A stretch of 64,000 bases of DNA from Naegleria gruberi (Eukaryota), in NCBI GenBank assembly GCA_000004985.1, contig GG738849.1. One strand, given 5' to 3'. The position numbers were made by a program, and so were the translations under genes. The notes below the pieces were generated by a model. It ran no database searches and had not been told where the DNA came from. It saw only the letters and a program-made list of their open reading frames with translations. Of this stretch, positions 1 to 64,000 are shown piece by piece (positions within the stretch are counted from its first letter, which is position 1; the number at the start of each line of letters is the position of its first letter).

Positions 1-1800
1 AAATGGTACAGTTGCTGACAAGATGTTTTCTCCACATATTGGTGTTGAACATTGTTGAGAAAAACTCTCCTGAATACTTGTTGTAAATTCAAAAAATGCA
101 ATGAAATACACATCACGATACAGTGATCTTCCAGGCGAGAAGGTATCTGTCATTCTCAACTCTTTTCCATCCAAAAAAGTAGTATTTGATGAAAATTTGT
201 AAGAAATTAACATTATCAATCTATTGGATGAGTATGGCATGAGTTCAATAAAAACTCTATTAGATAACAAAGTGCTGCGTAAATGTGAATTTTTCTCTTC
301 CATTCTGTCAATATCAATCATATAAATCATGGCTTTTGGTCTATCCAAATAGTACAAATGGCCATCATCTGAGAATTCTGCTGCATTTCCTATTTGGTAA
401 GTGTGTCTGGTTACATTAATATTCAAAAGTCGTTTCTCCTTCAAATCAAATGAAAAGATCATACTACCAGGTCCAGGATCCAATGATACATTTCCAATAG
501 TGCCACTATAAAAACCATATCCATAGAGTTTTCCATTGTAAACTCTTGCTCTATTGATACCCATTCTCGGTGGGCTTTCCGATAATGTATCATAGAATCG
601 TGTACTATTTAAATTGATAATTGATGAGAAATTTACAGAAATAATCCCAATTCTCGAAAGAGAAGAGCTAGCATAGTCTAACTTGAACACGTAAAATGCA
701 GCCATAATTCCACTCTGGATCTCATCATAGGAAATTCCATTAATTTTCAAATTGGCTCTACTACCAAATGCTGAAAACATTAAATAATTATCAATAACAC
801 GTAGGTAATCAAAATATGGACAAGCTTCATAAACACATTCCAAATTCAAATCAAATAAATGATTAACAGTAAAACTAGGTTCATTATACTCATATTGGAA
901 TACTGTAACAATAGGAGCATATTTAACTTGAGAATAGACTGGATTAGTTGTAAGATTCATTCTAGTTTCATATGTTGATCTTTCTCTGTGAATAATCAAG
1001 TAATTTTCATAGAGAGTAATTATATTCTTATACGTTTGTTTTCTACTCAATCTATAATCCAAGGATGATGATATAAAGGTATCATTGCCAATTTTAATTG
1101 ACATGAATACCAACTGTTTATACTCTATAGTTTCCCTAGGAAATGAAAAAAATATGACATTATCTTTCTGTATGAAACTTGGATCTCCCAATAATTCATT
1201 TGTAATATTTGTCTTGGCATGCCATGTTATACGTCCAGTGGAAATATCAAAAGTACCAACTACAAGTGTAGATGCCAAATTTGATGTCTTGGCAGCATCT
1301 AGAATACTCTCACATCCAATCTTTAAGTGATTCATTCTACTCATAAATGTTAAAAACACAATTTCATTACTATTCAATTTGTTAACTTGAAAAAGTATGG
1401 GTTGATCATTTCTCAAATAATATCTAAATGATCCCATTGCCGAAAGTTTATATTCATTATCATAAGCAGCCTGTTGATGATCACTATTTAATAAATTAGT
1501 TAATTCCACTTTTAATTTTGCTTTCAAATTATCCTCATGATGATGATGTAAATGATTGTTGATAGAATTAATATTGGCCGATAATGTACAATTTACAATA
1601 CCAAAACTTTCAAAAGTTAAAAGAATAAGTATGGTTGTGATGAAAATTATTAATAAATTAATTATCCTTCTTTTATGTTGATGTGTTGATGATAATAGAT
1701 TTAATATATTATTATTATTAATATTATTATTACTATTATTAATATTACTATTATTACTCCATGAATGTAGTAGTAATTGTTGCTGTTGTAGATTGGACAT
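1..1800 (-). CDS. N-terminally anchored membrane glycoprotein-like protein, partial (3' end beyond window start)
   Basis: Continuous minus-strand reading frame from ATG at 1798-1800 (MSNLQQQQLLLHSWSNN..., poly-Asn run, single hydrophobic segment LLIIFITTILILLTF, then >500 aa with many N-x-S/T sites) with no stop down to position 1. It is absent from the ORF track only because it runs off the window edge. No recognisable family. Confidence 0.5.
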   Translation of the reverse strand, partial: MSNLQQQQLLLHSWSNNSNINNSNNNINNNNILNLLSSTHQHKRRIINLLIIFITTILILLTFESFGIVNCTLSANINSINNHLHHHHEDNLKAKLKVELTNLLNSDHQQAAYDNEYKLSAMGSFRYYLRNDQPILFQVNKLNSNEIVFLTFMSRMNHLKIGCESILDAAKTSNLASTLVVGTFDISTGRITWHAKTNITNELLGDPSFIQKDNVIFFSFPRETIEYKQLVFMSIKIGNDTFISSSLDYRLSRKQTYKNIITLYENYLIIHRERSTYETRMNLTTNPVYSQVKYAPIVTVFQYEYNEPSFTVNHLFDLNLECVYEACPYFDYLRVIDNYLMFSAFGSRANLKINGISYDEIQSGIMAAFYVFKLDYASSSLSRIGIISVNFSSIINLNSTRFYDTLSESPPRMGINRARVYNGKLYGYGFYSGTIGNVSLDPGPGSMIFSFDLKEKRLLNINVTRHTYQIGNAAEFSDDGHLYYLDRPKAMIYMIDIDRMEEKNSHLRSTLLSNRVFIELMPYSSNRLIMLISYKFSSNTTFLDGKELRMTDTFSPGRSLYRDVYFIAFFEFTTSIQESFSQQCSTPICGENILSATVPF

Positions 1801-2084
1801 TTTCCTCGAATTTTAAATTCCAATCAAGTTAAAAATTATTATAGTAATCGGAGTGATAATGTTTAGATTCAATTTTTTACAGGTTGAATTGAAACTTTGA
1901 TAAAAGTATTGAGACAAGGTGGTATTAGATAACAAAATATACTTTATTGAAAAAGAAATCAAGTTAGCAAAAAGTTTGTGAGCCTGTTAGAAAATTAAAT
2001 CAGCTTGAATCGAATATATAGTTTGGATTGAAATACTCATTTTCTTTACTGTACACTTGTGTAAAATTTGGAATGTAGACGAGG

Positions 2085-3616
2085 TTACTTCGTCGTATGC
2101 TTAATGACCACCCAAATTACTGCTAATACTAAAACAAAAAGGGAAATTAATTTTAAAAGATCTGCATTTTTGGTTCCACTTACTTCATTCTTTGATGAAC
2201 GATTTTCAACAGTTGACTTGGGGTTTGTTCTGTCAAATTTTGAGTTTTTAGAATCTTCTTGCTTGGAGTTGCAGGATGAAGGTTTTTCTTGACTTGTCAA
2301 AATTTCATCTTCTGAAGTTGGTGAATCTATTTGATTGTATGGAGTTTGAGATTGTAATCTATTACGTGAACTGTTCAAATGGAAACCTCTTCCAATAACG
2401 AAACCACCACTCACACGACCAATTGAATGACCAGCACTGTATAAGGATTTTTGTTTGTTTTCAGGATTGTTTGCTGCAGTGGATGTAGACATACTCTTTG
2501 CTTGTTCATCCTTGATAATTTCAGATTCAACTTGCTCCAATGAGAGAGGAGGTAATAAATCTGAGGCAGTAACCATATGGGCAGGATTTGAAAGTGGAGA
2601 CAGCAACTTTGGCAAGGAAGGAGAGAATGAAGGAGAATTCAATGAAGGAGATGAAGGTGGAGAGAATGAAGTAAATCTGACTTGAGTTTTAAGTGCTTTG
2701 AGGACTGACTTTTTGATATTTTCCTTCTCGTTATACTTTTTAACACCTCTGTTGGCTTGATATTCAATTGTTGTTGTCTTGTCAATTTCTACACTCTGCA
2801 AAATCTTTCTAATTTTTCTCATTACAAATTGAATATGCTTTCTGTCAAGCATGCATCCGTTCCAAATTTGAATTGCATCATAAGGTCTTTCTACTACTCA
2901 ATACAATACCACTCACTTCATACTTGTCAGTAAAATGTTTTTCTCCTATAATTGCCAATACAATTTCATTCCATGTTTCCTTTCTCGTCTCCTTGTGATG
3001 TGTTTGAATTACCCAACGACCACCTTCAATATTCTAAAGTTTCATATTAAAAAATTGGCGAAATAATTGATATTAGAATATTGGAAAAGGATGATTGTTT
3101 TCAACTTACCCTTGGATCTTCGTAGAGTGGTTTTATGTGTGATTTGAACAATCTAATATTGAGATAGGAAGGCATCTTGTTGTATGATAGATTGATATTA
3201 TTCCAATATCTCCAAAACTCTTCAATAGTATCAAATGCTCCAACTTGTTTGATAGATTGTTCATAATCTTCAGGTGAGGCTCCTTGTTTGAAACCTTGAT
3301 CATAGTAAATAGTCCACTTATTTCTGAGAAGATGTGTTGAACTCAATGGAGATTGATCTCCTAAATTATCATCAACGAGATCCTCTTCATCTGTATCTTG
3401 TGCTTCATCATCACTATAAAGTAATGATGGTGAAGAGGAAGGCTGAAGTACATCAGGAGTGGTTATTCTTTGGAAGTGTTCATCAGAATACAATTGTGAA
3501 TCATCTTCCTCGTCATGTTCTAACATTTCAAACCATGACTTTGGTGATGTTGGTGTTGATATTGTACTACCATTGAGTTTGGGAGAAGAAAGACCAACCT
3601 CAACTCTTTCCTTCAA
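2085..3616 (-). CDS. EIF4E: eIF4E-family cap-binding protein with long C-terminal extension; 2 exons plus an apparent +1 frameshift
   Basis: ORF 3101..3616 carries the eIF4E core (WTIYYDQ..., FDTIEEFWRYWNNI, SYLNIRLFKSHIKPLYEDPR). A GTAAGT donor at 3104-3109 and an acceptor ending at 3034 give a 76-nt intron. The next exon continues NIEGGRWVIQ...IIGEKHFTDKYEVSGIVLSSR. The frame then breaks at an A-run near 2910-2915 and resumes in ORF 2085..2852 (PYDAIQIWN...TIEYQAN). Removing one A restores SSRRPYDAIQIW. The C-terminal ~180 aa are Ser/Pro-rich and end in a hydrophobic stretch (LISLFVLVLAVIWVVI-KHTTK). The first start is a TTG, so the true ATG is unresolved. Confidence 0.7.
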
Positions 3617-4532
3617 TTGTTTTTTCTATTAACATGATTATTAAATAACGGAACATTGGTAGATGAAATTATCAATTATTATTTTGTTTCATCAAATCGA
3701 ACCATAAAGGTCATGGATGGAATATCAATATCCACAAGAAGAAGCAGAATATAATATTCAATATCATACAAGAGTTTCAAATCAGCAAACTACTCCTACA
3801 ATACCGAAGGTGTAGTCATTTGCTTATTTTATTTGTATGTGTAATGATGATAGTGAAAATGAAGATAAAAAAAGGTGACTCGGTTTCAAACTCCTATTCA
3901 GTGTTGTTCCTAGCCAAAAAGTTCTGTTGCTGTTGTTGATGATATGAAGAAGAAGCAAAATTTGAAGAAGAAAACTCTCTATGTCTTGACTCGTTCTTTT
4001 TCTTTTTTATCGGATGAAAAAAGAAAACTACAAGAGTTTAATGATCAGCAATAAGAAAAACTTTGATTATTTTGTGTATTTTACTAAATTATAATCGAGA
4101 TTGTTGTAATCATCACCATTTTGTGTGGAAAAAGAGATATAATCCATTGTTATTGTAGTGAAGGGAATAATGACGAGAAAGTATATTGAGGGTAAATCAT
4201 GCTGAATAACATTACTCAACAACCAACTCACTCTACTATAACATTAAGACAGTCAGCTAAAACGATATACAGTGTAATGTGAGCACTTTACTGTAATAAG
4301 CTAGATACAGGAGCGAAAATGTCCATGACTATTTTAATCATGTCCTTGTTGAATCTTTTGTGGTGTAAAAAATAAACTTGGCCATGGTGTGTTGTAGGTG
4401 GTGACACAACCGTATTGAAATTTTGAAGATTACATTCTATTCCTATTAGCTTTTATTCGAAATGATCTTTCAATAATTTGAATTTTCAAATAAAATCCAA
4501 AATTCAATTAAAAAATCAAAAAATCAAAAAAA

Positions 4533-6383
4533 ATGCAAAGAATCACAGAAAGAACTAACTTTATCACCCGAGACATTGATGTAGTCGGAGATGTTGATGG
4601 TATGGTTCGTTTACTCCGAACAAGTGATGCACAAATGTTTTGTGGATATGAAGATTTTCCATCATGTTTTGATGAGGATTGTTTGGGTGCTTTGGAAAAA
4701 ATTTCCCTCCGAATGAAACTCTGTATGCAAGATAGATTAAATGGAGTGAGAGGAAGTGTTGTTATGAGTGGTTGTGGAACAAGTGGTAGAATTGCCTATT
4801 TTTGTTCAAAGAATTATAATTATTGTTTTAGAAAAGTATTTTCTGATAGGATTGATAATGATGAATGCTTTCAATTTATTATTGCTGGTGGAGTGAATGC
4901 TCTTGTTTCACCACAGGAAGCTGCTGAGGATAAACCAGATATTGGAGCAAGAGATTTGGTAAATGTCATTTCGAATACTAAAACTGAGAGAGGATTATTT
5001 ATTGGTATTACTTGTGGATTTTCTGCTGGTTATGTAGCTGGTCAAGTGATGCAATTGAGTGAGGATAAGAGTCTTGGTTTTGATTCTGTTTTATTTGGGT
5101 TTAATCCAAAGGAGTTGGCTAGGGATAGTCCAATTGAAGGATGGAGGGATGGAAATATTTCTTTCAAGGACGTAATTGAAAATGTGGAAAAGAACCAATC
5201 GAGAGAGGATGAATTTTTCTTTTTGAATCCAATTGTTGGACCAGAATCTATCACGGGTTCTACAAGAATGAAGGGTGGAAGTGCAACCAAATTTCTGCTT
5301 GATGTTGCCTTCTCTTCAGCCATTATGAGTATTCTGGATGAAAAGAAGAAGATTAGAGACAATATCATTCAAGTACTCTCTGGTTTTGAGCATACTGTGA
5401 GAAGTACATATGATTTTTCTAGTAATACCTTTTCAACAAATAGTCTCAAATCCATTACTCCAACCATTGAAATGGCAGCAAATAGTTTAAAGAATGGTAA
5501 CCTAGATGAAAGAAACGAGGATCAAATGGGCCATATTTATTACATTGGTGCTGAAAATGCTGGAATTTTGGGATTTATTGATTCTTCAGAGTGTGTACCA
5601 ACTTATGGTGCTCATCCTAATGATGTTAGAGGATTTATCAAAAAGGGATGGAACGATGTCTTTACCCATCACAATCAAGATATCAATAGTGATTTTGAAC
5701 AAAAGGGATCAAGTTTTGGCATTTCCTATGATTTCTTCAAACAAAATATTTTACATACAGTCAATTCTAGGGATTCGGTCTTCTTTTTGGCAATTGAACA
5801 ATGTATAGATGAAGAAACTCTTGCTGACATGAAGGAAATCCTAAATACGGTCAAGGAAAGAGGGGCCTCTGTCTGCTGGATTCTTGTAACCACAAAAGGT
5901 AATAATTCATTGTACCAGACCGTATCTGAATTGGGATCCCCAATATTGCACCATGCGCTTGACTCGCTTGGTCCAGTACCTTTCTTATATGGTTATGCAG
6001 AGCTTAGTATGAAACTTTTTTTGAATGCCATTACAACTGGTGCTCACGTATTGAAGGGTATGACATTTGGAAATAGAATGATCAATCTCAAAGTTAGTAA
6101 TAACAAACTATTTTATAGGGCTATTAATATTGTCAGTTCGATAATGAATGTAACTGAAGAGCTTGCAGAGAAATGTGTATTGAGAGCCATCTACAATGAT
6201 TCAACTCCAGAAAGTAACCTCGTCTCACTTCACATTAGTCATGCTATCAAGATGAATAAGGTAGTTCCTGTTGCCCTCTTGCTTGCTTCTTCAGGTGGTA
6301 CCTTGACTGTGGAACAAGCTAGAGAAATGTTAGCCAAAGACCCGGTGGTTAGGCAAGTAATTCTAAAGGAAAAGAAGAATTAA
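4533..6383 (+). CDS. GCKR: Glucokinase regulatory protein-like (GCKR/MurQ family, tandem SIS domains)
   Basis: 616-aa single-exon ORF. Motifs match GCKR: GCGTSGRIAYF, FNPKELARDSPIEGW, GPESITGSTRMKGGSATKFLLD, SNNKLFYRAI, and the C-terminal VPVALLLASSGGTLTVEQAREMLA. Confidence 0.8.
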   Translation: MQRITERTNFITRDIDVVGDVDGMVRLLRTSDAQMFCGYEDFPSCFDEDCLGALEKISLRMKLCMQDRLNGVRGSVVMSGCGTSGRIAYFCSKNYNYCFRKVFSDRIDNDECFQFIIAGGVNALVSPQEAAEDKPDIGARDLVNVISNTKTERGLFIGITCGFSAGYVAGQVMQLSEDKSLGFDSVLFGFNPKELARDSPIEGWRDGNISFKDVIENVEKNQSREDEFFFLNPIVGPESITGSTRMKGGSATKFLLDVAFSSAIMSILDEKKKIRDNIIQVLSGFEHTVRSTYDFSSNTFSTNSLKSITPTIEMAANSLKNGNLDERNEDQMGHIYYIGAENAGILGFIDSSECVPTYGAHPNDVRGFIKKGWNDVFTHHNQDINSDFEQKGSSFGISYDFFKQNILHTVNSRDSVFFLAIEQCIDEETLADMKEILNTVKERGASVCWILVTTKGNNSLYQTVSELGSPILHHALDSLGPVPFLYGYAELSMKLFLNAITTGAHVLKGMTFGNRMINLKVSNNKLFYRAINIVSSIMNVTEELAEKCVLRAIYNDSTPESNLVSLHISHAIKMNKVVPVALLLASSGGTLTVEQAREMLAKDPVVRQVILKEKKN

Positions 6384-9300
6384 TTGTCATCTGCAAGTGA
6401 AGTAGTAGAAATTAAAGAAACATCACTATCATCTTCTTGATCTACATTTTGGAAAATCTCTGAAATACTCATTTGTTGTCTCTTGTATTTTTCTCCAAGT
6501 GTATGTAGAGATCTTTCAAAATCAAGTCTCAATTTCTGCTCAACTTCAGAGAACTTATCGAGTGCTTCCTCTTCCAAGGTTGCTAATTTGGAGAAAGCTA
6601 CCTTTTGGTTATTGAGTTGTAGATCTTTGAGGAGGGTCAACTCTCCTTTCAACTTAACAATCTTGCCACGTACTTCAGGTAGTAATGAAGTCAAAGATTG
6701 AATATTGCGCTTCAATTGAAGATTTTCTTTCTCAATCTTTTCAATAAGTGATTTGTCGCTACTATTTCTATCAGTTTTTATCTTGACTTGACTTCTCAAA
6801 TCTTCAATCATGAGTTCATAGTAGTGGGCCTTGCTTTGAGTTTCATCTAGTTCTCTTCTTAAGCTTTGGTTTGAAGTATTTAACTCTGACACTCTTGACA
6901 TGGTATAATCTGAAGGAAGAGAGGAAGCATTCAATTTTCTCAACTCTTGTTCTCCTTGTTCGTAATCTTTGAGCATTTCATCCCTCTCTTTTTGGAGCAT
7001 ATTCAAGTTCTTTGTCAATATGATCATTTCCTTTTCTTGTTGTTTCAAATTTTCTTTCAAGGATTTAATCTCCTCATTACGTTGTTCAACTTGTTGTCTG
7101 AGCTTATCATTTTCTGCTTCCTTTTCTCCCAAAAAGTTATTGTTTTGTTTTGATAGTCTGTGGAGTTTGAGTTTCAAGTCTTCAATTTCTTGATTTCTCT
7201 CTGATAACAACTCCTCCAATTCGGATACATGGGTTGTTTTGTCCTTCTCATATCTTGATCTAAGCTCATTAACTTGTAAGGAGTGTAAGTCTCGTAAATC
7301 GGCTATCTTGGATTCTGCTGTTGATTCAACTTCTTTCAAGTTTTTAGCAAAATCTCCCTTCAAAGTCTCCATTTCTTTTAACAGCTTGTCACACCTGCCC
7401 TTCAATGATTCGTTCAAAACCTCAAGAGATTCAATTTGTTTTTTCAAATTTTCAATATTTTGAATATAGGAGATGTTCTTCTCCTTGGATGTCTCAATTT
7501 CTTGAGTGAGTGATTCATTCTTCTTCTTCAAAGAATCACAACTAATGTTGAGAGAATCTTTGATTTGTTGGAGATTTCCATTCTGTTCCTTGAGTGATTG
7601 ATTAAGTTTCTCTATAGAATCAATAGTACGAGTTTGATGTTCAATATCTTTCTTGAGCGAATCATTGGTTTGTTTGAGAGTTTCATTTGATTGGGTTGCA
7701 AAGTCAAGATTCGTTTTCAATTCGCCATTGTTTTTCTTCAAATTTTCAATATTCTCCTTCAGGTCTTCAATACTATTCTTTAGCGATTCATTTGTTTGTT
7801 TGAGGGTTTCTCCCATATGTCTTTGCTTTTCTCCTTCCAATTTAGCAATCTCTTTAGTGTGCTCTCTGACTTCTTCCAATTCTTTTTGAACCAGTCTTGT
7901 TTCAGCCTCCTTCTTTTCAATTTGTCTCTTGGATTCCAACTGAGAAAGTTTCAACTCATCAATAAATTGATCCTTTTCGAACATAATCTTCTTTTGCTCC
8001 TTAATTGTTGCCTTGTATGTTGAGATGTCCAGTTCTTGTTCTTCAACTTGTCTTTGGAGTTCTGAAATAATTTTCTGCTTGTCATTAATGGCTTTTTCAA
8101 CATCCCTAACCCGTGATTCTGTATCAGTTGAAGTATTTTTGATCATTTCCAATTCTCTCTCCACAGCTCTCTTTGATCTTTCTAGAGTTGAGAGGTTTTC
8201 CATACATCTTTCAATTTCTTCCTCCTTCTCCTTCAATCTTTCTTGCCATTCTGTAAGTTGTAAGGAGAATGTTGAAGTATCTTTTTCTTTCTTTCCCTTT
8301 ACATTCTCTAACACAAGTTCTAATTCTTCAATTCTTGAAATAGTGTTATGGTTTTCAGATGTCAACCTTTCTATTTGAGATTTAAGTTGAGTAATTAATG
8401 AGGATTTGGATTCATCTTCTTCCTTCAATTCCTCAATTTCTCTGAGCAATTTAGTGCATTTAATTCCTAAATCTCTATGCTCTTTTGACAATTCCTCGTA
8501 TTCTTGTTGTTTTTCTTCAACTTCTTTCTTAAATTGTTTAAGCTTGTCATTTCTGTCTCTATTTTCTTGCTCCAAGCTCTCAACATTATTTCCCTTTGAT
8601 TCAATTATTTCCTTATACTTTTCAATAACAGATTGCTTTTCTTGGATCACTTTGGATAAACTTTCAGACTCTTGTTGAGCCTTTCTTACAGATTCTTTAA
8701 AATTTTCTTTGATTTCTTCCACTTCAGCAGCAAGAATTTCCTTCTCTTTTTGATACAATTTTTGGCTAGAAGAAGTTTCCAACTTGACCTTGTGGAGTTG
8801 TAACAGTTCTTGAGAGAGCAAGTCATTATTGGCCTGTGTTGTCTTTACCTTTTCTCTCAAGTTTGAATTCAACTTGGCTAATTCATCGCACATATCAACT
8901 ATTGCTTTAAATTTCAAAGATTGTGAGCTTGGTGATAATGTTCCAATCTTTTGCTTGAATAAAGAACTCTTTTCCAAATAGGTGCTATCGTGAATTGATA
9001 ACTCTATTTCGTGTAGGACTTTCTTGCTCAAATCAAGCTCCTTGGTCAGGGATTGGTTCATATTAATAGTGTTTCCTAGATTTTCCTCTAATTTTCTCTC
9101 TCTTTCTATCGATTCCTTTAACAATTGCTTCAACTTCTCCACGTCAGCACTTTTGATTCTGAAAAGAGCAGCCTCTTCCTTAGATTCCATAATCTCTTTT
9201 TCCCTTGCATCGTGAGTTTCTTTCAATCGCTGAATTTGAGCTCCCAGTTGTGTAATATGATTCTTAAGATCATCAATTTCTTTTTGATATTCTCCAGACA

Positions 9301-10265
9301 TTTTTTTTCTAATTCTACTTCTTTCCTTTTCAATAATTTTCTCAATCATCTTTTGAGTAATTTCGGTATCTTCTTCCTGATTCTTGGTCATTTGCTCAAT
9401 TGCTTTTTGAAGTCTTACTATATCCTCTTCTGCCGAAAAGAGTGTCTTTGATACTCTATCCTTTTCTTTTGATACATTCTCTAGTTCAGATTCTTTTTGT
9501 TCCAGCTCTCTCTTTGCAAAATCTCTTTCGCTTTCTAGAATTTTACTTTTTCTTTCGGCATCGATCTTGTCTGTAATATGTTTTTCTATTTGTGAATTCT
9601 TATCTGAAACTATTTTATCGAGTTTGGATTCTAAGTAATTCAAAGTTTCTAAAAAGTTCTTTTGATCAGTCGCAGAGTTTCCATAAGAGCCTTGTTTTAA
9701 AACAGTCAAATATCTTTTGATTGTATACAAGGTATAGTCTTCGGAAACCAAAGGTTCTTCTGATATGAAAGTTAGAATTCTACTCTAATGAAATAATATA
9801 TTACTTACCCTCCTTTGGTGATAACAGCAAAGGCGATTGATGACTTGCAATGCTCCTTGAAGCAGTACTTTGGAGATCTTTCAATTCGCGAGTTAGACCC
9901 TCAATTTCCTTCTTTTGTTGTTTGATTTTCTTTTTGAGTTTGTCTTCATCCTTAGAATTCGAACCACTACTACCACTGGATTTTGTTGAACTCTCCAATG
10001 AAGAGGTTAATGTATTTAATTTTGATTTTAATTTTGAAAGTCGTTCGCTATTATAATTGCTGTATTTAGAGTCTATAAAAGAAACAACTTTTGATGCAGG
10101 ATTGTGTTCCATTACCTTAACATCCTCAATTACACCTTGGTCCGTTACTCTAACACTTGTTGAGGCCACCTTCTTTCCACCATGATAAAAGTGATGGTGT
10201 TCGTGGGTGACTTGGTGAGGGTTTTCGCCCATTTTTTTATTTTTATTTAAAATTTTAAGCGGCAT
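6380..10265 (-). CDS. Long coiled-coil protein (~1,280 aa), 2 exons
   Basis: ORF 9801..10265 (N-terminus MPLKILNK..., Ser-rich) is joined to the 1123-aa ORF 6380..9751 by a 49-nt phase-1 intron at 9760..9808 (GTAAGTAATAT...TCAG on the minus strand). The ORF-track start of the large ORF is a TTG. The body is a near-continuous heptad-like E/K/L/Q-rich coiled coil with no motor or other domain visible. Confidence 0.6.
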
Positions 10266-10377
10266 TTGTAAATTTTTGGAGGGAATTTAAATTGAATACA
10301 AATGGCGGGAGTTCAAAATTTTATTATCAAACCATCGTTCGCTTCCAACAATAATATTCTCATATTTTCTATTGTAA

Positions 10378-12877
10378 CTACAAGTAATATTGTTTCTTGT
10401 TGAGATTTTTGTGAGGACTTTTAGAAATGTTCGATTGACCATGTAAAAATGCTACCTTGTGAGCTAATATACAAGGTACAGGAACACTCGAAATTCCCAA
10501 ACGATTATAATACAAGTGACACAATTGGTACGATATATTCTGATAGAATACCTTATTAAATCCACTCCCATTTTCCAAAACCTTATACCTTGTTGGAGTT
10601 GCTGTTCCCTGAAACGAATCAACATGATGAGATTGAAGAAAGAATGACATTTCGTTTGGATCTGATGTCAGAATATCACCATCTAGAACTGTTCCTGGTT
10701 TCAAATTACCAAAATTGTTTCCATTTAGCCCAGCATATATTCTATTATTGATTCGTTTAAGTACAAGAATGAAATTGAGTGGAATAGAGTTGTATTCTTT
10801 GCAAACTTGTTGGATGGCTAATATCTCCTGATTGTAAATGTGATCTTCTTGCCCTGAACCTACACCATCTCTATAGAAAATAATATGTGTTGGAGAAGTT
10901 TTGTTCTCATTCATGAAATTCTCAATTGCATTCCTCATTAGATTTTTGATATTTTCAACCAACTCAACTCCTGGCTTCTGGACTTGGATTTGAGAATAGT
11001 ATGCGCATACCTTTGAATCGTAGGATGATACGAAACCAACGAGAGAGGATTTACTTCGATGGTAAACTTCACCTGAATGATTAACATCCATTCCGACAAT
11101 CATGGTATGTGGTTTCATTGGAATTGATGTCATCCAAGGAATTCCTCCAAGTTTAGCATTCATTTCAATTGTGATATTCTTCAAAATAGATGATTTTTTT
11201 TCAGAGATAGCAATGTTCCTCTCAGTAATGCATTGGCTAGGAATTCCCATATCTACAATGGTTTTTTCTTTCAAGGTATGGTATTCGGTACTTGTTTTGT
11301 TTTTAGTTATCATGAGAATGAATGAGATTGGGTAAGAATTTCTAATAGTATCAGTGAGATCTTTTTTTGAAACATGAGGAACATATTGTTGAAAGACATA
11401 GTTCATATTGGATGTTTCTAAATTCATTTGAGAACAAAACTGTTGCAACTTGTTGCAAAAGTCAACCAAATCTTTTGATTTTGTACCTTGATGAAGAACC
11501 AATACGCGTTCAAGAGATTTGCATTCGAACATGTTACTATTATTTTCAATTTTGAACATTCCTCTTTCTTTTTCAATTTTAACTTTTCCTCCAATTTTAA
11601 TGGAACAATCTTCAAGTGATTCCGTTTGCACTTGAATCATTTTTGGGACAATAGATATACCCTACTTATCCAGCTCTAATTTGAACTCTGAATGTTCCAA
11701 ACATTCGCGTTGATTGTTTAAAGTTTCTCTAATTCTGTCATTTGGTGGTTTTTTAGTGACAGAGGCAATTTTCTGCATTGTGGTAAAATTACTTCTCATA
11801 TCCTGACTTATTCCTGTCAATAGACACAACGAAGGAATATAGTATTCAACCTTTCCATTCCTCTTGTTAATATGTTTAAGTAAGGGTTGTTTCAAATCAA
11901 CGTCTTCACCATATTGTGTATTGTAATATTCTGCGAATGTAATTTCCTTTCCTTGAAAATTGAATGTTGACACAGGACTCATATCAAATTCAACACTTTC
12001 AATATAAATAGTTTTCTTTCTGTAAGTCAAGTAAACAATAGAATTTCCAAATTCTCTCTTGATTTTCGTTTGGGCAGAACGTTCTCCAAACTGTTCAATA
12101 ATCTTTTTCATTTGGCTTAAAACAGTATCTGTTCTCATAGTTTTATAAATTGGCTCAACTAGGAGAGCAAGGCCTTTAGAGGTGGTACAGGTTGAGCTTA
12201 GAGTTCCTCCCAATATTTGAAGCCCACAATCATGAATAGTTGTTTTGGTCTCTTCATTGTAAAAGTTTCTTCCAATTCTTGTTAGATTCAACTTGGCTTG
12301 AGCGTTCTTAAGGACAGAGTTGACGAATTGTACAAAGTCCTTTCCAGAATTTGAAACAGTAATGGTTGTTGCCAGCGTGATTGAAACAGTGTACACAATA
12401 TTTCCAATAGAACACGTCTTTTCTAAGTGTTTCTTTTGAGGTGGAAGAATTGAGTTGAGAGAGTATAAAATTGACCCACTCTGTAAGAAGTCAATTAGAA
12501 AGTCACTTAAAGCCTGCTTTACAATCCTATTAGCAAGGTATTTGTTTTCAATTTGCGGACTAATGTTAACATGGTACTGATAAATTGAAGTGTGCTTTCA
12601 ATTCAATTGGGAACATGTTGATTACATCCTTTCCCTTTCCCAAATTAAAATAATCAACAACTGGAATTTGGGACAAGGGTTGGCTAGGTGAATTTGAGGA
12701 GAATTGATTTGTTTTCTTATGATGTTGGTTGTGTGGCTTCTTGTCAGAGTTATAGGCTTTGTACTTGGTTCCTTGTGATAACATTTTTTCTTGTTGTGTT
12801 TTCTTCCATTTTGCAATTCCCAACCCAAAAATAACAATGTTGGGAAGTCTGGAAGATATGTTGAGTTGGGAAAGCAA
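10378..12877 (-). CDS. AGO: Argonaute/Piwi-family protein (N, PAZ, MID, PIWI), reading frame interrupted twice
   Basis: ORF 10378..11640 contains MID plus PIWI (LGGIPW, IVGMDVNH, IIFYRDGVGSGQ, PVPCILAHKVAF, i.e. an RDG/H catalytic signature). ORF 11662..12396 and its upstream open frame to ~12560 contain L1/PAZ (LCLLTGISQDMRSNF, VTKKPPNDRIRETL) and the N-domain motif SIYQYHVNISPQ. ORF 12566..12877 gives the extreme N-terminus (GKGKDVINMFPIELKAH). The pieces are co-linear in Argonaute order but separated by (i) a +1 frameshift at an A-run near 12590 and (ii) a single in-frame TAG at 11662-11664, with the frame otherwise continuous across it. The start is probably the ATG near 12784. Confidence 0.75.
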
Positions 12878-12922
12878 ACAGGTCCTTATTTAATTGTTCA
12901 ACTTACTTTGAAAGATAATAAT

Positions 12923-14756
12923 TTATTTGAAAACTTGTGATATCACACCAAGTCCCTTTGTTGTTCCTTCACGGAAGATTAATCGTTCACCAACTCTGAG
13001 ATATTCAGGTCTGAACAGGAATCTAAATTTGACTTTAGCCTTTTCACCTGTTCTTAGAGATTCATTATCGTTAATCTTTACAAGTTTAGCAGATTGTCTA
13101 ATACAATTACAATGTATAACTGGTTGATAATTTTCCTTAATAGTGGTACTATGATACAATACGAGAATATCAGCTTCAAATTCCCAAACAGCTTTTGGTT
13201 CTTCTTCGTCTACAATAACCATTCCCTTTCTAATTCCGGAACGTCTTTCTTTTTTCAATGCAAAACTTGCTTGTTGACCAGCATGAACTCTTTTCACGTT
13301 GACTCTCTTACAATGAATACTCTTAATTACGACACTTCTGAAATGTCCGTTGCTATCTGGTCCTAGCATTAGTTTGTCATTTACAGAAATACTTCCACTT
13401 TGTACAATACCAGAAACAACTGTACCAACACCACTGACAAAGAAGGTTTGATCAATGACATATTGTGCTGGTTTGTCAATTAATGATTCCCAATCTTTTC
13501 TAATTGGTAACAGATTGAGGAACTTATGCAAGAGTTGCAGATTTTCACCAGTTACTGAACTCATCAAGAACATTGGACAAATTCTGTCACTTGCTAAATT
13601 TTTGGCACAAGTCAGAACATCGTCATCATTCTTGACATGATATGGTAACTTTCTAACTCCAGGAAGTTTAAGAATTTTGTGAATGGTTTCAATAGTTTGT
13701 TTGAGAATATTTTCTGGACAAATGTCAACCTTAGTAATGCAGAAAAACATTGGAATCTTGAGAGCCAGACACAATCCGATATGTTCCTTGGTCATCTATA
13801 GTCATTGTTAGCATTCAAAAATAATTTTAAAAACTTACCTTTGTGACACCCATGTTACTACCAACACATAGGAGAGCATAATCTGGTCCTGTTGTCATAC
13901 CAAAAACGGTTGTTTTCAAGTACTTTTCGTGTCCAGCAAGGTCAATAAATGTACAAACTTTTGATGACTTATCAATAATATCTTTCCATGAAGGAGACTG
14001 TAAGTTTGAGTAATTTACAGTGTCACCTTTAGAATCAAATCCCATAATTTGATGACTGATACTAGAAGTTCTTCCTGTTGTCAATTCGTGCTTGTGGACA
14101 AAAACATTAGAACGAGCTAATCCTCTACCATTGTCAAGTTGTCCATGTGTCAGCACACCAATAAGTGTTGATTTTCCAGAGTCAACATTACCACAAACTG
14201 CAATATTTACATTCAAATATTCTTCTTCTCCGAATCTTCTTACAAGCACTTCAGCAACCCATCTCTTTTCTTCTGGATTGGTTATAGTAGCAGCTTGCTT
14301 CTTATTCTTTTTACCTTCGGAGGATACTTGCTTTTCACAAATAACTGAAACAGTGGCTTGTAACTCGATGGCCATCTTTTCAATATTTCCTAGTGTTTCT
14401 CTGTATTCTTCCTCAACTAATCCCAATGGATAGCCATCATCGTTGATTCCTATTTCATAGATGGCTTCACCTTGTCCTTCAGATAAACGATAGGACATTT
14501 GGGTAACAAGATGTTTAAATCTATCTTCTGACAATCCTACTAACTTCCATTTGTATTCTACATTTCCATCATCACTTTCCTTGGATAATATTTCATTAGA
14601 TGCCAAAAGTGATTTTTCTTCAATTAATTCCTTATCTTGCTCTAAATTGATAACTTGTTTATGTTCTGTACCAGAAGAAGAAGAAGCTTTTGTAGTAGTA
14701 GTGGCACCATTAACACTCTCTGTTGTTGATGGTATGGGATCTTTAGTCTCTGACAT
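12923..14756 (-). CDS. GTPBP1: GTPBP1/GTPBP2-like translational GTPase, 2 exons
   Basis: ORFs 13827..14756 and 12923..13795 join through a 43-nt phase-0 intron at 13796..13838 (GTAAGTTTTT...CTATAG on the minus strand). The G domain is NVDSGKSTLIGVLTHGQLDNGRG...DLAGHEKY, followed by EF-Tu-like beta-barrel domains. Confidence 0.8.
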
Positions 14757-15209
14757 TTTTCTTTAATATATATTGTGTGATGATGAATAATACAATGTAT
14801 TATTATTTTACTTAATCAAAGTGGTGGTGGGAACTGGTGAGTTAAAAATAAAATTAAACTTGAAGTTTTCTTTGGGTGTGATTTGGAAAAATTTGTATGA
14901 AACCTTTTCGCTGCTACTCAAAAATCGCTAAATGGTCTGTTGCGAATAACAAGTTTGAAAAGTTTTTTTTAAAGTTTTATTTTGGTGGTGCATTTTGAAA
15001 ATGCTTTCATCACATTAAATTGAAGCAAAAGAAGAACATGCTGAGAGAGGTGCACGATTGAAATGGCACAGATGAGTGATACCCATGTGTAGTCATAGGC
15101 TGATGGTGGAGGTGGATTACATTTGCTTGTTGCACTACCCATGCAATTTTCTTGTCGTATTATAATTGTGATGATTGGTGATGGGTTGACTGAGTAATAG
15201 GGCGTTATA

Positions 15210-18200
15210 TTATTGTAATAGATTTTGTTGACTGCTACCACTTTGGAGGGAAATATCAGATTCTGAACGACCAACTAGTCTACTAAAGGTTCTTGGATCG
15301 ACTGCTCTGGTTGGTAGTGATTGACTTGATGAAGAGACATCAGATTCCAATTTAATTTCATTTTCATCGACGAAAACTACTGCCTTATCACTCTTCTGCT
15401 TGGAGCTTGAAGAATTGGAGTCTTCTTCCTTCTTACTGAGATTTCCATTTGAATCAACAAAGGTTGGCTCGACTGGAATTGGTAAACCACGATCCATTAA
15501 TTCCACATCCCATAATCTATTATCATCATATTCGTCCAAGTCAACATCCAAAGATTCTCCTTCAATCTTCTTCAAATATTTAACGAAACGTTCCCATAAT
15601 TTAACCATTCCTTTCTTGAGTCTGATTTTGAGTGGAGCTTTTGTGGTTGTTTGTGGAACTGGTGTTTCAGATGGAATGTCAACTATAGTTGTGGCCGACT
15701 TTTCGGTGAGCTCTACTTGAGTAGTTTGAGATTTGGAGTTTTCTTCTTTGAGTTCAATATCATTGGAGGAGAGGAATGAATTATTGACACCAGCAGACAA
15801 TATGGCCTTTTGATTCTTTTGCTTTTCAGCGAGTTGCTTCTTGATTCTTCTATCTGCCAAATATTGAGATAAAAAGTCGAGAGCAATAAGTAAAATAATA
15901 GCTGCAGAACTGATTATAACAGATATAATACACAAATAACCAAGTGCTGAGCCTGTTGCTTCGTCTGGGAACTCATTGACATAGAAGAGCAATCCAGAGA
16001 AGAGTAAAAACTCAGTTGACAAGAGGACAATATACTCCATAACATTGTGGAATACTCTTCTGTATGGAACGTGATGGGTTTGCAAAATGAATGAAATGAA
16101 AATCACAAACATGGTGAAGAGAATGACAATAATTGGCCATGTGGAGAAGAAGATGATGGCTGCAGAGATGGCTAACTTTCTCAAAATTACAATAATTTCC
16201 CAGAACAATCTTCCATTTCTGAAACGAACGAACAAGAAACGGAATCTTGCATAAAATTTGTAACTCTTGGTAGCATCGTTCTTCTTCCAAATAATGTAAG
16301 CAAATAGGGCAATAGTTCCCAATCCAAAGAAGATGAATGTCAATAAGGCAAATGAAAAGTAGACCCACCAAGTATTCTCAAAACAATAAAGAGTGGTGTC
16401 AGCACTCACATAAAATCTCTTGACACCCTGATCCAAAACCTCTCTACAATCAAATATTTCAGCTGCCTTTGTAATAACAAAGACATAACTAAAACTAATC
16501 ACCACAATGAAAGTGTGAATAAATTTGTCACCATAGGCAATAATTTCTCTCTTGGATCTTGGAGTAAGGAAGTATCTCAAAATGTCTCTTCTAATTCCCT
16601 TCATAATTTTAATGAAAATATTCTTATGTTCAATGTTGAACCATTCGACAACCTTTGGATGTTTTCTTATGGCAGCTATGAACGGCAATTTGGAAAGAGT
16701 AACAGTTCTTAAGCATTCCAAACCAAATACAATAATCAGTAACACTGAGATGAATACAGGCATGGCAATGGTAAGACCCCACTTGAGTCCATATGTAATA
16801 ATCTCAATACATTCTGGAACGACTGATATTATTCAATTGAATTATTTTCTTAGGTTAAACAATTAAGATAATGATACTTACAAATATCAAGATTAAGATT
16901 GAAAAATTTCAAAGTGTCAAATGCCTGTTGTAAACTGTCAGGCCATTCAAAATTATACACTGTAAAAACGGCAATAATTTGGAAATAGCTGATAGCAATA
17001 CTAGCACTAGACAAGTGAGAAACCTTCAATTGAGCAAACTTGAACAAAACCAAAGCAATAATAATTACAACTGCAACAACAATCAAGAAACGCAATTGAA
17101 CATCAGTATTACACTCCTTACAAATGTCACCACTCTTAAAATACAATCCAGTAACACATGAAACGCATTTGATACCAGAATAACCTGTAGCACATCTACC
17201 TGCCAAAGTTAAATTACCAGGACATCTCAATTCTGCATTTGGTTCATCACATTTTACAATGACAATTTTTCCATTCTGAATTTTGGTTGTCTCTGCATCC
17301 CACCAATAGCCAGGTAATGGTTTTGGAAGAGAGGAGCCACCTTCACATGTTGCTCCAGTTGGGCATGGCCAACATTCAGCAGTTAGAATATCACTATCAT
17401 TTCTTCTGTAATAGCCCTTTTCACAGTCACAATTGAATTGAGAGCTTGATCCTGCAGAGAGGGTGGTTTTGAAAGCACCACATGAAACACATTTGGATTG
17501 AGCTGTCAAATTGTTATAACTTCCAACTTCACAAGGAATACAACTAAAGAAACCTTCTAATGGTTTATATTGGCCAATTGGACATTCAGTGCACGATTTT
17601 TCATAATCCTCAGCAGTGAAACCAACTGGACAAGCTTTAATAAAGATTGGATCTTTAGCATAGGCATATTGATAATTATTGCTATATTTTTGTACGAAAT
17701 TCAATGTGTGTGAATAATTTGAAAAAAACAACCTCTACTTACTATGACACTGAAACCTTGGCATATCCATCAGGATGTGAAGGACTTGTGCAATTAATTG
17801 CATAATCTTCCAAAAATAAACATTCCTCAGAGGATGTAAAATCTCCCAATTTGAAATAAATCTTTTCACTTGAACTGAACTTGGCTCCGGTTGACTTTGC
17901 TCTTACAGTTACCATATCACCACCTTTGGCTTCAATTTCTAATGGACTGACAGAATCAACAATTGGATTTTCAAATAATTCAAATAAAAATCCATCACTT
18001 CTCAAATTAGTTGTTGTTTCCAAGTAGATTTTGAAATTGGTCTTGTCTGGGAATGAGATTCTGGAATTGAATGGTCTAACATTGTAACTATCAATAAGTG
18101 ATTTTAAATCAGCTGCATTACATATACATCTGAATTCTGTACTAGATAGTCCAGAAGTAGCAGTATAATTTACACGAATGTTGGTATCAATTGAATACTC

Positions 18201-21096
18201 AAGCACACATCTCACAACATCAGTGGTAATACCTTTGAGAGTAACAGTGAAATATCCAACACCTTTAGAATCATCTGTTGGATTAATTGGTGCTCTACTT
18301 GGAATGGCTTGAACAATAACAGGTACTTCAGATTCTCTGACTGTAATCAAATAATCATTACCATCTTTCTTTGGATTATAAACACCAAATCCAAATGAAC
18401 CATCAAATGAAATACTGACATTGAATTTGAGTGGTAACAAGATACCAGAAGTGAAAACATTTGGAGAGGTACATCTGATTTCTGTTGAACTAAATCCAGA
18501 ACAATCAGAAAGGAATGAAATGGAACCAGTACTTTCTTGAAGAGCCAATTGTTCTTGAATTGATCTCTTTTGAATTTTAGTAGAGGCACTTCTGATATGT
18601 TGTCTATAGTTCTTTCTTGACATTTTGGCTAAAATTGATCTGGTATTAATTGAGTTTTGTTGATCTACTACAGTAAATTTGATCTTGATAGTTTCTGACA
18701 TTGGGAAGTTTGTACCAATAATTCTGAATTTGGATTCAACAGGTGAGATTGTATCATCTGAATATCCTGCTGGAATTGCTGTATTATTGACACCTAGATT
18801 GTACTGTTCAAACTTTGTTAATGAAATTTCACTTGGAATAATAACATTCAATCTTCTCACTCCATGATCTGTACTAAATGTTCCCAATTTACCATCAAAT
18901 GACAATTTCAAAATATATGTACCAGAAGCTGAAATGGTATTAGCAGAAACAGTTGAGAGAGCTAATTGTTTTGCATTGACATAGGTGGCTGTTCCCTCAT
19001 ATTGATCAATTAATTCTTGTCCAGTAGCAGGATCAATTTCTATCCATTTGTAATAAATTGTATTGCCTGGAGTTGGTTTTCCAAAACTATTGGAAGAGGT
19101 AAATATGGAAATTGCCACTTGATTCATACTATCCAAAAGAATAGTATCTGGATAAATTGTCTTGACAACTAGTGGTGGCATGAGTGAGAAACTATTACTA
19201 GTCCAATAAGCAATTGGCTGAGAAGTCTCATCTTTGGTAATTGCAATACCTACACGAATGTCACAATTAGCTAAGCAATCAAGAGGTGCAATTGTATCAG
19301 CTTGAGCCAAAGTACATGCACACAAAACATTCATTTTAGGCACCTGGTAAAAACTTTGCATATCACAAGAAATTCCATTCTTTCCAGCTTGAGAAATGTA
19401 TGAATAGGAACAAGAGATGATAAAAGCATTATTCAATATATTTGAGGTCGACAAGTAGAAGGTATAATTGAAGAGGGAAGGTACATAAATTTCCTCAATA
19501 TCTACAACATTGATTTTCAGATTGGAATAGACAGGACCATCTTTAAACTTGAAGGAGTACATGGCAGTAGGTGAATTAATTTGTGCTGTCAAGTACTGCC
19601 CATAGAGAATCTTTGGATTACCAACAATGGAGCCTGAACCAAGTGATTTCTGCTCTTGAAGACTTGCTGCCATAGTTGGAGTTCTCAAATAAAAATTTAA
19701 TTCCTGAGGAGGTGTAAACAAGTACTCAAAAGTTGAAGGACAAGGACATGATAATATTCTAGCATCACTTGCCAACCAATTACATGCCAATGAGTAGGGA
19801 GAATTTTTAACCTCCAACTCGAATAAACTCAATCTAACACTATTATTAGTGACCTCTCTGTAGAAATTGGTTTCTTGTGGAATGGTGAGTGTGAAATTAT
19901 TGAGTCCAAAAATTGAGCAGAAACTAGTACCATCATAATTAATAGTTGGTGGTACATTGAAATCATAAATATTCAGGTCCATATTGACAAATTGTGAATC
20001 AGCTCCTCCTTGTGAATATCCAACACTGGTTTTTCCATTCTTATAGGCACTATCTGAGCATGTAATTGTTGCCTTAACCAAAGTTTCAGAAACAATTGTA
20101 ACTTGAGAGCTAGAACTGTCTTTAAATAATTCAGAACTTTGGAAAATTGTTCCACAAATTTTCACAGTCAATGAATTGGTAGGAGAGAATAAGTAGCCAG
20201 ATGATGTAGAGTCTATTGAAAAGGTCAGTGTTGTAACTTCATTAAAACGGATTAGTGTTGGTGAAACCTTAATATTGGCACCTGAAATTGAATTGTAAAA
20301 TAAAATACCATCAGTTACAGGAACTGTAGTTGGACTTGCAGAGTTTGAATCCAAAACAACTTCAAAATCAATTTTTTTGTATCTATTTAAAGAATCATAA
20401 GAAGTCAATTGAAGCATACTTTGTGTATCTGAAGCAGGAATTGTAAAGTGATAAGAATTTGCACTTTTTGTTATGGAAAATGAATAAATTGGTGCAATTG
20501 AAGATCTGATACTATTTGACATTTTGTCAAAAAACATTGAAAATGTTGAAAATGAAATACTTGATGGATAATATTTCAATTCAAATTGTTGAGCAATATC
20601 TGTTCTGAGTTCTCTTCCATTAGGTGAAATGTACAAGTCAGAAATTACAACAAATGAATCAATTTCACTCGAAATTGTTTCACTCCCATTAACAATTGTT
20701 AAATTACAAAAACCAGTACCTCCAATCACAACAGTTAAAGAATTTTCACTATCAAAAACACAACCCGAAACATCCAATCTATCCGAAGTGCCTGTAACAG
20801 TGCTACAACCACACTTACTACCAATCGGATAGGTATTTTTCAAGTTGATGAAACGAGTAGTTGATGAATCGGATGATGGATAGTACAGAAATATTCTATT
20901 ATTTTCATCAAAGTCTGTTGTTAATATAGTTATATTCGAAATATAATGTTAATCCGATGACATGATTAGAACAAATTATTGATGAGATCCATTGATATGA
21001 TTAGACAACTTACTATAGGTTTCTTGTTGGTGTGTAAAGGAGAGTAAAATAAAAAGCAAAACTGAAAATAACAGTGTCAGTTTCAGACGTGTCATG
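15210..21096 (-). CDS. Large receptor-like membrane protein (~1,900 aa): signal peptide, big extracellular region, Cys-rich repeats, multi-pass TM region; 4 exons
   Basis: Exon 1 is 21014..21096 (MTRLKLTLLFSVLLFILLSF, a signal peptide). Intron 1 is 20915..21013. Exon 2 ends at 17743 and contains ORF 17742..20843. Intron 2 is 17682..17742 (61 nt, phase 2). Exon 3 is 16882..17681 with Cys-rich CxxCPxGxY-type repeats (CTECPIGQYKP, CIPCEVGSYNN, CVSCGAFK, CWPCPTGATC) followed by TM helices. Intron 3 is 16823..16881 (59 nt, phase 1). Exon 4 is 15210..16822 with at least 6 further hydrophobic helices and a Ser-rich acidic tail. All junctions are in frame with GTAAGT donors. Confidence 0.6.
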
Positions 21097-21349
21097 TTGA
21101 TGTGTATTTTGTTTTGAATATTATTATGACTCTTCTATTTCAAGGTGGAAAAATCTTGTTTCATCAACACTTTGGGTACGGTTGAAAGGACCAATCACGG
21201 TTGAATAATAATCAATTACAATTTCCTCCTTATTTTACATCAAAGTTCTACTAAACTTCCACTATGAATACGCCATTAATTGGTTTCAACATTGACATTA
21301 AATTGAGAAGTAGGGTTTTTAACTATAAGAGAAATAAAAAGAGAAATGT

Positions 21350-22939
21350 TTATTCCATATTGTTGTGTTGATGACGATGGGTGTAGTTTGTACTTGAAGA
21401 CTTTTTAGCAGTGAATTTATATTGAGCTGCAAATACATCTGATGGAATATCCTTTGCTCCTTCACGATATAAAACTTCTACAGTCCTTGATGTTGGACTG
21501 AATGGGAATGATTCAAGTAATGAAAATGCTTTCCAATCTTGATTAAATCGTAAATATGTTGCCAACATGGTATTATAAAGACGTTCTCTAAGGGATTCAT
21601 CTTGAATCTTGTCACGGAATCGGAAAAATACTCTCTCAGCTTCATTGAGATTACCAGTTATTGTGTATGCATAAATGATTTGATAGGCAGAATTTGAACC
21701 TCCTGTTTTGTCTATTATTATTCTTTCCAATTCTTTCAGTTCATTAAGCTTTTTTGAATCTGCAAGAGCAATCAATAAAATTCTATAAGAATTGATTGGA
21801 ATTTCATATCCATCCTTTAACAATTCAACATAGTAGTGATAGACCTTATCTAATTGGTTCTTGTTAAAGTAATAATAGAATAAGAATGAATAAATGGAAA
21901 CTGAAGGTTTAACCTTATCCTTTCTCATATGACTGAATAAAAATGAAATTAAATCATTTCTATCTTGATTACAGGCAGCAGAAATTAAAATTGTATATGT
22001 TGAGGTCATTCTCTTAATACCCATATCAGGCATTTCATGGAAGAAACGAAGTGCCAAATCAATATTATTGTTTTTAACGTGATGATTAAGAATTGGAGCA
22101 AAGATATCGGCTGTCAAGTGCTTTGAACCTTGCAATTTGACAGTAATTTCGTGAGCTTTTTCCATCATACCTACATTGACATAGGCATAAACAAGGGAAG
22201 ACCAGTGTCTACCATTTGGATTTTGTAATCTAGAAAAGAGAGCTTCAACTTTTTCAATATCCTTCATTCTTGCATAAAGTGTAATTCCTGTATGGATAAT
22301 ATTTTCGTTATTATTATCCTTAACATTTTCAAAAATCTCTAATGCTTCCTTGATACATCCTCTTTCTTCATAAAACTTCATCAAAACTCCATAAACTGAT
22401 GATCTTGGCAATTGTTTGATTGATTTAATATTGTCAAATAAATGTTCTTCTGAAACTCTACGATTAAAGATACATAAATCTGATAATTGTTTAAATACTT
22501 CCGATTGTAATTCAGGTGAAGCATCTTCTTGTCCATTCTTCTTGACATATTCTAAAATCTCGTTTAATACTTTAACGTTTGGAGTAAATGTATTGGTGTG
22601 TTTAATGGCAGAATCAAATATAGCTGTTTTTAATTCATTAATAGATGATTCTTTAGAAACTTCCTCTAGAAGAAAATCATCAACAAAAACATCTCCGATA
22701 GTAGGAGCTGGTGTTGTTGGTAAAGAAGTTTCTGTAGTACTATTTGTTATTGCTTCAACTTCCTCACTAATTGGTGTGGTGCTATTGTTCATTCCTCTCA
22801 TAATAGTGTGATATTTGTTATTAGTAGATGAAACAAAGCAACTTTGAGTGCTTTTGGAAAAATTCATGAATTTATATTGTGGTAGAGCACCTCTCATCAC
22901 AACTTTGGAGACAATTCTTGGTAATTGTGACGCTCTCAT
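21350..22939 (-). CDS. Pentatricopeptide/TPR-like helical-repeat protein, probably mitochondrial
   Basis: 529-aa ORF with a basic N-terminus (MRASQLPRIVSKVVMRG) and repeated ~35-aa helical-hairpin units (e.g. VYGVLMKFYEERGCIKEALEIFENV, TYTILISAACNQDRNDLISFLFSHM). Confidence 0.55.
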   Translation of the reverse strand: MRASQLPRIVSKVVMRGALPQYKFMNFSKSTQSCFVSSTNNKYHTIMRGMNNSTTPISEEVEAITNSTTETSLPTTPAPTIGDVFVDDFLLEEVSKESSINELKTAIFDSAIKHTNTFTPNVKVLNEILEYVKKNGQEDASPELQSEVFKQLSDLCIFNRRVSEEHLFDNIKSIKQLPRSSVYGVLMKFYEERGCIKEALEIFENVKDNNNENIIHTGITLYARMKDIEKVEALFSRLQNPNGRHWSSLVYAYVNVGMMEKAHEITVKLQGSKHLTADIFAPILNHHVKNNNIDLALRFFHEMPDMGIKRMTSTYTILISAACNQDRNDLISFLFSHMRKDKVKPSVSIYSFLFYYYFNKNQLDKVYHYYVELLKDGYEIPINSYRILLIALADSKKLNELKELERIIIDKTGGSNSAYQIIYAYTITGNLNEAERVFFRFRDKIQDESLRERLYNTMLATYLRFNQDWKAFSLLESFPFSPTSRTVEVLYREGAKDIPSDVFAAQYKFTAKKSSSTNYTHRHQHNNME

Positions 22940-23097
22940 TTTTTTTGAAAATCAAATTCTAAAATTGATTGAACAATAAATAATTATTCGACATTCAATG
23001 AATTGGGAGCAATAACAAGTTCTTTGTAAATAATTGGAAAATCAAGAAAAGATAATATTTTTAATAGAATGCAATGATTGGATTTCTTGATTTTTCA

Positions 23098-23727
23098 TTA
23101 GTAGTCTTGGGATGATTCGAGTAATTCTCTTTTCATTCTATTAATGTCCTCAATAGAGAACCCTTCATTCTCATCCTCCCTCTCTTCTTCCAATGACGAG
23201 TTTGGTGAATGAGCTTGAATCCTTGAATTTTCTCGTTTCTTATTTTGTGAAGCTCTCTTCACTTTGCTTGTCTTTTTCCAGTAAGCATTGTAAATGTCAT
23301 TCAATAATCCCCAAATTGTGTCATAATCTCCTGAAATAACTTCTTTCGTGGACCACAAGAAACGAAGCTCAATTGTCTTGTTATCCCTTAATACTGAAAA
23401 CACCCGTTCCAAATTATTGTGCATGGCCGCAGTAGTTTGAGGAAGTCTGCTAATTCCTTTCATTTTTCCCTCTCCTTCAATTCGAGCAACTATTTCTGCA
23501 AATTTTAAGCCAGTCCTCAAATCATTTTCGCATTGAATGTTTGAATTGAATTCGATACCTAAATCGTATTCAATCCACCGGGCAATATGTTTAAATTTCT
23601 CCATAGAGTTCTCGTCTAAAATTTGTGGCTCATTATTCTTTTGTACAAATGATTTTCTCTCTGCTCTCATTGGCTGCTCTACTTGCTGATGAGTTACCTC
23701 AGGTTCCTCCTCTTCCTCTCGATCCAC
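23098..23727 (-). CDS. Calponin-homology (CH, DUF1042/CLAMP-like) domain protein
   Basis: 209 aa: acidic N-terminus, then a CH-like core (KFKHIARWIEYDLGIEF, LRTGLKFAEIVARIEG, ELRFLWSTKEVISGDYDTIWGLLNDIYNAYW). It overlaps the next upstream ORF in another frame, so it may be the C-terminal part of one gene. Confidence 0.5.
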   Translation of the reverse strand: MDREEEEEPEVTHQQVEQPMRAERKSFVQKNNEPQILDENSMEKFKHIARWIEYDLGIEFNSNIQCENDLRTGLKFAEIVARIEGEGKMKGISRLPQTTAAMHNNLERVFSVLRDNKTIELRFLWSTKEVISGDYDTIWGLLNDIYNAYWKKTSKVKRASQNKKRENSRIQAHSPNSSLEEEREDENEGFSIEDINRMKRELLESSQDY

Positions 23728-24800
23728 ATTTGGTTTCCTTGTAGGAATGAAAATTCGTTTGCTTTGGGTATGTCCACTTGTTTTTGAACTGGTTTTGGTT
23801 GCGAAGTAATTGCAAGATCTTCAGTGTTGGTTTGGGAATTGTAGAGTGGAGCAGAGACTGGTGCACTTGGTTGATTGGAAGAAACATTCTTGATATTTAG
23901 TTTTGGAATGGAAGTAGTTGGTTTAAAAGGCAAGTTCGATTTTCTTGGTTTGTTTGCTGATACTTGTCGATTCTTCCAGTCCAAGTCCAGATTTCTTCTA
24001 TTATCCAATTCCCCCAGGAATCTTGTCCTTGTAGATTCTTCATCTGCAATAAGAGATTCCTTTTTAATATACACTGATCTCATTACTGGACCAATAGAGG
24101 GCCTTCTATCAATATCCATATCCCCATTTGAATCGGATTCCAATACATTAAGGGGTTGAGATTTTTTCATATCATTCATTTGATTTCTCCTTGATGTATT
24201 ATTATTAATTGGTGGATCGTCTTCCCACGACACCTTAGGTTTTGTTGACTGTTTTTCTTGTTCCTGTTTCTTGCTTGTTGTATCCAATATTTCGTCCTGC
24301 TGTGGTTGATGATTTGATTTTGATGAACTAAAACTTTGACGTTGTTTCTCCAATTCTACTTGATTTTCGAAGTGTTCTTTGAGGAATCCCACTGATATAA
24401 CAGTTCTAATCGGAGGTGTACACTGAGGTCTCCTCCTTTCTCTTCCTATTAATTTGTGGTAAAATCCAGAGAAGGTAGTATTTAGGGAAGAATTGGTAGT
24501 ATTGATAGTTGATTGTACATTGTGAAACCTTGAAGAAGAAATTACTTCTTCCTCTTCATCCTCTGAGGATTCTGTATTTTCTGTATTAGGTTGTGCATTT
24601 GTTGATTTATCAACTTGTTGAAATGAAGGAAGGGAAGATGGATCACGATAAATAGAGGGATTTGCAAACTTTGATTTGAGGGCTGTTATTCCGTTCTGTG
24701 TCGATGAATTATTGCCAAGCACAATTATTTTGCCCTTAGAAAAACTCGTGCTCGAACCAAGATGAGCAGTTTTCATATTCTTTTTTGTGATGATTTTCAA
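23694..24800 (-). CDS. Low-complexity Ser/Asn/Gln-rich ORF, possibly the N-terminal part of the CH-domain gene
   Basis: 368-aa ORF with no domain. Its 3' end overlaps the CH-domain ORF by 34 nt in a different frame (A-rich stretch near 23700), so one more homopolymer frameshift or an unrecognised intron could join them. Confidence 0.35.
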   Translation of the reverse strand: MKIITKKNMKTAHLGSSTSFSKGKIIVLGNNSSTQNGITALKSKFANPSIYRDPSSLPSFQQVDKSTNAQPNTENTESSEDEEEEVISSSRFHNVQSTINTTNSSLNTTFSGFYHKLIGRERRRPQCTPPIRTVISVGFLKEHFENQVELEKQRQSFSSSKSNHQPQQDEILDTTSKKQEQEKQSTKPKVSWEDDPPINNNTSRRNQMNDMKKSQPLNVLESDSNGDMDIDRRPSIGPVMRSVYIKKESLIADEESTRTRFLGELDNRRNLDLDWKNRQVSANKPRKSNLPFKPTTSIPKLNIKNVSSNQPSAPVSAPLYNSQTNTEDLAITSQPKPVQKQVDIPKANEFSFLQGNQMWIERKRRNLR

Positions 24801-25154
24801 AATTACGAGTAACGTTCAAATGTTGTGGCTTCTCTGTTTAGTAAGTTCTTAATGGGAAAATTCACTGCTGTGAAGATGGTGCTATTTGTCTGGTACCCAA
24901 ATCAAATTTAAGCAAACAGGTCATGAATTCCTCATATTTATCTATTGAAAAATGTTCCATTGGAAATAATTCTTCTTTTATTGAGGTTTTTTAATAGTTA
25001 TGTACACAACAATTTTAGGCGCCAAATAATTAAAAAACATGGGATTGCATTAAAATCGTAACTTAATCAATTAAAAAAAACATCAACACACTTTTCCGCA
25101 CCAACTGATTAGAGTGTTGTATTTTTGCTGTTGCTGTTGTATTTAAATTCGGAA

Positions 25155-26593
25155 ATGAAGAGAAGATTATTAAAAGTAGTGGAGCATGATCCCGATACTA
25201 ACAAGGATGAGTTGGAATATCGTAAAATCTTGATGGAATTCCAAAAAAAGAGCAAGGAATGTGAGAATGATTCTGCTGGGGATATGTTGAGCAAATTTGG
25301 ATTGGATGAAAATTACAAGATTATCAGTCCAAAATATGGTGTGGTTTATACAAAAATTAAATATGGATTGTTTATAATTGTTGGCTTTGCATTGAGTTTG
25401 ATTTATCAATCAAACATGAAATATTTCAATCCAATATTGAAGAAAACTGGCGTTTATGCTGGTGAGGAGGACGTTCCAGTGATAATACACTTTTTATCCT
25501 TGTCATTGACAGTAAGTTGACCACACATTAATAGGATCCTTGAATGAGTTTAATTTTTCTCAAACTTAAATAGTTATTTTTTGGATTTCATGCTTTATTG
25601 TGCTCTCCACTTTTGGGATCAAAACATAGAAATAAGAATGATTACCAGAACAAGTATTTTTTGGGTTTCAAGATTCCATTATTTGTTATTTGCTTGATAG
25701 CTCCATATTTCATTGTACCAGAGTTTGTGATTAATGTTCATGTTTACATTTCAAAATATGTCATGTTCTTCTACTTGTTTTTGAGTACAATATTTATCAT
25801 TGATTTTGCTTACCGTTGGAGTAGAGCTTGGCATGATGAAGATGATTGGAGATGGGATACTTGTTTGATTTCTATTTCGTGTGTATTTATTATTTTGTCA
25901 CTTGCCATCTATGGTGTCTCTTTCGTAAGTATCAAGTAGAATTTACCATCGTTATCGACCATTACAATAGTTTAATAGTGGATTTAAGAATTCTGGATGT
26001 CTCCTCAATTTTTATGTTACTGCCTTTACATGCTTATTGTCACTAATTTTACTAATTTCATCCCTTTTCACAGAGCATGCCTCCTTATTTAGTGGAAGTA
26101 TGATTACATTCTATATTGCAATCACTTCTCTCAATGTATTAATGAGCAAACCAATGCCAGAAAAACAATGCTCATTCTCCAATACTTATCCTGTAACTAT
26201 TGCTGTAAGTAGTGGTTTTACTAGTTGTGTATTAAGTGAAATATTTGTTATTTATTCGAATAGGCCATGGTATTTGCTCTCTTCTCAATCATGTATAGTG
26301 CCATTTATTCCACTACTGGTCTCCAATTCCTGGCCCACTTTTTATGGTACGGTGAAGAGCCAGAGGAAGATGAGGAACATGACTTTGTTAAGGATGATAA
26401 GGCTCTCAATAATAGTTACTTCTTCTATCATTCCTTCTTGACAGTTTGCAGTTTTTACTTGACAAACTTTTTCCAACAATATCAAGGATGGAATGAGCTT
26501 GGAATTCAGGCATTCCTCTTACTTTTCACAATGGCTCTTTATGGATGGTCCTTATTGGCCCCATACGTATTGTATTGGAGAAGATTTGACTAA
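25155..26593 (+). CDS. SERINC: SERINC/TMS1 (serine incorporator) multi-pass membrane protein, 4 exons
   Basis: Exons are 25155..25511, 25574..25924, 26076..26204 and 26264..26593. Introns have GTAAGT donors and are 62, 151 and 59 nt. SERINC signatures are IIDFAYRWSRAW (compare LVDFAHSWNESW), SLFSGSMITFYIAITSLNVLMSKP, and the C-terminus LLAPYVLYWRRFD (compare LVAPLVLT-RDFS). The four ORF-track fragments are all in frame after splicing. Confidence 0.75.
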
Positions 26594-26666
26594 TTTTCTA
26601 GATTTGCAATTCACTCAATATAACTTACAATAAAAAAGGAATGTTTTTATAGACTTTAAATGATTA

Positions 26667-28020
26667 TTAATCAAAGAATTTACCATCAAAAGTATCAAAC
26701 CAACCCGATTGAATTCCAGCAAGAGTTCTCAGCATGAACCATCTAGCTGGCTGTATATTACATAATGGACCCATTACTATGTCTCTCATATACGAAACTG
26801 AATGAAAGTTGCTTTGGAAGAATGGTGTTAAAATTCTTGAAGCTAATCTATAACCAATTACATGGCTCATTCTTTTATCTCTATACTCGGCCAGAGCTTG
26901 TTTGAGAGAATAATTGGATTGAGCTTGTTTCGAATAGAGAGGCGTCTTTTCGAGACACTGATTCAAAACATGAGCATCCACAAAAGCCAATGAACATCCT
27001 TGTCCCAATTGAGGTGAGGTTCCATGACAATAATCTCCAATAGTTACAACTCTATCAGTTACCCAATTATCAGGTGACATTTGAACATCATTATAAGTTG
27101 CATAGGTCAATTGATCCTTTGAAGTAATTTGAGAAATGAATGGTTCAAGCGAGGGCCAAAAATCAACCAAAGATTGTTTCCACTCCATAAAATCAATTCC
27201 ATCTCTACTTAATTTTTGGAATTCCATATAATCCTTCTGTGTCAAACTCCAAAATATACTCACTAGATTATCCTTAGGTGATGAAATGCATTTTCCAATT
27301 GGTAATAATCCTGACATTTTGTTGGCATTTCTGTATTTTTGATAGAGGGTTCTATCATTGGAGTATCCAGTGTTATCAATTGCATTTCCCCATAAACTTC
27401 CAAATTCATAAGGTTTGGCCAATCTATTTTCAAAATTACCCAATTTGGAATGTGTTCCAGTGGAAATAATTACCATATCATAATACTGATCCAACAATTC
27501 ATGTTTTCCTTCTGGAGTTTTAAAGTATAATCTTGCCGAATCTTGATTCTCCTCAATCTTACAAACTTCCATACCACATTTAACATTAATATTAGGAATA
27601 TTCGAAACTTGATTAAATAAAAGTTCAAAAAGTGTGCCTCTATGTATTCCCAGTCCATAATATCCTTCTCCCAGATATTTATACTGTAAATCTAGAACAC
27701 ATTTATGGACTTGTTGTGAAAATTTCCATGGTTTTCCAAAATGACGATCCGTATGACCGTACAATCGATCAATTCTTTGTCCATACTCGAGAGCTGATTC
27801 CAATAAACCCAATTCTTTCATTACTCTCATACCAGTTGGTTGGAGGAGAATGCCAGATCCAATTGGTTTGGCCATTGGAAATTTTTCGAAAATATCAATG
27901 GAGTGTCCCACTATTTTGTTGGATGATTAGATGATATTATTTCAACAACAACATACGCTTTGATGCAAAGAGACTGAAAGCGGGTCCCGCTGTGCCAAAA
28001 CCAATCACAGCTATTTTCAT
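26667..28020 (-). CDS. FAD-dependent aromatic-ring monooxygenase-like protein, 2 exons
   Basis: Exon 1 is 27957..28020 (MKIAVIGFGTAGPAFSLFASK, a Rossmann GxGxxG motif). The 46-nt intron is 27911..27956 (GTATGT...AAATAG, phase 1). Exon 2 is ORF 26667..27910 with DRVVTIGDYCHGTSPQLGQGCSLAFVDAHVL (the GD...GQG flavin motif). Confidence 0.65.
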
Positions 28021-28133
28021 TTTTTTAAAATTGATTTTGCTGTGTTATCTGGAGTGGAAGTATTGACATTATGATAATATTATTGAACTTGGTTCAATGT
28101 TTAAATTTTGATTGAATTACAATATAATAAAAT

Positions 28134-29000
28134 TTACTTTCTCATTAACTTTTTCAATAATCTGTAAATACTTGGAGTAATAGCCAAAGTAACAGCCATT
28201 CTCAAAGGTTCAGTAAATTTAGTCAAAACCCAAGCAACACCGGCATTGGCATACATTTCTGATTTATCCAAATCAGACATGTCAATAAGCTTATCAAGTC
28301 CACTACTATGCAACCATTGTAAAACATCCTTAGTTGCGAAAACTCCTTGTTGTAATAAGAGGAAAATTGTACCTAAAACCAAAAAGTAAATACCAAAATA
28401 AATTACAATACCCAAAGCACCGTATTGCTTGACAAATCTCTTAATCTTGGCAAATACTGTTTCTTGGGATCTGATTTCTTGTTCAGTTGTTTGTAAAACG
28501 TATAATTCTTGATTTGGTGACATTTTAACATTTAATTTCTTTCCAATATCTTCCCTTGTTGGCTTTGGTTCGAATGGAATTTTATGAATAATTCCTTTAT
28601 AATCAGCTTGCATTTCTCTAATTTCATCACCAACAACTGGTTGTCTATCAATTCTACAAACAATTTCATTATCCTCTACTGGATCTCCTTCAACTTTTAA
28701 CCATTCAATAATAACATTGGAATTTTTTACAACATCTTCAGGTGTTTTTACAGTAATATATTTTGTTTCGGAAAGTTCTGGATCAACAGCTTTATGAATC
28801 ATACTATTCACTGTACTAAATGAACGATTAATTGTTGTTCCACTAAAAGTAGTACTACCATTATTATTAATAATATTATCAGATAATGAATTGAATTTTC
28901 TAGAATTAATTGATGATGATTGTCTCATAGACAAGGCAGTGGTCAAAGCCTTTCCCAATGTACGTCTATTTCTACTACTACTCAATACTACTCTATTCAT
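28134..29000 (-). CDS. FAM210/DUF1279-domain mitochondrial protein
   Basis: 288 aa with a Ser/Arg-rich N-terminal presequence-like region. The C-terminal DUF1279 signature is KQYGALGIVIYFGIYFLVLGTIF...AYANAGVAWVLTKFTEPLRMAVTLAITP. The middle region (IIEWLKVEGDPVEDNEIVCRIDRQPVVGDEI) weakly resembles a lipoyl/biotinyl domain. Confidence 0.6.
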   Translation of the reverse strand: MNRVVLSSSRNRRTLGKALTTALSMRQSSSINSRKFNSLSDNIINNNGSTTFSGTTINRSFSTVNSMIHKAVDPELSETKYITVKTPEDVVKNSNVIIEWLKVEGDPVEDNEIVCRIDRQPVVGDEIREMQADYKGIIHKIPFEPKPTREDIGKKLNVKMSPNQELYVLQTTEQEIRSQETVFAKIKRFVKQYGALGIVIYFGIYFLVLGTIFLLLQQGVFATKDVLQWLHSSGLDKLIDMSDLDKSEMYANAGVAWVLTKFTEPLRMAVTLAITPSIYRLLKKLMRK

Positions 29001-29361
29001 CGTTTAACGTGATTATTATATATGATTTAATAAATTAATCCTTCTCTCTCTCACTTGTAATAATTAATCAATCGCTCACAGGGTACCGAAAGGACTCCTC
29101 AATGATAATGATGAAAATTGTCTAATTTTTTATTAATTTTGAAAAAGCATAATTGAAAGATCCTCCCCATCACTGCCATTCGTGAGGAATATTTTGATTG
29201 TGCTTCCGTAACAAGTTCGAATTATGTTATTTGTTTGCTGCTTCTTGATGTGAGCAGCGGTGTTTGCAATGTAACCTAATCAATTTTCGAAATTATTTTG
29301 ATTGGAAGAGTAGTATTGTGTCATCTTCCATTAACTTGAGAATTATCCAATAAATAATATA

Positions 29362-29775
29362 TTATTGTTGAGTGGTAGTGGTAGCCTCGGAGGATGAGCA
29401 TTCTTCAGAAGTGGATGGTTTCTTCTTTCTAGCTGCTCTTCTTTCCAAACTTTCAATTTGTTCATCAATACCCTTGATGTTCATACTAGCATCAAGATTT
29501 GTTTCAACTTGCTTTTTGTTTAATCTGAGTTTGAATCCATCATCTTCATTTTCTTTAACTCCTTGCACTACGGAAGCAACAATGAAGGTTGCTGTTTGGT
29601 TGGCATCGGAAACGAGTTGTGTAATTCTGTTGGCATCCTTTTCAAATCTATTCTTTTCAAATTCTGTTCTGATTTGTCGGAGTGAAAGTTTGAGCATTCT
29701 AGTATCTTTATCAAAAACAATTCTGCTTGCTCTTAAGAGTTGTCTGTATGCTTGAAGGGAAGGGGTTACGGACAT
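29362..29775 (-). CDS. LYR-motif (complex 1 LYR family, LYRM7/Mzm1-like) protein
   Basis: 137 aa. The N-terminal LYR signature is LQAYRQLLRASRIVFDKDTRMLKLSLRQIRTEFEKNR. Confidence 0.55.
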   Translation of the reverse strand: MSVTPSLQAYRQLLRASRIVFDKDTRMLKLSLRQIRTEFEKNRFEKDANRITQLVSDANQTATFIVASVVQGVKENEDDGFKLRLNKKQVETNLDASMNIKGIDEQIESLERRAARKKKPSTSEECSSSEATTTTQQ

Positions 29776-29899
29776 TTTTTATTTGATTTTACAATTAATT
29801 TCATAATGAATTTAATAATTTTACAATTAATACAATGCATTCGATTGCTTTTGAATGTGTACCAAATGAATTTTTAATCCAAAATATTTTGGAAAGGTC

Positions 29900-30706
29900 T
29901 TAAAATCCATTGAATTTAGTCGAACCTCTTCCTCTCACATAATCAGATGAGTCTCTATTTTCATATCTGTGTGATGATGAATAATTATTCCTAGAATGGT
30001 CACCATATGGCCTATACCTGTCGTCATATCTATAGACACGTCCAGTGGTTGGTGGTGCATTTCGTTTTGGTGATGAGCTATCTTGTTTTTCTCTATTGTC
30101 TTGCTTCTTCTTTTTATCCTTCTTTTGTTTCTTTTTCAGTTTCAACTCTCCACAATTAATAATGACTATCTCTTCAAGTGGTGTATTATCTTCATTGACT
30201 TTGACCTTTTCAATCTGTTTTATAATATTCATTCCTTCAATAACCCTTCCAAAAACAACATGCTTGTTATCCAAATAATCCAATTCAGATGACATTGTAA
30301 TGAAGAATTGAGATCCTACAGTATTTGGACCAGCGTTCGCAGCAGAAAGTAATCCAGCCCGAGAATGCTTCAAAATAAAGTTTTCATCTTCCATCATTCC
30401 ACCATAAATTGATTCTCCTCCTCGTCCATTAAAATCAGAAAAATCTCCACCTTGAATAATAAATTCAGGTACCACCCGATGGAAAATACTTCCTTTAAAA
30501 TGTAATGGTTTTTTAGTTTCCACTCCGATACCTTTTTCTCCAGTGCAAAGACATCTAAAATTTTCTGCTGTTCTTGGACAAATATGTTTGTATAATTTAA
30601 ATATTATTCTTCCGATCTTTTCATCTCCTATTACAATATCAAAAAAAACTCTTGGGTTTTTTATGTGTTTGGATAGGAGTGGATTTTTGGTTGATGATTT
30701 TGGCAT
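29900..30706 (-). CDS. Cyclophilin-type peptidyl-prolyl isomerase with charged/RS-like C-terminal tail
   Basis: 268 aa: FFDIVIGDEKIGRIIFKLY, FHRVVPEFIIQGGDF, GGESIYGG, HVVFGRVIEGMNII, then a K/R/D/S/Y-rich tail. Confidence 0.85.
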   Translation of the reverse strand: MPKSSTKNPLLSKHIKNPRVFFDIVIGDEKIGRIIFKLYKHICPRTAENFRCLCTGEKGIGVETKKPLHFKGSIFHRVVPEFIIQGGDFSDFNGRGGESIYGGMMEDENFILKHSRAGLLSAANAGPNTVGSQFFITMSSELDYLDNKHVVFGRVIEGMNIIKQIEKVKVNEDNTPLEEIVIINCGELKLKKKQKKDKKKKQDNREKQDSSSPKRNAPPTTGRVYRYDDRYRPYGDHSRNNYSSSHRYENRDSSDYVRGRGSTKFNGF

Positions 30707-30877
30707 TTTTTTATTATTTAAAATAATTATTATTTAAATCATCAATGCTCAATTAATCTATTTTTACGTTGATGTTAGGAAATTGTGGAAAGAGGGCAAA
30801 ATAAAGGAGTGTCTTGCTATGTTTTTAGAGAAGCCTAATACATTCGATGCCTCTTTTCTGTTGTACAAGAAAGTATA

Positions 30878-32824
30878 GTGCCGAAGAACATATCAAAATA
30901 TTGGAATCAATACCGTATTCAAATCATCTTAGCCACAATTTTATCATTACAAAGAAGCTCCATTGATGCAGAATTGTATGTGAAGGATCCATCATCAATG
31001 ATTTATGTATCAAAAGATGATGATTTGAAAAAACTTTCACCTCTGTCCATCCAATTAATTTTGGGAACCATAAGGCTTGTGAGTTGTTGGAATATATGAA
31101 GAATGTAAAAATGGATGCAATAATATTCCTAGTATTGATAACATTTTGCACAGAAAAAAACTACTCATGGAAGGAATTGATATGCATAAAAAGATCATGG
31201 AATATAAGATAGAATCCTTAAAGGTTGACAATGCACTGATGAACTTTTATACGAAATGTGAAATGCCAGATGAAGCATTAGAAATTTTTGACCACCTCAA
31301 AAGTGAAAAGAAACCAATTGATATTATAACATGGACTTGTACTATTCAAGCTTACATGTCCAAAAATCAAGTTTCAAAAGCTATGTCCTTACTCTCAGAA
31401 ATTCAATTATATCAAACCCCTGACCCAATATTGTTTTCAACAGTATTACATATTTGTGCTGAAAATAGGTTGATTGAAGAAGGACAGGAAATTCATCAAA
31501 GAATTAACAAATTGAAAAAGCAGAATATCATTTTAGACAATGCACTGATGAATTTTTATACGAAATGTGGAATGCCAGAAAAAGCATTAGAAATATTTGA
31601 AAAACTCAAAAGTGAAAAGAAGCCAATGGAGGTCATGATATGGAACTGTGCAATTCAAGCTCTTGGTGAACAAAAGAAGGCCATTGAGGCATTTTCTCTT
31701 TTCAAAGAAATGGAAAGTAATAGCATAATTCCAACTGAGATTACATTTAATATCTTGTTAAATATTTGTGCTGAAAATAAGTTGATTGAGGAAAGGACAG
31801 GAAATTCATCAAAGAATCAAAAAATTGAAAAAGCAGAATATCATTTTAGACAATGCATTGATGAATTTTTATACTAAATGTAAAATGCCAGATGAAGCAT
31901 TAGAAATATTTGAACAACTCAAAAATGAAAAGAAACCAATTGATATTATAACATGGACTTGTGCTATTCAAGCTCTTGTACAAAAGAAATGCATTGATGA
32001 GGCATTGGATTTACTTGAAACAAATGGCATCCAAGTCGACGAAGTGATTTATGTTGTACTTTTGACTGCATGTGCAAACGATGTGTCAATAGAAAAAGGT
32101 GAGCATGTTATCAAACTAATAGAATCGTCTGGAATGCTCACAGACCATATTATGTACGGAGCTGTTGTAAACTTTTATGCCAAAATTGGAAATATTCAAA
32201 AAGCTCTGTATTTTTTCAATGAATATGATGGCCCTCCTGAAAGTCTTTAATGATGTGGAAAGAGCTGAGAGAGCATTTAACATTTTATTAGAGCTCGATA
32301 AGGAGCAAGCAACTCATTATGTTCTAATGTCGCATGTGTACCTTCAAAGTGATCAACCAGAAAAAGCAAAAGAAATAAGGGAATTGATGAAAAAAAATGA
32401 GGTACAAAAGACACCTGGCATTACTACAATTGAAATTAATGGCAAAACTTATCATTTTTACTACAATGACGAAAGCCACCCCAAAAAGGAGGAAATATTT
32501 CAAGAATTGGACAAGTTATGCCAAGAAATGGAGCTCGCAGGCTATGTTCCAGACACGAGATGGGTTACTAAAACGGATGCCAATGATGAAGAAACAAAGA
32601 AACATTTACTTTCAAGGCATTCTGAAAAAATTGCATTATCATTTGCTTTCATTTCCCTTCCACCTGGATCACCAATAACAATACGAAATAATCTGAGAAT
32701 GTGTGGAGATTGTCACACAGCAACAAAGTTTATATCAAAAATCAGGAAGTGTGAAATTACGGTTAGAGATGCCAGTAGATATCATCACTTTAAGGATGGA
32801 AAGTGCAGCTGTGGAGACTTTTAA
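30878..32824 (+). CDS. PPR-E-DYW protein (plant-type DYW deaminase-domain PPR), frame disrupted by at least 3 single-nucleotide indels
   Basis: ORF 32177..32824 has an E-motif plus a complete DYW domain (HSEKIALSFAFI, NLRMCGDCHTATKFISKIRKCEITVRDASRYHHFKDGKCSCGDF). ORFs 31146..31877 and 31786..32250 hold PPR repeats (DNALMNFYTKCxMPxxALEIFxxLKxEKKP). They overlap in different frames. The shifts sit at A7 (near 31155), gaggaaagg (near 31790) and T6 (near 32208). An upstream ORF 30878..31099 and a third frame carry further repeat-like sequence. Confidence 0.7.
31215..31985 (+). repeat. Internal tandem nucleotide repeat (3 copies, period ~315-320 nt) inside the PPR-DYW gene
   Basis: gacaatgca[c/t]tgatgaa[c/t]ttttatac[g/t]aaatgt[g/a][a/g]aatgccaga... 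recurs at ~31215, ~31535 and ~31849. Copies 1 and 3 are nearly identical over >120 nt. Confidence 0.8.
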
Positions 32825-32858
32825 AAGTCAAGACCATTCGATCAAAGTTAAATGAAAT

Positions 32859-33824
32859 CTAATACATTTTCGGAACGTTTATTGTTGGATAAGCACCAGA
32901 GTTTGGATTTGGTACATAATTTGGATTAAAGTCATCTCTTCTCTTTCCAACTAATCCCAATTTCTTAATGGCACTATATTGTTCAGGAATTTCCATTAGG
33001 GCATGTAATGCAAAGGTGGCATCCACTGATTTTTTAGCCTCTCTGGCCTTCTTGGCAACTTCATCCCAATGGACAAATTGGAAATTATCAAACTTTCTCT
33101 GAGGTAACTCATCATCATAATTATGCATCAAATCAAAAGGTCCATCTCCTAAACCAACCATGACAATACTGATTGGATAATTGCTTGCCCTAACGATTGC
33201 TTCTTCAGTTTCCTTTTCATTGACAACCAAACCATCTGCCAAAATAATTAAAATATGATATTGACCTCTACCAGATTGCATGACAGTTTCAATTGCCTTT
33301 TCAATTACAGGTGCAAAGTTAGTTGGACCACTCAACTTGATGTGTGGCGTTATTCTTCTGTATTCATGTAAAACTTCTTCAAATCCTCTACATGGTCTGT
33401 ATTCACCATTAGGACAAAATGGGAAACAACCAAAATCACGACACTTATCATCTCCAAATCCTAAAACATCTATCAACTTGTCGTCATCAAACTTTTCCAA
33501 TGTTCTACCAATTATTGAGATGACTTTTTCATATGGATTTACAATATCACCAACCGGATCAATATAATGAAGACTTCTTCCTCCAAAGGTTTTTCTTCCT
33601 TGTTCTTCATTCGATTTTGTATAATCAATTCCGATGATCAAATTACATGATTCTAAACCAGTCTTTCTCAGGGCATCTTGCACCTCTTCAATGGAATTAT
33701 AATTATCACCAATAGCAAGTCCCAAGGCCGATTGTGAAGTAGTTTGTTGAGCATTGGCTTTTTTTGTTTTAGAATAAATAGCAATAATAGCCAGTATGAT
33801 CAGTATGATGGTGAATGGATCCAT
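32859..33824 (-). CDS. Copine-type vWA-domain protein with N-terminal membrane anchor (no C2 domains)
   Basis: 321 aa. It starts MDPFTIILIILAIIAIYS, which is hydrophobic. The copine A-domain signatures are NLIIGIDYTKSN, SLHYIDP, NPYEKVISIIG, DVLGFGD and ILIILADGLVVNEKETEEAIVRASNYPISIVMVGLGDGPFDLM. Confidence 0.7.
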   Translation of the reverse strand: MDPFTIILIILAIIAIYSKTKKANAQQTTSQSALGLAIGDNYNSIEEVQDALRKTGLESCNLIIGIDYTKSNEEQGRKTFGGRSLHYIDPVGDIVNPYEKVISIIGRTLEKFDDDKLIDVLGFGDDKCRDFGCFPFCPNGEYRPCRGFEEVLHEYRRITPHIKLSGPTNFAPVIEKAIETVMQSGRGQYHILIILADGLVVNEKETEEAIVRASNYPISIVMVGLGDGPFDLMHNYDDELPQRKFDNFQFVHWDEVAKKAREAKKSVDATFALHALMEIPEQYSAIKKLGLVGKRRDDFNPNYVPNPNSGAYPTINVPKMY

Positions 33825-34263
33825 TATGTGTGTGTTTTTGGTTAGTGTATTGTTGTCTTTTTATTTTTTCTTTTAAACTTGGAGGAACATGAACCATTAT
33901 TAATACATGATTTGATGAACATCAAACACGTGTTTCAAGACACGAAAATTTGTTTCTAAAAAAAACATCTTCATTCGATATCGGGAACTGTAGAGGTGAC
34001 TACAAAATGCCACAAGAATCTGGTTGAGTAAGGTATAGTAAGGGGTAAAAATACTAAACCTTGTTGATAAAGCTGCTAAATCTTTTAACTCTAAATAGTG
34101 AATGGTGACTTGAAGCTGCCTAGAAATTGAGTGAGATTAGCAAAGTTTAACAAGAAATTCTTCATTGTATTTTGCAATAAAGAATACATAATTGTTCAAC
34201 CGATCTTTTCAAGTTGTATTTTCTTTCCCGCCACAATTTGGTTCCAAAACTTCTACAAAAAAA

Positions 34264-34809
34264 ATGGCTGAATTACATCTTATTGGAGAAATTACAGGAG
34301 CAACAGGGTACAGGGAAGATAATCTGTTTTGCTCATTTCATGTTGAAAAGGGAAGTCACTGGACACATGTAAGCGGCTTGGAAAAAGGACAAACACAAGT
34401 AAATAAGAGACACGGAGAAGATATGGTCAATATATTTGCACATCCGATAGATATTCATTACTCAACACCAACTGTTGTAGGTTGGCCTAAAATAGTGATA
34501 CAAGTGTGGTACAATGATAATTATGGAAGAAATGATTTTGTGGCATATGGAGTTTTGAATATCCCTTCGCAGGGAGGTTACTTTGAATTGGAGTGTCCAA
34601 CATGGAGGCCAGTAGGAAATTTGAAGGATAGAATTGGTGACCTAGTTGTTGGTGGAAGAATGCAAGTAAAGGATTTATCAATTGTACATAACGGAGAAGA
34701 CAGAAGAAAGCTCACAACCATATCATGTGGAACTGTATATATCAAATTGAATGTATTATTAAGGAACTTTAAAAAGTATGGAGTTTCAACAACTCAGGTA
34801 CAACAATAA
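34264..34809 (+). CDS. B9D2: B9 domain-containing protein 2 (ciliary transition-zone MKS module)
   Basis: MAELHLIGEITGATGY...NLFCSF...GQTQV...FAHPIDIHYST...VGWPKIVIQVWYNDNYGRNDFVAYGVLNIPSQGGYFELECPTWRP. ATG at 34264, inside the larger ORF-track ORF. Confidence 0.75.
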   Translation: MAELHLIGEITGATGYREDNLFCSFHVEKGSHWTHVSGLEKGQTQVNKRHGEDMVNIFAHPIDIHYSTPTVVGWPKIVIQVWYNDNYGRNDFVAYGVLNIPSQGGYFELECPTWRPVGNLKDRIGDLVVGGRMQVKDLSIVHNGEDRRKLTTISCGTVYIKLNVLLRNFKKYGVSTTQVQQ

Positions 34810-34862
34810 TTTATAATGAAATAATCAGTAAAATGATTCGTATATTTACAATATTATAACAA

Positions 34863-36078
34863 TTAGAGAAAAGTTGGATTGGCAGTTGTAATGGATGGTT
34901 CCTCTGTTGATGTAGTTCCTTCCAATTGAGAATAGGTTCCGACATTACCCTCCCTTCTCTTCCCATATTCATCTAATACATTGTGAGCTACCAATACAGC
35001 ATCTCTGTCATAGGTTTCATAATCGAGTGGTCTTCTTCTCACAGTGGCTGAAGTAAATCTCGACTTGACATTAGAGACACCTGAAGTACCCTCATGTTTT
35101 GTGAGAGCTCCTGTATTTTGTTCGGCGATACTCTTTCTGAATGCAATTTTCACTTCTGGATCCAATTCTTCGATACGATGAATTTTACCATCTCTCATGT
35201 AGACAACTCTGTCAGCTGCATTTTTCAAGTTAGGGTCGTGAGTAACCATGACCATTGTAATTCCATCTTCCTGATTGAGTTTGATGAGTAGATCCATAAC
35301 ATTAAGGGTATTTTTTGTATCCAAGTCACCACTATAAATCCATATCAGGTTTTCAGGTTTAGAATATTAGTCAATTCAATGTTAAAGTTAAATTAGAAAA
35401 TGTTAGAAAATTCTAAATAAATGAAATACATACGTTGGTTCATCTAAAAGTAAAATTTCTGGGTGATTAGAAATGGCTCTGGCAATTGTGACACGCTGTT
35501 GTTCACCTCCTGACAATTGATTAGGAGAGTGATCGAAACGATGTCCCATTCCAACTTTTTCTAACAACTTTTTAGCTCTTTCTCTTCTTGTTGATTTACT
35601 CACATTTCCTTGTAAAATCATTGGCATTTCCACATTTTCCAAAGCAGACATTGTTGATAATAAGTTAAAAGTTTGAAATACAAATCCCATTCTAGCCAAT
35701 CTAATATTGGCCAATGTTTCATCCTTTGTATTTGAAGTAACACGTTCTCCACAAATTGTCAAGTGACCCTTTGTTGGTTTATCAATAGTTCCAATAATAT
35801 TCAACATGGAGGTTTTACCACCTAAATGTGTGATGAAGATGTGTTGTTGATAATATTATTAATATTATTTATCACAATTATTATTATCATCATCATATCA
35901 TTAAATACACTACCTCCTGAAGTTCCGTAAATAACAAGAAATTCTCCTCTTTTCACTTTTAAATTAACTCCTCTCAAGGCAGGAACACCTTCAATACCTA
36001 ACAAGTAGGTTTTTTGAATATTATCCAATTCTATTATATAATCAGTTGTATCAACTTCTCCGACTTGTTTGAAGAGAC
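34863..36078 (-). CDS. Bacterial-type ABC transporter ATP-binding protein (LolD/MacB/FtsE-like NBD, ABCH-like), at least 3 exons, with C-terminal extension
   Basis: Exon A is 35915..~36078 (IIELDNIQKTYLLGIEGVPALRGVNLKVKRGEFLVIYGTSGG, Walker A split by the intron). Intron 35823..35914 is 92 nt (GTAGTG...TTTAG, phase 1). Exon B is 35434..35822 (GKTSMLNIIG, Q-loop, LSGGEQQRVTIARA, ILLLDEPT). Intron 35342..35433 is 92 nt (GTATGT...TTATAG, phase 2). Exon C is 34863..35341 (GDLDTKNTLNVMDLLIKL...ITMVMVTHD, then a ~130-aa non-ABC tail). No ATG lies upstream in frame, so a further 5' exon is possible. No TMD is attached. Confidence 0.75.
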
Positions 36079-36361
36079 TAAATTATTCGAAATATTATAT
36101 AAATTCATATTACGATCCAATTAAAATCACATACTTTTCAAATCCCTTGTTAAAGTCCTTCTCCTCCGTATTTTTCATAATGTTGATGGATATGTTTTTA
36201 ATGATGATGGATAATGATGATTATCACTGTGGTAGAGGTCTTTTTTTTAATTGATGATTGTGACGATTCTTGCTATTGAGCGCATATTCAACTCCGCTTC
36301 TAACATAACAATTAAATTTACTTTACAATATATTAATATATATTAAATTTTTAATCATTTA

Positions 36362-36756
36362 CAGCACGTTTACTTCAAATTTGACGCGTTTTTTGAAAGA
36401 AAATAAATTATTTAGAAAAAATTTTGTTGTTCTTCTGTTGTCAAATCCAAAATAAGCATTTCAATAGAACAACACCTAACCACTCGTTCTTACTCATTTC
36501 TACATATTTTTGAGAATGCTGCCACCCCAAGGGGTATGTCAATGCGAGGATTCATAATTTGAAGTCAGATTTCAAAACTACCTTAATTCCATCGAGAAAT
36601 TAGCATTTTGTTGAATAAAATATTATCGTTACAGATTCTTTTCAAATGGAGTTGAGTTTACTTGCCAAATCAAAATTGAAAGATGAAATACTTTAAATTT
36701 TAAAAAAAACAATTTTAATTTCCCCAAATCTTGTCAAACTTGAAGTAAACGTGCTG
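36362..36756. mobile_element. MITE-like non-autonomous DNA transposon (395 bp, 24-bp terminal inverted repeats, TA target-site duplication)
   Basis: The left end is cagcacgtttacttcaaatttgac (36362..36385). The right end 36733..36756 is its reverse complement with 1 mismatch (gtcaaacttgaagtaaacgtgctg). Both ends are immediately flanked by TA (36360-36361 and 36757-36758). The interior is AT-rich with no ORF. Confidence 0.6.
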
Positions 36757-36863
36757 TACAATTCAATAATTTAAACTTGATGTAAGAAAACAATACAATA
36801 GAAACAACAACGGAAGAAAAAGTGAAAGTGTCCAAATCTCCAACAAGACAACTTAAAAAAATT

Positions 36864-38048
36864 ATGATGCACAATTCAAAGACCCAACCATTCTCCATGA
36901 TGGGTCACACACCACTATCATCGGAGAGGAGGAAATATCGAAGAATGGAACAAATTATAAAACATCTTATACCTTTTGCAACTATTAAAAGTAGTAGTAG
37001 TATTGAAGAAAATAATTATTGTACAACAAGTGTAAATAATAATAGAAAATGTGAAAATAATAATCAAATGATGGAAATATTACAATTTTTAATAAGACAC
37101 ATTCTTGTTACTAAAAGGAATAATAAGGATTCTATCAATCAATTAAATATAATCCTACAAAAATATATTCAACAAACGAATGGGGATTTTAAAAAGTATT
37201 TACCAATCGGAATTATTGCAGGACTGATATGTGCAAACAAATATAATCAAAATAATAGTACTATATCGAATAGATTTAATATTGTAAAAAACATTTTTAG
37301 TAACAGTGCTGGAATTTTAAAAGATAACAATATTGCAGTCACAATTCATCATTTGAGTATGATTGAAATTTTAATTGCCATTTCAATTATTGTTACATTT
37401 TCTGGACTTACAGGAGCTGTGCTTGCACAAGTTTACGAAGAAAGTCGTGTGAGTAATGCCTTGTTAGATTTGGCAAAATTACAGGAAGGACTAGTTCTTT
37501 ATTTCACAAGACATGGTAAATATCCACTTTCACTTGAGGATTTATTAGAAGGAGGCGAGTTGAATAAGGTTCCAAAAGATCCTTGGGGAACAGATTACCT
37601 CTATGTCCCTCACCTCGATTGGAATCGTCTTAATAGAATTTTACTCACCACAACAACAAGCAATAGTGGAAATAATTCTACTTCACAACAACAATTAACA
37701 TATTTCAATGAAGTATTGAAGAGAATGGAAACTGTTCTGATAACATTACCTGGAGGTGTCACACCCATGTCATTACTAGCAATTGCCAATGAACAACCTT
37801 TCTGTATTTGTGTGGGAACAAAGATACCTCGTTTCCCAAGCAAGATTGATGTTGATGTATCGAGAGAACGTATCAGATATGTGGCCAATTTGATGAAAAT
37901 GTCTATGGAGAGAAGTAGTGTTGCTGGAAGTGTTCAATCCAATAATCAACAAGGTGTCACCTCAATAATGAATCAAATTACTGAATTGAATGCCAGAATT
38001 AAGAATATTTTAAATGTTACCAGACAAGCATCAGGTGGTGGAGAATAA
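36864..38048 (+). CDS. GspG: Type II secretion system major pseudopilin GspG homolog (mitochondrial T2SS-derived system) with long N- and C-terminal extensions
   Basis: The pseudopilin core is SMIEILIAISIIVTFSGLTGAVLAQVYEESRVSNALLDLAKLQEGLVLYFTRHGKYPLSLEDLLEGGELNKVPKDPWGTDYLYVP. This is an N-terminal hydrophobic helix with Glu at about +5, followed by the GspG-specific KxPKDPWGxxY motif. A ~180-aa basic N-terminal extension precedes it. The ORF-track ORF starts at a GTG at 36822. The first ATG is at 36864. Confidence 0.8.
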   Translation: MMHNSKTQPFSMMGHTPLSSERRKYRRMEQIIKHLIPFATIKSSSSIEENNYCTTSVNNNRKCENNNQMMEILQFLIRHILVTKRNNKDSINQLNIILQKYIQQTNGDFKKYLPIGIIAGLICANKYNQNNSTISNRFNIVKNIFSNSAGILKDNNIAVTIHHLSMIEILIAISIIVTFSGLTGAVLAQVYEESRVSNALLDLAKLQEGLVLYFTRHGKYPLSLEDLLEGGELNKVPKDPWGTDYLYVPHLDWNRLNRILLTTTTSNSGNNSTSQQQLTYFNEVLKRMETVLITLPGGVTPMSLLAIANEQPFCICVGTKIPRFPSKIDVDVSRERIRYVANLMKMSMERSSVAGSVQSNNQQGVTSIMNQITELNARIKNILNVTRQASGGGE

Positions 38049-38196
38049 ATTATTACTGTTTCATTCAATTAAATTGCAATTCACTACATTGATCAAAGTT
38101 TAAACAACTTCATTGCTGCAATAATGAAATAGCAGCAATCTAGATTCTTAAAAAACAAATAACGGATGTGCATACATTATTTTTAATGAAGAAAAA

Positions 38197-39867
38197 ATGT
38201 CTCGCAAAAAGGAACCTGTTGTCGAAGGACTTTCTGCTGCCGAAGCAAAAGTAAGAGCTTCCAGCGAAATTGTAAAGGAATTATTAAAAGCCTATGATAG
38301 TAATGAAACAGTTGTGATGGCAAAAGTCAGAGCACGTATTTCACGTAAATATAAATTAAAAACAGGACCAAAATTAGTAGAAATTATTGCAGCCATTCCG
38401 GAGGAACATAAATCAAAATTATTACCACTCTTGAAGGCCAAACCAATCCGTACAGCCAGTGGTATTGCTGTTGTTGCTGTAATGTGTAAACCTCACAGAT
38501 GTCCTCATATTGCCATGACAGGAAATGTTTGTTTATATTGTCCTGGTGGTCCTGACTCTGATTTTGAATACTCTACACAATCTTATACAGGTTATGAACC
38601 TACTAGTATGAGAGCTATTAGAGCTCGTTATAACCCATATCTTCAAACTAGAAATCGTATTGATCAATTGAAGAGACTTGGTCACGATTGTGATAAAGTT
38701 GAATTCATCATCATGGGTGGTACATTTATGAGTTTGGAAAAGGAATATCGTGATGAATTTATTAGAAATTTACATGATGCTCTCTCCGGTCACACCAGTT
38801 CAAGTGTCGAAGAAGCAATCAGATATAGTGAACAAAGCAAGCAAAAGTGTATTGGTATTACTATTGAAACAAGACCTGATTATTGTTTAAAGCCACACAT
38901 TTCTAATTTATTGGAATATGGTTGTACCAGACTTGAAATTGGTGTTCAATCTATTTATGAAGATATTGCTCGTGACACAAATCGTGGTCACACTGTTGCT
39001 TCTGTTAAACGTTCTTTCACATTGGCAAAGGATCAAGGTTACAAAATTGTTGCTCATATGATGCCTGACTTGCCAAACTCTGACATGGAAAGAGATATTC
39101 TTGGATTTATTGAATATTTTGAAAATCCTGCATTTAGAACTGATGGTCTTAAACTTTATCCAACATTGGTTATTAGAGGTACAGGATTGTATGAACTGTG
39201 GAAGACAGGACAATACAAGAATTATTCACCTGATTCATTGGTTGACTTGGTTGCTAAAATCATGTCACTTGTTCCTCCATGGACAAGAGTTTACCGTATT
39301 CAACGTGATATTCCAATGCCTCTTGTTACAAGTGGTGTTGAAAAGGGTAACTTGAGAGAATTGGCTTTGGCTAGAATGAAAGATTTGGGTTTGAAATGTC
39401 GTGATGTCAGAACTAGAGAAGTTGGTATTCAATCTATTCACACTAAGATTATTCCTGATGAAGTTGAACTCATTAGAAGGGATTATTGTGCTCAAGATGG
39501 TTGGGAAACTTTCCTTGCTTATGAAGATGCTGCTCAAGATATTTTAATTGGTTTATTACGTTTGAGAAAATGTACTCAAACTGATACTACTTTCCGTAAG
39601 GAATTGAAGAATGACCAAATTGCCCAAGCAAGTATTGTAAGAGAATTACACGTTTATGGTTCTGTTGTTCCTGTTCGTGCCAGAGATCCAACTAAATTCC
39701 AACACAAGGGTTATGGTACATTACTCATGGAAGAAGCTGAAAGAATTGCCAGAGAAGAACATGGCAGTCAAAAACTCCTAGTTATCAGTGGTGTTGGTAC
39801 TAGACATTATTATAGAAAATTAGGCTATGAATTGGATGGTCCATATATGAGTAAGATGCTTGTGTAA
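38197..39867 (+). CDS. ELP3: Elongator complex protein 3 (radical-SAM / GNAT tRNA modification enzyme)
   Basis: 556 aa, single exon, near-identical to metazoan ELP3 over long stretches ([89 protein letters not shown]). Confidence 0.95.
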
Positions 39868-39971
39868 ATATTTATTAAAAGTTTTTTCTTTCAATAACTT
39901 AATATCGTAACTCGTTAGACTGACTTGAATGAGCAACTATACTTGGAAACAAGTAAGAACAAAAACGCAAC

Positions 39972-40037
39972 CGCCCCACGTGGGGCTCGAGCCATTGGAT
40001 TAAAAGTCCAACGCTCTACCGACTGAGCTAGCGGGGC
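39972..40037 (-). tRNA. tRNA-Lys(UUU)-like sequence with non-canonical 3' half (possible pseudo-tRNA)
   Basis: The minus strand reads GCCCCGC-TA-GCTCAGTCGGTAGAGC-G-TTGGA-CTTTTAA-TCCAA-TGG... This gives a perfect acceptor 5' arm, D-arm and anticodon arm with anticodon UUU. There is no GTTCGANTCC T-arm. The 3' portion CTCGAGCCCCACGTGGGGCG is ~7 nt too short and GC-rich palindromic. GTGGGGC could still pair with the 5' acceptor via one G-U. Confidence 0.4.
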
Positions 40038-40229
40038 TGCTCACTTCTGAGTTTTAGCGTATGATAATGAAATAGATAATTGACCACAACACAGGAACGA
40101 AAATTTGAAAAAATTCGGGTATTTTAAGGATCTGTAAATATGAAGGACTCACATGACAATACAACAAATTTCACACAGTTTCAGTTAGTACACTTGAAAA
40201 CACAGAAAGTTGAATATAAATAATGTATT

Positions 40230-41327
40230 TTACAAAAATTCAGGATCTTGAAAATCTTTTTTACATAACCAACAGGCACTAATAACAAACAGTATTACAC
40301 AACAAACTCCACCCAGCAAACAAAAGCCTACAATACCATATATAATGGCAATAAATAATACAGCAACTTTCTTAACCTCGTAATAGCAGGTTCCTGTATT
40401 TACATCTCTTATTTGGAACGCTTTAGAGGTGGAACATGACATGTAAGAGGTAAAGTCACTAATTAGACCAACTCTTTTCAGATATGAAACCAGTTCTCTT
40501 CCTCCTGATTCGTAATCATAGGCTGTTGCTGTAATACTTGGGTATTGACAAGTACTCGACGAGTTACACATGTAAATAATTTCTGGCATTACAGCTCCGT
40601 CATAGTAAAAGTTGACACTAACTGTATGGGCGTATGTTTTTCCATGTGAAATTATTCTTCTCACCTTAATATTATTGTAAACTCTGACATACCAATTTTG
40701 AAAAATTTTGTCGCCATTGTTGTTGTAAAACTCATCCAAATTATTTGAAAGAACAAGATCAATGGTAGAACCAGAAGGTGATCTTAGTTCTACACTGATT
40801 TCTTTCAAATTTTCTCTTGGTGCATACTTTTGTTCAGCGTGATGAGTGGCCAAAATAAAGGTCAAAACATCACCAAATGTTTGGTTACTATTCACAAATT
40901 GATTTCTCAAATATGGCTTTCCATTAATCAATTTTGGTGGAAACGTTTCTTCAGCAGTACTAAAGTTTGCAGCATAACATTTGGCACACATTGATGTCGA
41001 TCCAAAAATCGTATAACCGGTATCACTATTTCCCACGTTATAGTCAGCACTCGATGTTCCATCTGAGGATGTTGTTGATTGTTGATTTGTTTTGTACATT
41101 TCACCTCCATCCCATCTTATTAAATCTGCAAAGCTATCAAGAAATGGTGTCGAGTCAGAAAGGGCCGAAAGGAAAGTCTCCGATGAAGAGCTAGCAGCCT
41201 TATTATTTCCCTCTATTGTTGATAATTGCATACAAAGAGCAAATACCAATAAAATTAGCATTATGAATATATATTTTCCATTGTAAAATAACAAATTGGA
41301 AGTAGACCTCTTCGCTAACGTCGTCAT
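40230..41327 (-). CDS. Type I membrane glycoprotein (signal peptide, extracellular domain, C-terminal TM with Cys cluster), hypothetical
   Basis: 365 aa. N-terminal hydrophobic IFIMLILLVFALCMQLS. C-terminal LFIAIIYGIVGFCLLGGVCCVILFVISACWLCKKDF. No family recognised. Confidence 0.5.
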   Translation of the reverse strand: MTTLAKRSTSNLLFYNGKYIFIMLILLVFALCMQLSTIEGNNKAASSSSETFLSALSDSTPFLDSFADLIRWDGGEMYKTNQQSTTSSDGTSSADYNVGNSDTGYTIFGSTSMCAKCYAANFSTAEETFPPKLINGKPYLRNQFVNSNQTFGDVLTFILATHHAEQKYAPRENLKEISVELRSPSGSTIDLVLSNNLDEFYNNNGDKIFQNWYVRVYNNIKVRRIISHGKTYAHTVSVNFYYDGAVMPEIIYMCNSSSTCQYPSITATAYDYESGGRELVSYLKRVGLISDFTSYMSCSTSKAFQIRDVNTGTCYYEVKKVAVLFIAIIYGIVGFCLLGGVCCVILFVISACWLCKKDFQDPEFL

Positions 41328-41481
41328 CCTTGATTCAAACTACTACGAGCACAAGGGAAGGAACAAAACTTGGATGTCGTTAATTGTGTAGTGTTGTTGT
41401 TGGGCGGCACCTGGAAGAATTTTTTCAGTTTGTTTGACAATCGTTGAGGGTTTTTGGTGGTTTTTTGTAGGGCTGTTACAG

Positions 41482-41489
41482 TATAAATA
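41482..41489 (+). promoter_or_regulatory. TATA-like element upstream of gene at 41682
   Basis: tataaata in gtataaatag, ~190 nt upstream of the ATG, in an intergenic region. Confidence 0.25.
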
Positions 41490-41681
41490 GTCAGGCCTCA
41501 AAAGAAAATGAAGCGGATTCTGTCTTATCATTCACGGGGTTTTCAATTTTGCTAAGTCGGAAGGTTCATTTCAATCTTTAATAACAAACTTGAAATTAAT
41601 CTTAATAACAAACTTTGATAAAACAATACCAACAAAATTAGTACCAGCAAACTGTTGAATATCAACAAGTGATAAGAAAAA

Positions 41682-42416
41682 ATGAGAACAAGACGAAGTG
41701 TTATAATTGCAGAGTCATCGGATGATGAGTTGATGGATGAATCTTCGGATAGTGATAATGATAACATATTTCAAGATGAAGAAGAGGAAGAGGAAAATTC
41801 AAATCAAATTGTTCTTGAACCACCAACAAGTTTTGAACACATTCCGATAATTAAATTGGACAAGGATTATTTCATGACAGCAATTTATATTAAAAAGTTC
41901 CTGCACCAGAGTGATTATGACTTGGTAAAGGCATTCAAAGAGTTTGGACAGGAAAAAGATAGGAAAGTGCTTCACGGAAGAGATATGGCAAAATTGGTTC
42001 ACTTAAGCCAACACCACTATCTTTCCAGTGATTTAGAGATAAAGCCGAATATCAAGGGTGTTGTTCTATTTAGAATGGAGTGGATTATTGAAATGTTTAA
42101 TAGAGAGATACTATCGAGTGAAAGTTTTGTCGAAAATGTCAATATAATAGATTTCATTATTGTATTCGATATGGAAAGAAATTGTGTTAACTTTAAGGAT
42201 GAAGTAATAGAAACACTCTTGGAATCTCAAAAGAAGCAACAGGAAGATAAGATTAAAGAGGAGGAGGACGCTGCGCAACCCTCTATTATTGAGGAGGAAA
42301 CATTTCACACATGCCCTATTAGAACTGAAGGAATTGAAAAATTTCAGGACTTTCTTAAACTCCACATCTCACACACTACCTCTGATCGATGCGTAATTAT
42401 GCCATTCGATTATTAG
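41682..42416 (+). CDS. Hypothetical protein with acidic Ser/Asp/Glu-rich N-terminus
   Basis: 244 aa, ATG at 41682, no recognisable domain. Confidence 0.45.
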   Translation: MRTRRSVIIAESSDDELMDESSDSDNDNIFQDEEEEEENSNQIVLEPPTSFEHIPIIKLDKDYFMTAIYIKKFLHQSDYDLVKAFKEFGQEKDRKVLHGRDMAKLVHLSQHHYLSSDLEIKPNIKGVVLFRMEWIIEMFNREILSSESFVENVNIIDFIIVFDMERNCVNFKDEVIETLLESQKKQQEDKIKEEEDAAQPSIIEEETFHTCPIRTEGIEKFQDFLKLHISHTTSDRCVIMPFDY

Positions 42417-42530
42417 CTTGAAAGACACACCCATCACTGCAGCAAGCATGTATACAAATAAGGCTTATTGCACCATGTGTTAATAAGCTCATCGGTTAAG
42501 AATCTTAATTTTACCGACACAAAAAAAACG

Positions 42531-43001
42531 ATGGGCTCTGCTGTCTCATCCTCACCTTCATTCTCAGACTATGTAGAGAATAAACAGAAACAAAGAATAC
42601 AAGAACACTATCAAAAGCTAAACAAATCTCATAAGGCACTTGTTCTTTCACCCAAGTCCTTAAATTACGTCTATAAGAGTCATCAATCCTCTCCCAATTT
42701 CTCAGTGCTTATTCCCGATGATAATTTAAATGATAAATCAAAGATGATTCGCTCAAAGTCTGTGCCTGTAAATCAAAGTGGAAAAAAGATTGCCTACCTT
42801 CAAAAGAGAGAGCACTCCGTAGTATTCAACAGGAAGCAATTTAATAATGTTGCAGAGTCTTCATTAAGTAGCACTAATCAATCATTTTCATCATCACAAC
42901 AATCAATTGAACCAACCAACTCTCTCTTCTCTAGAGTTAATACTACCAACACTCTGAAAACCAACAATTCAACACCACTCATAGAAACTGATTTAACTTG
43001 A
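42531..43001 (+). CDS. Small Ser-rich hypothetical protein with N-terminal MGxxxS myristoylation-type motif
   Basis: Starts MGSAVSSSPSF at ATG 42531, inside ORF 42468..43001. Low complexity. Confidence 0.4.
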   Translation: MGSAVSSSPSFSDYVENKQKQRIQEHYQKLNKSHKALVLSPKSLNYVYKSHQSSPNFSVLIPDDNLNDKSKMIRSKSVPVNQSGKKIAYLQKREHSVVFNRKQFNNVAESSLSSTNQSFSSSQQSIEPTNSLFSRVNTTNTLKTNNSTPLIETDLT

Positions 43002-43771
43002 TCACACACTTGAAAAAGCAGCAAAGGTAAAATACTTGAAATCCAAAACAAGTGGATGGCTCTTCAAATATCAAAGTTTTCACTTATTGAGAAAGTGTAA
43101 TATGAAAACATTACAATACCTCTTATTCCTCTGAGATTTCTGGCACTCATTTCATTAATAATGATGCCTGAAAGAACCAAATACCAAATGACATAGCATA
43201 ATAAATGGTCAACCTAATAATATACAATAACAATGTGAACAAACAAGGATATTTCTATCGCTTTAACATAATAGGCCCTTCTTCAGAGTCTCTATGGAGT
43301 ATGAGGTGGTGTTGAATGGGTAAAAAACCTTAACATCCTTCACCACACATCCAGATAAAGTATATATAAATGGGAGGGGGTGCTTCAAGACAATGTTCTC
43401 CAACCAGTGAGCCCTGGTGAGGCGAAGTTCACAAATTGCAATAGATTGAACAGAAAGCACACCTTGTTTTTTGGTTGAACTCGGCTAAGGAGGAAAGCAG
43501 TCCAACAAGAAACGAAAGAGCAAAACAGAATATAAACAAAAAAACAAAACAACTCAGATCACGCATTCTCCTATCAAACGAATCACAGACCAAAAAACTA
43601 TAGACTCATGGAAACCATGAAAGAAGTAGATAACGATATTCAAGAGCAATTGGCAAAGTTACCAAGCAGCAATGCTAGATAAAAGCAAAGTTTATTAATC
43701 GAACTCAAAAGCTACCCAAATTTTGTATTGAGGAAAGTTAAGAAATTCTAAATGGGAGAATGAAAATAATT

Positions 43772-43830
43772 AAAAATAAATACTTGGAGAAAAATAGCAA
43801 AATAATTAAAAATAAATACTTGAAAAAAAT
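43772..43830 (+). repeat. Short tandem duplication (22-nt unit aataattaaaaataaatacttg twice, 33 nt apart)
   Basis: Direct observation at 43772-43793 and 43805-43826, just upstream of the FYR-domain gene. Confidence 0.6.
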
Positions 43831-44059
43831 GCTCACAACATCCTCTATGGTCAATTCACCATCAATCCGATCTAAACAGGTTCCTGACTATTTTAATCGG
43901 ACAATGGTAATATTAGCGGAAAATGTTTTTGATGGTGATCAGTCGTTTATTGAACAATTTAACTTTTTTGTTGGTATGTTTTTTTAATGTTTTTCAAATT
44001 ATTAAAGATGATTCCATCCGATTCGTATTCTACACACATTAAATATTATAATAATATTT

Positions 44060-47000
44060 GTGATAACATTCATAATAATTTCATTACCAATTTATAACAA
44101 TATCATCAACAACAAATTGGAAATAATAGAAAACAAAAAAGCAAGAAATGATTTTGAATTTACTAAACCCCAATATAGTGTTACTTTGGAAACAATTCTA
44201 GATTATTGTAGAATGGTTAATGATATCCTTCCAGAGGAGGCAGGCATCTGTCTAGGATTACAACATCATGGCAGTGAAATTTTAATGACAAATGATTGGA
44301 GTTGGGAACAACAAACTTTCCTTTCTGTATGTAGTATTAATTTACATTTAATAGATTTAACCAATAACAAGATTTCAAACAAATTATCAACAGAGTTAGA
44401 CAATTTATATGGAACTAGTGCTGAGATTGAAAAAAAGACCACTCCTTCTCCCTACCCCACAACAAAACAATTGGAACAATTATGTCAAAATATATTTTCT
44501 TGTTTATTTTCACATGGAGACATCAAGGCAAAAGAAAAGAGTCAACTCAATATTAACTACTCATTCAAGGTTATATTTATTACCAAGTGCGTATCAACTC
44601 CTGGAATAGATAATGAATTGAAGAGGAATTTTATCTTACCCCTTGCTTCAATTTTTGAAAAGCAATTTGAACTTTTCAAGAATGAAGTTAGAAATTTCAT
44701 GTCCCAACCTTTGGACAGTGGATCTGCTTTTACAGTTTTGGAAAATCAAAGAAAAGCCCAACTGTATAAACTCTTCTCCACATTCGACGAAGAAGAACTC
44801 AGGAAGGTGACCTGTACATTGGATTTAATTGAACCTTTGGTTGAAAATTTCCTGATAGAGGCATGTCCCGATATTGACCCAAATCAACCATTGAAATTCA
44901 ATTGCTCATCCCTTACTCCAAATCTTCCTCTCGAGTCTTTATCAACAGAGCCAATTTCTTCTCTATTGAGAACAACAAGACCAGTGGAGAATACTAGATT
45001 TTGGCAGGTTGAACGAGATTCAATGGAGAGAGTTATTAGAGAAAAAATTGCTCAAAAGCAATACGGACTAATACTAATTTCTGTTCAGGGAATTCCAATG
45101 AGAGATGCTTGCTCTGAGGGTACCAACAATTATGATGTCTTGTTAGCTTGTAAAGGGTTGACTGTGGATATTATTCAGGATGTGTCTGTTTCATCGGGAT
45201 CGATCAACTTGAGATGGGTTAGAGCTGATCCAAAGAGAAGCATTGAACATTTGTACACTACCAAATCTGTTCATAGAATCACACCAATGACTCCCTACAC
45301 ATTACCAACTGTTTGTCTGATGAGACACTTGTCAACTAAAAAACCTGTAGCACTAATTTATGAATCAGAGTATAATCTGGCACATAATCATTCACCAACA
45401 CACTTGATTTTACAACACGGTCATGATGTATACTTACATGTATTACATTTGAATAAGGTCTTCCAACCTTACACTGACATTATTCAAAATGAAGAAAATA
45501 ATCTAAGGTATAGAACTCATGAATTTATTGATATTGTGAATAATCACCTCTTGAGGGTAAATGTAAAAAGAGATTTAGCTAGGGAAGGTACCACCATTCA
45601 AGAAACAGAGAAAGAAAGCCTTATCACCCTTATGAAACATAACAATTGTGTGTATAGTGTCCCATCAAGTATCGAAAGAGGCACCAGATATTTCCCACTT
45701 GCTGCAGATGATAGTTCTGTTCTATTTTGTGAAAATGCAAGAGAAATCTATGCAACATTATTTTCCAAAATTATTACCCCTTTAATGGATATTCTTTTGA
45801 GAAAAGCTCCAGAATATGTCAATGATCAAGATAAGATCTATGTAGAAAAACTATTGGAATCATTGTTCGAATTCTCGAGAGGAAATGATGAACAATTAAT
45901 ACCAGAATTGAAAAACGATCATACCAAACGTTGGAATTCTTATAGAAAGATTTGGGGAGAATTAAGAGCATTCTTCCTAACAATAGGATATAAGGAATTT
46001 ACTGCTGTCATGGATAGATTGTGGCCACAATTCCTGTACGATAAGCAACAACAAGGAGACGACAGCACAGGCAGAAGAGCAAAGAGAGTGGTCGAAGTTC
46101 AAAGAGACAGATATGGAGCTGTCATTTTCCCAATTCCACTAGGAGCGTTGACAGTCCTCTCGTTAGGCAAAGTAATTTATGATAGACCAAATTATCATAC
46201 TGACAAGTATATTTGGCCTGTAGGATATAAGAGTACTCGTTATTATACTAGTGTAAAGGATACCAATAGAAGATGTCTCTATACTTGCGAAATTAAGGAT
46301 GGAGGTGAGAGTCCAATATTTGTCCTCTCCTCTGACGATAATCCTAATGATATTATTGAAGCTCCAAGTGCTACAGCAGCATGGACAGCAATTGTAAAAC
46401 AAATCAACAAAATCAAGAGCGAAGAATCTGGAAAGAGAGTGTTTACTAATGTGAGTGGACCTGAATATTTTGGACTGGCCCACCCAACAATCATGAAACT
46501 CATTTCACAACTACCAAATGCTGAAAAGATTAATCGACCAAATTATGCACCAAACCAACCTGTCAAGACAGAGTCATCTATTAATGATCCTAATGCAAGC
46601 AGTGATGATGAGAATATCACACCTCCCTCTGCAAACATGACCCCAAGCGCTTCAAGCCTTCATCCATCAGTATCACAAACAAGCCTTTCCAGTCAACTTC
46701 AACAAGCAACGCCAACACTCTCAGCCTCACCTGAAACCAATAATGGAGATGCACAAACACCAGATCTTGCCAGAAAGAGAGCAAAGAGAAATGAGCAAGT
46801 TCATTACGAAAGAGATACAACAAGAAGTGAAATTCAAAAGGTTTCATGGTTGCCAAACATGAATCTTGCTCAATTCTGTGAAAATAGAAGTAACAAGTTG
46901 GTTGCCAAACCAATGGATGGCGAGAATGAGGGTGAGAAGGGTCTCTACTCTTACCTAAACCTTAATAATGCAAATGACAGATCAAGTAATCAACAAGGTT

Positions 47001-47101
47001 CATCTTCAAATGCCAATCATCAACAAGGTTCCTCGAATCATTATGGATCCAATCGAAATAGAAAATATGGTCAAAAACGAAAGTTTGCACTTTATCAATA
47101 A
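44060..47101 (+). CDS. FYRN/FYRC (FY-rich) domain protein, ~1,000 aa
   Basis: FYRN: RVVEVQRDRYGAVIFPIPLGALTVLSLGKVIYDRPNYHTDKYIWPVGYKSTRYYTSVKDTNRRCLYTCEIKD. FYRC: GESPIFVLSSDDNPNDIIEAPSATAAWTAIVKQINK...VSGPEYFGLAHPTIMKLISQLPNAEK. No SET or PHD seen. The ORF-track start is a TTG, so the true ATG is downstream or in an upstream exon. Confidence 0.6.
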   Translation: MITFIIISLPIYNNIINNKLEIIENKKARNDFEFTKPQYSVTLETILDYCRMVNDILPEEAGICLGLQHHGSEILMTNDWSWEQQTFLSVCSINLHLIDLTNNKISNKLSTELDNLYGTSAEIEKKTTPSPYPTTKQLEQLCQNIFSCLFSHGDIKAKEKSQLNINYSFKVIFITKCVSTPGIDNELKRNFILPLASIFEKQFELFKNEVRNFMSQPLDSGSAFTVLENQRKAQLYKLFSTFDEEELRKVTCTLDLIEPLVENFLIEACPDIDPNQPLKFNCSSLTPNLPLESLSTEPISSLLRTTRPVENTRFWQVERDSMERVIREKIAQKQYGLILISVQGIPMRDACSEGTNNYDVLLACKGLTVDIIQDVSVSSGSINLRWVRADPKRSIEHLYTTKSVHRITPMTPYTLPTVCLMRHLSTKKPVALIYESEYNLAHNHSPTHLILQHGHDVYLHVLHLNKVFQPYTDIIQNEENNLRYRTHEFIDIVNNHLLRVNVKRDLAREGTTIQETEKESLITLMKHNNCVYSVPSSIERGTRYFPLAADDSSVLFCENAREIYATLFSKIITPLMDILLRKAPEYVNDQDKIYVEKLLESLFEFSRGNDEQLIPELKNDHTKRWNSYRKIWGELRAFFLTIGYKEFTAVMDRLWPQFLYDKQQQGDDSTGRRAKRVVEVQRDRYGAVIFPIPLGALTVLSLGKVIYDRPNYHTDKYIWPVGYKSTRYYTSVKDTNRRCLYTCEIKDGGESPIFVLSSDDNPNDIIEAPSATAAWTAIVKQINKIKSEESGKRVFTNVSGPEYFGLAHPTIMKLISQLPNAEKINRPNYAPNQPVKTESSINDPNASSDDENITPPSANMTPSASSLHPSVSQTSLSSQLQQATPTLSASPETNNGDAQTPDLARKRAKRNEQVHYERDTTRSEIQKVSWLPNMNLAQFCENRSNKLVAKPMDGENEGEKGLYSYLNLNNANDRSSNQQGSSSNANHQQGSSNHYGSNRNRKYGQKRKFALYQ

Positions 47102-47102
47102 A

Positions 47103-49123
47103 TTAATCATCAATTGATAAAACTATATTTCCATCATCATCAACCAATTCTTTCATAAATATTGGTTTTGAGACTGGTTGGAGGAATGACAGCAAGGTAG
47201 ATTGTTGAGGACTTAAGGTGGGAGAGGATTTTGATTTTTTCGTGTTAGAATCAGAGGTGGTTGGAGTTTTTCTTTTCAGTTTTACCGTAGATCTCGAAGC
47301 AGAACTGGGTGTGGTACTGGAGGAGGTTTTTTTAGTAGTACCTGTAGGTAGATTGGGAGGTTTCTTGCTAATCATAGAAGAGGAAGAGGAGGGTTTTACG
47401 AAGGGGTTGGCAGTTTTAGGAAGGGGATTCACTATGATATCTTCGTCGTCTTCTTGACTGTCAGAAATAAAAATAGGTAGCTCAATAGTACTTGGGCTAT
47501 CAATATACATACTAAACTGACTACCATCTCTAAAATCATCATCCAAATCAATAACAGGATCTGTGGTACAAATAGGAGCAGAGCATGATGTAGATTGTTG
47601 AGGAGTTCCATATAAAGACATTGGGGATTCTGAATATTGACTCTTGCTCTCAGAAACAGGAGTCACATCAATGGAATTCTCGTCATCAAAATCATAATCA
47701 TCCAAATTAATATCAATATCGTCATCATTCTTATTGGGGGAAATACGTTGTTGAATTGGTTTTGGATCAGACTTTTTAAGAAAGAGAGAAATGGATTTTT
47801 GATTCTTGTCTCTCTTTGGCTTTTCTTCCTTCTTTGATTTTTTTCTGGGTGTTGAAACAGAATTGGTACCTGAAGCTCCATCAGTCATCACAATTTCTGG
47901 AACTGTAAACTTTACACGAATGGGAGTGTATTGAAAATCATCTGAAAGCATTTCAATTATTCTTGCCTTGTGGTGGGGGTCATTATATACAGTTGGTACA
48001 AGATGATCGTAATTAAATGTTTCTACACAATCTTTCAATTCTGTAAAGCTAGAGTGTTCACTGTATGGAACCTCTATCAATGTAATATTTCCATTTCTTA
48101 CAGCCTTTACAGGAACTTCTGGAATTGAACCATCAAGTGGCATTGACTTGGGAATGTCCATATCTTTAAAGCACCATGCACTAGGTTTGATTGCAATAAT
48201 CTCGCTCACATTTCTGTTGGAAGATTTAATTTGGAAAAGTCTCTTCCAACTCACATCCTTCATATTTACAATATGGATATTTGTCTCGGCTATATTCATT
48301 GTGAAAATGTTAAAGTATGGCAGTTCCAAACACTCTAAAGTTTTGTATTTTTCAAATGTTACAAATACCTTCTTTCCAGTTCTCTTACTAAGACCTTCTG
48401 CAATTCTTTCTTTACCAATTAAATATGTACCTATCAATACTAAATATGACTTGCTAGTATTTTTGAATTTACTCTCAAGTAAATCAGCAATGAAATCAAT
48501 TGCTTCGACTTGTTTTGGAAATGTATAGAAAGGATCACAATAGGTTGTGTCAATAAAAATTGATTCTAATTGTTTTTTTGGCACTCCCTTCAAAGAAATT
48601 CCATCTCTTTCTTCAATTATCTGTCTAATGTCATCCCTCATATAAGGTCTTAATTCTTCACAATCCAACATCTTGGATCTGTCAAATCTCATATCTCCTG
48701 TATGTAAAAAGGCTTTTCCAGTCTTGCTTACTTGAAACAATACTAGACTACTTCCAGGACAGTGATTAGCATCAAGAAAAGTAAACTTGACACCTTTATA
48801 CTCATATGTTTTGTTAAACTCACAAGCATTAAGATACTTGTCAGCAATCCCAAATTGTTTTTTCACTAAATTACAAGTTGGGATGGTACAATAAATTGAT
48901 CCATGTGACCACGTTTTCACCAATCCAGCATACTATAATAACATTAGAAGAAACAATATTATTTAAATAAACCTTGTCACCAACCAATTAATAAAAAACA
49001 ACTTACGTGATCAGAGTGAAAGTGAGTCAGAAAGAAGGTATTATACTTTTGTTTGTATTTAAATCCATCAACTACAAAATCCGTTCCCGGAATGAGTTTA
49101 ATATCCTCATCATTGGCTGCCAT
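47103..49123 (-). CDS. DCLRE1: SNM1/PSO2/Artemis-family DNA repair nuclease (metallo-beta-lactamase + DRMBL), 2 exons
   Basis: Exon 1 is 49007..49123 ([39 protein letters not shown]). Intron 48933..49006 is 74 nt (GTAAGT...TTATAG). Exon 2 is 47103..48932 ([16 protein letters not shown]..., [15 protein letters not shown], ...[12 protein letters not shown]). A long Ser-rich acidic C-terminal tail follows. Confidence 0.8.
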
Positions 49124-49612
49124 TATTTATCAATTTATCCACTCAAAAAAACTATTGCTTTCAATATGATAAAAGTTTCAATATGATGATTATTCTGTTG
49201 TTGTTGCTGTGTGATGGCAGTTACTTGAAACAACTATGTAACTGGCGAAAGAGCGCGGGTGAATTTCTTTTTTTTAAATTTTTAAATGAATCAAATTCTA
49301 TTGGAAGTGGAGGGAAAATGAATGTGTTCGAATTTCTGCTCGAACCTACTCATAATTTGGGTTTTTGTAAAGATTTTGATAATATTTGAAACACAGATCT
49401 ATGGCCAATCATTCCAAGACAATATACATGTTGCATTCAAAACTGTTTGAGTTGATTATTTTCATTATTTTCTTTGCAATTCTTTTTTAATAGACATTGG
49501 AATACAGACAATATTGATTTATCATTGATTTGATTCTAGTTGCCAAATAACTCAAAAATCTTAAAGAGATAATTATTCAATCGAATTGAATTAAAAAAAC
49601 ATTTTAAAAAAA

Positions 49613-52041
49613 ATGTTACAACACCCATCATCAAATAGAAATGATGGCATGTCGGATGATTCATCATCGGAAGGAGAGGAAGAAGGCTATTCCCTAAGTG
49701 CAACCACTTTGAAAATATGTACAGACTATTTGGCTAGAATTAAAATGGTTCAAGAGGAATTGAACAATCAATTGAGCCTTGTACAAGGAAGAGGAACTAA
49801 TACATTCCCAGTATTAAAAGCTGGTGAGGAATGGAATGGAATTCGTGATGAGGAAATTGAAGCTCAATTACTGAATGATATTCTCAACTTTTTATGTTCT
49901 CCCGAACATGTCGACTATTTTGTGAGCATGTATGAATTTATTGAATTGTATTTTAGTGTGATGGCTACAAATACTTCAATTTGTGTGGCATCTCATATTA
50001 GAATTGTTAAATGTCTAGAGGAATATTATCACTTTTATGTACTTCTTGCGAATGAGGATCGTTATTCTGATTCTAGAATTATTTATGAAAATACTGTGAT
50101 TGTAAATATTGTCAAATATTTAATGAAATTTCTTGGAGAAATGTCAAAGTGTTTGAAAGGGAAAAATCTCAAGTATCTCTCTCTTTTCATGCATGGTATT
50201 GCAATTCTGGATAAATACTTACTAAAATTAATTTCTAATCAAAGGATTTTAAAGATTATTAACGATGCAATTTTGAATTTTTCAATAGAAATGTTTAATA
50301 CTCTTCTTCCATCTGAAGAGGATAACACTACCGATGCTAATTGTGATAGTGTAACACTCATCTGTGGTACATTATCAAAAATCCCCATCATACGGCAATT
50401 CTCTCACACTTTTATTTTGAAAAAGTATGACGAGTATCAAAATCAACCAAAGAAATTGTGGAATACTACATTTCAATTAGCTCTCTTGATTGGACTTTTC
50501 ACATGTAAAGGATATGATGATTTTTTATTTACAAATTTACAGCATTCAAATGAGCTAGTTGCCTATACTTGCATTTGGTCTTTGGGAACAGTTTGCGAGG
50601 ATAAAAAGCCACTAATTACCAAGTTACAACATATATATGTGACCGATAGTAGAGCCATGATAAAAAGGTCAATTTTGAAAATATTTTCTACCTATGTGAT
50701 GCAAGATGAGCACATTGGTATGGATATGTATGATTCGATATTTAAAATTTTGCCTCTCTCTGTCACTGATGATTTAAGGACAAAATCTGTAAGTTTATTT
50801 TGAATTTCAAGTATTAACCTTCACAGTATGATACCCTCACCTCTTCTTGGTTTTTAATGAGTTTAATTATTAAGAAATCCCAAAATAGAGATACATATAT
50901 TTTCAGTGTCATTGATTTGTTTGATGATTTGGAAAAGTCTATGAGTTTGCAATGTGCAGAGAGTGGTAGCTATGCAAAAATTGATCCTGGATTTAAAAAA
51001 GTTCACGCCGTCTATTTCAAGCTTTTATCAGATAAGAAAGTATTGAAATATTTGAGAAATAACCTAATCATGCAACGAAAATTGAGGGAGAGTGTTTTTG
51101 TATCACTTAGAAGAATGCTCTTCTCAGTGAGGATTGTAGATAAACATTTCACAGAAAATCTAGAGGACTATATGGGAGTGGTAGTTGGACTAATGGACGA
51201 TGAAATGATTCGATACATGAAGGAAGAACAATTAATAGTATCAAAATGCTTATTCAAAGCCAATGTGATTAACAAGCAAATGGGAAATTCATACTTTGCT
51301 CTAATAGCACAGCTGGGAGTTCACTTGGAAGATATTCTTACCATTAAGGAAATATTTTCACTCCTTACTGAGAGAATGCTCTTTCAAATTCCAAAGAAAA
51401 TTACACTGATCGATAAGGTAGAAGATGTGATAATACTACTCTACATATTGAATAGTATAGGAGAAGTATTGAGGACATATGGATCAAAGATTGTACAAAA
51501 CTCGTATTTGAAACCCCTCTTTCTCGAATCATTGGAGAATAATATTATCAATATTTTCAACTCTAAAGAGCTAATCAAAGGTGTTGGTTCAATTGGAAAA
51601 TCTGTAGATGTTATTGTAATGTTGAAATCCGTTTTTTGTAGTGTCATTTCAAAGATTTATTGCTATTGTGACAAGGATTTGATATTGAAAAACTTTAAGA
51701 AAGTTCGAGATATTCTATTATTTTATCCTGAACTGCCACATTTGAGAATGGGATTGGAGCAATTAGAATACTTTGCTTCATTTGTCGATATTTTGGAACA
51801 TGTCACAGATACAGATGAACGTGTTGATTTTGACTTTTTGCAGAATATTCAATTACTTGATAGGAGTGTATCGATATTGCACAGATTCAAGAATGCAACT
51901 GATGCTTTTTATTTCAGATCTGAACTTGGAGTCATTAATGAGGGAGAAAGTTTGACTCAAGACTGGAAAATGTTGGTCATCAAGTCTGTTAGATTGAGAA
52001 ACTTGTTAGAAACACAAATACAAGATTTGGCTCAGGCTTGA
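49613..52041 (+). CDS. Hypothetical alpha-helical (ARM/HEAT-like) protein, ~790 aa, 2 exons
   Basis: ORFs 49613..50803 and 50857..52041 join through a 38-nt phase-0 intron at 50789..50826 (GTAAGT...TTCACAG). The junction reads ...DDLRTKS|YDTLTSSWFLMSLIIKK. No domain recognised. Confidence 0.55.
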
Positions 52042-52099
52042 AATATTAAAAATAAGATTTGAAATAGTGGTATAAGTGCATGAATGAAATAATAATAAT

Positions 52100-53800
52100 T
52101 TAATAGTCATCATCCTCATCCTCATCATACTTGTTGATATACTTTTCGTGGTCTGGATTTTTCATATAATTCTTAACATCCTCATCATAGGCCTCATTAT
52201 TCTCATGTTCATTAATTCCAAAAGGATCAACATGATGAATCTTGCCCTTCTTATCACGAACAGTCTTTACAGGAAGTTTTGGATCAGAGGAAATTTGCAT
52301 TTCATCATCGTCATTCTTGGCATAGTCAAATTCGTATGGATTAGTCTTGGCTTTCTTTTTTCTGATACCTTTCTTTTTATATTTACCAGATGATGATTTG
52401 GCTGTATGTTGTTCAAATGATTCCTTCTCCCTCAAACGAATGTACTTTTTGATAAGTTCCTTATTGGTATTGGAAAGTTTGTTATATTCCTTCTCTGAGA
52501 GATTATCCAAGTACTTTTCAATTTTTTCATCCATAAAACCGAATTTAGATTCATTAGAACCTGATTTCTTCTTTTTTGGATAAACTCTATCATAGATTTC
52601 TTGAGGAATTTGAACCTTAACCTTCTTCTTTGGTTTGATTTGCTTTTTTTTCTTTGGTTTTGGAGCTTTGTCTGTCTTGATGTTTTTGAATGGATCATAA
52701 AAGTTATAAGGATCGTCTTGATTCGCTTGCTCTCCATTTTGTGGTTCATTATTTGTTAAAGTTGGTTCTCTTTCTTGTGTTTGAGTGTTAGTATCAGTAT
52801 TGCTAGGAACTTCTGACACAGGTGGTGGATTGTTTGGTTTGGCAATTTGAGGTTCTTCCTTATCTACCAGAACCTCTTCTTCCTCTTCTTTGATTTCTAA
52901 TCTATTATTGTGTTGCTGATGGTGTTGCTGTGTGACATAATTGGAAGAATCAGTCTCGAGCACTGAAGCATTATTGGCCCAAACTTTGAAGCCGCCATAA
53001 ATCATGGCACCCAAAATAGCCAGCATAATCAATACGATTAGATATTTCAATAATCTACTACACATCGATTGTTTAGCTTTGCTTGCTGGTTTAAATTCCT
53101 TTTGTGTTGGAATATTTTGATGGGCTTGGTAGGATGGATAGGCTTGGAAGGAATTGGCAGATGAATGATGTTGCACATAACCATTATCGTTATGGGAAAC
53201 GGAAGACATTCCACTATTGTGCATAGCAGACGAAGAAAAATCAGATTGATAGGAAGAGATCATTGTGGGACTGCCTTGATGATGCAATGGTGGAATATTG
53301 CCGGAATGTTGTTGTGGCATTACTGTTGCTGATGGAATAAACTCTGGAACAGAATATCCGAGGGAGACATTCAAATTGTCCTCTTGTTGTGCTGAAAAAG
53401 CATTGGGAGATGGTGATGAAATGGAACCAGCAGATGGTACAAAAAACATGTGGGATTGTTTTTGAAAATTGTCCACTAATGGTTGATCAGATTTGGTTTT
53501 TGGTTGTCGTCTAAATCTCAATGGTTTATCAGTGCCTGTAGTGGTAGGACTATCATTTTGTTGAAGATCTTCATTAGATTCATTATATGAAACAAAATTA
53601 GCTTGTGGAGGCTCATTCATAGCAGGTATGTATTGAATTGATGAGGTTAAATTATCAGTATTTTCCATTTGTCCAAAATTTTGAAAACCATCCTCTGAGA
53701 CTGGTACATAATCGAGAACCATTGATTCATCGGAATTTGAATAACCAACTGTTGATACATTATAAGTGGGTGGTGAATATTGCTGATCAAGTTTTTTCAT
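52100..53800 (-). CDS. Single-pass membrane protein with Pro/Gln/Ser-rich N-terminal region and Lys-rich C-terminal region, hypothetical
   Basis: 566 aa. TM segment LIVLIMLAILGAMIYGGF near the middle. K-rich tail (KPKKKKQIKPKKKVKV). Confidence 0.45.
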   Translation of the reverse strand: MKKLDQQYSPPTYNVSTVGYSNSDESMVLDYVPVSEDGFQNFGQMENTDNLTSSIQYIPAMNEPPQANFVSYNESNEDLQQNDSPTTTGTDKPLRFRRQPKTKSDQPLVDNFQKQSHMFFVPSAGSISSPSPNAFSAQQEDNLNVSLGYSVPEFIPSATVMPQQHSGNIPPLHHQGSPTMISSYQSDFSSSAMHNSGMSSVSHNDNGYVQHHSSANSFQAYPSYQAHQNIPTQKEFKPASKAKQSMCSRLLKYLIVLIMLAILGAMIYGGFKVWANNASVLETDSSNYVTQQHHQQHNNRLEIKEEEEEVLVDKEEPQIAKPNNPPPVSEVPSNTDTNTQTQEREPTLTNNEPQNGEQANQDDPYNFYDPFKNIKTDKAPKPKKKKQIKPKKKVKVQIPQEIYDRVYPKKKKSGSNESKFGFMDEKIEKYLDNLSEKEYNKLSNTNKELIKKYIRLREKESFEQHTAKSSSGKYKKKGIRKKKAKTNPYEFDYAKNDDDEMQISSDPKLPVKTVRDKKGKIHHVDPFGINEHENNEAYDEDVKNYMKNPDHEKYINKYDEDEDDDY

Positions 53801-54437
53801 TTTTTAAAATAATACACGCCAATGACACGATACTATTGGCCAATTATAATCAATGATACGTATGTTGTGTTGGTACTTTTTTGAATCCTCAATTCTTTCT
53901 TGCCTTTTCTCTGTGAGAGTGTACACGTGTCTTACTATTTTGCTCCTCAATAAAATTTCTTCATAATTCTCATTGAATTAAAAAACATAATAAAAGTTAG
54001 ATGTAAGCATGATCAGTCCCTTGCTGTCATGAAGGATCAGTTCGGGGTGGAGATAGCCAGAGTCTATCACTCATCTTACGGCAGACTCTCAGCGATGTTG
54101 CCAAAGGCGACACTGAATGCCTAATTCGAAAAGACGGTTTGACCTATGCTTTCATAGGAATGAATCAATGCTTGCGTTGCATATGTGAAGCGAGAATTTT
54201 TATTGATTGTGGTTTTCTTTTTTTTATTATTTTTTAAACAAATCTTCACCCATAGATATTATCTGGTTGAGTAAATAGTGAGCAACATAATGTAATGCTC
54301 ATTCTTTTTCATTGTAAAACTCTAAACAATATATGCATTAATGAATTGTCAATTCATAGAAATCTTCTTTATCGGAGTTGCACAGTTGATAATATTTGCA
54401 ATAAGCACTTTTAAAAAAATAAGATTCTCATCAACAA

Positions 54438-55880
54438 ATGGCCTCCATCTTGAAAACAAGTTGCAATCGTGCCTTGTATCGTGAAGCTTTCTATCAAGCA
54501 GCAAAATTAAAACAATCCGAAGGACTTTATTCTAATATTGCCTATTTTATTCAAGGAGGAGACATTAAAGCTAGAACACCTGGTAATGATGTTGATTTAT
54601 CATTTCGTCAAGAAAGTAATTTTTACTATTTAACTGGATTGTCTGAACCTGGATGTTGTTTACTTTTGAATCCATCCAAGAGTGAATCTGTTTTATTTGT
54701 TCCTGAATATGATGATGAATATGCATTGTGGTGTGGTGACTATCCAGTCATTGAAGATTACAAACAAAAACTTGGATTTTCAAGAGTGGAATATAAGACT
54801 CAAGGATCAACACTTGTTTCATCAATTCTCAATGAATGGCAAACTCACAAGGTTATTGCCTTCGATCAAGAATCAAAATCAAATCAATTAATTCAACAAC
54901 TTTCAAACGTTGAAGTTGTTGGTGATGAAATTACTCGTGCATTCTATGTTTTGGTTAGAGATTTAAGATTAATTAAACAACAAGAGGAAATTGAAATGAT
55001 GAGAAAGATGTGTCAAATCAGTGGTGACGCTCACGTCAAGTGTATGCAACGTTCTAGACCTGGAATTAATGAACGTGAATTAGAAGCTGTATTCAGATAT
55101 GAAACAATGATAAATGCTGGATCAGTTTTCATGGCTTATGATCCAATTATTGCTGGTGATGATCGTGGTGCTACATTGCACTATGTCAGAAATGATGAAA
55201 ATGTCAGTGATGGTAGTTTAGTCTTGATTGATGCTGGTGCTGAATGTTATGGATCATTATATGCCAGTGATATTACTAGAGTTTTCCCAGTTAATGGTAA
55301 ATTCTCTGAAAAGCAACGTCAAGTTTATCAAATTGTTCTTGATGCTCAAATGGCTGTATTGAATTCTATGAAGCCTGGTGTTAAATGGGAAGATATGCAT
55401 CGTTTGGCTTCAAGAGTCATTACTAAAGGATTGTTTGAATTGGGATTGTTGAAAGTTGATGGAAAGAGTGGAGAAGAAGCTGTTGATGAATTGGTTCAAA
55501 ACCACGTTGGAGCTGTCTTTTTCCCTCATGGTTTGGGACATGCTTTGGGTCTTGATGTTCACGATCCACCAAATCGTGATGGTAGTTTTGAAAAGATCGA
55601 CGAACCTGGTATTGGTTATTTGAGATTGAGAGTTACTCTCCAAAAGGGTATGGTCTTGACTGTTGAACCAGGTATCTATTTCAATAAGAGAATGATTGCC
55701 AACGCTTTCAAGAATGAAACAACAGCCAAATACTTGAATGCCACCCTCATTGATGAATACATGTGTGTTGGAGGTATTAGAATTGAAGATGATGTTGCAA
55801 TCACTGATGATGGTATTGATAATTTGTGTGCAGGTGTTCCAAAGACCATTGATGAAATTGAAAAGATCATGACTAAATAA
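54438..55880 (+). CDS. PEPD: Xaa-Pro dipeptidase (prolidase, peptidase M24B)
   Basis: 480 aa with the M24 pita-bread fold metal ligands (LIDAGAECYGSLYASDITR, HGLGHALGLDVHD, VLTVEPGIY, GGIRIEDDV) and the N-terminal AMP_N domain. Confidence 0.85.
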   Translation: MASILKTSCNRALYREAFYQAAKLKQSEGLYSNIAYFIQGGDIKARTPGNDVDLSFRQESNFYYLTGLSEPGCCLLLNPSKSESVLFVPEYDDEYALWCGDYPVIEDYKQKLGFSRVEYKTQGSTLVSSILNEWQTHKVIAFDQESKSNQLIQQLSNVEVVGDEITRAFYVLVRDLRLIKQQEEIEMMRKMCQISGDAHVKCMQRSRPGINERELEAVFRYETMINAGSVFMAYDPIIAGDDRGATLHYVRNDENVSDGSLVLIDAGAECYGSLYASDITRVFPVNGKFSEKQRQVYQIVLDAQMAVLNSMKPGVKWEDMHRLASRVITKGLFELGLLKVDGKSGEEAVDELVQNHVGAVFFPHGLGHALGLDVHDPPNRDGSFEKIDEPGIGYLRLRVTLQKGMVLTVEPGIYFNKRMIANAFKNETTAKYLNATLIDEYMCVGGIRIEDDVAITDDGIDNLCAGVPKTIDEIEKIMTK

Positions 55881-56355
55881 ATATTTTTGTAAATTTTAAT
55901 TTCATATTGTTTTACAATTAATTCTCTTAAATTTAAACTTCTAAGGGAAACAAAAACTTGCGAAGTCCGAATATCTAACAATTTATCACAAATAAACCTA
56001 ATAAGGTGAGTTTGGTTCGTAAGGAGAAAATATTATTCTCCACCGCCAATAATTATTAACATCACAAAACTTCAATTCTCTACACAATCTCAATATTATT
56101 AAACTAATCCATTGTACTGTATTGTTGTTAAATTAATAAATAAATAATCATTTAACACACTCTAGATAAAGAGCTGTTGATTTTTGGCTTCAAAACCCGA
56201 ACGCACTTTGGTGGAGTTTGTTACAGACCGATGAACCAAACACTATTTATTTGTTGATCGAGTGAATGTTCGGATTGCGTTGAACTCACCAGCCACCAAA
56301 TAAATTTCACAGCGCATTTGTTTTGAATAAAAAAATAACACATAATACACACATC

Positions 56356-57804
56356 ATGGACGAAATAGGTGTGCTTGATATCGTCTTGGCACTTGTTGTT
56401 GCCGGATTTTTGTTCCTGGTTATTCGTTACTTTAGTTCACAAAAGGGAAAGAAGAGTGAACCACCTAGAGTACCAAACTTCCTTCCATACTTTGGTTCAT
56501 TTGTTGGCTTTGCCAAGAACCCAGTTGGTTTCATTATTGAAAATAGCAAAAAGTATGGTGATGTCTTTACTGCCACAATTCTCGGTAAGGAAATGACCTT
56601 TTTGAATCACCCAAAGATTTTGGAAACTTTCTTCAAGGCTACTGATAATGAACTTTCTTTGAGAGATGTTTACAAATTCATGAGACCAGTCTTTGGTGCA
56701 GGTGTCGTTTATGATGCTGATTCCACTGAACGTATGATGGAACAAGTCAAGTTTGTTTCATCTGGTCTTACCACTGCTCGTTTCCGTGTCTTTGTTGATA
56801 TCTTTGAAGATGAAGTTAGACGTAGAGTTGATGTTTTGGGCAAGGAAGGAACTGTTAATATTGTTGAATTGTTATCTGATTTGATTATTTTCACTGCTTC
56901 TCGTTGTTTGTTAGGTGATGAAGTTAGAGAATATTTGAGTTCAAAGAATTTGGGTAAACTTTATCACGATATTGATGAAGGTATTAGTCCATTGTCTTTC
57001 TTCTATCCATCACTTCCTGCAGGTAGACGTGACACTGCTAGAAAGGCTATTGGTGAAATTTTCCAAGAATTATTAGATAAGAGAAGAGAAGAACACAAGA
57101 AGAATCCAGAACGTTTGTTGGATGAATCAAAGATGGACGTTGTTGATCATTTGCTTACTCAAAAGTATAAGGATGGTCAAGAATTGACTGATGTTCACAG
57201 AATTGGTGTTTTGATTGCTGGTTTGTTTGCTGGTCAACACACTTCTTCAATTACTAGCAGTTGGACTTTGATGAGTGTTATTGCTGATAAGAGAGTTTTA
57301 GGAAAGGTTAGAGCTGAACAAGATGAAATTATGGGTTCCGATGCCAAGTTGGATTATGAAAAGGTTATGAAAATGGATTATCTTGAAGCCTGTATGAAGG
57401 AAGCCCTCAGAATGTATCCACCTTTGATCATGATTATGAGAATGGCCAGAAAGCCAAGACAATGCGAAGAATTCATTATTCCAAAGGGTAACATTTTGGT
57501 TGTTTCTCCATCTGTTGCTGGTAGATGTACTGATACTTTCACTAGTCCAGATGTTTTCAGACCAGAACGTTTGACTGAAGATAAGGAACAAGACAAATTC
57601 AAGTATGGTAATGTTCCATTTGGTGCTGGTCGTCACAAATGTATTGGTGAAAACTTTGCTCTCCTCCAAGTTAAGAGTATTATTAGTATTTTATTGAGAT
57701 ATTATGATATGGAATATATGGGCAATATTCCAGAACCATCTTACTCTTCACTCGTTGTTGGTCCTGCTCCTCCAAACATGGTCAAGTACAAGCTCAGAAA
57801 ATAA
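56356..57804 (+). CDS. CYP51: Sterol 14-alpha demethylase (cytochrome P450 family 51)
   Basis: N-terminal membrane anchor VLDIVLALVVAGFLFLVI. CYP51 signatures are PPRVPNFLPYFGSFVGFAKNP, YKFMRPVFGAGVVYD, AGQHTSS and FGAGRHKCIGENFA (Cys heme ligand). ATG at 56356, inside the ORF-track ORF 56323. Confidence 0.9.
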   Translation: MDEIGVLDIVLALVVAGFLFLVIRYFSSQKGKKSEPPRVPNFLPYFGSFVGFAKNPVGFIIENSKKYGDVFTATILGKEMTFLNHPKILETFFKATDNELSLRDVYKFMRPVFGAGVVYDADSTERMMEQVKFVSSGLTTARFRVFVDIFEDEVRRRVDVLGKEGTVNIVELLSDLIIFTASRCLLGDEVREYLSSKNLGKLYHDIDEGISPLSFFYPSLPAGRRDTARKAIGEIFQELLDKRREEHKKNPERLLDESKMDVVDHLLTQKYKDGQELTDVHRIGVLIAGLFAGQHTSSITSSWTLMSVIADKRVLGKVRAEQDEIMGSDAKLDYEKVMKMDYLEACMKEALRMYPPLIMIMRMARKPRQCEEFIIPKGNILVVSPSVAGRCTDTFTSPDVFRPERLTEDKEQDKFKYGNVPFGAGRHKCIGENFALLQVKSIISILLRYYDMEYMGNIPEPSYSSLVVGPAPPNMVKYKLRK

Positions 57805-57967
57805 TTGTAACACTATTTATTTATAAAAACACAAAAATTTTAAAATTCATTTAAATGATTAGTATTTCAATACTATTATATTGAGGATAACATTTCGAAA
57901 ATCAAAAACCAATAGGTGATCTTACTGTACCTAATTGAAGTTGAAGTAAAAAAAACATTGTAAAAAA

Positions 57968-59054
57968 ATGTCTGCATTGAATCTATTGAAAAATGCACTC
58001 AATCAAACAAAAAATCAAAAACAAGAATTAAAACAATCTGTGGAAAATAATAGTAGCACCAATAAACCTAAATGGGTGAGGAAAGGTGAATTGGAGCAAG
58101 CTAGAGAACGTCAATATTTTGAAAAGCAAGGAATTAAAAGAAAACACGAGTCGGTTAATGTAAATAATGATGATGAACAACAACAATCAACAACTGCAAC
58201 CTCTTCTTCATCGGAAGGTATCAATACAACCTCCGAAGAACCATCTAAAAAATTAAAACTCACGAAATAATAATACTGACAATGATGATGACAATTCTTT
58301 GGAGACTATTCCAAGATTTGAAGTATTTAGATTGTTACGTTCCTATGGTGAACCAATAACGTTATTTGGCGAAACTGATGAATTCCGATTGATACGTTTG
58401 AAAAACATTCAAACTACTAGAGGTGAATTTATTGGGCAACAAAATGACTTTGCCAAAGCATTGAAGGAAAGAGAACAAGAAGTTGTGGATGAAGTAGCAA
58501 TTGGAGAAGCATCATCTGAAGCCAACTCCTCAAATAAGGACATTGTAAAATATATTGGAGTGATACCAAAGAAACAAGATGAGGATTCGTATGATTTTAT
58601 TTTACGTGTACTGAGACGACTCATGAAGGAATGGAGATATAAATTGGATGATTTGCCAGAACATGTTAAAAAATCAGCAAAAGGTAAACATGACGCAACA
58701 ATTTACAAGCAAACAAAGAGTTATATCAAGCCACTTTTTAAATTATTGAAAAAGAGACAATTGGCAGATGAAATTGTTCAATCTTTGGAACCAATTTGTT
58801 CCTTCATGGCTGAGAAGGAATATGTAAAAGCAAATGATGTTTATATGGAGCTTGCTATTGGTAATCAACCTTGGCCAATTGGTGTTACCATGGTTGGTAT
58901 TCACGCTAGAACTGCGCGTGAAAGAATTGGTTCAGATAAGATTAAGCACATCCTCAACGATGAAGATCAACGAAGATATGTTCAAAGTGTTAAGAGATTA
59001 ATGACCCTAGCTCAACAATTGTATCCATCAGTTCCAAGTAAAATGGTTGAATAA
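57968..59054 (+). CDS. PRP18: Pre-mRNA splicing factor PRP18, interrupted by an apparent frameshift near 58250-58260
   Basis: ORF 57968..58270 is the PRP18 N-terminus (KPKWVRKGELEQARERQYFEKQG, compare [22 protein letters not shown]). ORF 58299..59054 is the conserved body (GEPITLFGETD, ...NDVYMELAIGNQPWPIGVTMVGIHARTARERI..LNDEDQRRYVQSVKRLMT). The two frames overlap by ~6 codons with a +1 offset in an A-rich stretch. No GT-AG intron fits. Confidence 0.75.
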
Positions 59055-59111
59055 GATGTCTTTTCAATATTGTTTTAATTGAAATAATTTATATTGAATT
59101 TATTGATAATA

Positions 59112-60359
59112 TTATCTCTTTCGTGCCTCAACTAAAAAGTAATGTGGTGCATAGACTGTTGTTTCACTATCATACTTCTGGGTAATGAAAATATCACAAA
59201 ATCCTGTATTCCACAAATTCTTTTCAAACTCGAGTTTTCTATCCAAAATCTTGTCAATTCCATCATTATTTACATGTTCTGTCTTGAAAAAGAGAGTACC
59301 TCCATGTCTCAAAATTCTATAATATTCTACTAAGAGTCTCTTATTTCCCAGAATGTTGTGCCCAATAAAATTGAGAACAACCCTCAAGAATCTATTCGAA
59401 GGGAATGCCATTAATGTCTTTACATCGAATGCGTCTCCAACGACGTCTGGATTTTCCTTAATATCAATATCGAGTGTGAAATAATTCTCCTTTCGAATAG
59501 TTGTATCATTATGCTTATCACCAATGATGAAAGCTTCTCCTCTGAATTGGGAAAAGGTTCTCTTATTGAAATGTAGAGGAGCCTTTTTGATATTCATTGA
59601 ACCTTCATTTGAAGTGAAAGAAACAACTTCCAAATTCTTCTCCAACCACAAATCAGCAATGGTCAACTTGCCATTATCTATTAATACAGTTATATACGGT
59701 TCATATTCCATAATTGCTTTTGGATAAATGACATTGATCCAAGCAAATGAGAAGCCAATACACTTGGCCAATTTTTCCTGATTGACATGATCTGGAATAA
59801 AAGTTCTATTCTTCAACCATTCATAACCATCAAAGTCATAATCTTCCTCATTCAAAAATTGTAAACTCCAAAATTTAGCCAAGAATAAATAACCTCTCGA
59901 TAGTGTCCACAGTTTCGAATGAAATTTTTTATCCCTTCCATATTTGAAATCTGAAAGTAATTCCAATAAATCATCTTGAATATTCTCCACTGATTCTTCC
60001 AAGAGAATGGAATGCAATTGTTTAATCATTGGTTCCTCGTCTCCCTCTACATAGGTCAGATCTTCCATTTTACTGAATACTTGAGCTGTATTGTCGAACA
60101 ATTCCAATACTAGAGGATCCTTCTCAATGTAAATTTCTTCACAATGATGTTTACAACAGTGGTGATGCTTTTGATCGTGATTGGAACAAGTATTGTCATC
60201 CTTTTTGATTGTTGTTGTTTTTGATTTCAAACTCTCTTCCGATGATTGAATCTGTTCACCATTCTGAGAATCATTTAGAGTTTCTTTGTGATGATCATGA
60301 TCATCGTGATGGTGGTGATGACTTCCACAGCATCCATCACTATTATCTCTATCACACAT
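59112..60359 (-). CDS. Hypothetical protein with His/Cys-rich N-terminus (HHHHHDDHDHH, HHHCCKHHC) and possible Rossmann-like methyltransferase-type C-terminal region
   Basis: 415 aa. C-terminal NPDVVGDAFDV...LRHGGTLFF is reminiscent of SAM-MTase motifs, but this is weak. Confidence 0.35.
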   Translation of the reverse strand: MCDRDNSDGCCGSHHHHHDDHDHHKETLNDSQNGEQIQSSEESLKSKTTTIKKDDNTCSNHDQKHHHCCKHHCEEIYIEKDPLVLELFDNTAQVFSKMEDLTYVEGDEEPMIKQLHSILLEESVENIQDDLLELLSDFKYGRDKKFHSKLWTLSRGYLFLAKFWSLQFLNEEDYDFDGYEWLKNRTFIPDHVNQEKLAKCIGFSFAWINVIYPKAIMEYEPYITVLIDNGKLTIADLWLEKNLEVVSFTSNEGSMNIKKAPLHFNKRTFSQFRGEAFIIGDKHNDTTIRKENYFTLDIDIKENPDVVGDAFDVKTLMAFPSNRFLRVVLNFIGHNILGNKRLLVEYYRILRHGGTLFFKTEHVNNDGIDKILDRKLEFEKNLWNTGFCDIFITQKYDSETTVYAPHYFLVEARKR

Positions 60360-60527
60360 TTTTTATTATTTGAATATTGAGAATAACCTTGCTTCTGTGG
60401 ATAATGACCATAGAAGAACAAGGAACAATATCCTTTGAAACATATTTAAAAAACAACTTATTAATTAAATAATAATTTTTAATACAATTCCCTTCCGAGT
60501 TTTTGTTATTGTACAGTTTATTCCTTG

Positions 60528-60889
60528 GCAATGGCATCGTAATGTTCAACAGTGAAGAAACGATCAATCCAATATATACTGAAAACAAGACTGGCAATAT
60601 AACCGTATTTAATGACTTGTCTCTTATCTTGCAAAGCAGAGTGCTTTGGGAATTGACGCTATTTAATTAATTAATACATTATCATCATCAAATATTAAAT
60701 TATCATCATGAAATTATATTTAAAAAATTCCGCATTAATTCCAATATTATTAATTATTATTATCAATCTACTTCTTCTTCATAGAGGATGGTAATACCTA
60801 CCTGTCCAGAACCAGCAGCATTAGAGTTGAAACGCTTGGTGACTGTGTTCAAACAGACAGAAATACTCTTCTTGACAAACTTATTCATT
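60528..60889 (-). CDS. Small 2-exon protein (~75 aa) with presequence-like N-terminus and one TM helix (candidate small mitochondrial membrane subunit)
   Basis: Exon 1 is 60803..60889 (MNKFVKKSISVCLNTVTKRFNSNAAGSGQ). Intron 60659..60802 is 144 nt (GTAGGT...AAATAG). Exon 2 is 60528..60658 (RQFPKHSALQDKRQVIKYGYIASLVFSIYWIDRFFTVEHYDAIAKE). It is not in the ORF track because each exon is under 60 aa. Speculative model. Confidence 0.3.
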
Positions 60890-61107
60890 TTTTAAAATAT
60901 TTATTTTTTGATGATAATTGGCCGATACTTGAACAAGGAAGAATAGCAGAAACATCACCAAGAAATTAATTGCAGAGCTGTACAATGTTGAAATTATTTT
61001 ATGAGAATATTTACCTTAGCATTGTCAATTTATTTTCACTCTTCTTTGTGTATTAGATCATTACATTTCAATACCAAATGTTGCTGATTGTACAATAATT
61101 TAAAAAA

Positions 61108-62573
61108 ATGAGAGCCTTATTTTCAAAGACTAAGGAGCCTAAAACTCCAACTTCACCATCTTCGCCAATGACTCCATCCTCCTCATCTTCACACTTGAGC
61201 AATTCCAATACACCAGATAAAACTCTCTCACCACTCGGTAGAAAGCTATCTTTCACATCAAGTTTTCATACTCCAAAGAGGAAGGATTCAAATAGTACAC
61301 ACATGAGTCCTTCTGCCCTCTCAACAAAGGAGTCCTATCATATGGCCTTCTGTGAGAATACACATTCTACACCAATAAGAAACATCAATATGGATCCTGC
61401 TACAACAACAGAGAAGGATTCTATTTTCAACAAGTATGATTACGATGAGGATGGTAATATTTTAGATCCACTGGTATTATTAATGGATAAGGAAGATGTT
61501 TTTATTGCCTCGTCAACATTTGGAAGACAAAAGGGAAATGATTTTGAGGAGTGTATATTAGTGTTTGGAAAATTAAACATGTACAGAATTATTAAGGATG
61601 CCACATACAAACCAAAATTATCAGAGATGGAATTGGAAGTGGATGAAGAAATCCAATCAAGAAAAGGTTCACTTAGAAAAGTAGCAAGAGAGGAAGAATT
61701 TGAAAGACTTGGAGCAAAGGATGTCACATCACTTCCACCAGAGGATGCTAAAAATCCACTCTTTATAAATGACAATGTATTCATTCAAACGGATATTACA
61801 GAACCATTCGAAGGAGTTGGATACAGATCAAGATGGGTGGTTAAGTGGAAGATTCCTTGGTGTATGGTAAACTCAATTCAAAAATGTGAGACCAATGATA
61901 GACAATTGGAGATTATATTACATGTAGTGGGAAGTGCAACTGGATTTTCAAAAAAGGAATACATCTGCACATCACCTGCCGATAGAGAAGTGTGGTACTT
62001 TACACTTTCGAATGTTTTCCAAGCTTATAATAAGGAATATTTTGAGAGTATGTATTTGGTTTATGATTAGATGGAATATTAATTCAAATTAGCAATGATT
62101 GTTCATGCACCAGAAGTTTATCAATACCATCTCTTCCTTCAAAAGGGAGATGATCAAAAACGAGCCATTGTTTTTTCAAATAAGAGACTTTACAATGCCA
62201 AGATGGCCATAGGAGAAGCTGACGAAAAGAAAATTAAATTGAGAGTAAGTTGTTGTTCAAACTTAAATAAGGAACATTATATTTAATATATCGAAATTGA
62301 AAACAGTATGGTGTTCCTATTGAGCATATTAAGTTCATTAAGAGATTTTCAAAAACTCCAAACGCACTCTGCATTGTTTTCGACAAGAAAAAGGCATCAA
62401 AAGATAAGAGTACCAAAGGGTCTGTTTCAGAAAACTATGTCTTTACAACAAGTGATGAGATTACATGTCTTGAGATGATAAAGGAATTAGCTATGGTTTT
62501 TCACATGATAACCAAAACAGAAATTACATACGAATTCGTTGAGGGATCAGCTACCAAGGGTGATACAGAGTAG
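61108..62573 (+). CDS. Hypothetical protein with Ser/Pro-rich N-terminus and PH-like region, 3 exons
   Basis: Exon 1 is 61108..62047. Intron 62048..62092 is 45 nt (GTATGT...AATTAG, phase 1). Exon 2 is 62093..62244 (MIVHAPEVYQYHLFLQK...). Intron 62245..62306 is 62 nt (GTAAGT...AAACAG). Exon 3 is 62307..62573 (YGVPIEHIKFIKRF...). All junctions are in frame. Confidence 0.5.
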
Positions 62574-62645
62574 TACCAATACACACAGTTGTCTTATTAA
62601 TAAAAATTAAAATTCAAAAAAAATTCCTCATCATACAAAGAAACA

Positions 62646-63876
62646 ATGGCCAGTCATGAATCTGCTGATGATGTGATTGAAAAGGTCGATGAAATGATCG
62701 ATTTAATTTCAAAATTTAGATCATCAGTACATACAATATTTACGGAATTAAATCCGCATAATCGTACTCTTGTTTCTCATCAAGTTTCCGTACCAAATAT
62801 TATAAAGGAAGAAAATCCAGAGGCATCACACAGTGAGCCTACACCATACCGAACTCATATATCATCATGTTTTCAACATGCATCATCTTATTTAGCAAAA
62901 TTAAAGGATTACCAAAAAGTTAATTTAACCAGCTCTAAATATTCAGGCTTGAAGACAATATTGAATGGAAGTGTGGATCGTCAAGGAGTTGATAAATTAA
63001 AATCCAAAGTAGATTCTACTTTACAAACACTATCAAAGGAAATTGAAAAGAAGAGATATGTAAGAGAAGATCCTGGTGATTTGGAATTGTTCGAAACTCC
63101 AAGAAAGGAGAGAATGAAAACTTCACCAAACTCTGTCATTCACAAAATTTCCAAGAGGGATGAATCATCCTACAAGGACCCTCAAGAGTTACTTTCCGAA
63201 TTGAAAGACAAATCTGGAAAATTCCACAACTATTTTAGTATTGTAGATCTTCTTAGTATTCACAAGGATGATAATCATTGCTCGGTATTTGTATGTTTTT
63301 TATAATGCAATTATTAACATTCCAATTAGTTAAGGGTTACTGATATTATGATTGTCAATATTTTATTCCGTGACAATATGACACCTTATGAAGCAAATGC
63401 CTTTTCCATTCATGAAAATGTTTATGAGACCTCAATTTCAGAACATAAGATTTTCAGGCAAGTTAGTAAGACTTTCTGTCAAGCTCTTGATTTTTACACT
63501 ACCCATCCAGTTTATAAAGCCATTCCATTCCAAGCCTTTATGGTAAGTTCTTCAAGCTAAGATATTGAATCTAATGTTTTATGGAAAATAGATTTACCTT
63601 TGTTTGTACAGAAAATTATTTATGGATAAATGTTCTCATAAGAATTGTAATTGTATCATGTCACCTCCACACATTATGGATTTGCCTTACTTTAGAGATT
63701 TTGAAACAGGTATTGCCTATCACATTCAACATATTCCAGTTAATAGAAGAGTTGACCTCAATCTTCCATTCACATCAGAATACAAGCAAAAAGAAATCAA
63801 AAAGAATACCGAGACGCCATCTATGAATACACCAATGAGTACATCCAATCAAACACCTCAAGTAAATGAACTCTAA
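62646..63876 (+). CDS. Hypothetical protein, 3 exons, Cys/His cluster near C-terminus
   Basis: Exon 1 is 62646..63290. Intron 63291..63329 is 39 nt (GTATGT...AATTAG). Exon 2 is 63330..63542. Intron 63543..63591 is 49 nt (GTAAGT...AAATAG). Exon 3 is 63592..63876 (contains CSHKNCNC...H..H). The three ORF-track fragments are in frame after splicing. Confidence 0.5.
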
Positions 63877-64000
63877 ATATTATGATCCACATTTGGTTTA
63901 AATTCAAGGGCAGTATTTTTATCAGTACCAGGTAATGAACGAGTATGCTCTCTATTTCTACCTAACATGTTGCTGTTGGATGTTTTAATTCCCAAAGAAT

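Follow-up and report, generated by a model that had tools for sequence, protein, structure and literature searches.

Proteins of the eIF4E family are regarded as soluble factors. 4EHP (eIF4E2), a protein of roughly 245 amino acids, is soluble, and Class II (4EHP-like) proteins act as repressors through partners of the GIGYF or 4E-T type instead of eIF4G. The (S/T)VxxFW motif forms the surface to which eIF4G and the 4E-BPs bind. Placement of mRNAs at membranes is known from the signal-recognition particle, from 3'-UTR-binding proteins and from ribosome receptors, and tail-anchored proteins such as LRRC59 (ER) and SYNJ2BP/OMP25 (mitochondria) interact with mRNA or with translation on the surface of organelles; to our knowledge, none of the latter has an eIF4E cap-binding domain. 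Tail-anchored proteins are inserted post-translationally, by GET/TRC40 or similar, with their N-terminal domain in the cytosol.

In Class II, Tyr, Phe or Leu stands in place of Trp-56; the same replacements are found at Trp-43 in the metazoan and plant members, while the fungal ones keep Trp-43 (Joshi 2005, PMC1260017). eIF4E3 (Class III), described in Metazoa only, combines Trp-43 with a Cys or Tyr in place of Trp-56 (Joshi 2005, PMC1260017). Fungal eIF4Es of F-Subclass IA and F-Class VI have Tyr or Phe in place of Trp-56, C-terminal extensions of up to hundreds of residues and insertions inside the core (PMC11791286, J Biol Chem 2024); the words "membrane" and "transmembrane" are absent from that paper. 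The trypanosomatid eIF4E3 and eIF4E4 are protist paralogues with altered cap-pocket residues and long disordered extensions; these are N-terminal, and the available part of the source describes no membrane anchor (PMC5862402). In the eIF4E family surveys examined, dating from 2005 to 2024, the word "transmembrane" does not occur and no anchored class is mentioned, and a full-text literature search, with most subscription journals outside its reach, returned no report of a membrane-anchored eIF4E.

Here, we describe an eIF4E-family gene on the minus strand of the window, the 64,000-nucleotide stretch of Naegleria gruberi DNA that was analysed (contig GG738849.1 of assembly GCA_000004985.1). It is probably the N. 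gruberi orthologue of an apparently undescribed subfamily of anchored eIF4E-like proteins, encoding a cap-binding protein with a tail anchor that would keep the 5' ends of mRNAs close to an endomembrane. With 4EHP it shares the eIF4E fold, a Tyr at the Trp-56 position, a non-basic residue at position 162 and the Trp-73 motif, but it keeps Trp-43, has a Tyr instead of Trp-102 and is lengthened by a conserved N-terminal region, a linker of some 183 amino acids and a C-terminal hydrophobic anchor. Retention of Trp-43 distinguishes it from metazoan and plant Class II proteins and is shared with the fungal ones. Formally it fits the Class III signature, but it scores lower against eIF4E3 than against 4EHP structures, and eIF4E3 has neither extension nor anchor. 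The fungal proteins differ from it in their core insertions, and the trypanosomatid ones in the position of their extensions and, as far as they are described, in having no anchor. The predicted topology, a cytosolic domain with one C-terminal anchor and few residues after it, and the proposed mRNA-holding role resemble those of LRRC59 and SYNJ2BP/OMP25, although here the contact with the mRNA would be the 5' cap itself.

Gene structure and cap pocket

The gene is modelled in three exons, where a preliminary description of the locus had joined two. The core is indeed completed across an intron, but there is probably a third, tiny exon upstream. The open reading frame 3616-3101 contains the N-terminal half of the eIF4E core and terminates at YEDPR|GTAAGT; the core picks up again at NIEGGRW, after a GT..AG intron of 76 nucleotides (intron 2, 3109-3034, GTAAGT...TTTAG) whose position is shared with N. 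lovaniensis and Willaertia (YEDP[KR]|NI[DE]GGRW). Exon 2 (3110-3625) encodes the first half of the core, preceded by an N-terminal extension that is conserved (SWFEM, LYSDEHFQRITTPD), and its reading frame is identical in the 97% identical metagenome contig L006 (protein P0012). A conserved helix near the N-terminus follows the pattern Y-x-[DE]-E-x-[FY]. Exon 3 (2085-3033) encodes the second half of the core, followed by the C-terminal extension and the hydrophobic tail, and closes with the stop codon (TAA, 2087-2085); its counterpart is one unbroken exon in N. lovaniensis and Willaertia. Because the orthologues have a tiny first exon (MNSPSVLL, MAQEGQMLL or MSSSSAPSVLL) spliced onto KKQ..., we propose that the gene starts upstream of 3616, probably with a 15-nucleotide exon 1 at 3819-3805 (ATG ACT ACA CCT TCG, MTTPS) that matches those of the orthologues and is followed by a cryptic GTATTG donor. 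The putative intron 1 (3804-3626, 179 nucleotides, GTATTG...TAATAG) has its acceptor where N. lovaniensis, Willaertia and the metagenomic Naegleria contig L003 have theirs (LL|KKQ); intron positions are thus conserved between the window gene and its orthologues. The divergent upstream neighbour is syntenic with the orthologue loci; downstream, the HAD hydrolase of the related loci L001, L002 and L003 is missing from the window.

Membership of the eIF4E family, already assigned in the preliminary description, was judged by a score above the Pfam gathering threshold across the core of about 160 residues. The joined protein matches IF4E (PF01652) with an E-value of 5.1e-38 and 130.7 bits (cut-off 28.7), over profile positions 2-151 of 158. 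At E < 1e-5, 35 eIF4E chains of the PDB match, human 4EHP being the top solved structure (E 2.3e-25; 92 bits) and eIF4E3 structures scoring lower (62 bits).

The alignment of the cap-binding Trp residues, which the preliminary description had suggested, shows that the Trp-56 position is occupied by a Tyr (PEDYEQS, within 3271-3254) that aligns with Tyr78 of 4EHP, and that Trp-102 is also replaced by a Tyr in Naegleria and Willaertia (window codon within 3133-3113), a change that had not been foreseen. Trp-43 (RNKWTIYY), Glu-103, Arg-157 and Trp-166 are kept, while position 162 is without Lys. The dorsal partner-binding motif is kept as TIEEFW (3223-3203), with Ile instead of Val, and ends at Trp-73. 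Judging from these residues, the cap pocket is 4EHP-like and resembles that of Class II. As Tyr is aromatic, stacking on the cap may persist, and a cap sandwiched between two Tyr residues, as in the Naegleria clade, would be an unusual natural variant of the pocket. The window protein departs from the rule given for classified eIF4E-family members (Joshi 2005, PMC1260017).

The C-terminal extension and anchor-bearing relatives

The frame from 2852 to 2085 is free of stop codons and runs from the last third of the core through about 183 further residues (183-186, depending on where the anchor start is set) to LLKLISLFVLVLAVIWVVI, KHTTK and the stop, bearing out the run-on of about 180 residues and the tail-anchor-like ending noted earlier. 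At local composition, the chance of 207 codons without a stop is 1.3e-7 and none of 2000 shuffled sequences stays open, so the long open frame is not due to chance. The linker is predicted to be disordered and carries conserved short motifs and blocks. The Ser/Pro richness first ascribed to all of it holds only for residues 297-330; overall, the extension is just Ser-rich (20% Ser, 8% Pro). This Ser/Pro block (FTSFSPPSSPSLNSPSFSPSLPKLLSPLSNPAHM, 2574-2675) is near-invariant in Naegleria and Willaertia, has a dN/dS of 0.07 relative to the sister-species contig L005 and contains candidate proline-directed phosphorylation sites. Another block, LYSAGHSIGRVSGGFVIGRGFHLNSS (residues 374-399, 2367-2444), is conserved in the orthologue alignment and without Pfam match; a Pfam search of the protein at E <= 0.1 gave IF4E alone, and no known domain in the extension.

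The hydrophobic segment LLKLISLFVLVLAVIWVVI (residues 469-487, 2103-2159) is predicted to be a transmembrane tail anchor, forming a hydrophobic helix of 16-19 residues. Its 19-residue Kyte-Doolittle mean is 2.96, compared with a maximum of 0.61 elsewhere in the protein; depending on the window used, means for the N. gruberi tail range from 2.96 to 3.29, with a Hessa sum of −3.0. Only the five residues KHTTK (2088-2102, net charge +2) follow it, and hydropathy indicates no second membrane segment. An N-terminal signal sequence was not found on hydropathy scales, the maximum 12-residue Kyte-Doolittle value being 0.09 for windows starting in the first 30 residues. As the protein has neither a signal sequence at its N-terminus nor a Cys at its C-terminus, a GPI signal or lipidation was ruled out on inspection. 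The corresponding run of hydrophobic residues is short in N. fowleri, N. lovaniensis and L003 (about 14-17 residues, with a Gln among them) and is only marginal on a simple Hessa-scale sum. An AlphaFold2 model of the N. lovaniensis orthologue, built from a five-sequence alignment and poor overall (mean pLDDT 40), shows the linker at low confidence and ends in a helix whose block-mean pLDDT values are 65, 78 and 60.

Conservation of the extension, proposed at the outset as a check, is found in the close relatives compared. The orthologues of N. fowleri, N. lovaniensis and Willaertia span 99-100% of the query, extension and tail included; both elements are also conserved in two metagenomic Naegleria contigs, one of them L003. 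In the three examined as DNA (N. lovaniensis, Willaertia magna and L003), extension and tail share an exon with the core. The position and hydrophobicity of the tail are conserved in the orthologues, and within Naegleria its sequence is well conserved too (LKLISLFVMAVIW), with pN values of 0.07-0.16 and pS values of 0.52-0.73. Relative to L005, the gene as a whole has a dN/dS of 0.067, and the extension, past the frameshift described below, one of 0.071. By these measures, extension and tail are under purifying selection.

The anchored architecture, described at the outset as unusual, is not a one-off. In an exhaustive search with an eIF4E profile HMM, the best 150 of 5649 hits were examined for C-terminal hydrophobic segments; 34 of these 150 have a single transmembrane-like segment at their C-terminus, and they are concentrated among the 30 top-scoring hits. 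They are from Amoebozoa (named sources being Thecamoeba, Sappinia, Cavostelium, Mastigella, Pelomyxa, Polysphondylium and Dictyostelium purpureum), Heterolobosea, the ciliate Muranothrix and unidentified marine transcriptomes (MMETSP transcripts). Several are transcriptome-derived (MMETSP, Trinity), with core, linker and terminal hydrophobic segment on a single mRNA. Together with the window protein, the 35 sequences have a median anchor length of 19 residues, a median of five residues after it and linkers of 54-823 residues, and in 33 of the 35 the terminal segment is the sole hydrophobic one. The anchor sequences themselves are unconserved across the set; what is conserved is hydrophobicity, length and terminal position. 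Two motifs of the core, FWxYWN and NLRLFK (N[LIVM]R[LVI]F[KR]), occur together in 25 of the 34 anchor-bearing proteins, versus six of the 115 others, and are present in the window protein as FWRYWNN and NIRLFK. In a neighbour-joining tree, calculated without support values and without a reference eIF4E3 among its sequences, the anchor-bearing proteins, the window protein among them, group together. These comparisons point to an apparently widespread and undescribed subfamily of C-terminally anchored eIF4E-like proteins. The initial interpretation of a membrane-tethered cap-binding protein is supported, with membrane insertion and function as predictions.

Lesions in the reference copy and alternative readings

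Two lesions distinguish the reference copy. Comparison with orthologues identifies a 1-nucleotide insertion (an extra T; AA on the plus strand) at 2883/2882, where the window reads AAG ACC TTA TGA and N. lovaniensis, Willaertia and two metagenomic Naegleria contigs read ACC or ACA followed by TAT GAT (AAGACCTTATGATGC in the window, AAAACC-TATGATGC in L005, AAGACCTATGAT in L003 and AAAACATATGA in L001 and L002). A single-base correction had been called for in the preliminary description; the base concerned is this T, not one in an A-run near 2911. As sequenced, the frame ends after residue 228, at a premature TGA (2880-2878) two codons past the inserted T. The other lesion, seen in a blastn alignment of L006 to the window, is a deletion of 17 bp between TATTGT direct repeats (3798-3804). 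Lost with it are the final codons of exon 1 together with the canonical GTAAGT donor, so that the window reads ...TCG GTA TTG TAG, where L006 has ATG ACT ACA CCT TCG GTA TTG TTG|GTAAGT. Going by the structure of the orthologues, the L006 state, with its donor intact, is ancestral. L006 stops at window position 3014, short of the frameshift site. Word-indexed protein searches gave no N. gruberi match across that site and hence no intact N. gruberi allele spanning it; an exact DNA pattern allowing either allele had no match in JGI metagenomes, and a related-locus search confirmed no relative there.

Since the frameshift and the loss of the exon-1 donor are both present, the reference copy of this gene, which is otherwise under constraint, may be a null allele. 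It is possible, if doubtful, that the strain sequenced for the NEG-M reference assembly has lost the function of this locus only recently, through a pseudogene or null allele, and that the architecture is real in relatives but yields no full-length protein here. Two independent derived lesions argue for it, as does the lack of a protein model for the locus in the searched collections, where both checked neighbours are annotated. However, apart from the lesions all exons are open and conserved, and the dN/dS of 0.067 relative to L005 includes the codons past the frameshift; any inactivation would therefore be very recent. The insertion could also be an assembly error (L005 likewise has a 1-nucleotide indel of its own, at another site), an in-phase cryptic GT (TCG|GTATTG) remains after the donor deletion, and the strain may hold other, intact alleles. 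In either case, a possibly defective reference allele at a locus without a protein model is relevant to the annotation of the genome. Full-length protein could in principle be produced by ribosomes moving +1 at ACC UUA UGA U, where the stop codon directly after the shift site is superficially antizyme-like, sites of the antizyme type having a stop codon in that position. Such programmed frameshifting is hardly credible, since at this point the frame is intact in each of the five related sequences, one of them at 85% nucleotide identity, and neither ACC nor UUA could re-pair in the +1 frame; we know of no such mechanism in Naegleria. Along with a short intron at the site, it was rejected on the residue-by-residue alignment of VSGIVLSSRKT-YDAIQIW with the orthologues, the relatives all being in frame.

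Other alternatives concern the extension itself. It might lie outside the protein, removed by an intron that escaped recognition or by an early 3' end, with the long reading frame incidental or belonging to another product; the N. lovaniensis and Willaertia proteins do derive from genome assemblies instead of transcripts. This we consider very improbable, as the extension continues, without a stop, the frame that encodes the last third of the eIF4E fold, an openness that chance does not explain, with protein-level conservation and low pN/pS in that frame, and transcriptome-derived relatives have the whole architecture on single transcripts. A hidden intron or stop, named in the preliminary description as what would overturn it, is unsupported because of the orthologue exons, the purifying selection and these transcripts. 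It is also unlikely, though less remotely so, that the protein is soluble and its hydrophobic segment a degron, an oligomerisation element or a helix for protein-protein interaction. In favour of this, the segment is short, most of the Naegleria and Willaertia sequences have a Lys or Gln in it, with simple insertion-energy sums there slightly positive, and its sequence is well conserved within Naegleria, as would be expected of a binding motif. Over the 35 sequences, however, hydrophobicity, length and terminal position are kept and sequence is not, which fits a lipid-embedded helix; in nearly all of them it is the only hydrophobic segment, and the N. gruberi version is strongly hydrophobic.

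Proposed role at the membrane

As a tail-anchored cap-binding protein, the reading we favour, the gene product would be inserted into the membrane post-translationally, with its cap-binding domain in the cytosol. Very hydrophobic anchors with short, weakly charged tails are directed to the ER; because the anchor here is very hydrophobic and its tail short and weakly charged, the target membrane would most probably be the ER. The flexible linker would let the domain catch mRNA 5' caps, and a partner of the YxxxxL-phi type, near the membrane, and the outcome could be local translation, or repression or storage of particular mRNAs. The 4EHP-like pocket would speak for a regulator of low affinity that depends on a partner, more than for a general initiation factor. 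If this is correct, cap recognition would be tied directly to a membrane by an eIF4E paralogue's own anchor, adding a class to the eIF4E family and a direct, cap-dependent route to localised control of translation.

A broader proposal, which we make tentatively but think quite possible, is that of an ancient and widely distributed eIF4E class that is permanently anchored to endomembranes by its C-terminus, and that recruits or silences specific mRNAs there through a linker-borne cap-binding domain. Proteins with the predicted anchor are found at least in Amoebozoa, Heterolobosea and ciliates, and the class may therefore predate the divergence of these supergroups; the route seems to be missing from animals, fungi and plants. 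Orthologues are present in dictyostelids (D. purpureum and Polysphondylium), making the idea directly testable in a tractable model.

Gene structure and the reference allele

The window is gene-dense, with a G+C content of 29–38%, and two of its open reading frames, 4533-6383 on the plus strand and 21350-22939 on the minus strand, are identical to the N. gruberi proteins XP_002681668 and XP_002681833, both from an 850-kb scaffold. These identities, the base composition and the gene density identify it as part of the nuclear genome of N. gruberi, a heterolobosean amoeboflagellate. The minus-strand open reading frame that ends at 3101 opens with a polar N-terminal region and runs on into the first half of an eIF4E core, its 3' end reading YEDPR followed by GTAAGT. 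After a 76-nt intron (3109-3034, minus strand; ending ...TTTAG), the core resumes as NIEGGRWVIQ... until the frame breaks at AAG ACC TTA TGA. The frame beyond the break encodes ...YDAIQIWNGCMLDRKH..., the remaining core, about 183 further residues, LLKLISLFVLVLAVIWVVI, KHTTK and a stop. At this position, the loci of N. lovaniensis (L001) and Willaertia magna (L002), a metagenomic contig from Naegleria (L003) and a contig of a sister species with 85% nucleotide identity (L005) read ...AGA AA[A/G] AC[A/C] TAT GAT GC..., and the window has exactly one additional T, at 2883/2882. The preliminary description had placed this single-base shift near 2911, 28 nt away.

The joined protein matches Pfam IF4E with 130.7 bits (cut-off 28.7). 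At the local composition, a stop is expected about every 14 codons, the probability of 207 open codons is 1.3e-7, and none of 2000 shuffles was stop-free over the same stretch. An eIF4E-family gene with a long extension and a hydrophobic end, as first described, is upheld by the Pfam match and the open frame; the details of its gene model had to be corrected. Orthologous gene models begin with a tiny exon (MNSPSVLL, MAQEGQMLL and, in L003, MSSSSAPSVLL) spliced to KKQ.... The matching acceptor is present in the window (ttaatag followed by AAAAAACAA), with a putative exon 1, ATG ACT ACA CCT TCG (3819-3805, minus strand), upstream of it. The corrected model has 492 residues in three exons (the others at 3625-3110 and 3033-2085), its residue-to-coordinate map having been checked codon by codon; no protein model for the locus was found in the protein collections searched.

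A metagenome contig (L006), 97.4% identical to window 4299-3014, contains an exon 1 of ATG ACT ACA CCT TCG GTA TTG TTG followed by GTAAGT, encoding MTTPSVLL with a canonical donor, like the orthologues. Compared with positions 486-502 of this contig, 17 bp are missing from the window at 3798-3804 (minus strand), the gap lying between TATTGT direct repeats. The deletion removes the exon-1 splice donor GTAAGT and the last exon-1 codons; an in-phase cryptic GT (TCG followed by GTATTG) is retained. The four remaining indels are all in non-coding DNA, and the single difference in exon 2 is synonymous. L006 stops short of the frameshift site. Judged from these alignments, the reference copy carries two derived lesions, the 1-nt insertion and the exon-1 donor deletion. 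Long-standing decay of the gene is disfavoured by the low dN/dS against L005 (0.067 overall; core, 0.025; extension, 0.071 over the 69 codons covered), which takes in codons 3' of the frameshift, namely those of the extension and some of the core. Either the insertion is an assembly error, or the gene was inactivated very recently in what may be a heterozygous null allele; protein collections and JGI metagenomes were searched for an intact N. gruberi allele across the frameshift site, and none was found. L005 has a 1-nt indel of its own in an A-run at about 990-1000 (CTTAAAAAATCC versus CTT-TCAAATCC), which throws the called frame out of the conserved one. Past this indel, conservation continues in the original frame, which makes an assembly error probable.

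An AT-rich intergenic region of about 700 bp (3820-4532) separates the start codon from that of the divergent upstream neighbour, NAEGRDRAFT_78308 (4533-6383, plus strand). This GKRP-like gene is syntenic with N. lovaniensis (L001 5445-7441), where its counterpart has GKRP/SIS domains. Downstream, a minus-strand frame of at least 600 codons (1-1803) continues past the left end of the window; at its start are a stretch rich in Asn and a signal-anchor-like segment (RRIINLLIIFITTILILLTF). Its place in N. lovaniensis, Willaertia and L003 is taken by a HAD-type hydrolase gene, which has no match anywhere within the window.

C-terminal extension and hydrophobic segment

The alignment with orthologues from N. 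fowleri (569 aa), N. lovaniensis (584 aa) and Willaertia (499 aa) is full-length, at 48–51% identity and 99–100% coverage. The extension noted in the preliminary description is present full-length in each, ruling out its absence from orthologues; a single unbroken exon encodes it together with the tail and the second half of the core in N. lovaniensis and Willaertia. Conserved blocks of the extension are FTSFSPP(S/P)SPSLNSPSF, LSPL(S/T)NPA(N/H)M, LPPLSLE and LYSAGHSIGRxSGGFV(V/I)GRGFHLNS, followed by the tail (D/E)xLKLISLF..(V/M)AVIW...TTK. Within Naegleria, the terminal 26 codons have a pN of 0.07–0.16 against a pS of 0.52–0.73, and the extension a pN of about 0.3 against a pS of about 0.67, with synonymous sites near saturation.

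The C-terminal segment has a 19-residue Kyte-Doolittle mean of 2.96 in N. gruberi and 1.8–2.3 in its relatives; no other segment of these proteins exceeds 1.0 on this measure, and the predicted protein has no signal peptide. A simple Hessa-scale sum of −3.0 favours membrane insertion of the N. gruberi segment, and is marginal in other Naegleria sequences, which have a shorter hydrophobic run. AlphaFold2 gave a generally poor model for the N. lovaniensis protein (mean pLDDT 40), with the extension as low-confidence coil. Residues 560-583 form a helix (block means of 65, 78 and 60) that includes the top 10-residue block of the model. Hydropathy and comparative evidence support the predicted tail-anchor-like end that had been proposed.

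A wider family with a predicted anchor

A HMMER search of 1.84 billion representative proteins with a profile from five relatives matched 5649 eIF4E-family proteins. A hydrophobic segment (19-residue Kyte-Doolittle mean of at least 1.6, inside the last 44 residues) is present in 34 of the best 150, and these 34 cluster towards the top-scoring 30. Together with the protein from the window (35 sequences), their anchors have a median length of 19 residues and are followed by a median of 5 (range 0–16), while linkers measure 54 to 823 residues; two of the 35 contain another segment of comparable hydrophobicity. The anchor sequences are dissimilar. Position, length and hydrophobicity kept without sequence are the pattern expected of a lipid-embedded helix and not of a sequence-specific binding motif.

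Anchor-bearing members occur in Amoebozoa (Thecamoeba quadrilineata, Sappinia pedata, Cavostelium apophysatum, Mastigella eilhardi, Pelomyxa schiedti, Polysphondylium violaceum and Dictyostelium purpureum), in the ciliate Muranothrix gubernata and among MMETSP and other transcripts. Several of these are transcriptome assemblies, in which a single mRNA thus encodes core, linker and anchor. A neighbour-joining tree of the cores, calculated without support values, places anchor-bearing sequences with the clade of Naegleria and Willaertia, apart from the Class I-type clades with Trp-43 and Trp-56 and from the 4EHP-type clades with Tyr/Phe-43. Of the 34, 25 contain both core motifs, FWxYWN and N[LIVM]R[LVI]F[KR], versus 6 of 115 others. 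These comparisons support an eIF4E subfamily with a predicted membrane anchor. In the databases, its members are called 'hypothetical protein' or 'translation initiation factor 4E', or have been misnamed. The word 'transmembrane' is absent from surveys of eIF4E diversity (Joshi 2005; Jagus 2012; Jones 2015; the 2024 fungal classification), and no membrane-anchored eIF4E was found in the full-text literature searched, which covers subscription journals thinly, making an earlier description possible.

In P0013, a high-scoring relative of 695 aa, the hydrophobic segment LSLSTVLLCLALVTAVGVTVVVL lies about 95 residues from the C-terminus and is followed by an acidic tail; not all members are therefore strictly tail-anchored. 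P0038 (Pelomyxa schiedti KAH3760108, 1170 aa), annotated as 'digestive organ expansion factor', combines an eIF4E core (about 266-445) with a hydrophobic anchor at its C-terminus, and probably reflects misannotation or a fused gene model.

Cap pocket, proposed role and candidate partner motifs

Among solved structures, chains of human 4EHP match best (E 2.3e-25, 92 bits), with eIF4E1 at about 82 bits and eIF4E3 at 62 bits. Aligning the cap-binding residues with human eIF4E1, as the preliminary description had proposed, places Trp at positions 43, 73 and 166 and Tyr at 46, 56 and 102; Glu-103 and Arg-157 are retained and Lys-162 is replaced by Ala. Tyr at 102 is unusual, given the rule of Joshi et al. 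and its near-absence from the 60 sequences tabulated, where it occurs in Naegleria, Willaertia and one other (P0041); most other anchor-bearing members keep Trp-102. The partner-binding motif of the core is intact.

The sequence shows an eIF4E fold with a modified, still aromatic cap sandwich, a constrained, Ser-rich linker, predicted to be disordered and containing conserved short motifs, and a single predicted hydrophobic helix at its end. Comparative evidence supports interpreting it as a tail-anchored cap-binding protein. The anchor would be inserted after translation, leaving the cap-binding domain in the cytosol. High anchor hydrophobicity and a short, low-charge tail direct such proteins to the ER, which by these rules would be the likeliest target membrane. 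There, mRNA caps and a YxxxxL-phi partner could be captured near the membrane. Because the cap pocket is 4EHP-like, the sequence leans towards a low-affinity, partner-dependent regulator more than a factor for general initiation; the protein may still activate translation locally.

In P0018 and P0053, the nearest anchor-bearing relatives apart from Naegleria and Willaertia, the sequences YDREALI (about 516-526) and YDREVWI (about 526-536), respectively, immediately precede the anchor. The former matches the canonical 4E-binding motif YxxxxL-phi and resembles YDREFLL of eIF4G. This hints that these proteins may bind their own eIF4E domain, in cis or in trans; the corresponding position in Naegleria lacks Tyr. 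An element Y-x-[DE]-E-x-[FY], loosely resembling a 4E-binding helix, is present in the N-terminal extension (window 3493-3452, residues 50-63, LYSDEHFQRITTPD) as YSDEHF, in P0018 and P0053 as YLEEAY, and also in three further proteins (P0001-P0003). In the poor N. lovaniensis model, the matching residues are predicted as a short helix of low confidence.

What the first reader, a model, noticed from the sequence alone, without database searches (positions are those of the whole stretch)
10378..12877. Argonaute/Piwi gene with an in-frame TAG between PAZ/L2 and MID plus an N-terminal frameshift
All Argonaute domains are present, co-linear and catalytically intact (RDG...H). The PAZ-L2 frame and the MID-PIWI frame are the same frame, separated by exactly one TAG codon (11662-11664, context CTG GAT AAG TAG GGT ATA). 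No plausible GT-AG intron of length 3n removes it. The simplest model I found (donor GTAGGG, acceptor ~100 nt downstream) would delete 26 residues. Possibilities are a point error, a recent pseudogenising nonsense mutation, a split PAZ-only plus MID-PIWI pair, or stop-codon readthrough. A second disruption, an extra A near 12590, separates the N-domain motifs GKGKDVINMFPIELKAH and SIYQYHVNISPQ, which align well to human AGO2 once corrected.
Basis: seen in the sequence. Interest (0 to 1): 0.55.

Follow-up and report, generated by a model that had tools for sequence, protein, structure and literature searches.

The report
Broken Piwi gene copy in Naegleria
This is a spare, divergent copy of a Piwi-type small-RNA silencing gene in the amoeba Naegleria gruberi, otherwise intact but broken by one premature stop and one extra base; it is most likely a very young pseudogene or a draft-assembly error, so it is ordinary.

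Summary
On the minus strand, 12784..10378 holds an intronless gene of about 800 codons for a complete Argonaute (N, PAZ, MID, PIWI). It is interrupted by an in-frame TAG at 11664..11662 and by one surplus base within 12598..12589.

What the tools added:
- The window is Naegleria gruberi NEG-M. The public annotation (XP_002681829.1, 342 aa) covers only the PIWI end of the gene.
- The protein belongs to the PIWI clade, not the AGO clade.
- The TAG replaces a conserved Trp (TGG to TAG, one G-to-A change). The flanking residues align without gaps, so an intron or a designed split is excluded.
- TAG is also the gene's true terminator, so the codon is not reassigned.
- Catalytic and 5'-phosphate-pocket residues are intact. 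Off-frames carry 44-71 stops against one internal stop in frame, so any decay is very recent.
- N. gruberi has a second, intact Piwi paralogue (898 aa, 36% identical) with orthologues in N. lovaniensis and Willaertia. The window gene has no close orthologue.
- A DYW-type PPR gene 20 kb away carries two similar one-base insertions, while the other domain-bearing genes checked are intact.

Verdict: a young pseudogene or null allele of a redundant paralogue (about 0.55), or local errors in the Sanger draft (about 0.35). I found no support for recoding. Interest is low.

The parts
10378..12784 (-). Whole Piwi-clade Argonaute gene, from ATG 12784..12782 to terminator TAG 10380..10378. It is intronless, with 800 sense codons after repair.
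   Evidence: repaired CDS; collinear end-to-end alignment with Siwi and MIWI; no GTAAGT...TAAC...YAG intron on this strand inside the gene.
12589..12598 (-). Frameshift zone AAAGCACACT, where one surplus base separates ...NMFPIEL(K) from (S)IYQYHVNISPQ.
   Evidence: Searches give the ORF limits: TGA 12600..12598 and TAA 12568..12566. Searches show that the repaired segment has the same length as NYFPVKLPKWVVYQY (Willaertia) and NYFPVKAPEGPFYLY (N. gruberi paralogue).
12566..12568 (-). TAA that ends the N-terminal reading frame after the frameshift.
12355..12622 (-). N domain (weak ArgoN match, residues 55-143 of the repaired protein). It spans the frameshift.
   Evidence: PF16486, E = 0.0012, below the curated cut-off; alignment with Siwi starts at residue 55.
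11752..12114 (-). PAZ domain (residues 224-344).
   Evidence: PF02170, E = 1.7e-22.
11662..11664 (-). Premature in-frame TAG in linker L2, at the position of a conserved Trp codon (TGG).
   Evidence: X aligns with W of Siwi ELATWSLKL and of MIWI ELRDWGLSF. W in 10 of 11 homologues. W in paralogue P0161.
11320..11631 (-). MID region (about residues 385-488), including Y501, K505, Q517 and K544 of the 5'-phosphate pocket just downstream. The boundaries are inferred from the alignment.
   Evidence: invariant columns Y501, K505, Q517, K544.
10432..11319 (-). PIWI domain (residues 489-784) with an intact DEDH tetrad: D566, E607, D639, H775.
   Evidence: PF02171, E = 7.8e-70. D566 and D639 invariant, E607 and H775 nearly invariant, and all four present here.
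10378..11406 (-). Extent of the public gene model XP_002681829.1 / EFC49085.1 (NAEGRDRAFT_63051, 342 aa, 'predicted protein'), a truncated model covering only the PIWI domain.
   Evidence: P0003 is 100% identical to residues 79-420 of the 420-aa ORF.
10378..10380 (-). Genuine terminator TAG. The C-terminus ...KKQYYL aligns flush with the Piwi C-termini LYFL and LYYL.

Best explanation
The locus is a divergent second copy of a PIWI-clade Argonaute gene of Naegleria gruberi NEG-M. It was kept under purifying selection until very recently and now carries two real inactivating mutations:
- a G-to-A transition that turned a conserved Trp codon (TGG) in linker L2 into TAG;
- a one-base insertion in the N domain.

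As sequenced, translation would stop after about 70 codons, so no functional Piwi protein is made from this allele. It is a very young pseudogene, or a null allele in a heterozygous clonal lab strain. Its loss is tolerated because the intact paralogue ('argonaute', 898 aa) covers the Piwi function.

Shown: the gene's identity and clade, the nature and position of both lesions, the absence of introns, the intact functional residues, and the existence of the intact paralogue. Inferred: that the lesions are in the DNA of the organism rather than only in the assembly, and that redundancy explains their tolerance.
For: - **Organism and annotation.** The window is N. gruberi, and the public model is truncated to 342 aa.
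- **Clade.** PIWI-clade identity and full collinearity across both lesions (Siwi 5.6e-91, MIWI 5.4e-87, against AGO at 1e-39 or weaker). The NJ tree separates Piwi from AGO with 100% support and places the gene with heterolobosean Piwis at 84%.
- **Nature of the TAG.** It aligns with a conserved Trp and the flanks align without gaps. G-to-A is the commonest spontaneous change in an AT-rich genome (established knowledge).
- **Recent constraint.** There are 800 open codons with one internal stop, against 44-71 stops in the other frames. All 41 invariant columns are kept, and there are only 4 private deviations at near-invariant columns, within the range of functional homologues (0-10).
- **Signs of dispensability.**
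  - An intact paralogue, P0161, exists with orthologues in N. lovaniensis and Willaertia.
  - No orthologue of the window gene was found (best non-self hit 47%).
  - The gene sits on the longest branch of its group.
  - It lacks the RG-rich N-terminal tail of the paralogue.
  - It has E318S in the PELC motif and W761R in the YNW motif.
- **Lesions are clumped.** Four lesions fall in two genes, both from redundant families (Piwi and DYW-PPR), while about a dozen genes with full-length Pfam domains in the same 64 kb are intact. By my own rough calculation, uniformly scattered errors would give this 2+2 pattern with p of about 0.003.
Against: - No reads, cDNA or second assembly of N. gruberi could be reached, so the lesions are not independently confirmed.
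- The assembly is an unfinished Sanger draft (PMC9928731, Table 1). Errors in low-coverage patches also cluster.
- Both frameshifts that could be characterised (Piwi, and the first one in the DYW-PPR gene) are single-base insertions, one shown to be and the other possibly next to a short A run. The third frameshift (second in the DYW-PPR gene) is a +1 shift of unresolved nature. Single-base overcalls fit base-calling errors slightly better than the natural indel spectrum, in which deletions dominate.
- Apart from the lesions there is no detectable decay, which is also what an assembly error would look like.
Confidence: 0.55

Rival explanations
1. Draft-assembly artefact. The gene is intact and functional in the organism, and both lesions are base-calling or consensus errors in locally poor stretches of the roughly 8x Sanger whole-genome shotgun assembly. 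The two frameshifts in the DYW-PPR gene 20 kb away would be errors of the same kind.
For: - Apart from the two lesions, the ORF and every functional residue are intact.
- The assembly is Sanger-only and unfinished (PMC9928731, Table 1).
- A second otherwise intact gene in the same window has two +1 shifts. One is demonstrably an extra A, GAAGAAGGACAG against GAGGAAAGGACAG in its internal repeat.
- At a consensus error rate near 1e-4, a few errors per 64 kb are expected (inference).
Against: - Four disabling errors confined to two genes, with none in about a dozen other domain-bearing genes, requires strongly clumped errors.
- The two Piwi lesions are about 930 nt apart, more than one bad read end.
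- One lesion is a clean transition to a stop rather than an indel.
- Both affected genes belong to redundant families, which random errors would not prefer.
- There are no Ns or gaps in the window.
Confidence: 0.35
2. Truncated or split products are the functional output: a MID-PIWI protein initiated at ATG 11640 (420 aa), with or without a separate N-PAZ fragment. This would resemble a short Argonaute.
For: - An ATG lies 21 nt after the TAG and opens a 420-aa ORF holding complete MID and PIWI domains.
- The public model is a PIWI-only protein.
Against: - The TAG replaces a conserved Trp, and the 7 codons between the TAG and the ATG still align with homologues. The break is therefore an accident inside a continuous coding sequence, not a gene boundary.
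- There is no room for a promoter.
- Reinitiation after a long upstream ORF is inefficient in eukaryotes (established knowledge).
- The N-PAZ part is itself frameshifted.
- All relatives found are single-chain proteins.
Confidence: 0.04
3. Programmed recoding or RNA-level repair. This would be UAG readthrough or A-to-I editing of UAG to UGG (restoring Trp, as in the sexual-stage editing of filamentous fungi), together with a +1 ribosomal frameshift or base deletion at AAA-G. Expression of this Piwi copy would then be conditional.
For: - The stop is exactly the codon that A-to-I editing would convert back to the ancestral Trp.
- A tRNA-Lys could in principle re-pair from AAA to AAG in the +1 frame (sequence).
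- The rest of the gene looks fully constrained.
- A second gene in the window shows +1 shifts.
Against: - There is no stimulatory RNA structure after the TAG (z = -0.82; 46 of 200 shuffles fold as well).
- The UAG-GGU-AUA context matches no known leaky motif (from memory).
- The 0-frame codon after AAA is an ordinary GCA, not a stop or a hungry codon.
- No homologue has a stop or a frameshift at either site.
- The same gene ends with TAG as a normal terminator.
- No nuclear mRNA editing or programmed frameshifting is known in Heterolobosea (my knowledge).
- The only tRNA in the window is Lys(UUU)-like, not a suppressor.
Confidence: 0.03

Closest known systems
Animal PIWI-clade Argonautes (Bombyx Siwi 5GUH, mouse MIWI, Ephydatia Piwi-A, Drosophila Piwi)
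   Same: - Same N-L1-PAZ-L2-MID-PIWI order, alignable from residue 55 to the last residue.
- DEDH tetrad, Y-K-Q-K 5'-phosphate pocket and C-terminal ...YYL end are all conserved.
   Different: - Only about 30% identical.
- No N-terminal RG/RGG repeats.
- From a heterolobosean amoeba.
- The reading frame is broken by a TAG and a frameshift.
N. gruberi 'argonaute' P0161 (898 aa), with its orthologues in N. lovaniensis (P0160) and Willaertia magna (P0005, KAL9646069.1)
   Same: - Same clade: heterolobosean Piwi group with 84% bootstrap.
- 36% identity over 764 aligned residues with few gaps.
- Trp at the TAG position.
   Different: - Those genes are uninterrupted, carry long RG-rich N-terminal tails and have orthologues across genera (52% between the two Naegleria species).
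- The window gene is the long basal branch, has no orthologue above 47% identity, and is disrupted.
Young unitary or duplicated pseudogenes with few disabling lesions
   Same: A nonsense mutation plus a frameshift in an otherwise well-preserved ORF of a gene that has a functional paralogue.
   Different: Loss of constraint is not demonstrable (conserved residues are all kept), and the lesions are not confirmed in independent data.
Restorative A-to-I editing of premature UAG codons in Fusarium and Neurospora sexual development (recalled from memory, not tested)
   Same: A premature UAG at a position where UGG (Trp) is ancestral.
   Different: No editing machinery of this kind is known in Naegleria, editing could not repair the frameshift, and no RNA data are available.

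Membership tests
PIWI-clade eukaryotic Argonaute | N-L1-PAZ-L2-MID-PIWI domain order in one polypeptide | tested here: met
   (Piwi 7.8e-70, PAZ 1.7e-22, weak ArgoN and ArgoL1, collinear); single alignment of residues 55-801 to Siwi 155-899. This holds only after conceptual repair of the two lesions.
PIWI-clade eukaryotic Argonaute | Closer to PIWI than to AGO clade proteins | tested here: met
   PIWI proteins score E = 5.6e-91 to 8e-73, human AGO1-4 score 1e-39 to 1e-31. Piwi group separated from the AGO outgroups with 100% bootstrap (NJ tree, 763 columns).
PIWI-clade eukaryotic Argonaute | Slicer tetrad DEDH in the PIWI domain | tested here: met
   D566 (GMDVNH), E607 (GVELVEN), D639 (YRDGVG) and H775 (AHKVAFL) are all present.
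PIWI-clade eukaryotic Argonaute | MID pocket for the guide 5' phosphate (Y-K-Q-K) and a C-terminal carboxylate end | tested here: met
   invariant Y501, K505, Q517, K544. The C-terminus ...QYYL aligns flush with LYFL and LYYL.
PIWI-clade eukaryotic Argonaute | N-terminal RG/RGG (symmetric dimethyl-arginine, Tudor-binding) repeats | tested here: not met
   The N-terminus MLSQGTKYKAYNSDKKPHNQHH... has no RG repeats. The paralogue P0161, P0160 and Willaertia P0005 do have them. This is typical of the clade but not strictly defining.
PIWI-clade eukaryotic Argonaute | Uninterrupted reading frame giving a full-length protein | tested here: not met
   TAG at 11664..11662 and a +1 shift in 12598..12589.
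PIWI-clade eukaryotic Argonaute | Binds 24-31 nt guide RNAs and silences transposons | not testable with these tools
   No small-RNA or biochemical data available.
Pseudogene | Disabling lesions relative to functional homologues | tested here: met
   Nonsense codon at a conserved Trp and a one-base insertion.
Pseudogene | Relaxed constraint (excess changes at conserved sites, dN/dS near 1) | tested here: inconclusive
   All 41 invariant columns are kept, with 4 private deviations at near-invariant columns against 0-10 in homologues. No orthologue is available for dN/dS. The long branch in the tree is compatible with either reading.
Pseudogene | Lesions present in the organism's DNA (independent reads) | not testable with these tools
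   No reads or second assembly could be reached.
Programmed stop-codon readthrough | Leaky stop context and/or stimulatory downstream RNA structure | tested here: not met
   The context is UAG GGU AUA. The fold of the 111 nt from the stop gives -17.1 kcal/mol, z = -0.82.
Programmed stop-codon readthrough | Stop conserved at the same position in relatives | tested here: not met
   Relatives have Trp (Phe in one) at this column.
Programmed +1 ribosomal frameshift | Shift site with a slow 0-frame codon, conserved in relatives | tested here: not met
   AAA-GCA has no stop or evidently rare codon after it. All relatives read through in one frame.
Spliceosomal intron | GTAAGT donor, TAAC branch site and YAG acceptor, as in the window's real introns | tested here: not met
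   Real introns of 38-104 nt were found elsewhere, and none on the minus strand in 10378..12784. Homologues align without a gap across both lesions.

The most novel reading that the evidence does not exclude
The lesions are real in the DNA but are repaired at the RNA or translation level. This would mean UAG-to-UGG (A-to-I) editing or readthrough, plus a +1 frameshift or base removal at AAA-G. Naegleria would then keep a conditionally expressed Piwi copy, and possibly other genes such as the nearby DYW-PPR gene, behind recoding switches. No such nuclear recoding system is known in Heterolobosea.
Probability: 0.03. Interest if true: 0.8.

Novelty: new member of a known kind. Interest (0 to 1): 0.18.

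Why it matters
The value is mainly curatorial.
- The reference protein XP_002681829.1 / D2V2M6 ('predicted protein', 342 aa) is the tail of a full-length Piwi-clade gene. N. gruberi therefore encodes two Piwi-clade loci, one intact and one disrupted. Surveys of RNAi and Piwi gene content in Heterolobosea should count them that way.
- If the lesions are real, the locus is a dated example of a Piwi paralogue being lost in a long-cultured clonal amoeba.
- If they are errors, the locus flags local quality problems in the only N. gruberi reference assembly. The DYW-PPR gene in the same window shows the same problem.

Neither outcome changes understanding of Argonaute biology.

Tried and rejected
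- **Exact-protein look-ups.** I queried the 420-aa ORF, the GTP-binding neighbour, the 154-aa neighbour and the public 342-aa model to reach independent contigs. Nothing was on record.
- **First word-index homologue search.** Run with the repaired 801-aa protein, it returned only two distant hits and missed even the identical public model. The exhaustive representative search and later searches worked.
- **Metagenome scans.** I looked for close relatives by protein and for the exact DNA around the TAG. Both were empty.
- **Literature.**
  - No paper names NAEGRDRAFT_63051, D2V2M6 or XP_002681829.
  - The N. gruberi genome paper is not held.
  - The pangenome paper's supplements do not mention Piwi or Argonaute.
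  - A 2026 review lists a single Argonaute for N. fowleri, but only as the best hit to human AGO.
- **Intron hypothesis: rejected.** The window's true introns are GTAAGT...TAAC...YAG of 38-104 nt, and none lies in the gene. GTAGGG at the TAG does not fit the donor pattern. Homologues align without a gap through both sites.
- **TAG reassignment: rejected.** The gene itself terminates with TAG at the conserved C-terminus, and most genes in the window end in TAA, TAG or TGA as normal.
- **Amber suppressor tRNA in the window: rejected.** The only tRNA-like sequence has anticodon UUU.
- **Readthrough-stimulating structure: none found**.
Full report
**1. The observation**

- An ATG at 12784 opens a frame that reads MLSQGTKYKAYNSDKK...GKGKDVINMFPIELKAHFNLSVPC and stops at TAA 12568..12566.
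- A second frame, offset by +1, opens after TGA 12600..12598. It reads KHTSIYQYHVNISPQ... and runs for 312 codons to TAG 11664..11662, in the context GAT AAG TAG GGT ATA.
- The same frame then continues for 428 codons to TAG 10380..10378.
- After one base is removed from 12598..12589, the CDS has 800 sense codons and a single internal stop. The other five frames of the same DNA carry 44-71 stops each.
- The window has 33.6% G+C and no Ns.

**2. What the gene is**

Pfam finds Piwi (7.8e-70), PAZ (1.7e-22) and weak ArgoN and ArgoL1 matches in the canonical order.

Against solved structures, the best matches are all PIWI-clade proteins:
- Bombyx Siwi, 5.6e-91;
- mouse MIWI, 5.4e-87;
- sponge Piwi-A, 3.6e-81;
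- Drosophila Piwi, 3.2e-75.

Human AGO1-4 reach only 1e-39 to 1e-31. The Siwi alignment is one continuous block from residue 55 to the last residue, crossing both lesions. It ends flush at the C-terminus (QYYL against LYFL). In a 12-sequence alignment the protein keeps all 41 invariant columns. These include the slicer residues D566 and D639 (with E607 and H775) and the 5'-phosphate pocket Y501, K505, Q517 and K544. The gene is a PIWI-clade Argonaute rather than an AGO2-like one.

**3. Source and public annotation**

An exhaustive search of 1.8 billion representative proteins found one protein 100% identical to residues 79-420 of the 420-aa MID-PIWI ORF. This is XP_002681829.1 / EFC49085.1 / D2V2M6, NAEGRDRAFT_63051, 'predicted protein [Naegleria gruberi]', 342 aa, on an 850-kb scaffold. 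The window is therefore N. gruberi NEG-M, whose only assembly is Sanger-based (PMC9928731, Table 1). The public model is a truncated piece covering only the PIWI domain. That is what a gene caller would produce if the TAG were already in that assembly. No paper in the library mentions this locus.

**4. Nature of the two lesions**

The TAG:
- The X at the TAG position aligns with Trp in Siwi (ELATWSLKL) and MIWI (ELRDWGLSF).
- It also aligns with Trp in 10 of 11 homologues (Phe in the other) and in the N. gruberi paralogue (QLGLWGLEINDK).
- The residues on both sides align without a gap: ELDK*GISIVPKMIQVQ against SWNFEIQPKLVQVQ.
- The stop is therefore a single G-to-A change of TGG.
- This excludes an intron and a designed gene boundary, because the 21 nt between the TAG and the next ATG still encode homologous residues.

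The frameshift:
- After repair, the segment NMFPIELKHTSIYQYHV has exactly the length of NYFPVKLPKWVVYQYDV (Willaertia) and NYFPVKAPEGPFYLYDV (N. gruberi paralogue).
- The lesion is therefore a one-base insertion.
- It may be an A in the AAA run at 12598..12596, but any base of AAAGCACACT would do.

Introns:
- Real introns in the window have GTAAGT donors, a TAAC branch site and YAG acceptors, and are 38-104 nt long. Examples are 13838..13796, 9808..9760 and 50789..50826.
- None lies in the gene on this strand.

Stop-codon usage:
- TAG is not reassigned, because the gene itself ends with TAG at the conserved C-terminus.
- The only tRNA-like sequence in the window has anticodon UUU.
- The 111 nt from the TAG onward do not fold better than shuffled sequence (z = -0.82).

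**5. Relatives**

- The closest named relative in the first list is a Willaertia magna protein of 858 aa, which is intact.
- Searching with it uncovered 'argonaute [Naegleria gruberi]' (P0161, 898 aa, on a different 381-kb scaffold) and its N. lovaniensis orthologue (P0160, 899 aa). The two are 52% identical to each other.
- The window gene is 36% identical to P0161 over 764 residues.
- In an NJ tree of 763 columns it is the longest and most basal branch of a group that holds the Willaertia and Naegleria proteins plus unnamed environmental sequences (84% bootstrap). The whole Piwi set is separated from the AGO outgroups at 100%.
- A search with the MID-PIWI ORF found no protein more than 47% identical other than the public model itself.

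N. gruberi therefore has one intact, conserved Piwi with an RG-rich N-terminal tail, and this second, fast-evolving or old copy. The second copy has no RG tail and no detectable orthologue in the other sequenced Naegleria. It deviates privately at only four near-invariant columns, including E318S in PELC and W761R in YNW. That is within the range of functional homologues.

**6. Context in the window**

Most domain-bearing genes are intact in single ORFs, or are joined by canonical introns, and show end-to-end Pfam matches. They include:
- a GKRP-like protein;
- a GTPBP-like GTPase with a 43-nt intron;
- cyclophilin;
- copine;
- a B9 protein;
- ELP3;
- an M24 peptidase;
- a P450;
- Prp18.

The exception is a DYW-type PPR gene at 31083..32824 (+), which is spread over three frames. 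Its first shift is an extra A: GAGGAAAGGACAG against GAAGAAGGACAG in its own internal repeat. Its second shift is another +1 shift near 32215..32235. So four lesions fall in two genes, two per gene and less than 1 kb apart in each. Both genes belong to families with spare members. For the DYW family, 11 DYW proteins face two known editing sites (PMC4202320).

**7. Weighing the explanations**

Independent, uniformly scattered errors would rarely give a 2+2 pattern (my rough estimate is p of about 0.003). The lesions must therefore be clumped. Two processes clump them: accumulation in genes that are already dispensable, or low-coverage patches of a draft assembly.

For real mutations:
- Both affected genes are redundant family members.
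- The Piwi copy is on a long branch, has no orthologue and lacks the RG tail.
- One lesion is a G-to-A transition.
- The Piwi lesions are about 930 nt apart.

For artefacts:
- Both genes are otherwise pristine.
- The two frameshifts whose nature could be resolved are single-base insertions (the third is a +1 shift of unresolved kind).
- The assembly is an unfinished Sanger draft.

If the lesions are real, they are very recent. Stop-creating changes are 5.4% of point changes. With an assumed indel share of about 10%, two lesions in 2.4 kb correspond to roughly 0.5% neutral divergence (inference). That is of the order of allelic variation, so a null allele in a heterozygous clonal strain is possible.

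My estimates are:
- real pseudogene or null allele, 0.55;
- assembly error, 0.35;
- functional truncated or split products, 0.04;
- programmed recoding or RNA repair, 0.03.

**8. Comparison with what is known, and novelty**

The gene meets the structural definition of a PIWI-clade Argonaute except for the open reading frame and the RG-rich tail. It fails the tests for programmed readthrough, programmed frameshifting and introns. Disrupted paralogues and draft-assembly frameshifts are both commonplace.

What is new is modest. The locus is a full-length Piwi-clade gene hidden behind a truncated 'predicted protein' model. N. gruberi has two Piwi-clade loci. The lesion at the TAG is a Trp-to-stop change. 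Interest is low (0.18). The only exciting reading, RNA-level or translational repair, has no support beyond the coincidence that UAG is one edit away from the ancestral UGG.

**9. What would settle it**

Read pile-ups or PCR across 11600..11720 and 12540..12640 in NEG-M and other N. gruberi strains would settle it, together with cDNA across both sites.

Noticed in passing
window 31083..32824 (+): A DYW-type PPR gene (PPR repeats, E, E+ and DYW deaminase domains, with HSE and CxDCH motifs intact) is spread over three reading frames. Shift 1 is an extra A at 31792..31794, shown by comparison with the gene's own internal repeat at about 31480. Shift 2 is another +1 shift near 32215..32235. The pattern matches the Piwi gene: an otherwise pristine ORF with two lesions less than 1 kb apart.
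   Followed up: partly
window 39972..40037 (-): Rfam calls a tRNA here (43.8 bits) with anticodon loop CUUUUAA, so Lys(UUU). It has a shortened variable/T region, and ARAGORN does not call it. It is not an amber suppressor.
   Followed up: partly
window 6380..10265 (-): The 154-aa ORF just downstream of the Piwi gene and the 1123-aa coiled-coil ORF appear to be one gene, joined by a canonical 49-nt intron (9808..9760, GTAAGT...CTAAC...CAG).
   Followed up: no
window 12923..14762 (-): The upstream neighbour is a GTPBP1/EF-Tu-like GTPase split by a 43-nt intron (13838..13796). Introns in this window are very short (38-104 nt), with strict GTAAGT donors and a TAAC branch motif.
   Followed up: partly
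window 23098..24815 (-): Two long ORFs in different frames overlap by 126 nt in a low-complexity stretch, with no Pfam match and no canonical intron at the junction. This could be a further frameshift or two genes.
   Followed up: no
window 21350..22939 (-): A second PPR-repeat gene (529 aa, intact, P-type by Pfam) lies 8 kb from the DYW-PPR gene.
   Followed up: no
P0161 (N. gruberi), P0160 (N. lovaniensis), P0005 (Willaertia magna); not in the window: Heterolobosean amoebae carry an intact, conserved Piwi-clade Argonaute with a long RG/RGG-rich N-terminal tail, the motif that binds Tudor proteins in animals. The N. gruberi protein is annotated only as 'argonaute'; the N. lovaniensis and Willaertia proteins are annotated as hypothetical proteins.
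   Followed up: partly

Follow-up and report, generated by a model that had tools for sequence, protein, structure and literature searches.

A spliced ABC ATPase gene beside GspG1 in Naegleria gruberi encodes a member of the eukaryote-wide AbcH-type family

In the 64,000-nucleotide stretch of the Naegleria gruberi genome analyzed here (the window), a gene for an ABC ATPase of prokaryotic type stands head to head with a GspG gene. The question arises as to what such an ATPase is, and whether its position means anything: an earlier note on this DNA had proposed a functional link with GspG, in the form of a co-regulated export machinery of bacterial ancestry. Our answer, which we hold to be quite probable as a whole, is that the gene encodes an ordinary member of the AbcH-type family, that its product would be a soluble ATP motor, and that it lies beside GspG1 by chance.

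The locus is a real, spliced nuclear gene. It is read from the minus strand in four exons, and its product has 354 amino acids (Table 1); the gene model is based on homology. The coding sequence, whose limit had first been placed at position 36078, continues into a 5' exon that begins with an ATG at 36178. Splicing of this exon restores the reading frame, and a FENLF motif that spans its junction with exon 2 aligns with SFENLF of Willaertia. When exon 2 is read without splicing, it has a TAA stop, and no in-frame ATG lies upstream of it. The Willaertia orthologue has an intron at the same codon and in the same phase, phase 2 (TTTGAAAA/GTACG...TTAG/TTTATTC).

The earlier note had counted two introns of 92 nt; one intron does have this length, but there are three in all, of 57, 92 and 102 nt, each of them canonical GT-AG. 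As had been claimed, the codons of Walker A are split by an intron, which falls in phase 1 inside Gly70. Intron 3 lies between Walker B and the D-loop, and its retention brings in a stop codon, the unspliced open reading frame ending in ...LLLDEPTYVFHLFRIF. The positions of introns 2 and 3 are both uninterrupted in the orthologues of Willaertia, Acrasis and a metagenome amoeba, as judged by tblastn (for intron 2, one ungapped alignment runs across the site in all three). The spliced product gives a gap-free alignment over every junction, with 19 as well as with 112 homologues, and invariant residues flank each junction.

Table 1. Positions, within the window, of the ABC ATPase gene, the segments of its product and the neighboring gene.
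Feature	Coordinates	Strand	Description
Exon 1	36135..36178	-	44 nt; ATG at 36178; codes MKNTEEKDFNKGFE and the first two bases of Asn15
Intron 1	36078..36134	-	57 nt; GTATGTGA...TAATTTAG; 19% GC
Exon 2	35914..36077	-	N-terminal NBD strands and first half of Walker A (GTSGG)
Intron 2	35822..35913	-	92 nt; GTAGTGTA...ACATTTAG; 21% GC; phase 1, inside Gly70 (Walker A)
Exon 3	35434..35821	-	rest of Walker A (GKT), Q-loop Q119, helical subdomain FNLLSTMSALENVEMPMIL
Signature (exon 3)	35496..35516	-	LSGGEQQ
Walker B and catalytic Glu (exon 3)	35439..35456	-	ILLLDE
Intron 3	35332..35433	-	102 nt; GTATGTAT...ATTTATAG; 22% GC; phase 2, inside Thr199
Exon 4	34863..35331	-	D-loop GDLD, H-loop THD (35243-35235), NBD end, ~100-aa tail, stop TAA (34865-34863)
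Post-NBD helix	35103..35162	-	residues 256-275, DPEVKIAFRKSIAEQNTGAL; R/K260, L267 and L271 family-conserved (alignment column counts)
Tail motif	35010..35045	-	T295-V-R-R298-R-P300-L-D302-Y303-E-T305-Y
Divergent intergenic region	36179..36863	.	685 bp between the ABC and NgGspG1 start codons
NgGspG1	36864..38048	+	394 aa; Pfam T2SSG 2.6e-5, above gathering score

The product is made of one complete ABC nucleotide-binding domain (NBD) and a tail of about 100 residues (~256-354), shorter than the ~130 given before. Its sole Pfam match is ABC_tran (PF00005; 2.3e-31, 109.7 bits for a cut-off of 25). The catalytic motifs are all intact and in canonical order: GTSGGGKT (with K72 of Walker A), Q119, LSGGEQQ, ILLLDE (D196, and E197 as the catalytic glutamate), GDLD and THD (H230). 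The strings quoted at the outset (IIELDNIQKTY, GEFLVIYGTSGGGKTSM, LSGGEQQRVTIARA, ILLLDEPTGDLD and VMVTHD) are all found in it, and the absence of a transmembrane domain (TMD) is confirmed, since no segment is hydrophobic (over 19 residues, the Kyte-Doolittle mean does not rise above 0.9).

The tail has features of its own, namely a helix conserved in the family and a near-invariant motif, for which the family consensus is T-E-phi-R-x-P-x-D-Y-x-T-[HYF]. In 113 sequences, the T is conserved in 102, the R in 106, the P in 105 and the Y in 108 (each at least 90%); the family signature T-x-x-R-x-P-x-x-Y was derived in the present analysis and does not come from the literature. AlphaFold2 models of the orthologues of Willaertia (81% identical) and Andalucia were used in place of one of the Naegleria protein. 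The equivalent of the helix has block-mean pLDDT values of roughly 91 to 98 in the two models; those of the motif are 87 to 95 in Willaertia and 63 to 76 in Andalucia. No match to the motif occurs in the 80 closest prokaryotic loci, translated in six frames. Three prokaryotic loci (L012, L022 and L068) appeared to align into the tail and were rejected, as the alignments cross stop codons.

By profile, by sequence and by fold (the latter from the Willaertia model), the NBD belongs to the MacB/LolD/YbbA/FtsE class. In NCBIfam, the models that fit it best are LolD (4.3e-65), MacB (2.5e-64), YbbA (1.3e-61) and FtsE (3.8e-60), with DevA also among the best. Every equivalog cut-off is missed (219.3 against 307.75 for LolD, TIGR02211; 203.2 against 264.85 for FtsE, TIGR02673; 217.7 against 966 for MacB, NF007826; 208.3 against 336 for YbbA, NF007879), and the protein is therefore not an orthologue of LolD, MacB or FtsE. 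The best match among PDB sequences is MJ0796 (4.8e-67), followed by MacB, YbbA and LolD. Foldseek, given the Willaertia model, returned MacB, MJ0796, YbbA and LolD, with target-normalized TM-scores of about 0.88 to 0.95 and an rmsd of 1.4 to 2.2 over some 229 columns. The initial description of the locus, a spliced nuclear gene for a TMD-less ATPase of the prokaryotic LolD/MacB/FtsE type, is upheld.

Judged by its sequence, the gene is the N. gruberi orthologue of a eukaryote-wide family of ABC ATPases that have a single NBD and no membrane domain. This family includes the Dictyostelium type known as AbcH.1/AbcH.2 or 'non-transporter ABC protein'. The amoebal ABCH class, to which the gene had already been compared, turns out to be an apt parallel, homologues being named AbcH.1, 'ABC transporter H family member 2' or 'non-transporter ABC protein'. 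The original definition of AbcH is reportedly that of Anjard and Loomis in 2002. Members occur in Heterolobosea, jakobids, malawimonads, Hemimastix, Ancoracysta, Cyanophora, Amoebozoa, chytrids and Fonticula. Named homologues, 50 to 81% identical by BLASTP, come from Willaertia, Acrasis, Heterolobosea sp. BB2, Pharyngomonas, Percolomonas, Andalucia, Gefionella, Hemimastix, Ancoracysta, Cyanophora, Physarum, dictyostelids, Balamuthia, Vexillifera, chytrids, Allomyces and Fonticula. Among the named best matches listed, none is from an animal, a land plant or a dikaryan.

In prokaryotes, the best matches have an identity of 52% or less and extend over the NBD alone. When the comparison is limited to the trimmed NBD, identity is 67 to 90% with eukaryotic homologues (90% with Willaertia) and does not exceed 52% with prokaryotes. 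In a neighbor-joining tree that also included the 20 closest prokaryotic NBDs and LolD, MacB, FtsE, YbbA, MetN and MsbA of E. coli, the eukaryotic sequences form a clade in 199 of 200 bootstraps; within it, heteroloboseans, fungi and myxogastrid/dictyostelid amoebozoans each cluster. Members of this clade all lack a permease and share the post-NBD helix and the tail motif. None of the 160 homologues listed is fused to a membrane domain, and the extensions of five long members (Percolomonas, 914 aa, Fonticula, 549 aa, and others) consist of low-complexity sequence only.

Grouping of the NBD within a standard eukaryotic ABC subfamily had been named beforehand, together with a lack of expression correlation with miT2SS genes, as an outcome that would count against the proposal of bacterial origin and export. 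This outcome is reached in part: the NBD does fall in a eukaryote-wide clade, but this clade is not one of ABCA to ABCG. The family is clearly derived from MacB/LolD-class ATPases. Given the position of the NBD in a clade found across eukaryotes, the bacterial ancestry first proposed is ancient and common to many of them, and is no peculiarity of Naegleria. The family seems to be of great age, and its origin may reach back to the last eukaryotic common ancestor.

What the protein may do has to be considered next. The AbcH-type family is known and functionally uncharacterized, and the Naegleria protein is an ordinary member of it; we found no experiments on the function of the family in the searchable literature. 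The protein is probably cytosolic or peripherally attached, because its sequence offers no presequence-like N-terminus, signal peptide, transmembrane segment or SKL-like end. Targeting was judged with crude sequence heuristics: the N-terminus, with 7 acidic residues and 4 basic ones in its first 30, is acidic and does not look like a mitochondrial presequence, and the C-terminus, ...ANPTFL, does not resemble SKL. The mechanistic part of our explanation is extrapolated from the ABC class. By analogy with other ABC NBDs, an ATP-sandwich homodimer would close and hydrolyze ATP; the helical-subdomain region and the tail motif would probably pass the ATP-driven movement on to some partner, and the protein would be a motor rather than a transporter in its own right.

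A bolder idea, which we regard as improbable, is that the whole family is a eukaryotic remnant of MacB-type (type VII) mechanotransmission: the motor would have been kept, the FtsX permease lost, and a C-terminal module gained that possibly couples ATP hydrolysis to a eukaryotic partner. The module in question consists of the post-NBD helix and the T-E-phi-R-x-P-x-D-Y-x-T motif, and is found in eukaryotes only. In this view, many free-living protists and early-diverging fungi would have kept the family. The family is a reasonable target for functional study in Dictyostelium.

Four other scenarios are considered: a split transporter, an accessory motor of the GspG pathway, a pseudogene, and a recent acquisition from bacteria. 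The partner permease of type VII ABC systems has a four-helix FtsX fold with an extracytoplasmic domain, and is either fused to the ATPase or a separate subunit. The closest prokaryotic relatives of the Naegleria NBD all adjoin, or are fused with, MacB_PCD+FtsX permeases with which they work (one is next to an HlyD-type adaptor), so that the Naegleria protein might be the detached ATPase of a true transporter or mechanotransducer, whose permease, with an FtsX-like or some other fold, would have its gene at another place in the genome. In the structures of MacB and LolCDE, the Q-loop/helical-subdomain region receives the coupling helix, and this region is almost invariant across eukaryotic members (F121, N122, L123, A129, N132, V133, P136), as would suit such a partnership. 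However, the region is conserved throughout the NBD class, and its conservation in eukaryotes may therefore be purely structural. Moreover, a search for the partner found no FtsX- or MacB_PCD-like coding sequence in the window (tblastn, E of at least 1) and no such permease within 10 kb at the loci of Willaertia, Acrasis and the metagenome amoeba (20 kb each), and the homologues listed are, as said, free of fused membrane domains. We therefore consider a split transporter unlikely.

The gene has a neighbor whose identity as GspG, given in the earlier note, is correct: besides the Pfam match, the protein is 100% identical to N. gruberi XP_002681672.1, which is listed as NgGspG1 in the supplement of a published study (PMC8134430). 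The two start codons (36178 and 36864) are 685 bp apart, and not ~750 bp as estimated before. The region between them holds a segment of about 400 bp bounded by inverted repeats, and an Rfam search of it gave a single miRNA match at chance level.

From this arrangement one could conclude that the two genes share a bidirectional promoter and form a co-regulated export system of bacterial ancestry, with the ABC protein as an accessory motor of the mitochondrial type II secretion system (miT2SS). Both genes descend from bacterial envelope systems, and the ABC family is present in every miT2SS-bearing group sampled (Naegleria/Willaertia, Pharyngomonas, Andalucia, Gefionella, Hemimastix). Yet GspE, rather than an ABC ATPase, drives the bacterial T2SS, and the acidic N-terminus, devoid of a presequence-like or transmembrane segment, does not fit with such a role. 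Nor is the adjacency conserved: in Willaertia magna both genes exist, on different contigs, neither having the other within 10 kb, and the single GspG locus retrieved from N. lovaniensis, which could be a paralogue rather than the orthologue of GspG1, has no ABC gene within 10 kb. Finally, the family is widespread in eukaryotes without Gsp genes. These genes are reported to be missing from all eukaryotes except named heteroloboseans, jakobids, malawimonads and hemimastigotes (PMC8134430). According to the same study, the proteins that co-occur with them are Gsp-related paralogues, WD40 and ubiquitin-like paralogues, orphan families and Gcp16, with no ABC protein; occurrence in exactly the same taxa as the Gsp genes is what defines a Gcp (PMC8134430). 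The AbcH-type family lacks this co-occurrence, being found outside the Gsp taxa in Amoebozoa, chytrids/Holomycota, Fonticula, Cyanophora and Ancoracysta. Of the mitochondrial proteome table for N. gruberi, the part examined has ABC entries of the ABC1 and ABCB types only, with none that matches this gene and no neighboring accession numbers; the Naegleria protein may be absent from the database searched for that table.

An accessory miT2SS motor is thus very unlikely, and the proposed functional link and co-regulated export find no support. Nothing beyond position links the ABC gene to GspG1, and the two would be neighbors by chance in a compact genome rather than a functional unit. A shared bidirectional promoter could give incidental co-expression in N. 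gruberi, and a lineage-specific use of the ABC protein with the miT2SS may be envisaged, as a formal possibility, since all sampled miT2SS-bearing lineages have the family. The gene provides no evidence for ABC-assisted mitochondrial secretion, and the miT2SS parts list therefore remains unchanged. More generally, the case illustrates that neighboring genes in the compact genome of Naegleria are not to be interpreted as one would a bacterial operon.

The locus could also be a decaying pseudogene, or a set of chance open reading frames, which would account for the lack of an N. gruberi protein matching it in a database of 5.8 billion clusters where the neighboring GspG1 is present at 100%. This is highly improbable: once the three canonical introns are removed, the frame is open over 354 codons, all 57 of the 57 family-invariant residues are kept, and the trimmed NBD is as close to that of Willaertia as stated above. 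Among the public N. gruberi proteins that were queried, the gene model appears to be lacking, so the annotation could be improved. As for the idea that the Naegleria lineage recently gained a bacterial LolD/MacB-type gene by horizontal transfer, or that the assembly is contaminated by bacteria, which the bacterial families among the top curated profiles and the lack of a TMD might evoke, it is effectively refuted by three spliceosomal-type introns (one in common with Willaertia), a GC content in line with that of the rest of the window (0.34), eukaryotic flanking genes (B9-C2, copine and ELP3), the higher NBD identity to eukaryotes than to prokaryotes, and a monophyletic eukaryotic clade whose internal branching follows organismal groups.

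How the ordinary AbcH-type member compares with known systems can now be summarized. With the prokaryotic type VII ATPases (MacB, LolD, YbbA, FtsE and MJ0796) it shares all the catalytic motifs, its NBD being 37 to 43% identical to those of E. coli and up to 52% identical to the closest sequences from metagenome-assembled genomes; it differs in its spliceosomal introns, its eukaryote-only tail, and the absence, by fusion or elsewhere in the window, of the permease that is fused or adjacent in these relatives. Its likeness to Gcp1-16 lies only in its closeness to NgGspG1 in the N. gruberi genome, whereas its family is found well outside the Gsp taxa. A link to plant ABCI19/20/21 was considered and dropped: no plant protein is among the 160 best matches of the two homologue searches, and ABCI19-21 may belong to another soluble ABC group. 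With the metazoan ABCH proteins (insect ABCH1/ABCH2, zebrafish abch1), the letter H and the ABC NBD superfamily are all it has in common; these are half transporters in which the NBD is followed by a six-helix TMD, whereas the Naegleria protein has none, and the shared name is a nomenclature clash.

The closest counterpart is the Dictyostelium-type AbcH. Both are single NBDs without a TMD, 300 to 500 aa in length, with a common N-terminal (Y/L)(F/Y)G motif, post-NBD helix and tail motif, and both fall in the clade recovered in 199 of 200 bootstraps. Identity to the AbcH-named proteins of dictyostelids, Physarum, chytrids and Andalucia is 48 to 54% over full-length alignments and 67 to 71% over the trimmed NBD. 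Nothing essential differs: the Naegleria copy has two extra introns, one in Walker A and one after Walker B, and a short N-terminus.

The ABC gene is a new, apparently unannotated member of the AbcH-type family, the Dictyostelium-type eukaryotic ABC proteins with a single nucleotide-binding domain (NBD) and no membrane domain. Translation of the minus strand between 34800 and 36300 gave ORF pieces that jointly hold all the ABC ATPase motifs quoted in the earlier note, and joining four exons yields a 1065-nt open frame with a 354-aa product. The coding sequence reaches 36178, beyond the limit of 36078 first proposed. Two introns of 92 nt had been claimed; one has that length, and there are three in total (57, 92 and 102 nt), all canonical GT-AG and 19-22% GC. 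Intron 2 does split the Walker A codons, as had been noted, falling in Gly70 (GTSGG/GKT), while intron 3 falls in Thr199 at the Walker B/D-loop boundary (LLLDEPT/GDLD). If intron 2 is kept, its 92 nt, a length not divisible by three, put everything downstream out of frame; if intron 3 is kept, translation meets a stop codon. Without splicing, exon 2 contains a stop and lacks an in-frame ATG upstream; the 36135-36077 junction yields FENLF, which matches SFENLF of Willaertia in the alignment, and at this very phase-2 position the gene of Willaertia is also interrupted by an intron.

This 5' intron is the only one common to the two genes. The orthologues of Willaertia, Acrasis and the metagenome amoeba lack introns 35822-35913 and 35332-35433; in them, single ungapped alignments span both positions. 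Such a pattern suggests that, at highly conserved codons, the Naegleria lineage acquired introns or the other lineages lost them. A database of 5.8 billion protein clusters returned no N. gruberi protein for the ABC gene, the best match being Willaertia (81%), but did return the adjacent GspG1 (100% identical). The reference annotation may lack the ABC gene or model it wrongly.

ABC_tran was the only Pfam match. The top NCBIfam models (LolD, MacB, YbbA, DevA and FtsE; E-values 1e-60 to 1e-65) and the nearest solved structures by sequence (MJ0796, pneumococcal MacAB-like ATPase, MacB, YbbA, LolD, YtrE and BceA, with ABCB1-type NBDs about 90 bits lower) agree with the proposed LolD/MacB/FtsE-type NBD as a class, but scores lie far under every equivalog cut-off of those models. 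The AlphaFold2 model of the Willaertia orthologue (mean pLDDT 85) has an NBD with target-normalised TM-scores of about 0.88-0.95 to MacB, MJ0796, YbbA and LolD; its tail had no match among solved structures. The catalytic set is complete (K72, Q119, LSGGEQQ, D196/E197, GDLD, H230). No hydrophobic segment was found in the protein, in line with the reported lack of a transmembrane domain. Residues 1-30 include 7 acidic and 4 basic ones, and the C-terminus is ...ANPTFL.

The same cluster search gave a dense set of eukaryotic homologues of 300-500 aa, from Heterolobosea (Willaertia magna, Acrasis kona, Heterolobosea sp. BB2, Pharyngomonas, Percolomonas), other protists (Andalucia godoyi, 'ABC transporter H family member 2'; Gefionella, Hemimastix, Ancoracysta, Cyanophora), many Amoebozoa (the dictyostelid ones named 'non-transporter ABC protein') and Holomycota (chytrids and Allomyces, 'AbcH.1'; Blastocladiella, Fonticula). 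Animal, land-plant and dikaryan proteins were absent from the 160 matches listed, which lend no support to a kinship with the plant ABCI19-21 proteins. Among 185,579 prokaryotic genomes, the top matches were at most 52% identical and spanned residues ~29-250, the NBD alone; these NBD genes adjoin, or are fused with, MacB_PCD+FtsX permeases, and one adjoins an HlyD-type adaptor gene. In a neighbour-joining tree (218 well-aligned columns, 200 bootstraps) with the 20 closest prokaryotic NBDs and E. coli LolD, MacB, FtsE, YbbA, MetN and MsbA, the 19 eukaryotic sequences fell into a single clade 199 times out of 200, within which heteroloboseans, fungi and myxogastrid/dictyostelid amoebozoans each cluster. 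Such a topology marks an old eukaryotic gene family passed on vertically. The bacterial ancestry put forward earlier stands as descent from type VII ABC ATPases, and not as a recent horizontal transfer, which the tree does not fit.

Among family members, the Percolomonas cosmopolitus (914 aa) and Fonticula alba (549 aa) proteins carry long low-complexity Ser/Thr/Pro-rich N-terminal extensions of ~560 and ~220 aa, in which no recognisable domain was seen on reading the sequences, followed by a typical NBD and tail. A long metagenome-derived eukaryotic contig (loci L002/L003; JGI metagenome 3300037860, contig Ga0401357_00082, 165 kb, 39% GC; Logan SRR12689282) encodes an orthologue that has no introns, shares 64% identity with the window protein and clusters with Acrasis; the contig's source is probably an uncultured heterolobosean-like amoeba.

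Outside the NBD, 113 sequences of the family share an N-terminal (Y/L)(F/Y)G motif that leads into an acidic stretch, and a post-NBD helix (residues 256-275 in the window protein). Past a variable linker, the tail, about 100 aa long and not ~130 as first estimated, carries the motif T295-x-x-R298-x-P300-x-D302-Y303-x-T305, whose T, R, P and Y are each kept in at least 90% of the sequences. Six-frame translations of the 80 closest prokaryotic loci gave zero matches to it, which marks the conserved tail as specific to eukaryotes in this comparison, and a Pfam search of the tail gave none. AlphaFold2 block-mean pLDDT of the helix is roughly 91-98 in the Willaertia and Andalucia orthologues alike; that of the motif region is 87-95 in Willaertia and 63-76 in Andalucia. 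These values suggest that the tail motif packs onto the NBD. No experimentally known function of the family was found in the literature searched, and the motif is a potentially useful handle on it.

In ABC proteins, two NBDs hold two ATP head-to-tail and then hydrolyse them, as in the structures of MJ0796, MacB and LolCDE; in the type VII systems of prokaryotes, the partner has an FtsX fold, and NBD motion reaches its coupling helices by way of the Q-loop/helical-subdomain groove. By analogy, two copies of the ABC protein would clamp two ATP head-to-tail and hydrolyse them. The groove region, F121-L139, is almost invariant in the family, and the groove would still be occupied, by a partner or by the protein's own tail. 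Most likely the protein is an ATP-driven motor, cytosolic or peripherally attached, that works on a partner. That the partner is a separately encoded permease seems improbable: the permease sought following the earlier note was found neither in the window nor in the Willaertia, Acrasis and metagenome-amoeba loci, and no homologue whose sequence was read has a fused one.

The question arises as to whether the gene is linked to its divergent neighbour. All 394 aa of that ORF match N. gruberi XP_002681672.1 (100% identity), a protein listed as NgGspG1 in the supplement of PMC8134430 and mitochondrial by antibody localisation (PMC8134430); the match identifies the window as N. gruberi. Willaertia, Acrasis and the metagenome-derived amoeba contig have no GspG-like sequence within 10 kb of the ABC gene; in Willaertia (GC of the loci 0.24-0.27, versus 0.30-0.38 in the window) GspG is on JBEGDK010000149 and the ABC gene on another contig, ...064. 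Nor is there an ABC gene within 10 kb of the N. lovaniensis GspG locus, itself possibly a paralogue of GspG1, N. gruberi having two GspG paralogues. Gsp genes are reported absent from many lineages that carry the AbcH-type family, and the Gsp-co-occurring proteins described (Gsp-related paralogues, WD40 and ubiquitin-like paralogues, orphan families and Gcp16) include no ABC protein (PMC8134430). The completed 5' exon, now found, gives no presequence-like N-terminus. With N. gruberi genes packed so tightly, chance is expected to produce head-to-head pairs; the convergent B9-C2 gene leaves 53 bp between stop codons. We conclude that the adjacency is a coincidence. The functional pairing with GspG, the striking part of the original finding, is not upheld, given its absence from relatives' loci, the presence of the family in Gsp-less lineages and the lack of a presequence-like N-terminus.

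Coordinates of the ABC gene exons and of other features in the window
Feature	Position	Strand	Support
ABC gene, exon 1	36178-36135	-	
ABC gene, exon 2	36077-35914	-	
ABC gene, exon 3	35821-35434	-	
ABC gene, exon 4	35331-34863	-	
NgGspG1	36864-38048	+	
Inverted-repeat arms	36360-36388 and 36730-36758		
Extended arms	36360-36423 and 36695-36758		64 nt, 70% complementary
PPR protein with E, E+, DYW deaminase domains	31786-32824	+	DYW_deaminase 2.2e-38
Copine	32859-33824	-	3.7e-62
B9-C2 ciliary transition-zone protein	34264-34809	+	8.6e-52
ELP3 (radical SAM + GNAT), intronless	38197-39867	+	
tRNA match	39972-40037	-	Rfam 43.8 bits (gathering score 29)

The flanking B9-C2, copine and ELP3 genes are ordinary eukaryotic genes. 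Between the ABC gene and GspG1, a ~400-bp segment is flanked by inverted repeats, the two arms of which share the core TACAGCACGTTTACTTCAA without a mismatch; chance would give 0.04 such matches. The segment resembles a MITE-type insertion; the window holds no second copy, and Rfam recognised no family within the segment. The PPR protein is of the plant-type RNA-editing factor class; its repeats (31786-32250) and E/E+/DYW part (32177-32824) are in different reading frames, and therefore an intron or frameshift joins them. Just downstream of ELP3, the tRNA match has an anticodon loop CUUUUAA, read as Lys-UUU, and a variable/T-arm region of 12 nt versus 18 in the model; ARAGORN called no tRNA there, and it may be degenerate or unusual.

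Compared with known systems, the ABC gene product would resemble type VII ABC ATPases in its working, and descends from them, but it falls short of the NCBIfam equivalog cut-offs of LolD, FtsE, YbbA and MacB alike. It belongs instead with the Dictyostelium-type AbcH, or 'non-transporter ABC', family, which is distinct from the metazoan ABCH half transporters.

Follow-up and report, generated by a model that had tools for sequence, protein, structure and literature searches.

A probable non-autonomous DNA element flanked by TA upstream of GspG in Naegleria gruberi and an allele without it in a sibling strain

TA targeting, short terminal repeats and CAG termini are together the hallmark of the IS630-Tc1-mariner group of DNA transposons. 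The transposases of this group target TA. Known termini include CAGTGC... in Tc1, CAGTTGAAG... in Sleeping Beauty and CAGG... in Tigger. The plant MITE Stowaway has the repeat consensus CTCCCTCCGT.... Submariner MITEs are reportedly common to Acanthamoeba and pandoraviruses. ISL2EU elements also make 2-bp duplications (Repbase classification), and a duplication of this length is not exclusive to Tc1/mariner elements.

The transposable-element content of N. gruberi is very low, at 0.28% (bioRxiv 10.64898/2026.06.24.734286). Young elements of both classes are methylated in this organism (PMC12344493). Its Harbinger and MuDRF elements have been deposited in Repbase (PMC3164196). The literature search retrieved no N. 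gruberi Tc1/mariner sequence. The family reported here is undescribed in the literature searched, including the supplements of two Tc1/mariner surveys, and may already be in Repbase.

We analyzed a 64-kb stretch of nuclear DNA of the amoeboflagellate N. gruberi, called the window below. It contains a 395-bp segment bounded by 24-nt inverted repeats in the spacer between a divergent ABC-type ATPase gene and the gene for GspG. We consider it a probable N. gruberi non-autonomous class II element that was inserted at a TA, with the TA duplicated on insertion. The features of the locus are as follows.

34863..36070, minus strand: divergent ABC-type ATPase gene with introns (Pfam ABC_tran; colinear with contig L017 over 36070-33670)
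36360..36361, no strand: left copy of the probable TA target-site duplication (direct reading; single TA in the empty allele on contig L015)
36362..36385, plus strand: left terminal inverted repeat, CAGCACGTTTACTTCAAATTTGAC (exact match, 0 expected by chance)
36386..36732, no strand: internal AT-rich non-coding body, 347 bp (six-frame stops, protein and Rfam searches)
36733..36756, minus strand: right terminal inverted repeat, GTCAAACTTGAAGTAAACGTGCTG, with 1 mismatch, A to G at position 18
36757..36758, no strand: right copy of the probable TA target-site duplication (direct reading and alignment with L015)
36761..36764, no strand: 4-nt ATTC difference directly right of the second TA (window CAATTCAATAAT, L015 CAAATAAT)
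36864..38048, plus strand: GspG, mitochondrial T2SS pseudopilin (Pfam T2SSG; 100% identity to XP_002681672, NAEGRDRAFT_63068, P0001)

Anatomy of the element and its locus

The order read from the window is ...AATCATT-TA-CAGCACGTTTACTTCAAATTTGAC-(347 bp)-GTCAAACTTGAAGTAAACGTGCTG-TA-CAATTC.... The 24-mer has two sites in the 64 kb, one per strand, with 0 and 1 mismatch. It was matched in none of 100 dinucleotide-preserving shuffles. The terminal pair is the strongest inverted repeat of the whole window. Between the TAs the element measures 395 bp, and its GC content is 0.30. Its ends are symmetric (CAG...CTG), and this symmetry and the TA on both sides fix its boundaries. Past the TA and the 24 nt of repeat (26 nt), the arms pair only at about the level expected of AT-rich DNA. 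The arm of "64 nt, 70%" returned by the repeat search is mostly extension noise through AT-rich DNA.

The element does not appear to encode a protein. Stops occur in all six frames, and the longest stop-free stretch is 48 codons. No protein resembling it was found with a joined six-frame query (E <=10) among the best 8000 candidates of 5.8 billion proteins. In 35800-37300, no covariance model of Rfam 15 matched with an E-value of 1 or less. MITEs are expected to carry terminal inverted repeats of at least about 10 bp and to be shorter than about 800 bp without coding capacity; the repeats here are 24 nt with 1 mismatch, and the element is 395 bp and non-coding. A preliminary description of the locus had reported 24-bp inverted repeats with one mismatch around an AT-rich segment of 395 bp without an ORF, with TA at both ends. 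The coordinates, the shuffles and the six-frame stops agree with the first part, and the TAs are read at 36360-61 and 36757-58.

The sequence AACTTGATGTAAG is found at 36774..36786 (plus strand), 16 nt outside the element. It matches the inner part of the right repeat at 12 of 13 positions and is found in both strains (window and L015). From its letters, it is possibly a chance match or the relic of an older repeat end.

Neither the 64-kb window (blastn with word size 7, nhmmer) nor 47 kb from other Naegleria loci, a total of 111 kb beside a genome of 41 Mb, contained a second copy of the element. No transposase, integrase or reverse-transcriptase domain was found in 37 window ORFs scanned against Pfam. 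The earlier remark that no other mobile element is evident in the window is thus borne out. Exact scans for the repeat were also made in larger collections. Among 241 million metagenome records there was one match, in a GC-rich bacterial gene, which was judged to be chance. Among 2.9 million viral contigs there were ten matches of 18 nt and two of 23 nt, with no inverted partner; these were likewise judged to be chance. Both 23-nt matches (L018:1773-1795 and L020:6089-6111) lie in related IMG/VR contigs with a GC content of 0.43, in a phage ORF reading ...ESTFTSNLT.... There was no match in 185,579 prokaryote genomes.

The gene to the right encodes the mitochondrial GspG of N. gruberi, which is part of a T2SS-derived apparatus (Horváthová et al. 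2021, PMC8134430). XP_002681672 is an N. gruberi predicted protein encoded on an 850-kb scaffold, and its 100% identity is counted from the ATG at 36864. The GspG ORF has a long N-terminal extension, which is typical of heterolobosean Gsp proteins. The preliminary description had placed the element about 65 bp from this ORF and about 280 bp from the 5' end of the ABC gene. Both distances stand approximately for the ORF with a GTG start (36822-38048), which begins 64 bp from the element, and for the 5' exon of the ABC gene, which lies about 290 bp to the left. The first does not hold for the annotated ATG of GspG, which is 105 bp away. The bacterial promoter context implied there does not apply, as the host is a eukaryote, the locus is nuclear and the ABC gene contains introns.

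At the 5' end of the ABC gene (36029-36120, minus strand), the frame reading ...IIELDNIQKTY... meets a stop upstream without an intervening ATG, and the ATG at about 36110 belongs to a different frame. It is likely that the gene starts elsewhere or that a very short intron interrupts its 5' end.

The other eukaryotic-type genes in the window encode a B9 ciliary protein, a copine, a DYW-type PPR protein, eIF4E, Argonaute, a cyclophilin and a P450. One further ORF appears to be Elp3-like, as read from its translation. The DYW-type PPR gene (31146-32824) encodes E, E+ and DYW deaminase domains in three overlapping ORFs in different frames. Within this interval a 186-nt unit occurs three times at a spacing of about 310 nt, and its translations resemble PPR blocks. 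Outside plants, DYW proteins are rare. The breaks in frame in this gene suggest introns, frameshifts or RNA-level correction. The Argonaute gene (10378-12396, minus strand) encodes PAZ and Piwi domains in two ORFs, presumably split by an intron. It encodes small-RNA machinery and is a possible transposon control system.

The empty site in a sibling strain

The 90%-identity cluster of the GspG protein contained one other member, P0011. It is encoded on L015, a k=127 contig of 2844 bp from the ENA metagenome assembly ERZ929261/ERR1078381 (PRJEB11402). L015:48-2844 aligns with window positions 36765-39553 at 98.8% identity over 2806 bp. L015:1-47 aligns with window positions 36309-36363, the left flank of the element, and these 47 nt are all of the left flank that L015 contains. 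The 16 nt beside the junction (TTTTTAATCATTTACA) are identical in L015 and unique within the window. The start of L015 scored 18.5 when modeled as left flank and -2 when modeled as a diverged copy of the element in place. Among all 74-nt slices of the window, the left flank alone scored as high as 18.5.

The junction in L015 reads CATT-TA-CAAATAATTT. It contains one TA, and the element is absent. This empty site with a single TA makes the element a presence/absence polymorphism. The two strains differ by about 1.2%, and the edges of the polymorphic segment coincide with the repeat ends. The preliminary description had proposed a MITE-like element with a TA duplication between the ABC ATPase gene and GspG, and the sibling allele without the element supports it. 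A conserved copy without TA flanks in the relatives would have counted against that proposal; the orthologous locus on L015, with one TA and no element, is the opposite case. The target-site duplication of a MITE should be single in an empty site, and the TA is single in L015, with the caveat of a 4-nt indel nearby.

Two further contigs from the same sample were compared with the window. L017 was 98.8% identical and L016 was 99.1% identical. From these values, the sample holds a genuine sibling strain of N. gruberi. L017 covers the ABC side and ends at the equivalent of window position 36070, short of the junction. The contigs of this strain in ERZ929261 are 2-3 kb long and are a public source of natural variation, including SNPs, many intergenic indels and the insertion polymorphism described here. 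The literature search retrieved no paper citing PRJEB11402.

Three more distant loci were unusable as an empty-site test. These were L002 (N. lovaniensis), L003 (Logan Naegleria) and L001 (a metagenome Naegleria), which have other upstream neighbors and no alignable intergenic DNA. The GspG relative on L001 has 84% amino-acid identity. In N. lovaniensis, about 10 kb downstream of GspG, a 775-aa gene has a DUF7869 domain (L002:21201-21434) and may be transposon-related.

The two alleles differ in size by 401 nt, versus 397 for a clean empty site. L015 is therefore not a textbook-clean empty site, owing to the extra 4 nt (ATTC) at the junction. This difference arose either as an independent indel or as a scar of repair. 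Aligned with L015, the 55 nt of left flank contain four gaps; further indels are one of 2 nt, 50 nt to the right, and one of 3 nt at the 5' end of the ORF. The spacer is thus very indel-rich between the strains, which makes an unrelated 4-nt indel plausible.

Mechanism and alternative explanations

The event was most likely an insertion in the NEG-M lineage after the strains split. Both repeats would be bound by a DDE/D transposase, most likely one of the IS630-Tc1-mariner group, whose gene would lie elsewhere in the genome. The element would be cut from a donor site and then integrated at a TA, which would be doubled through gap repair after integration. Such an insertion would have added about 400 bp between GspG and all sequence upstream of its position -105. 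It would also have doubled the intergenic spacer between the ABC gene and GspG.

The same element may instead have been present in the ancestor of both strains and been excised in the sibling, where imprecise repair would have taken away one TA together with 4 flanking nucleotides. We consider this unlikely. One excision-plus-repair event would cover both changes, and the 4-nt difference does lie immediately beside the junction. However, L015 contains one TA and nothing that is necessarily derived from the element, whereas Tc1/mariner scars usually keep both TAs and 2-3 terminal element nucleotides. In the footprint comparison, which covers one sequence, L015 reads TA-CA-AATAAT and the canonical scar is TA, 2-3 terminal nt and TA; a virgin site with a 4-nt indel is the better fit to this single sequence. 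Indels are also so frequent in this spacer that an unrelated 4-nt indel is not unlikely. Insertion and excision alike imply a mobile element.

A local inverted duplication that was never a transposon, and that was lost in the sibling by hairpin-stimulated slippage between TACA direct repeats, is a good deal less probable. TACA is present at both junctions (36360-63 and 36757-60). The segment, when single-stranded, folds into a terminal stem (z = -3.75), and the 111 kb of Naegleria DNA contained no other copy. However, the arms of an inverted duplication are expected to match over their full length. Here the match is confined to the terminal 24-26 nt and stops abruptly, as expected of transposase-binding ends. 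The repeat is also bounded exactly by TA on each side, and the alleles differ by 401 nt, not by the 397 of a clean TACA-to-TACA deletion.

It is hardly credible that the element was inserted spuriously during assembly of the N. gruberi reference scaffold or that L015 begins with a chimeric join. The junction of L015 does lie close to a contig end, with 47 nt to its left. Within the window, however, the true left flank is the single match of those 47 nt, and an assembly artefact would not yield the perfect architecture of repeat plus TA. Assembly at k = 127 demands reads that span the junction, and with this k repeats of 26 nt cannot explain a graph collapse there. Equally remote is a structured non-coding RNA gene or hairpin small-RNA locus that is not mobile: a terminal stem is predicted and the Argonaute gene in the same window points to small-RNA pathways in the organism, but the segment has no Rfam family match at E up to 1, its pairing is restricted to the 26-nt ends and it is dispensable in the sibling strain.

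Significance and comparison with known systems

The allele without the element is direct evidence of mobility: cut-and-paste DNA transposons have moved in the N. gruberi species complex after the separation of strains that differ by about 1%. The genome is usually called nearly free of transposable elements. With the insertion, a mitochondrial T2SS gene has a natural variant in its promoter region. The 24-nt repeat can serve directly as a probe for the family and for its transposase. We give little credence to a stronger claim, that the family is recently or currently active in N. gruberi and that the strain-specific insertion 105 bp upstream of GspG may alter the expression of GspG or the ABC gene. 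If true, it would provide natural regulatory variants of a still enigmatic mitochondrial secretion system. An active endogenous transposon, if present, may be of use in a protist that is short of good genetic tools. The importance of the locus is modest, and nothing here would surprise a specialist.

The flanks do not fit some families. A PIF/Harbinger (Tourist-like) MITE was rejected, since its 3-bp TWA duplication is not found here (TTA on the left versus TAC on the right). Target duplications longer than 3 bp are likewise ruled out by the flanks. ISL2EU-type membership is an alternative. The element resembles ISL2EU-type and Harbinger-related elements in its short repeats and very short target duplication.

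The superfamily is most likely IS630-Tc1-mariner, judging from the DNA. Three features make up the basis for this assignment: the TA duplication, the short repeats and the CAG termini. The TA target-site duplication of this group is read at both ends of the element. Like the autonomous Tc1/pogo-type elements (Tc1, Sleeping Beauty, pogo/Tigger), it has a TA target and termini that start with CAG. It would also share with them cut-and-paste movement by a repeat-binding DDE/D transposase. Unlike them, it lacks a transposase gene, and its length is one-fourth to one-sixth of theirs. Its movement would depend on a transposase from another element.

The preliminary description had named the Tc1/mariner/Stowaway type. 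The TA duplication, the short repeats and the CAG termini speak for the Tc1/mariner part. The Stowaway part survives as an analogy, since the repeat here begins CAGCACGTTTAC... where the plant consensus has CTCCCTCCGT, and the architecture alone is alike.

The closest described systems are the MITEs derived from Tc1/mariner elements. Unlike the known ones, this element has a heterolobosean host, and no autonomous partner or family member was seen in the 111 kb of Naegleria DNA. Like them, it is a few hundred bp long and ORF-less, with an AT-rich body and short terminal inverted repeats. It also resembles them in its insertion at a TA with the TA duplicated, its position near genes and its presence/absence polymorphism between strains. 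As a small cut-and-paste element with TA as its target, it is an ordinary kind of feature; such elements are little described in this organism.

Follow-up and report, generated by a model that had tools for sequence, protein, structure and literature searches.

The NgGspG1 gene and its surroundings

The window, i.e., the whole stretch of 64,000 nucleotides from Naegleria gruberi (contig GG738849.1) that was analysed, harbors on its plus strand an uninterrupted open reading frame (36822..38048), which corresponds to 408 aa if counted from a GTG codon. The first in-frame ATG is located at 36864, 14 codons downstream of this GTG, and yields a protein of 394 aa showing 100% identity over 100% of its length with XP_002681672.1 (EFC48928.1, NAEGRDRAFT_63068). 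This sequence is entered as "Naegleria gruberi (GspG1)" in Suppl. Data 1 of Horváthová et al. 2021, Nat Commun 12:2947 (PMC8134430), where it carries the flag 'M', that is, mitochondrial proteome. An earlier interpretation of the same DNA, obtained without database searches and referred to as the sequence-only reading, had placed the start at the GTG in 36822, because it relied on an ORF listing based on the bacterial code; this start is to be replaced by the ATG in 36864, from which the RefSeq model XP_002681672.1 is matched end to end. The same reading had assigned the ORF to a GspG pseudopilin of the mitochondrial T2SS-derived system (miT2SS). Since the ORF product is exactly the published NgGspG1 (PMC8134430), this assignment was right and the locus is not new, the gene having already been published and experimentally studied. 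The expression "the pseudopilin component", also used in that reading, holds as far as the pseudopilin is concerned; the protein is, however, one of two paralogues (GspG1), with GspG2 encoded elsewhere in the genome and sharing 26% identity with it. The coordinates of the gene and of its features are reported in Table 1.

Table 1. Position of the NgGspG1 gene and of the features of its product in the window.
Feature	Residues	Window coordinates	Strand	Basis or description
NgGspG1 CDS, single exon, complete	394 aa plus stop	36864..38048	+	
N-terminal extension	1-163	36864..37352	+	basic, Asn-rich, absent from bacterial GspG
Conserved nonapeptide RMEQIIKHL, then I-P	27-35	36942..36968	+	pattern scan
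Pseudopilin (GspG) domain, alignable with bacterial GspG	164-249	37353..37610	+	
Pilin-type hydrophobic N-terminal helix, LSMIEILIAISIIVTFSGLTGAVLAQ	164-189	37353..37430	+	sequence, conservation, model
GspG signature loop KVPKDPWGTDY	235-245	37566..37598	+	conservation, hhalign
C-terminal 'novel domain' (ND)	248-394	37605..38045	+	five helices and a tiny hairpin

The comparison with the published NgGspG1 (XP_002681672.1) disclosed no difference at the locus, the two being the same residue for residue and sharing the same architecture, the same orthologues and the GspG2 paralogue. Homology searches, phylogenies, targeting predictions, a genome-wide search for GspD/E/F and Gcp proteins, and localisation by antibody and tag are already available for this protein (PMC8134430), and the miT2SS has been reviewed in mBio 2023 (PMC10128026). 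The locus thus encodes the very protein used in the 2021 experiments: its recognition from raw sequence proved to be possible, and the locus itself adds nothing. What is added to PMC8134430 is an AF2 model of the C-terminal ND, a census of this domain (~25 clusters of 1.84 billion) and a conserved nonapeptide in the N-terminal extension.

The genes surrounding NgGspG1 are eukaryotic (Elp3, copine, a B9-C2 ciliary protein, a PPR protein and an ABC ATPase), the GC content is ~33%, and the composition of the NgGspG1 gene matches that of its surroundings; therefore, the DNA is nuclear rather than a bacterial contamination. The neighbouring ABC ATPase is seemingly split over two ORFs. The fact that the best matches beyond a few protist lineages are bacterial GspG proteins might still evoke a contaminant, a recent and inert horizontal transfer, or a pseudogene. 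The probability of such an origin is practically nil: eukaryotic genes flank it on a nuclear scaffold of considerable length (the protein is recorded on contigs of up to 850 kb), the composition is that of the surrounding DNA, the eukaryote-only extensions are kept across genera, and the NgGspG1 protein has been seen both by mass spectrometry and with an antibody (PMC8134430). Gene context, composition, conserved extensions and protein detection together rule out both contamination and a pseudogene.

The gene is not embedded in a gsp operon (gspC-O), eukaryotic genes adjoining it. The accessions of the N. gruberi GspD, E, F, DL, DN1-3, EL, EN2A/B and several Gcp proteins are given in PMC8134430, and a tblastn search of the 64-kb window with 14 N. 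gruberi proteins (GspD, E, F, G2, DL, DN1-3, EL, EN2A, EN2B, Gcp8, Gcp9 and Gcp16) found no other miT2SS gene. The sole match was that of the GspG2 query with the gene of its paralogue NgGspG1, so that a clustering with these miT2SS genes inside the window was rejected. The accession of NgGspE (XP_002681638) is numerically near that of NgGspG1, with no sign of physical proximity inside the window.

The pilin helix and the GspG core

The sequence LSMIEILIAISIIVTF, preceded by two histidines (HH), starts at aa 164 (window position 37353). Leu164, which is marked as the +1 residue of the pilin also in PMC8134430, opens the run L164-S-M-I-E168, in which Glu168 (37365..37367) occupies position +5; the N-terminal pilin helix with a Glu at about +5 described in the sequence-only reading is thereby confirmed. 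The stretch M166-I175 and G184 are invariant across the homologues, the Glu at +5 is so in all the homologues aligned, and the structure model predicts a single helix spanning the mature residues 3-54. The part of the protein that can be aligned with bacterial GspG comprises this alpha1 helix, a shortened alpha-beta loop, the DPWG..Y.Y signature and the first beta strand. The KVPKDPWGTDY motif, which had been regarded as GspG-specific, is indeed present: D239, P240, W241 and Y245 are nearly invariant in the eukaryotic homologues, in bacterial GspG, D-P-W-G and Y do not vary, and hhalign pairs the bacterial residues with the eukaryotic DPWG..Y.

The profile searches revealed a pseudopilin match well above chance level. 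With Pfam PF08334 (T2SSG), whose cut-off is 21 bits, the score was 24.5 bits (E 2.9e-5), the alignment of the eukaryotic family with bacterial GspG reached a probability of 99% and an E-value of 5.4e-18 (hhalign), and the family profile matched PulG of the PDB (5wda) with an E-value of 9.5e-7. The equivalog model TIGR01710 was matched over positions 4-104 of 134 with 27.4 bits, well below its cut-off of 88.85. Of the two profiles with which the sequence-only reading had proposed to check its assignment, PF08334 is therefore passed and TIGR01710 is not; the lack of any significant match to a T2SS pseudopilin profile, which it had named as contradicting the assignment, is not what was found (PF08334, E 2.9e-5).

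A typical prepilin-peptidase site is not recognisable. The leader consists of 163 aa, the -1 residue is a His instead of a Gly, and no match to N_methyl (PF07963) was obtained for NgGspG1 even at E <= 10, PF08334 being the only precomputed Pfam domain; PF07963 and an invariant G-F are instead present in 120/120 of the bacterial GspG proteins listed. The pilin head is similar in fold to solved GspG structures. When the full mature model was compared with the PDB using Foldseek, no match below E 0.2 was found.

On the whole, NgGspG1 and bacterial GspG (GspG/PulG/EpsG/XcpT; PF08334, TIGR01710; PDB 5wda, 4lw9, 3fu1) share the alpha1 helix with Glu at +5, the alpha-beta loop with the DPWG-x-x-Y signature, the reported self-association and, for an orthologue, the binding to GspF. 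The differences are several. The N-terminal extension is much longer than the bacterial leader (6-25 aa), the alpha-beta loop is ~15 residues shorter, neither a C-terminal beta-sheet nor a calcium site can be aligned, the helical ND of 147 aa is an addition, and the gene is nuclear and outside any operon. The missing Gly at -1 and N_methyl match, the undetectable calcium region and the shorter alpha-beta loop provide an explicit list separating mitochondrial from bacterial GspG. A likeness to type IV pilins and geopilin (PilA, PilE, Geobacter PilA-N) was also observed, with E-values (3.5e-6 for 9egp, 1e-2 to 1e-3 for PilA/PilE) near those of some GspG entries; it is, however, limited to the helix (profile positions 3-65), whereas the DPWG loop and the similarity in the head are GspG-specific.

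The N-terminal extension and a PTS2-like nonapeptide

The N-terminal extension has a pI of 9.93, with 21 K+R versus 9 D+E. The sequence-only reading had described it as basic and ~180 aa long; its basic character (pI ~9.9) and approximate length stand, although from the true ATG it measures 163 aa (177 aa from the GTG). The extension acts as a mitochondrial targeting region: the first 160 aa of NgGspG1 carry mNeonGreen into the mitochondria of T. brucei, and NgGspG1 was localised to mitochondria by antibody fractionation, immunofluorescence and a GFP fusion in yeast (PMC8134430). The peptides detected by mass spectrometry are all located downstream of the pilin processing site, and in-silico predictors miss the presequence (TargetP2 'other' 0.996, MitoFates 0.007; PMC8134430).

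The extension is poorly conserved among orthologues, except for one short motif. This nonapeptide is common to the N-termini of GspE, GspEL, GspEN2A/B, GspF, GspG and some Gcp16 proteins; perfect copies of it open the Gcp16 sequences of Malawimonas, Gefionella and Spironema. A family pattern, R-[LIVM]-x-x-[LIV]-[LIVMA]-x-[HQ]-[LIVMF], which is broad and was drawn up after the data had been seen, is present in 55/58 GspE/EL/EN2A/EN2B/F/G proteins, which come from four eukaryotic lineages, and lies there inside the first ~90 aa. None of the GspD, GspDL and GspDN1-3 proteins contains it (0/39), and shuffled N-termini show it in 0.9% of cases. Among the miGspG proteins with more than 50 aa before the TM helix, 21 out of 23 possess the nonapeptide, according to a manual count on an overlapping set of proteins. 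The carrier families are not homologous to one another in this region, and the rest of the extension is unconserved. A twin-arginine (Tat) reading of the motif was rejected on inspection, since there is a single conserved Arg and no hydrophobic h-region after it.

The nonapeptide resembles the PTS2 signal in its N-terminal position and in its residues: an Arg comes first, positions 2 and 5 are aliphatic, position 8 is His/Gln, and position 9 is again aliphatic. Many members of the miT2SS families fit exactly the PTS2 patterns of Petriv 2004 and Kunze 2020 (source list in PMC9512073), which were set a priori by others and were found in 16-18/58 versus 0/39 of the above proteins and in 0.1-0.7% of the shuffles. 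Taken singly, each of the two patterns is matched by 18/58 proteins and by 0/39 controls. The RIYKIANHL of the N. fowleri and N. lovaniensis orthologues fits both patterns, whereas the RMEQIIKHL of NgGspG1 fails both at position 2 (Met), and that of Petriv also at position 6 (Ile). Bacterial GspG proteins do not contain the Petriv pattern (0/121), nor do the other ORFs of the window contain the strict PTS2 patterns (0/35). Gcp1-3, which co-occur exclusively with the miT2SS, are reported to be closest to Pex7, the PTS2 receptor. It is possible, albeit doubtful, that the nonapeptide is a PTS2-type signal read by the Pex7-like WD40 proteins Gcp1-3, which would provide a dedicated targeting or sorting route for GspE, EL, EN2A/B, F, G and some Gcp16. 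The numbers reported above for both kinds of pattern, the copies in Gcp16 and the relationship of Gcp1-3 to Pex7 speak in its favour; the copy in NgGspG1, by contrast, lies outside the strict consensus, the 55/58 count depends on a pattern designed post hoc, and the receptor role and its binding are putative, with the Gcp families scanned in part. Moreover, Tom20-binding cores of ordinary presequences, which have an Arg followed by hydrophobic residues with a phi-x-x-phi-phi spacing, look alike, so that a conserved MTS core is an alternative reading of the motif. NgGspG1, GspE and GspEN2A, furthermore, were found in mitochondria and not in peroxisomes, and the presequence is functional in yeast and T. 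brucei, both of which are without Gcp1-3 (PMC8134430).

The motif is not mentioned in PMC8134430 or PMC10128026, nor was a mention of it found in a literature search of limited extent; the presence of a PTS2-like nonapeptide near the N-terminus of miT2SS proteins may thus be new as an observation. It is found on parts of the machine expected on the matrix or inner-membrane side and is absent from GspD, GspDL and GspDN1-3, which belong to the outer membrane and the intermembrane space. It could be a ligand of Gcp1-3 within an ancient PTS2-related import or sorting system serving a mitochondrial machine, a scenario that appears rather unlikely. If it were true, the co-occurrence of Pex7 paralogues with the miT2SS would be accounted for, and the nonapeptide would represent a sequence tag for finding further clients, possibly including cargo. 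The motif is a cheap and testable handle on the targeting of the machine and on the Pex7-like Gcp1-3. The PTS2-type reading refines the targeting step and is compatible with the pseudopilin role.

The novel domain and the proposed assembly of a pseudopilus

The architecture published for these proteins consists of MTS, polar anchor, TMD, pseudopilin and 'novel domain' (PMC8134430). NgGspG1 exhibits all of it, i.e., the long N-terminal extension, the polar anchor and TMD with Glu at +5, the pseudopilin domain and the ND. The searches reproduced the order of elements given by the sequence-only reading (N-terminal extension, pilin helix with Glu at +5, DPWG loop and C-terminal extension), which is that of PMC8134430. 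The TM helix, the DPWG loop and the ND are all preserved in the orthologues of N. lovaniensis, Willaertia magna and Malawimonas, and likewise in sequences from EukProt, JGI and Logan.

The C-terminal part following DPWGTDYLY is composed of 147 aa, close to the ~150 aa estimated from the sequence; the ND was counted as ~100 aa in PMC8134430. In the AF2 model it folds confidently as an independent five-helix unit, with the hairpin around the invariant Gly318 (FCICVGTKIP) and a low-complexity linker rich in Thr/Ser/Asn/Gln at about aa 262-277. A hmmsearch with the ND profile against 1.84e9 cluster representatives retrieved ~25 clusters, all of them mitochondrial-type GspG proteins with the miGspG architecture. 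One further match is a repetitive protein and was taken as spurious. No specific match was found for the ND fold; the ND sequence profile matched no PDB entry below E 0.028 (a designed helical protein came first) and no Pfam family below E 0.025 (a weak FliT match having E 0.11). The statement that the C-terminal extension is without an obvious counterpart in bacterial GspG is borne out, the extension being the published 'novel domain'. Since no relative is detectable outside mitochondrial GspG in 1.84 billion clusters, the ND probably arose in eukaryotes rather than descending from a lost bacterial domain. The alignment of the full family with bacterial GspG (hhalign) ends at YLYVP, and the bacterial C-terminal beta-sheet/calcium region (..D-x-F-S-x-G-x-D-G...D-D-I-G-N-W) has no alignable counterpart. 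The idea that the ND is a disguised remnant of the GspG beta-sheet ('FCICVGTK' or 'FVFSLGRK' resembling the bacterial 'DIFSLGPDG') is not claimed: the hhalign probability of ND versus bacterial GspG is 0.03%, and the likeness consists of a two-residue hairpin and an invariant Gly only.

Very probably, NgGspG1, encoded by this nuclear locus, is the precursor of the major pseudopilin of the N. gruberi miT2SS and operates through the following import-to-pseudopilus mechanism. The 394-aa precursor would be synthesised in the cytosol, and its basic extension of 163 aa would direct it into mitochondria, where the pilin-type hydrophobic helix would anchor it in the inner membrane. A cleavage just upstream of Leu164 might then follow, performed not by the prepilin peptidase GspO, which miT2SS eukaryotes lack, but by another protease; the metallopeptidase Gcp16 and the mitochondrial processing peptidase have been proposed in the literature. 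The GspE ATPase would pull the mature subunit, with its Glu at +5, out of the membrane and have it polymerise at the GspF platform. The resulting pseudopilus, short and situated in the intermembrane space, may drive a putative cargo through the truncated GspD secretin pore of the outer membrane. The five-helix ND would represent a eukaryote-specific addition to the pilin head, on the surface or at the tip of the filament, and it probably contacts cargo, a substitute for the missing GspC/minor pilins, or the GspDN proteins. For NgGspG1, a self-association with a Kd of ~216 nM has been measured (PMC8134430). What we infer is where and by which protease it is cut, that a filament forms in vivo, that export takes place, and what the ND does. 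Neither secretion nor a filament nor a cargo has been demonstrated in any eukaryote (PMC8134430, PMC10128026).

Some features count against this explanation, namely the His at -1, the absence of PF07963, the low TIGR01710 score, the bacterial C-terminal region that could not be aligned, the missing minor pseudopilins, GspC, GspL/M and GspO, the null Foldseek result and the negative targeting predictors. The bulky 147-aa ND, which could hinder a PulG-like helical packing, also counts against a pseudopilus; the published pilus model left the ND out (PMC8134430).

The miT2SS is a secretion machine of bacterial type that a few protists have retained in their mitochondria; it is apparently ancestral to eukaryotes and is without the minor pseudopilins GspH-K, GspC, GspL/M and the peptidase GspO (PMC10128026, PMC8134430). 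These absences, together with the lack of a known cargo, the eukaryote-specific ND equal in size to the pilin head, and the undetectable C-terminal calcium-site region of bacterial GspG, would fit a different function, in which NgGspG1 is not an export piston but a pilin-derived structural or membrane-tethering protein, e.g., a static link between the inner and outer membranes or a scaffold for Gcp proteins, with T2SS parts reused outside secretion. Such a function seems quite improbable. The co-retention of a GspE with intact Walker A, of GspF, of a pore-forming GspD and of Glu at +5 in every GspG points to a dynamic assembly. In addition, for the Gefionella orthologue GoGspG1 a binding to GspF has been shown, together with an oligomerisation resembling that of bacterial major pseudopilins (PMC8134430).

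Identity and genomic surroundings of the gspG1 gene

The ORF listing disclosed an unbroken ORF at 36822..38048 (+), as claimed in the sequence-only reading; its GTG start, however, is an artefact of the bacterial-code ORF rule, and the start moves to the first ATG at 36864. The resulting 394 aa product matches the N. gruberi RefSeq protein XP_002681672.1 (synonyms EFC48928.1, NAEGRDRAFT_63068, and UniRef D2V2P2) with 100% identity over 100% of the length. The second member of its 90% cluster, an ENA-derived protein of 406 aa (P0011), begins at the same upstream GTG position (MKVSKSPTRQLKK...) and shows a few residue changes as well as small indels. It probably comes from a different N. gruberi strain or assembly passed through a prokaryotic gene caller, and its start shows the origin of the GTG start in ORF calls.

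The same accession and sequence are listed as "Naegleria gruberi (GspG1)", with a mitochondrial proteome flag, in Supplementary Data 1 of Horváthová et al. 2021 (Nat Commun 12:2947; PMC8134430), whose experiments were run on NgGspG1 itself. Since accession, architecture, and experiments match that paper, all elements of the earlier interpretation, i.e., a GspG pseudopilin of the mitochondrial T2SS-derived system (miT2SS), are correct and already in print, its remark on the cargo and on the roles of the extensions included. As NgGspG1 has already been published and characterised by experiment, the gene itself is not new, and the remaining value lies in the model and census of the C-terminal novel domain (ND) and in a PTS2-like motif.

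The genes flanking gspG1 are plainly eukaryotic, and the locus is N. gruberi nuclear DNA. A bacterial contaminant or a pseudogene is excluded by these neighbours and by the GC content, which is ~33% across the whole window. Just upstream, on the opposite strand, an ABC ATPase appears as two ORFs, as a short intron or a frame break could explain. Of 14 further Gsp/Gcp proteins of N. gruberi that were examined (Gcp being the families co-occurring with miT2SS), none is encoded in the window; gspG1 thus lies apart from its partners in this stretch.

Coordinates of gspG1, of its elements, and of other features in the window
Feature	Nucleotides	Strand	Residues	Remark
gspG1	36864..38048	+	394 aa	XP_002681672.1
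PTS2-like nonapeptide RMEQIIKHL	36942..36968	+	27-35	from homologue alignment
ND	37605..38045	+	248-394 (last 147)	conserved across homologues
Elp3 (radical SAM + GNAT)	38197..39867	+		eukaryotic neighbour
ABC-transporter ATPase domain, two ORFs	35403..35807, 35822..36028	-		PF00005, E 3.6e-21
B9-C2 ciliary basal-body protein	34192..34809	+		eukaryotic neighbour
Copine	32859..33824	-		eukaryotic neighbour
PPR protein	31146..31877	+		eukaryotic neighbour
ORF with loose-pattern match RTDTVLSQM	11662..12138	-	from aa 2	fails all published PTS2 patterns

A divergent mitochondrial pseudopilin

According to PMC8134430, an NgGspG1-GFP fusion localised to the mitochondria of yeast, the signal of the full-length protein in T. 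brucei mitochondria was weak, and residues 1-160 delivered mNeonGreen to the latter. A rat antibody to NgGspG1 stained mitochondria and revealed co-fractionation with AOX and TatC, and the MS peptides all lie downstream of the pilin processing site, none belonging to the presequence. The soluble domain is monomeric, yet self-associates with a Kd of 216 nM; for the orthologue from Gefionella, BACTH showed both oligomerisation and binding to GspF. The architecture drawn there (MTS, polar anchor, TMD, pseudopilin, and ND, the C-terminal extension having no homologue detectable by HHpred or Phyre2) is repeated in a 2023 review, which also discusses the missing GspO peptidase (mBio; PMC10128026).

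The best-supported mechanism is the published secretion account, in which the N-terminal extension drives mitochondrial import of the cytosolic precursor, the pilin helix would insert it in the inner membrane, and a non-GspO protease (proposed candidates are MPP and the gluzincin-like Gcp16) would cut at a putative site before Leu164; GspE would then polymerise NgGspG1 on GspF, forming a presumed pseudopilus that would push cargo through the truncated GspD secretin, with a likewise presumed function for the ND. Beside this account, in which filament and export are inferred, a structural role of NgGspG1 outside secretion appears quite improbable.

NgGspG1 descends from GspG and probably works like it. 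The Pfam T2SSG profile (PF08334) scores 24.5 bits (gathering score 21, E 2.9e-5), and a profile built from the mature parts of eight eukaryotic GspG proteins matches PulG (5wda) with E 9.5e-7, as well as several EpsG/GspG crystal structures. When this profile is compared by hhalign with eleven bacterial GspG sequences, 93 columns are aligned, beginning at the polar anchor and ending with the signature D-P-W-G-x-x-Y-x-Y (probability 99%, E 5.4e-18). The AlphaFold2 model of residues 164-394, built on a 14-sequence alignment, has a mean pLDDT of 79.4 and a pTM of 0.69. Unlike bacterial GspG, however, NgGspG1 scores 27.4 bits in the TIGR01710 equivalog model (cut-off 88.85), carries His instead of Gly at position -1, and has an alpha-beta loop shorter by ~15 residues. 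N_methyl (PF07963) finds no match in it; PF07963 and the invariant G-F are present in 120/120 bacterial GspG listed. Beyond YLYVP, NgGspG1 has nothing that aligns with the part of bacterial GspG forming the beta-sheet and the calcium site, and a Foldseek search with the whole two-domain model returned no significant match. The protein is a divergent eukaryotic GspG subfamily rather than an equivalog.

The C-terminal novel domain

The ND is kept in Naegleria, Willaertia, Neovahlkampfia-like, malawimonad, and other sequences, with P249, W253, P312, G318, and P322 invariant. Modelled alone, it adopts a confident fold (pLDDT 80.3, pTM 0.74) of five helices and a minimal hairpin around FCICVGTKIP, and these elements recur in the full mature model. 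The possibility that it hides the missing beta2/beta3 strands of the pilin fold finds no support in the sequence evidence. When 1.84 billion cluster representatives were searched with the ND profile (hmmsearch, E <= 0.001), 26 proteins were retrieved, one of which is repetitive and was taken as spurious. The remaining 25 show the pilin helix and the DPW signature upstream of the ND wherever the sequence reaches far enough, the full-length ones also carry the long N-terminal extension, and no bacterial-type protein with a short leader was seen among them. Since only the mitochondrial-type GspG architecture was found, the ND looks like a eukaryote-specific invention.

Many of the proteins retrieved by the profile (P0018-P0036; e.g., P0020, P0025, P0026, P0028, and P0032) derive from metagenome or transcriptome assemblies and display the full mitochondrial-GspG architecture. 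The profile yields ~25 clusters in all, and protists with miT2SS may therefore have a wider distribution in environmental data than the 2021 species list indicates.

A PTS2-like nonapeptide in miT2SS components

The N-terminal extension of NgGspG1 is unconserved except for one element near its start (RRMEQIIKHLIP). The nonapeptide therein, often followed by x-Pro, is common to the N-termini of GspF, GspE, GspEL, GspEN2A, and GspEN2B (Supplementary Data 1, PMC8134430), i.e., to non-homologous miT2SS components. A family pattern written after the data had been seen, R[LIVMAT]xx[LIVT][LIVMAFGT]x[HQ][LIVMF] within the first 100 aa, occurs in 55/58 GspE/EL/EN2A/EN2B/F/G proteins of heteroloboseans, jakobids, malawimonads, and hemimastigotes. 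No GspD, GspDL, or GspDN1-3 protein carries it (0/39), and shuffling the N-termini yields it in 0.9% of cases. The published PTS2 patterns (PMC9512073), fixed independently of these data, each match 18/58 vs 0/39 GspD-type proteins (expected: Petriv, 0.7%; Kunze, 0.1%), and the Petriv pattern is found in 0/121 bacterial GspG. The motif is also present in 21 of the 23 collected miGspG (miT2SS GspG) proteins whose TM helix is preceded by >50 aa, a set that overlaps Supplementary Data 1 and is thus not fully independent. The window contains 35 further ATG-ORFs of >=150 aa; none of these carries a published pattern and one matches the loose pattern, probably by chance. By these counts, the motif marks components expected on the matrix/inner-membrane side, being absent from outer-membrane and IMS ones.

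PMC8134430 describes Gcp1-3, found exclusively together with miT2SS, as WD40 proteins most similar to the PTS2 receptor Pex7, and names PTS2 solely in this connection. In a limited search, such a motif in Gsp proteins was mentioned neither in that paper and its supplements, nor in the 2023 review or further literature; the observation may therefore be new. The coexistence of a shared PTS2-like motif and three Pex7-like proteins in one system raises the attractive but doubtful possibility that Gcp1-3 might recognise the nonapeptide, although RMEQIIKHL falls outside the strict PTS2 consensus and the NgGspG1 presequence functions in yeast and T. brucei, both devoid of Gcp1-3. A reasonable rival is that the nonapeptide represents a conserved Tom20-type presequence core.

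The scan was extended to part of the Gcp families, among which Gcp8 has no motif and Gcp9 N-termini have its second half only (phi-phi-F-P-[RK]-phi). Gcp16, the HEXXH metallopeptidase put forward as a candidate for GspG processing (PMC8134430), starts with perfect copies in Malawimonas, Gefionella, and Spironema (RLSALLRQL, RLRTLLRHL, and RLAAVLRHL, respectively); in Neovahlkampfia and Pharyngomonas the copy is internal (~residues 78-95), and the two Naegleria Gcp16 have no N-terminal nonapeptide, predicted PTS1 scores being found instead. A nonapeptide-like conserved stretch, M-[KR]-[KR]-L-x-x-F-L-x-H-F-D-[RK]-P-P, also lies inside GspDN2 (Supplementary Data 1, PMC8134430), and most GspDN2 proteins also have a predicted C-terminal PTS1.
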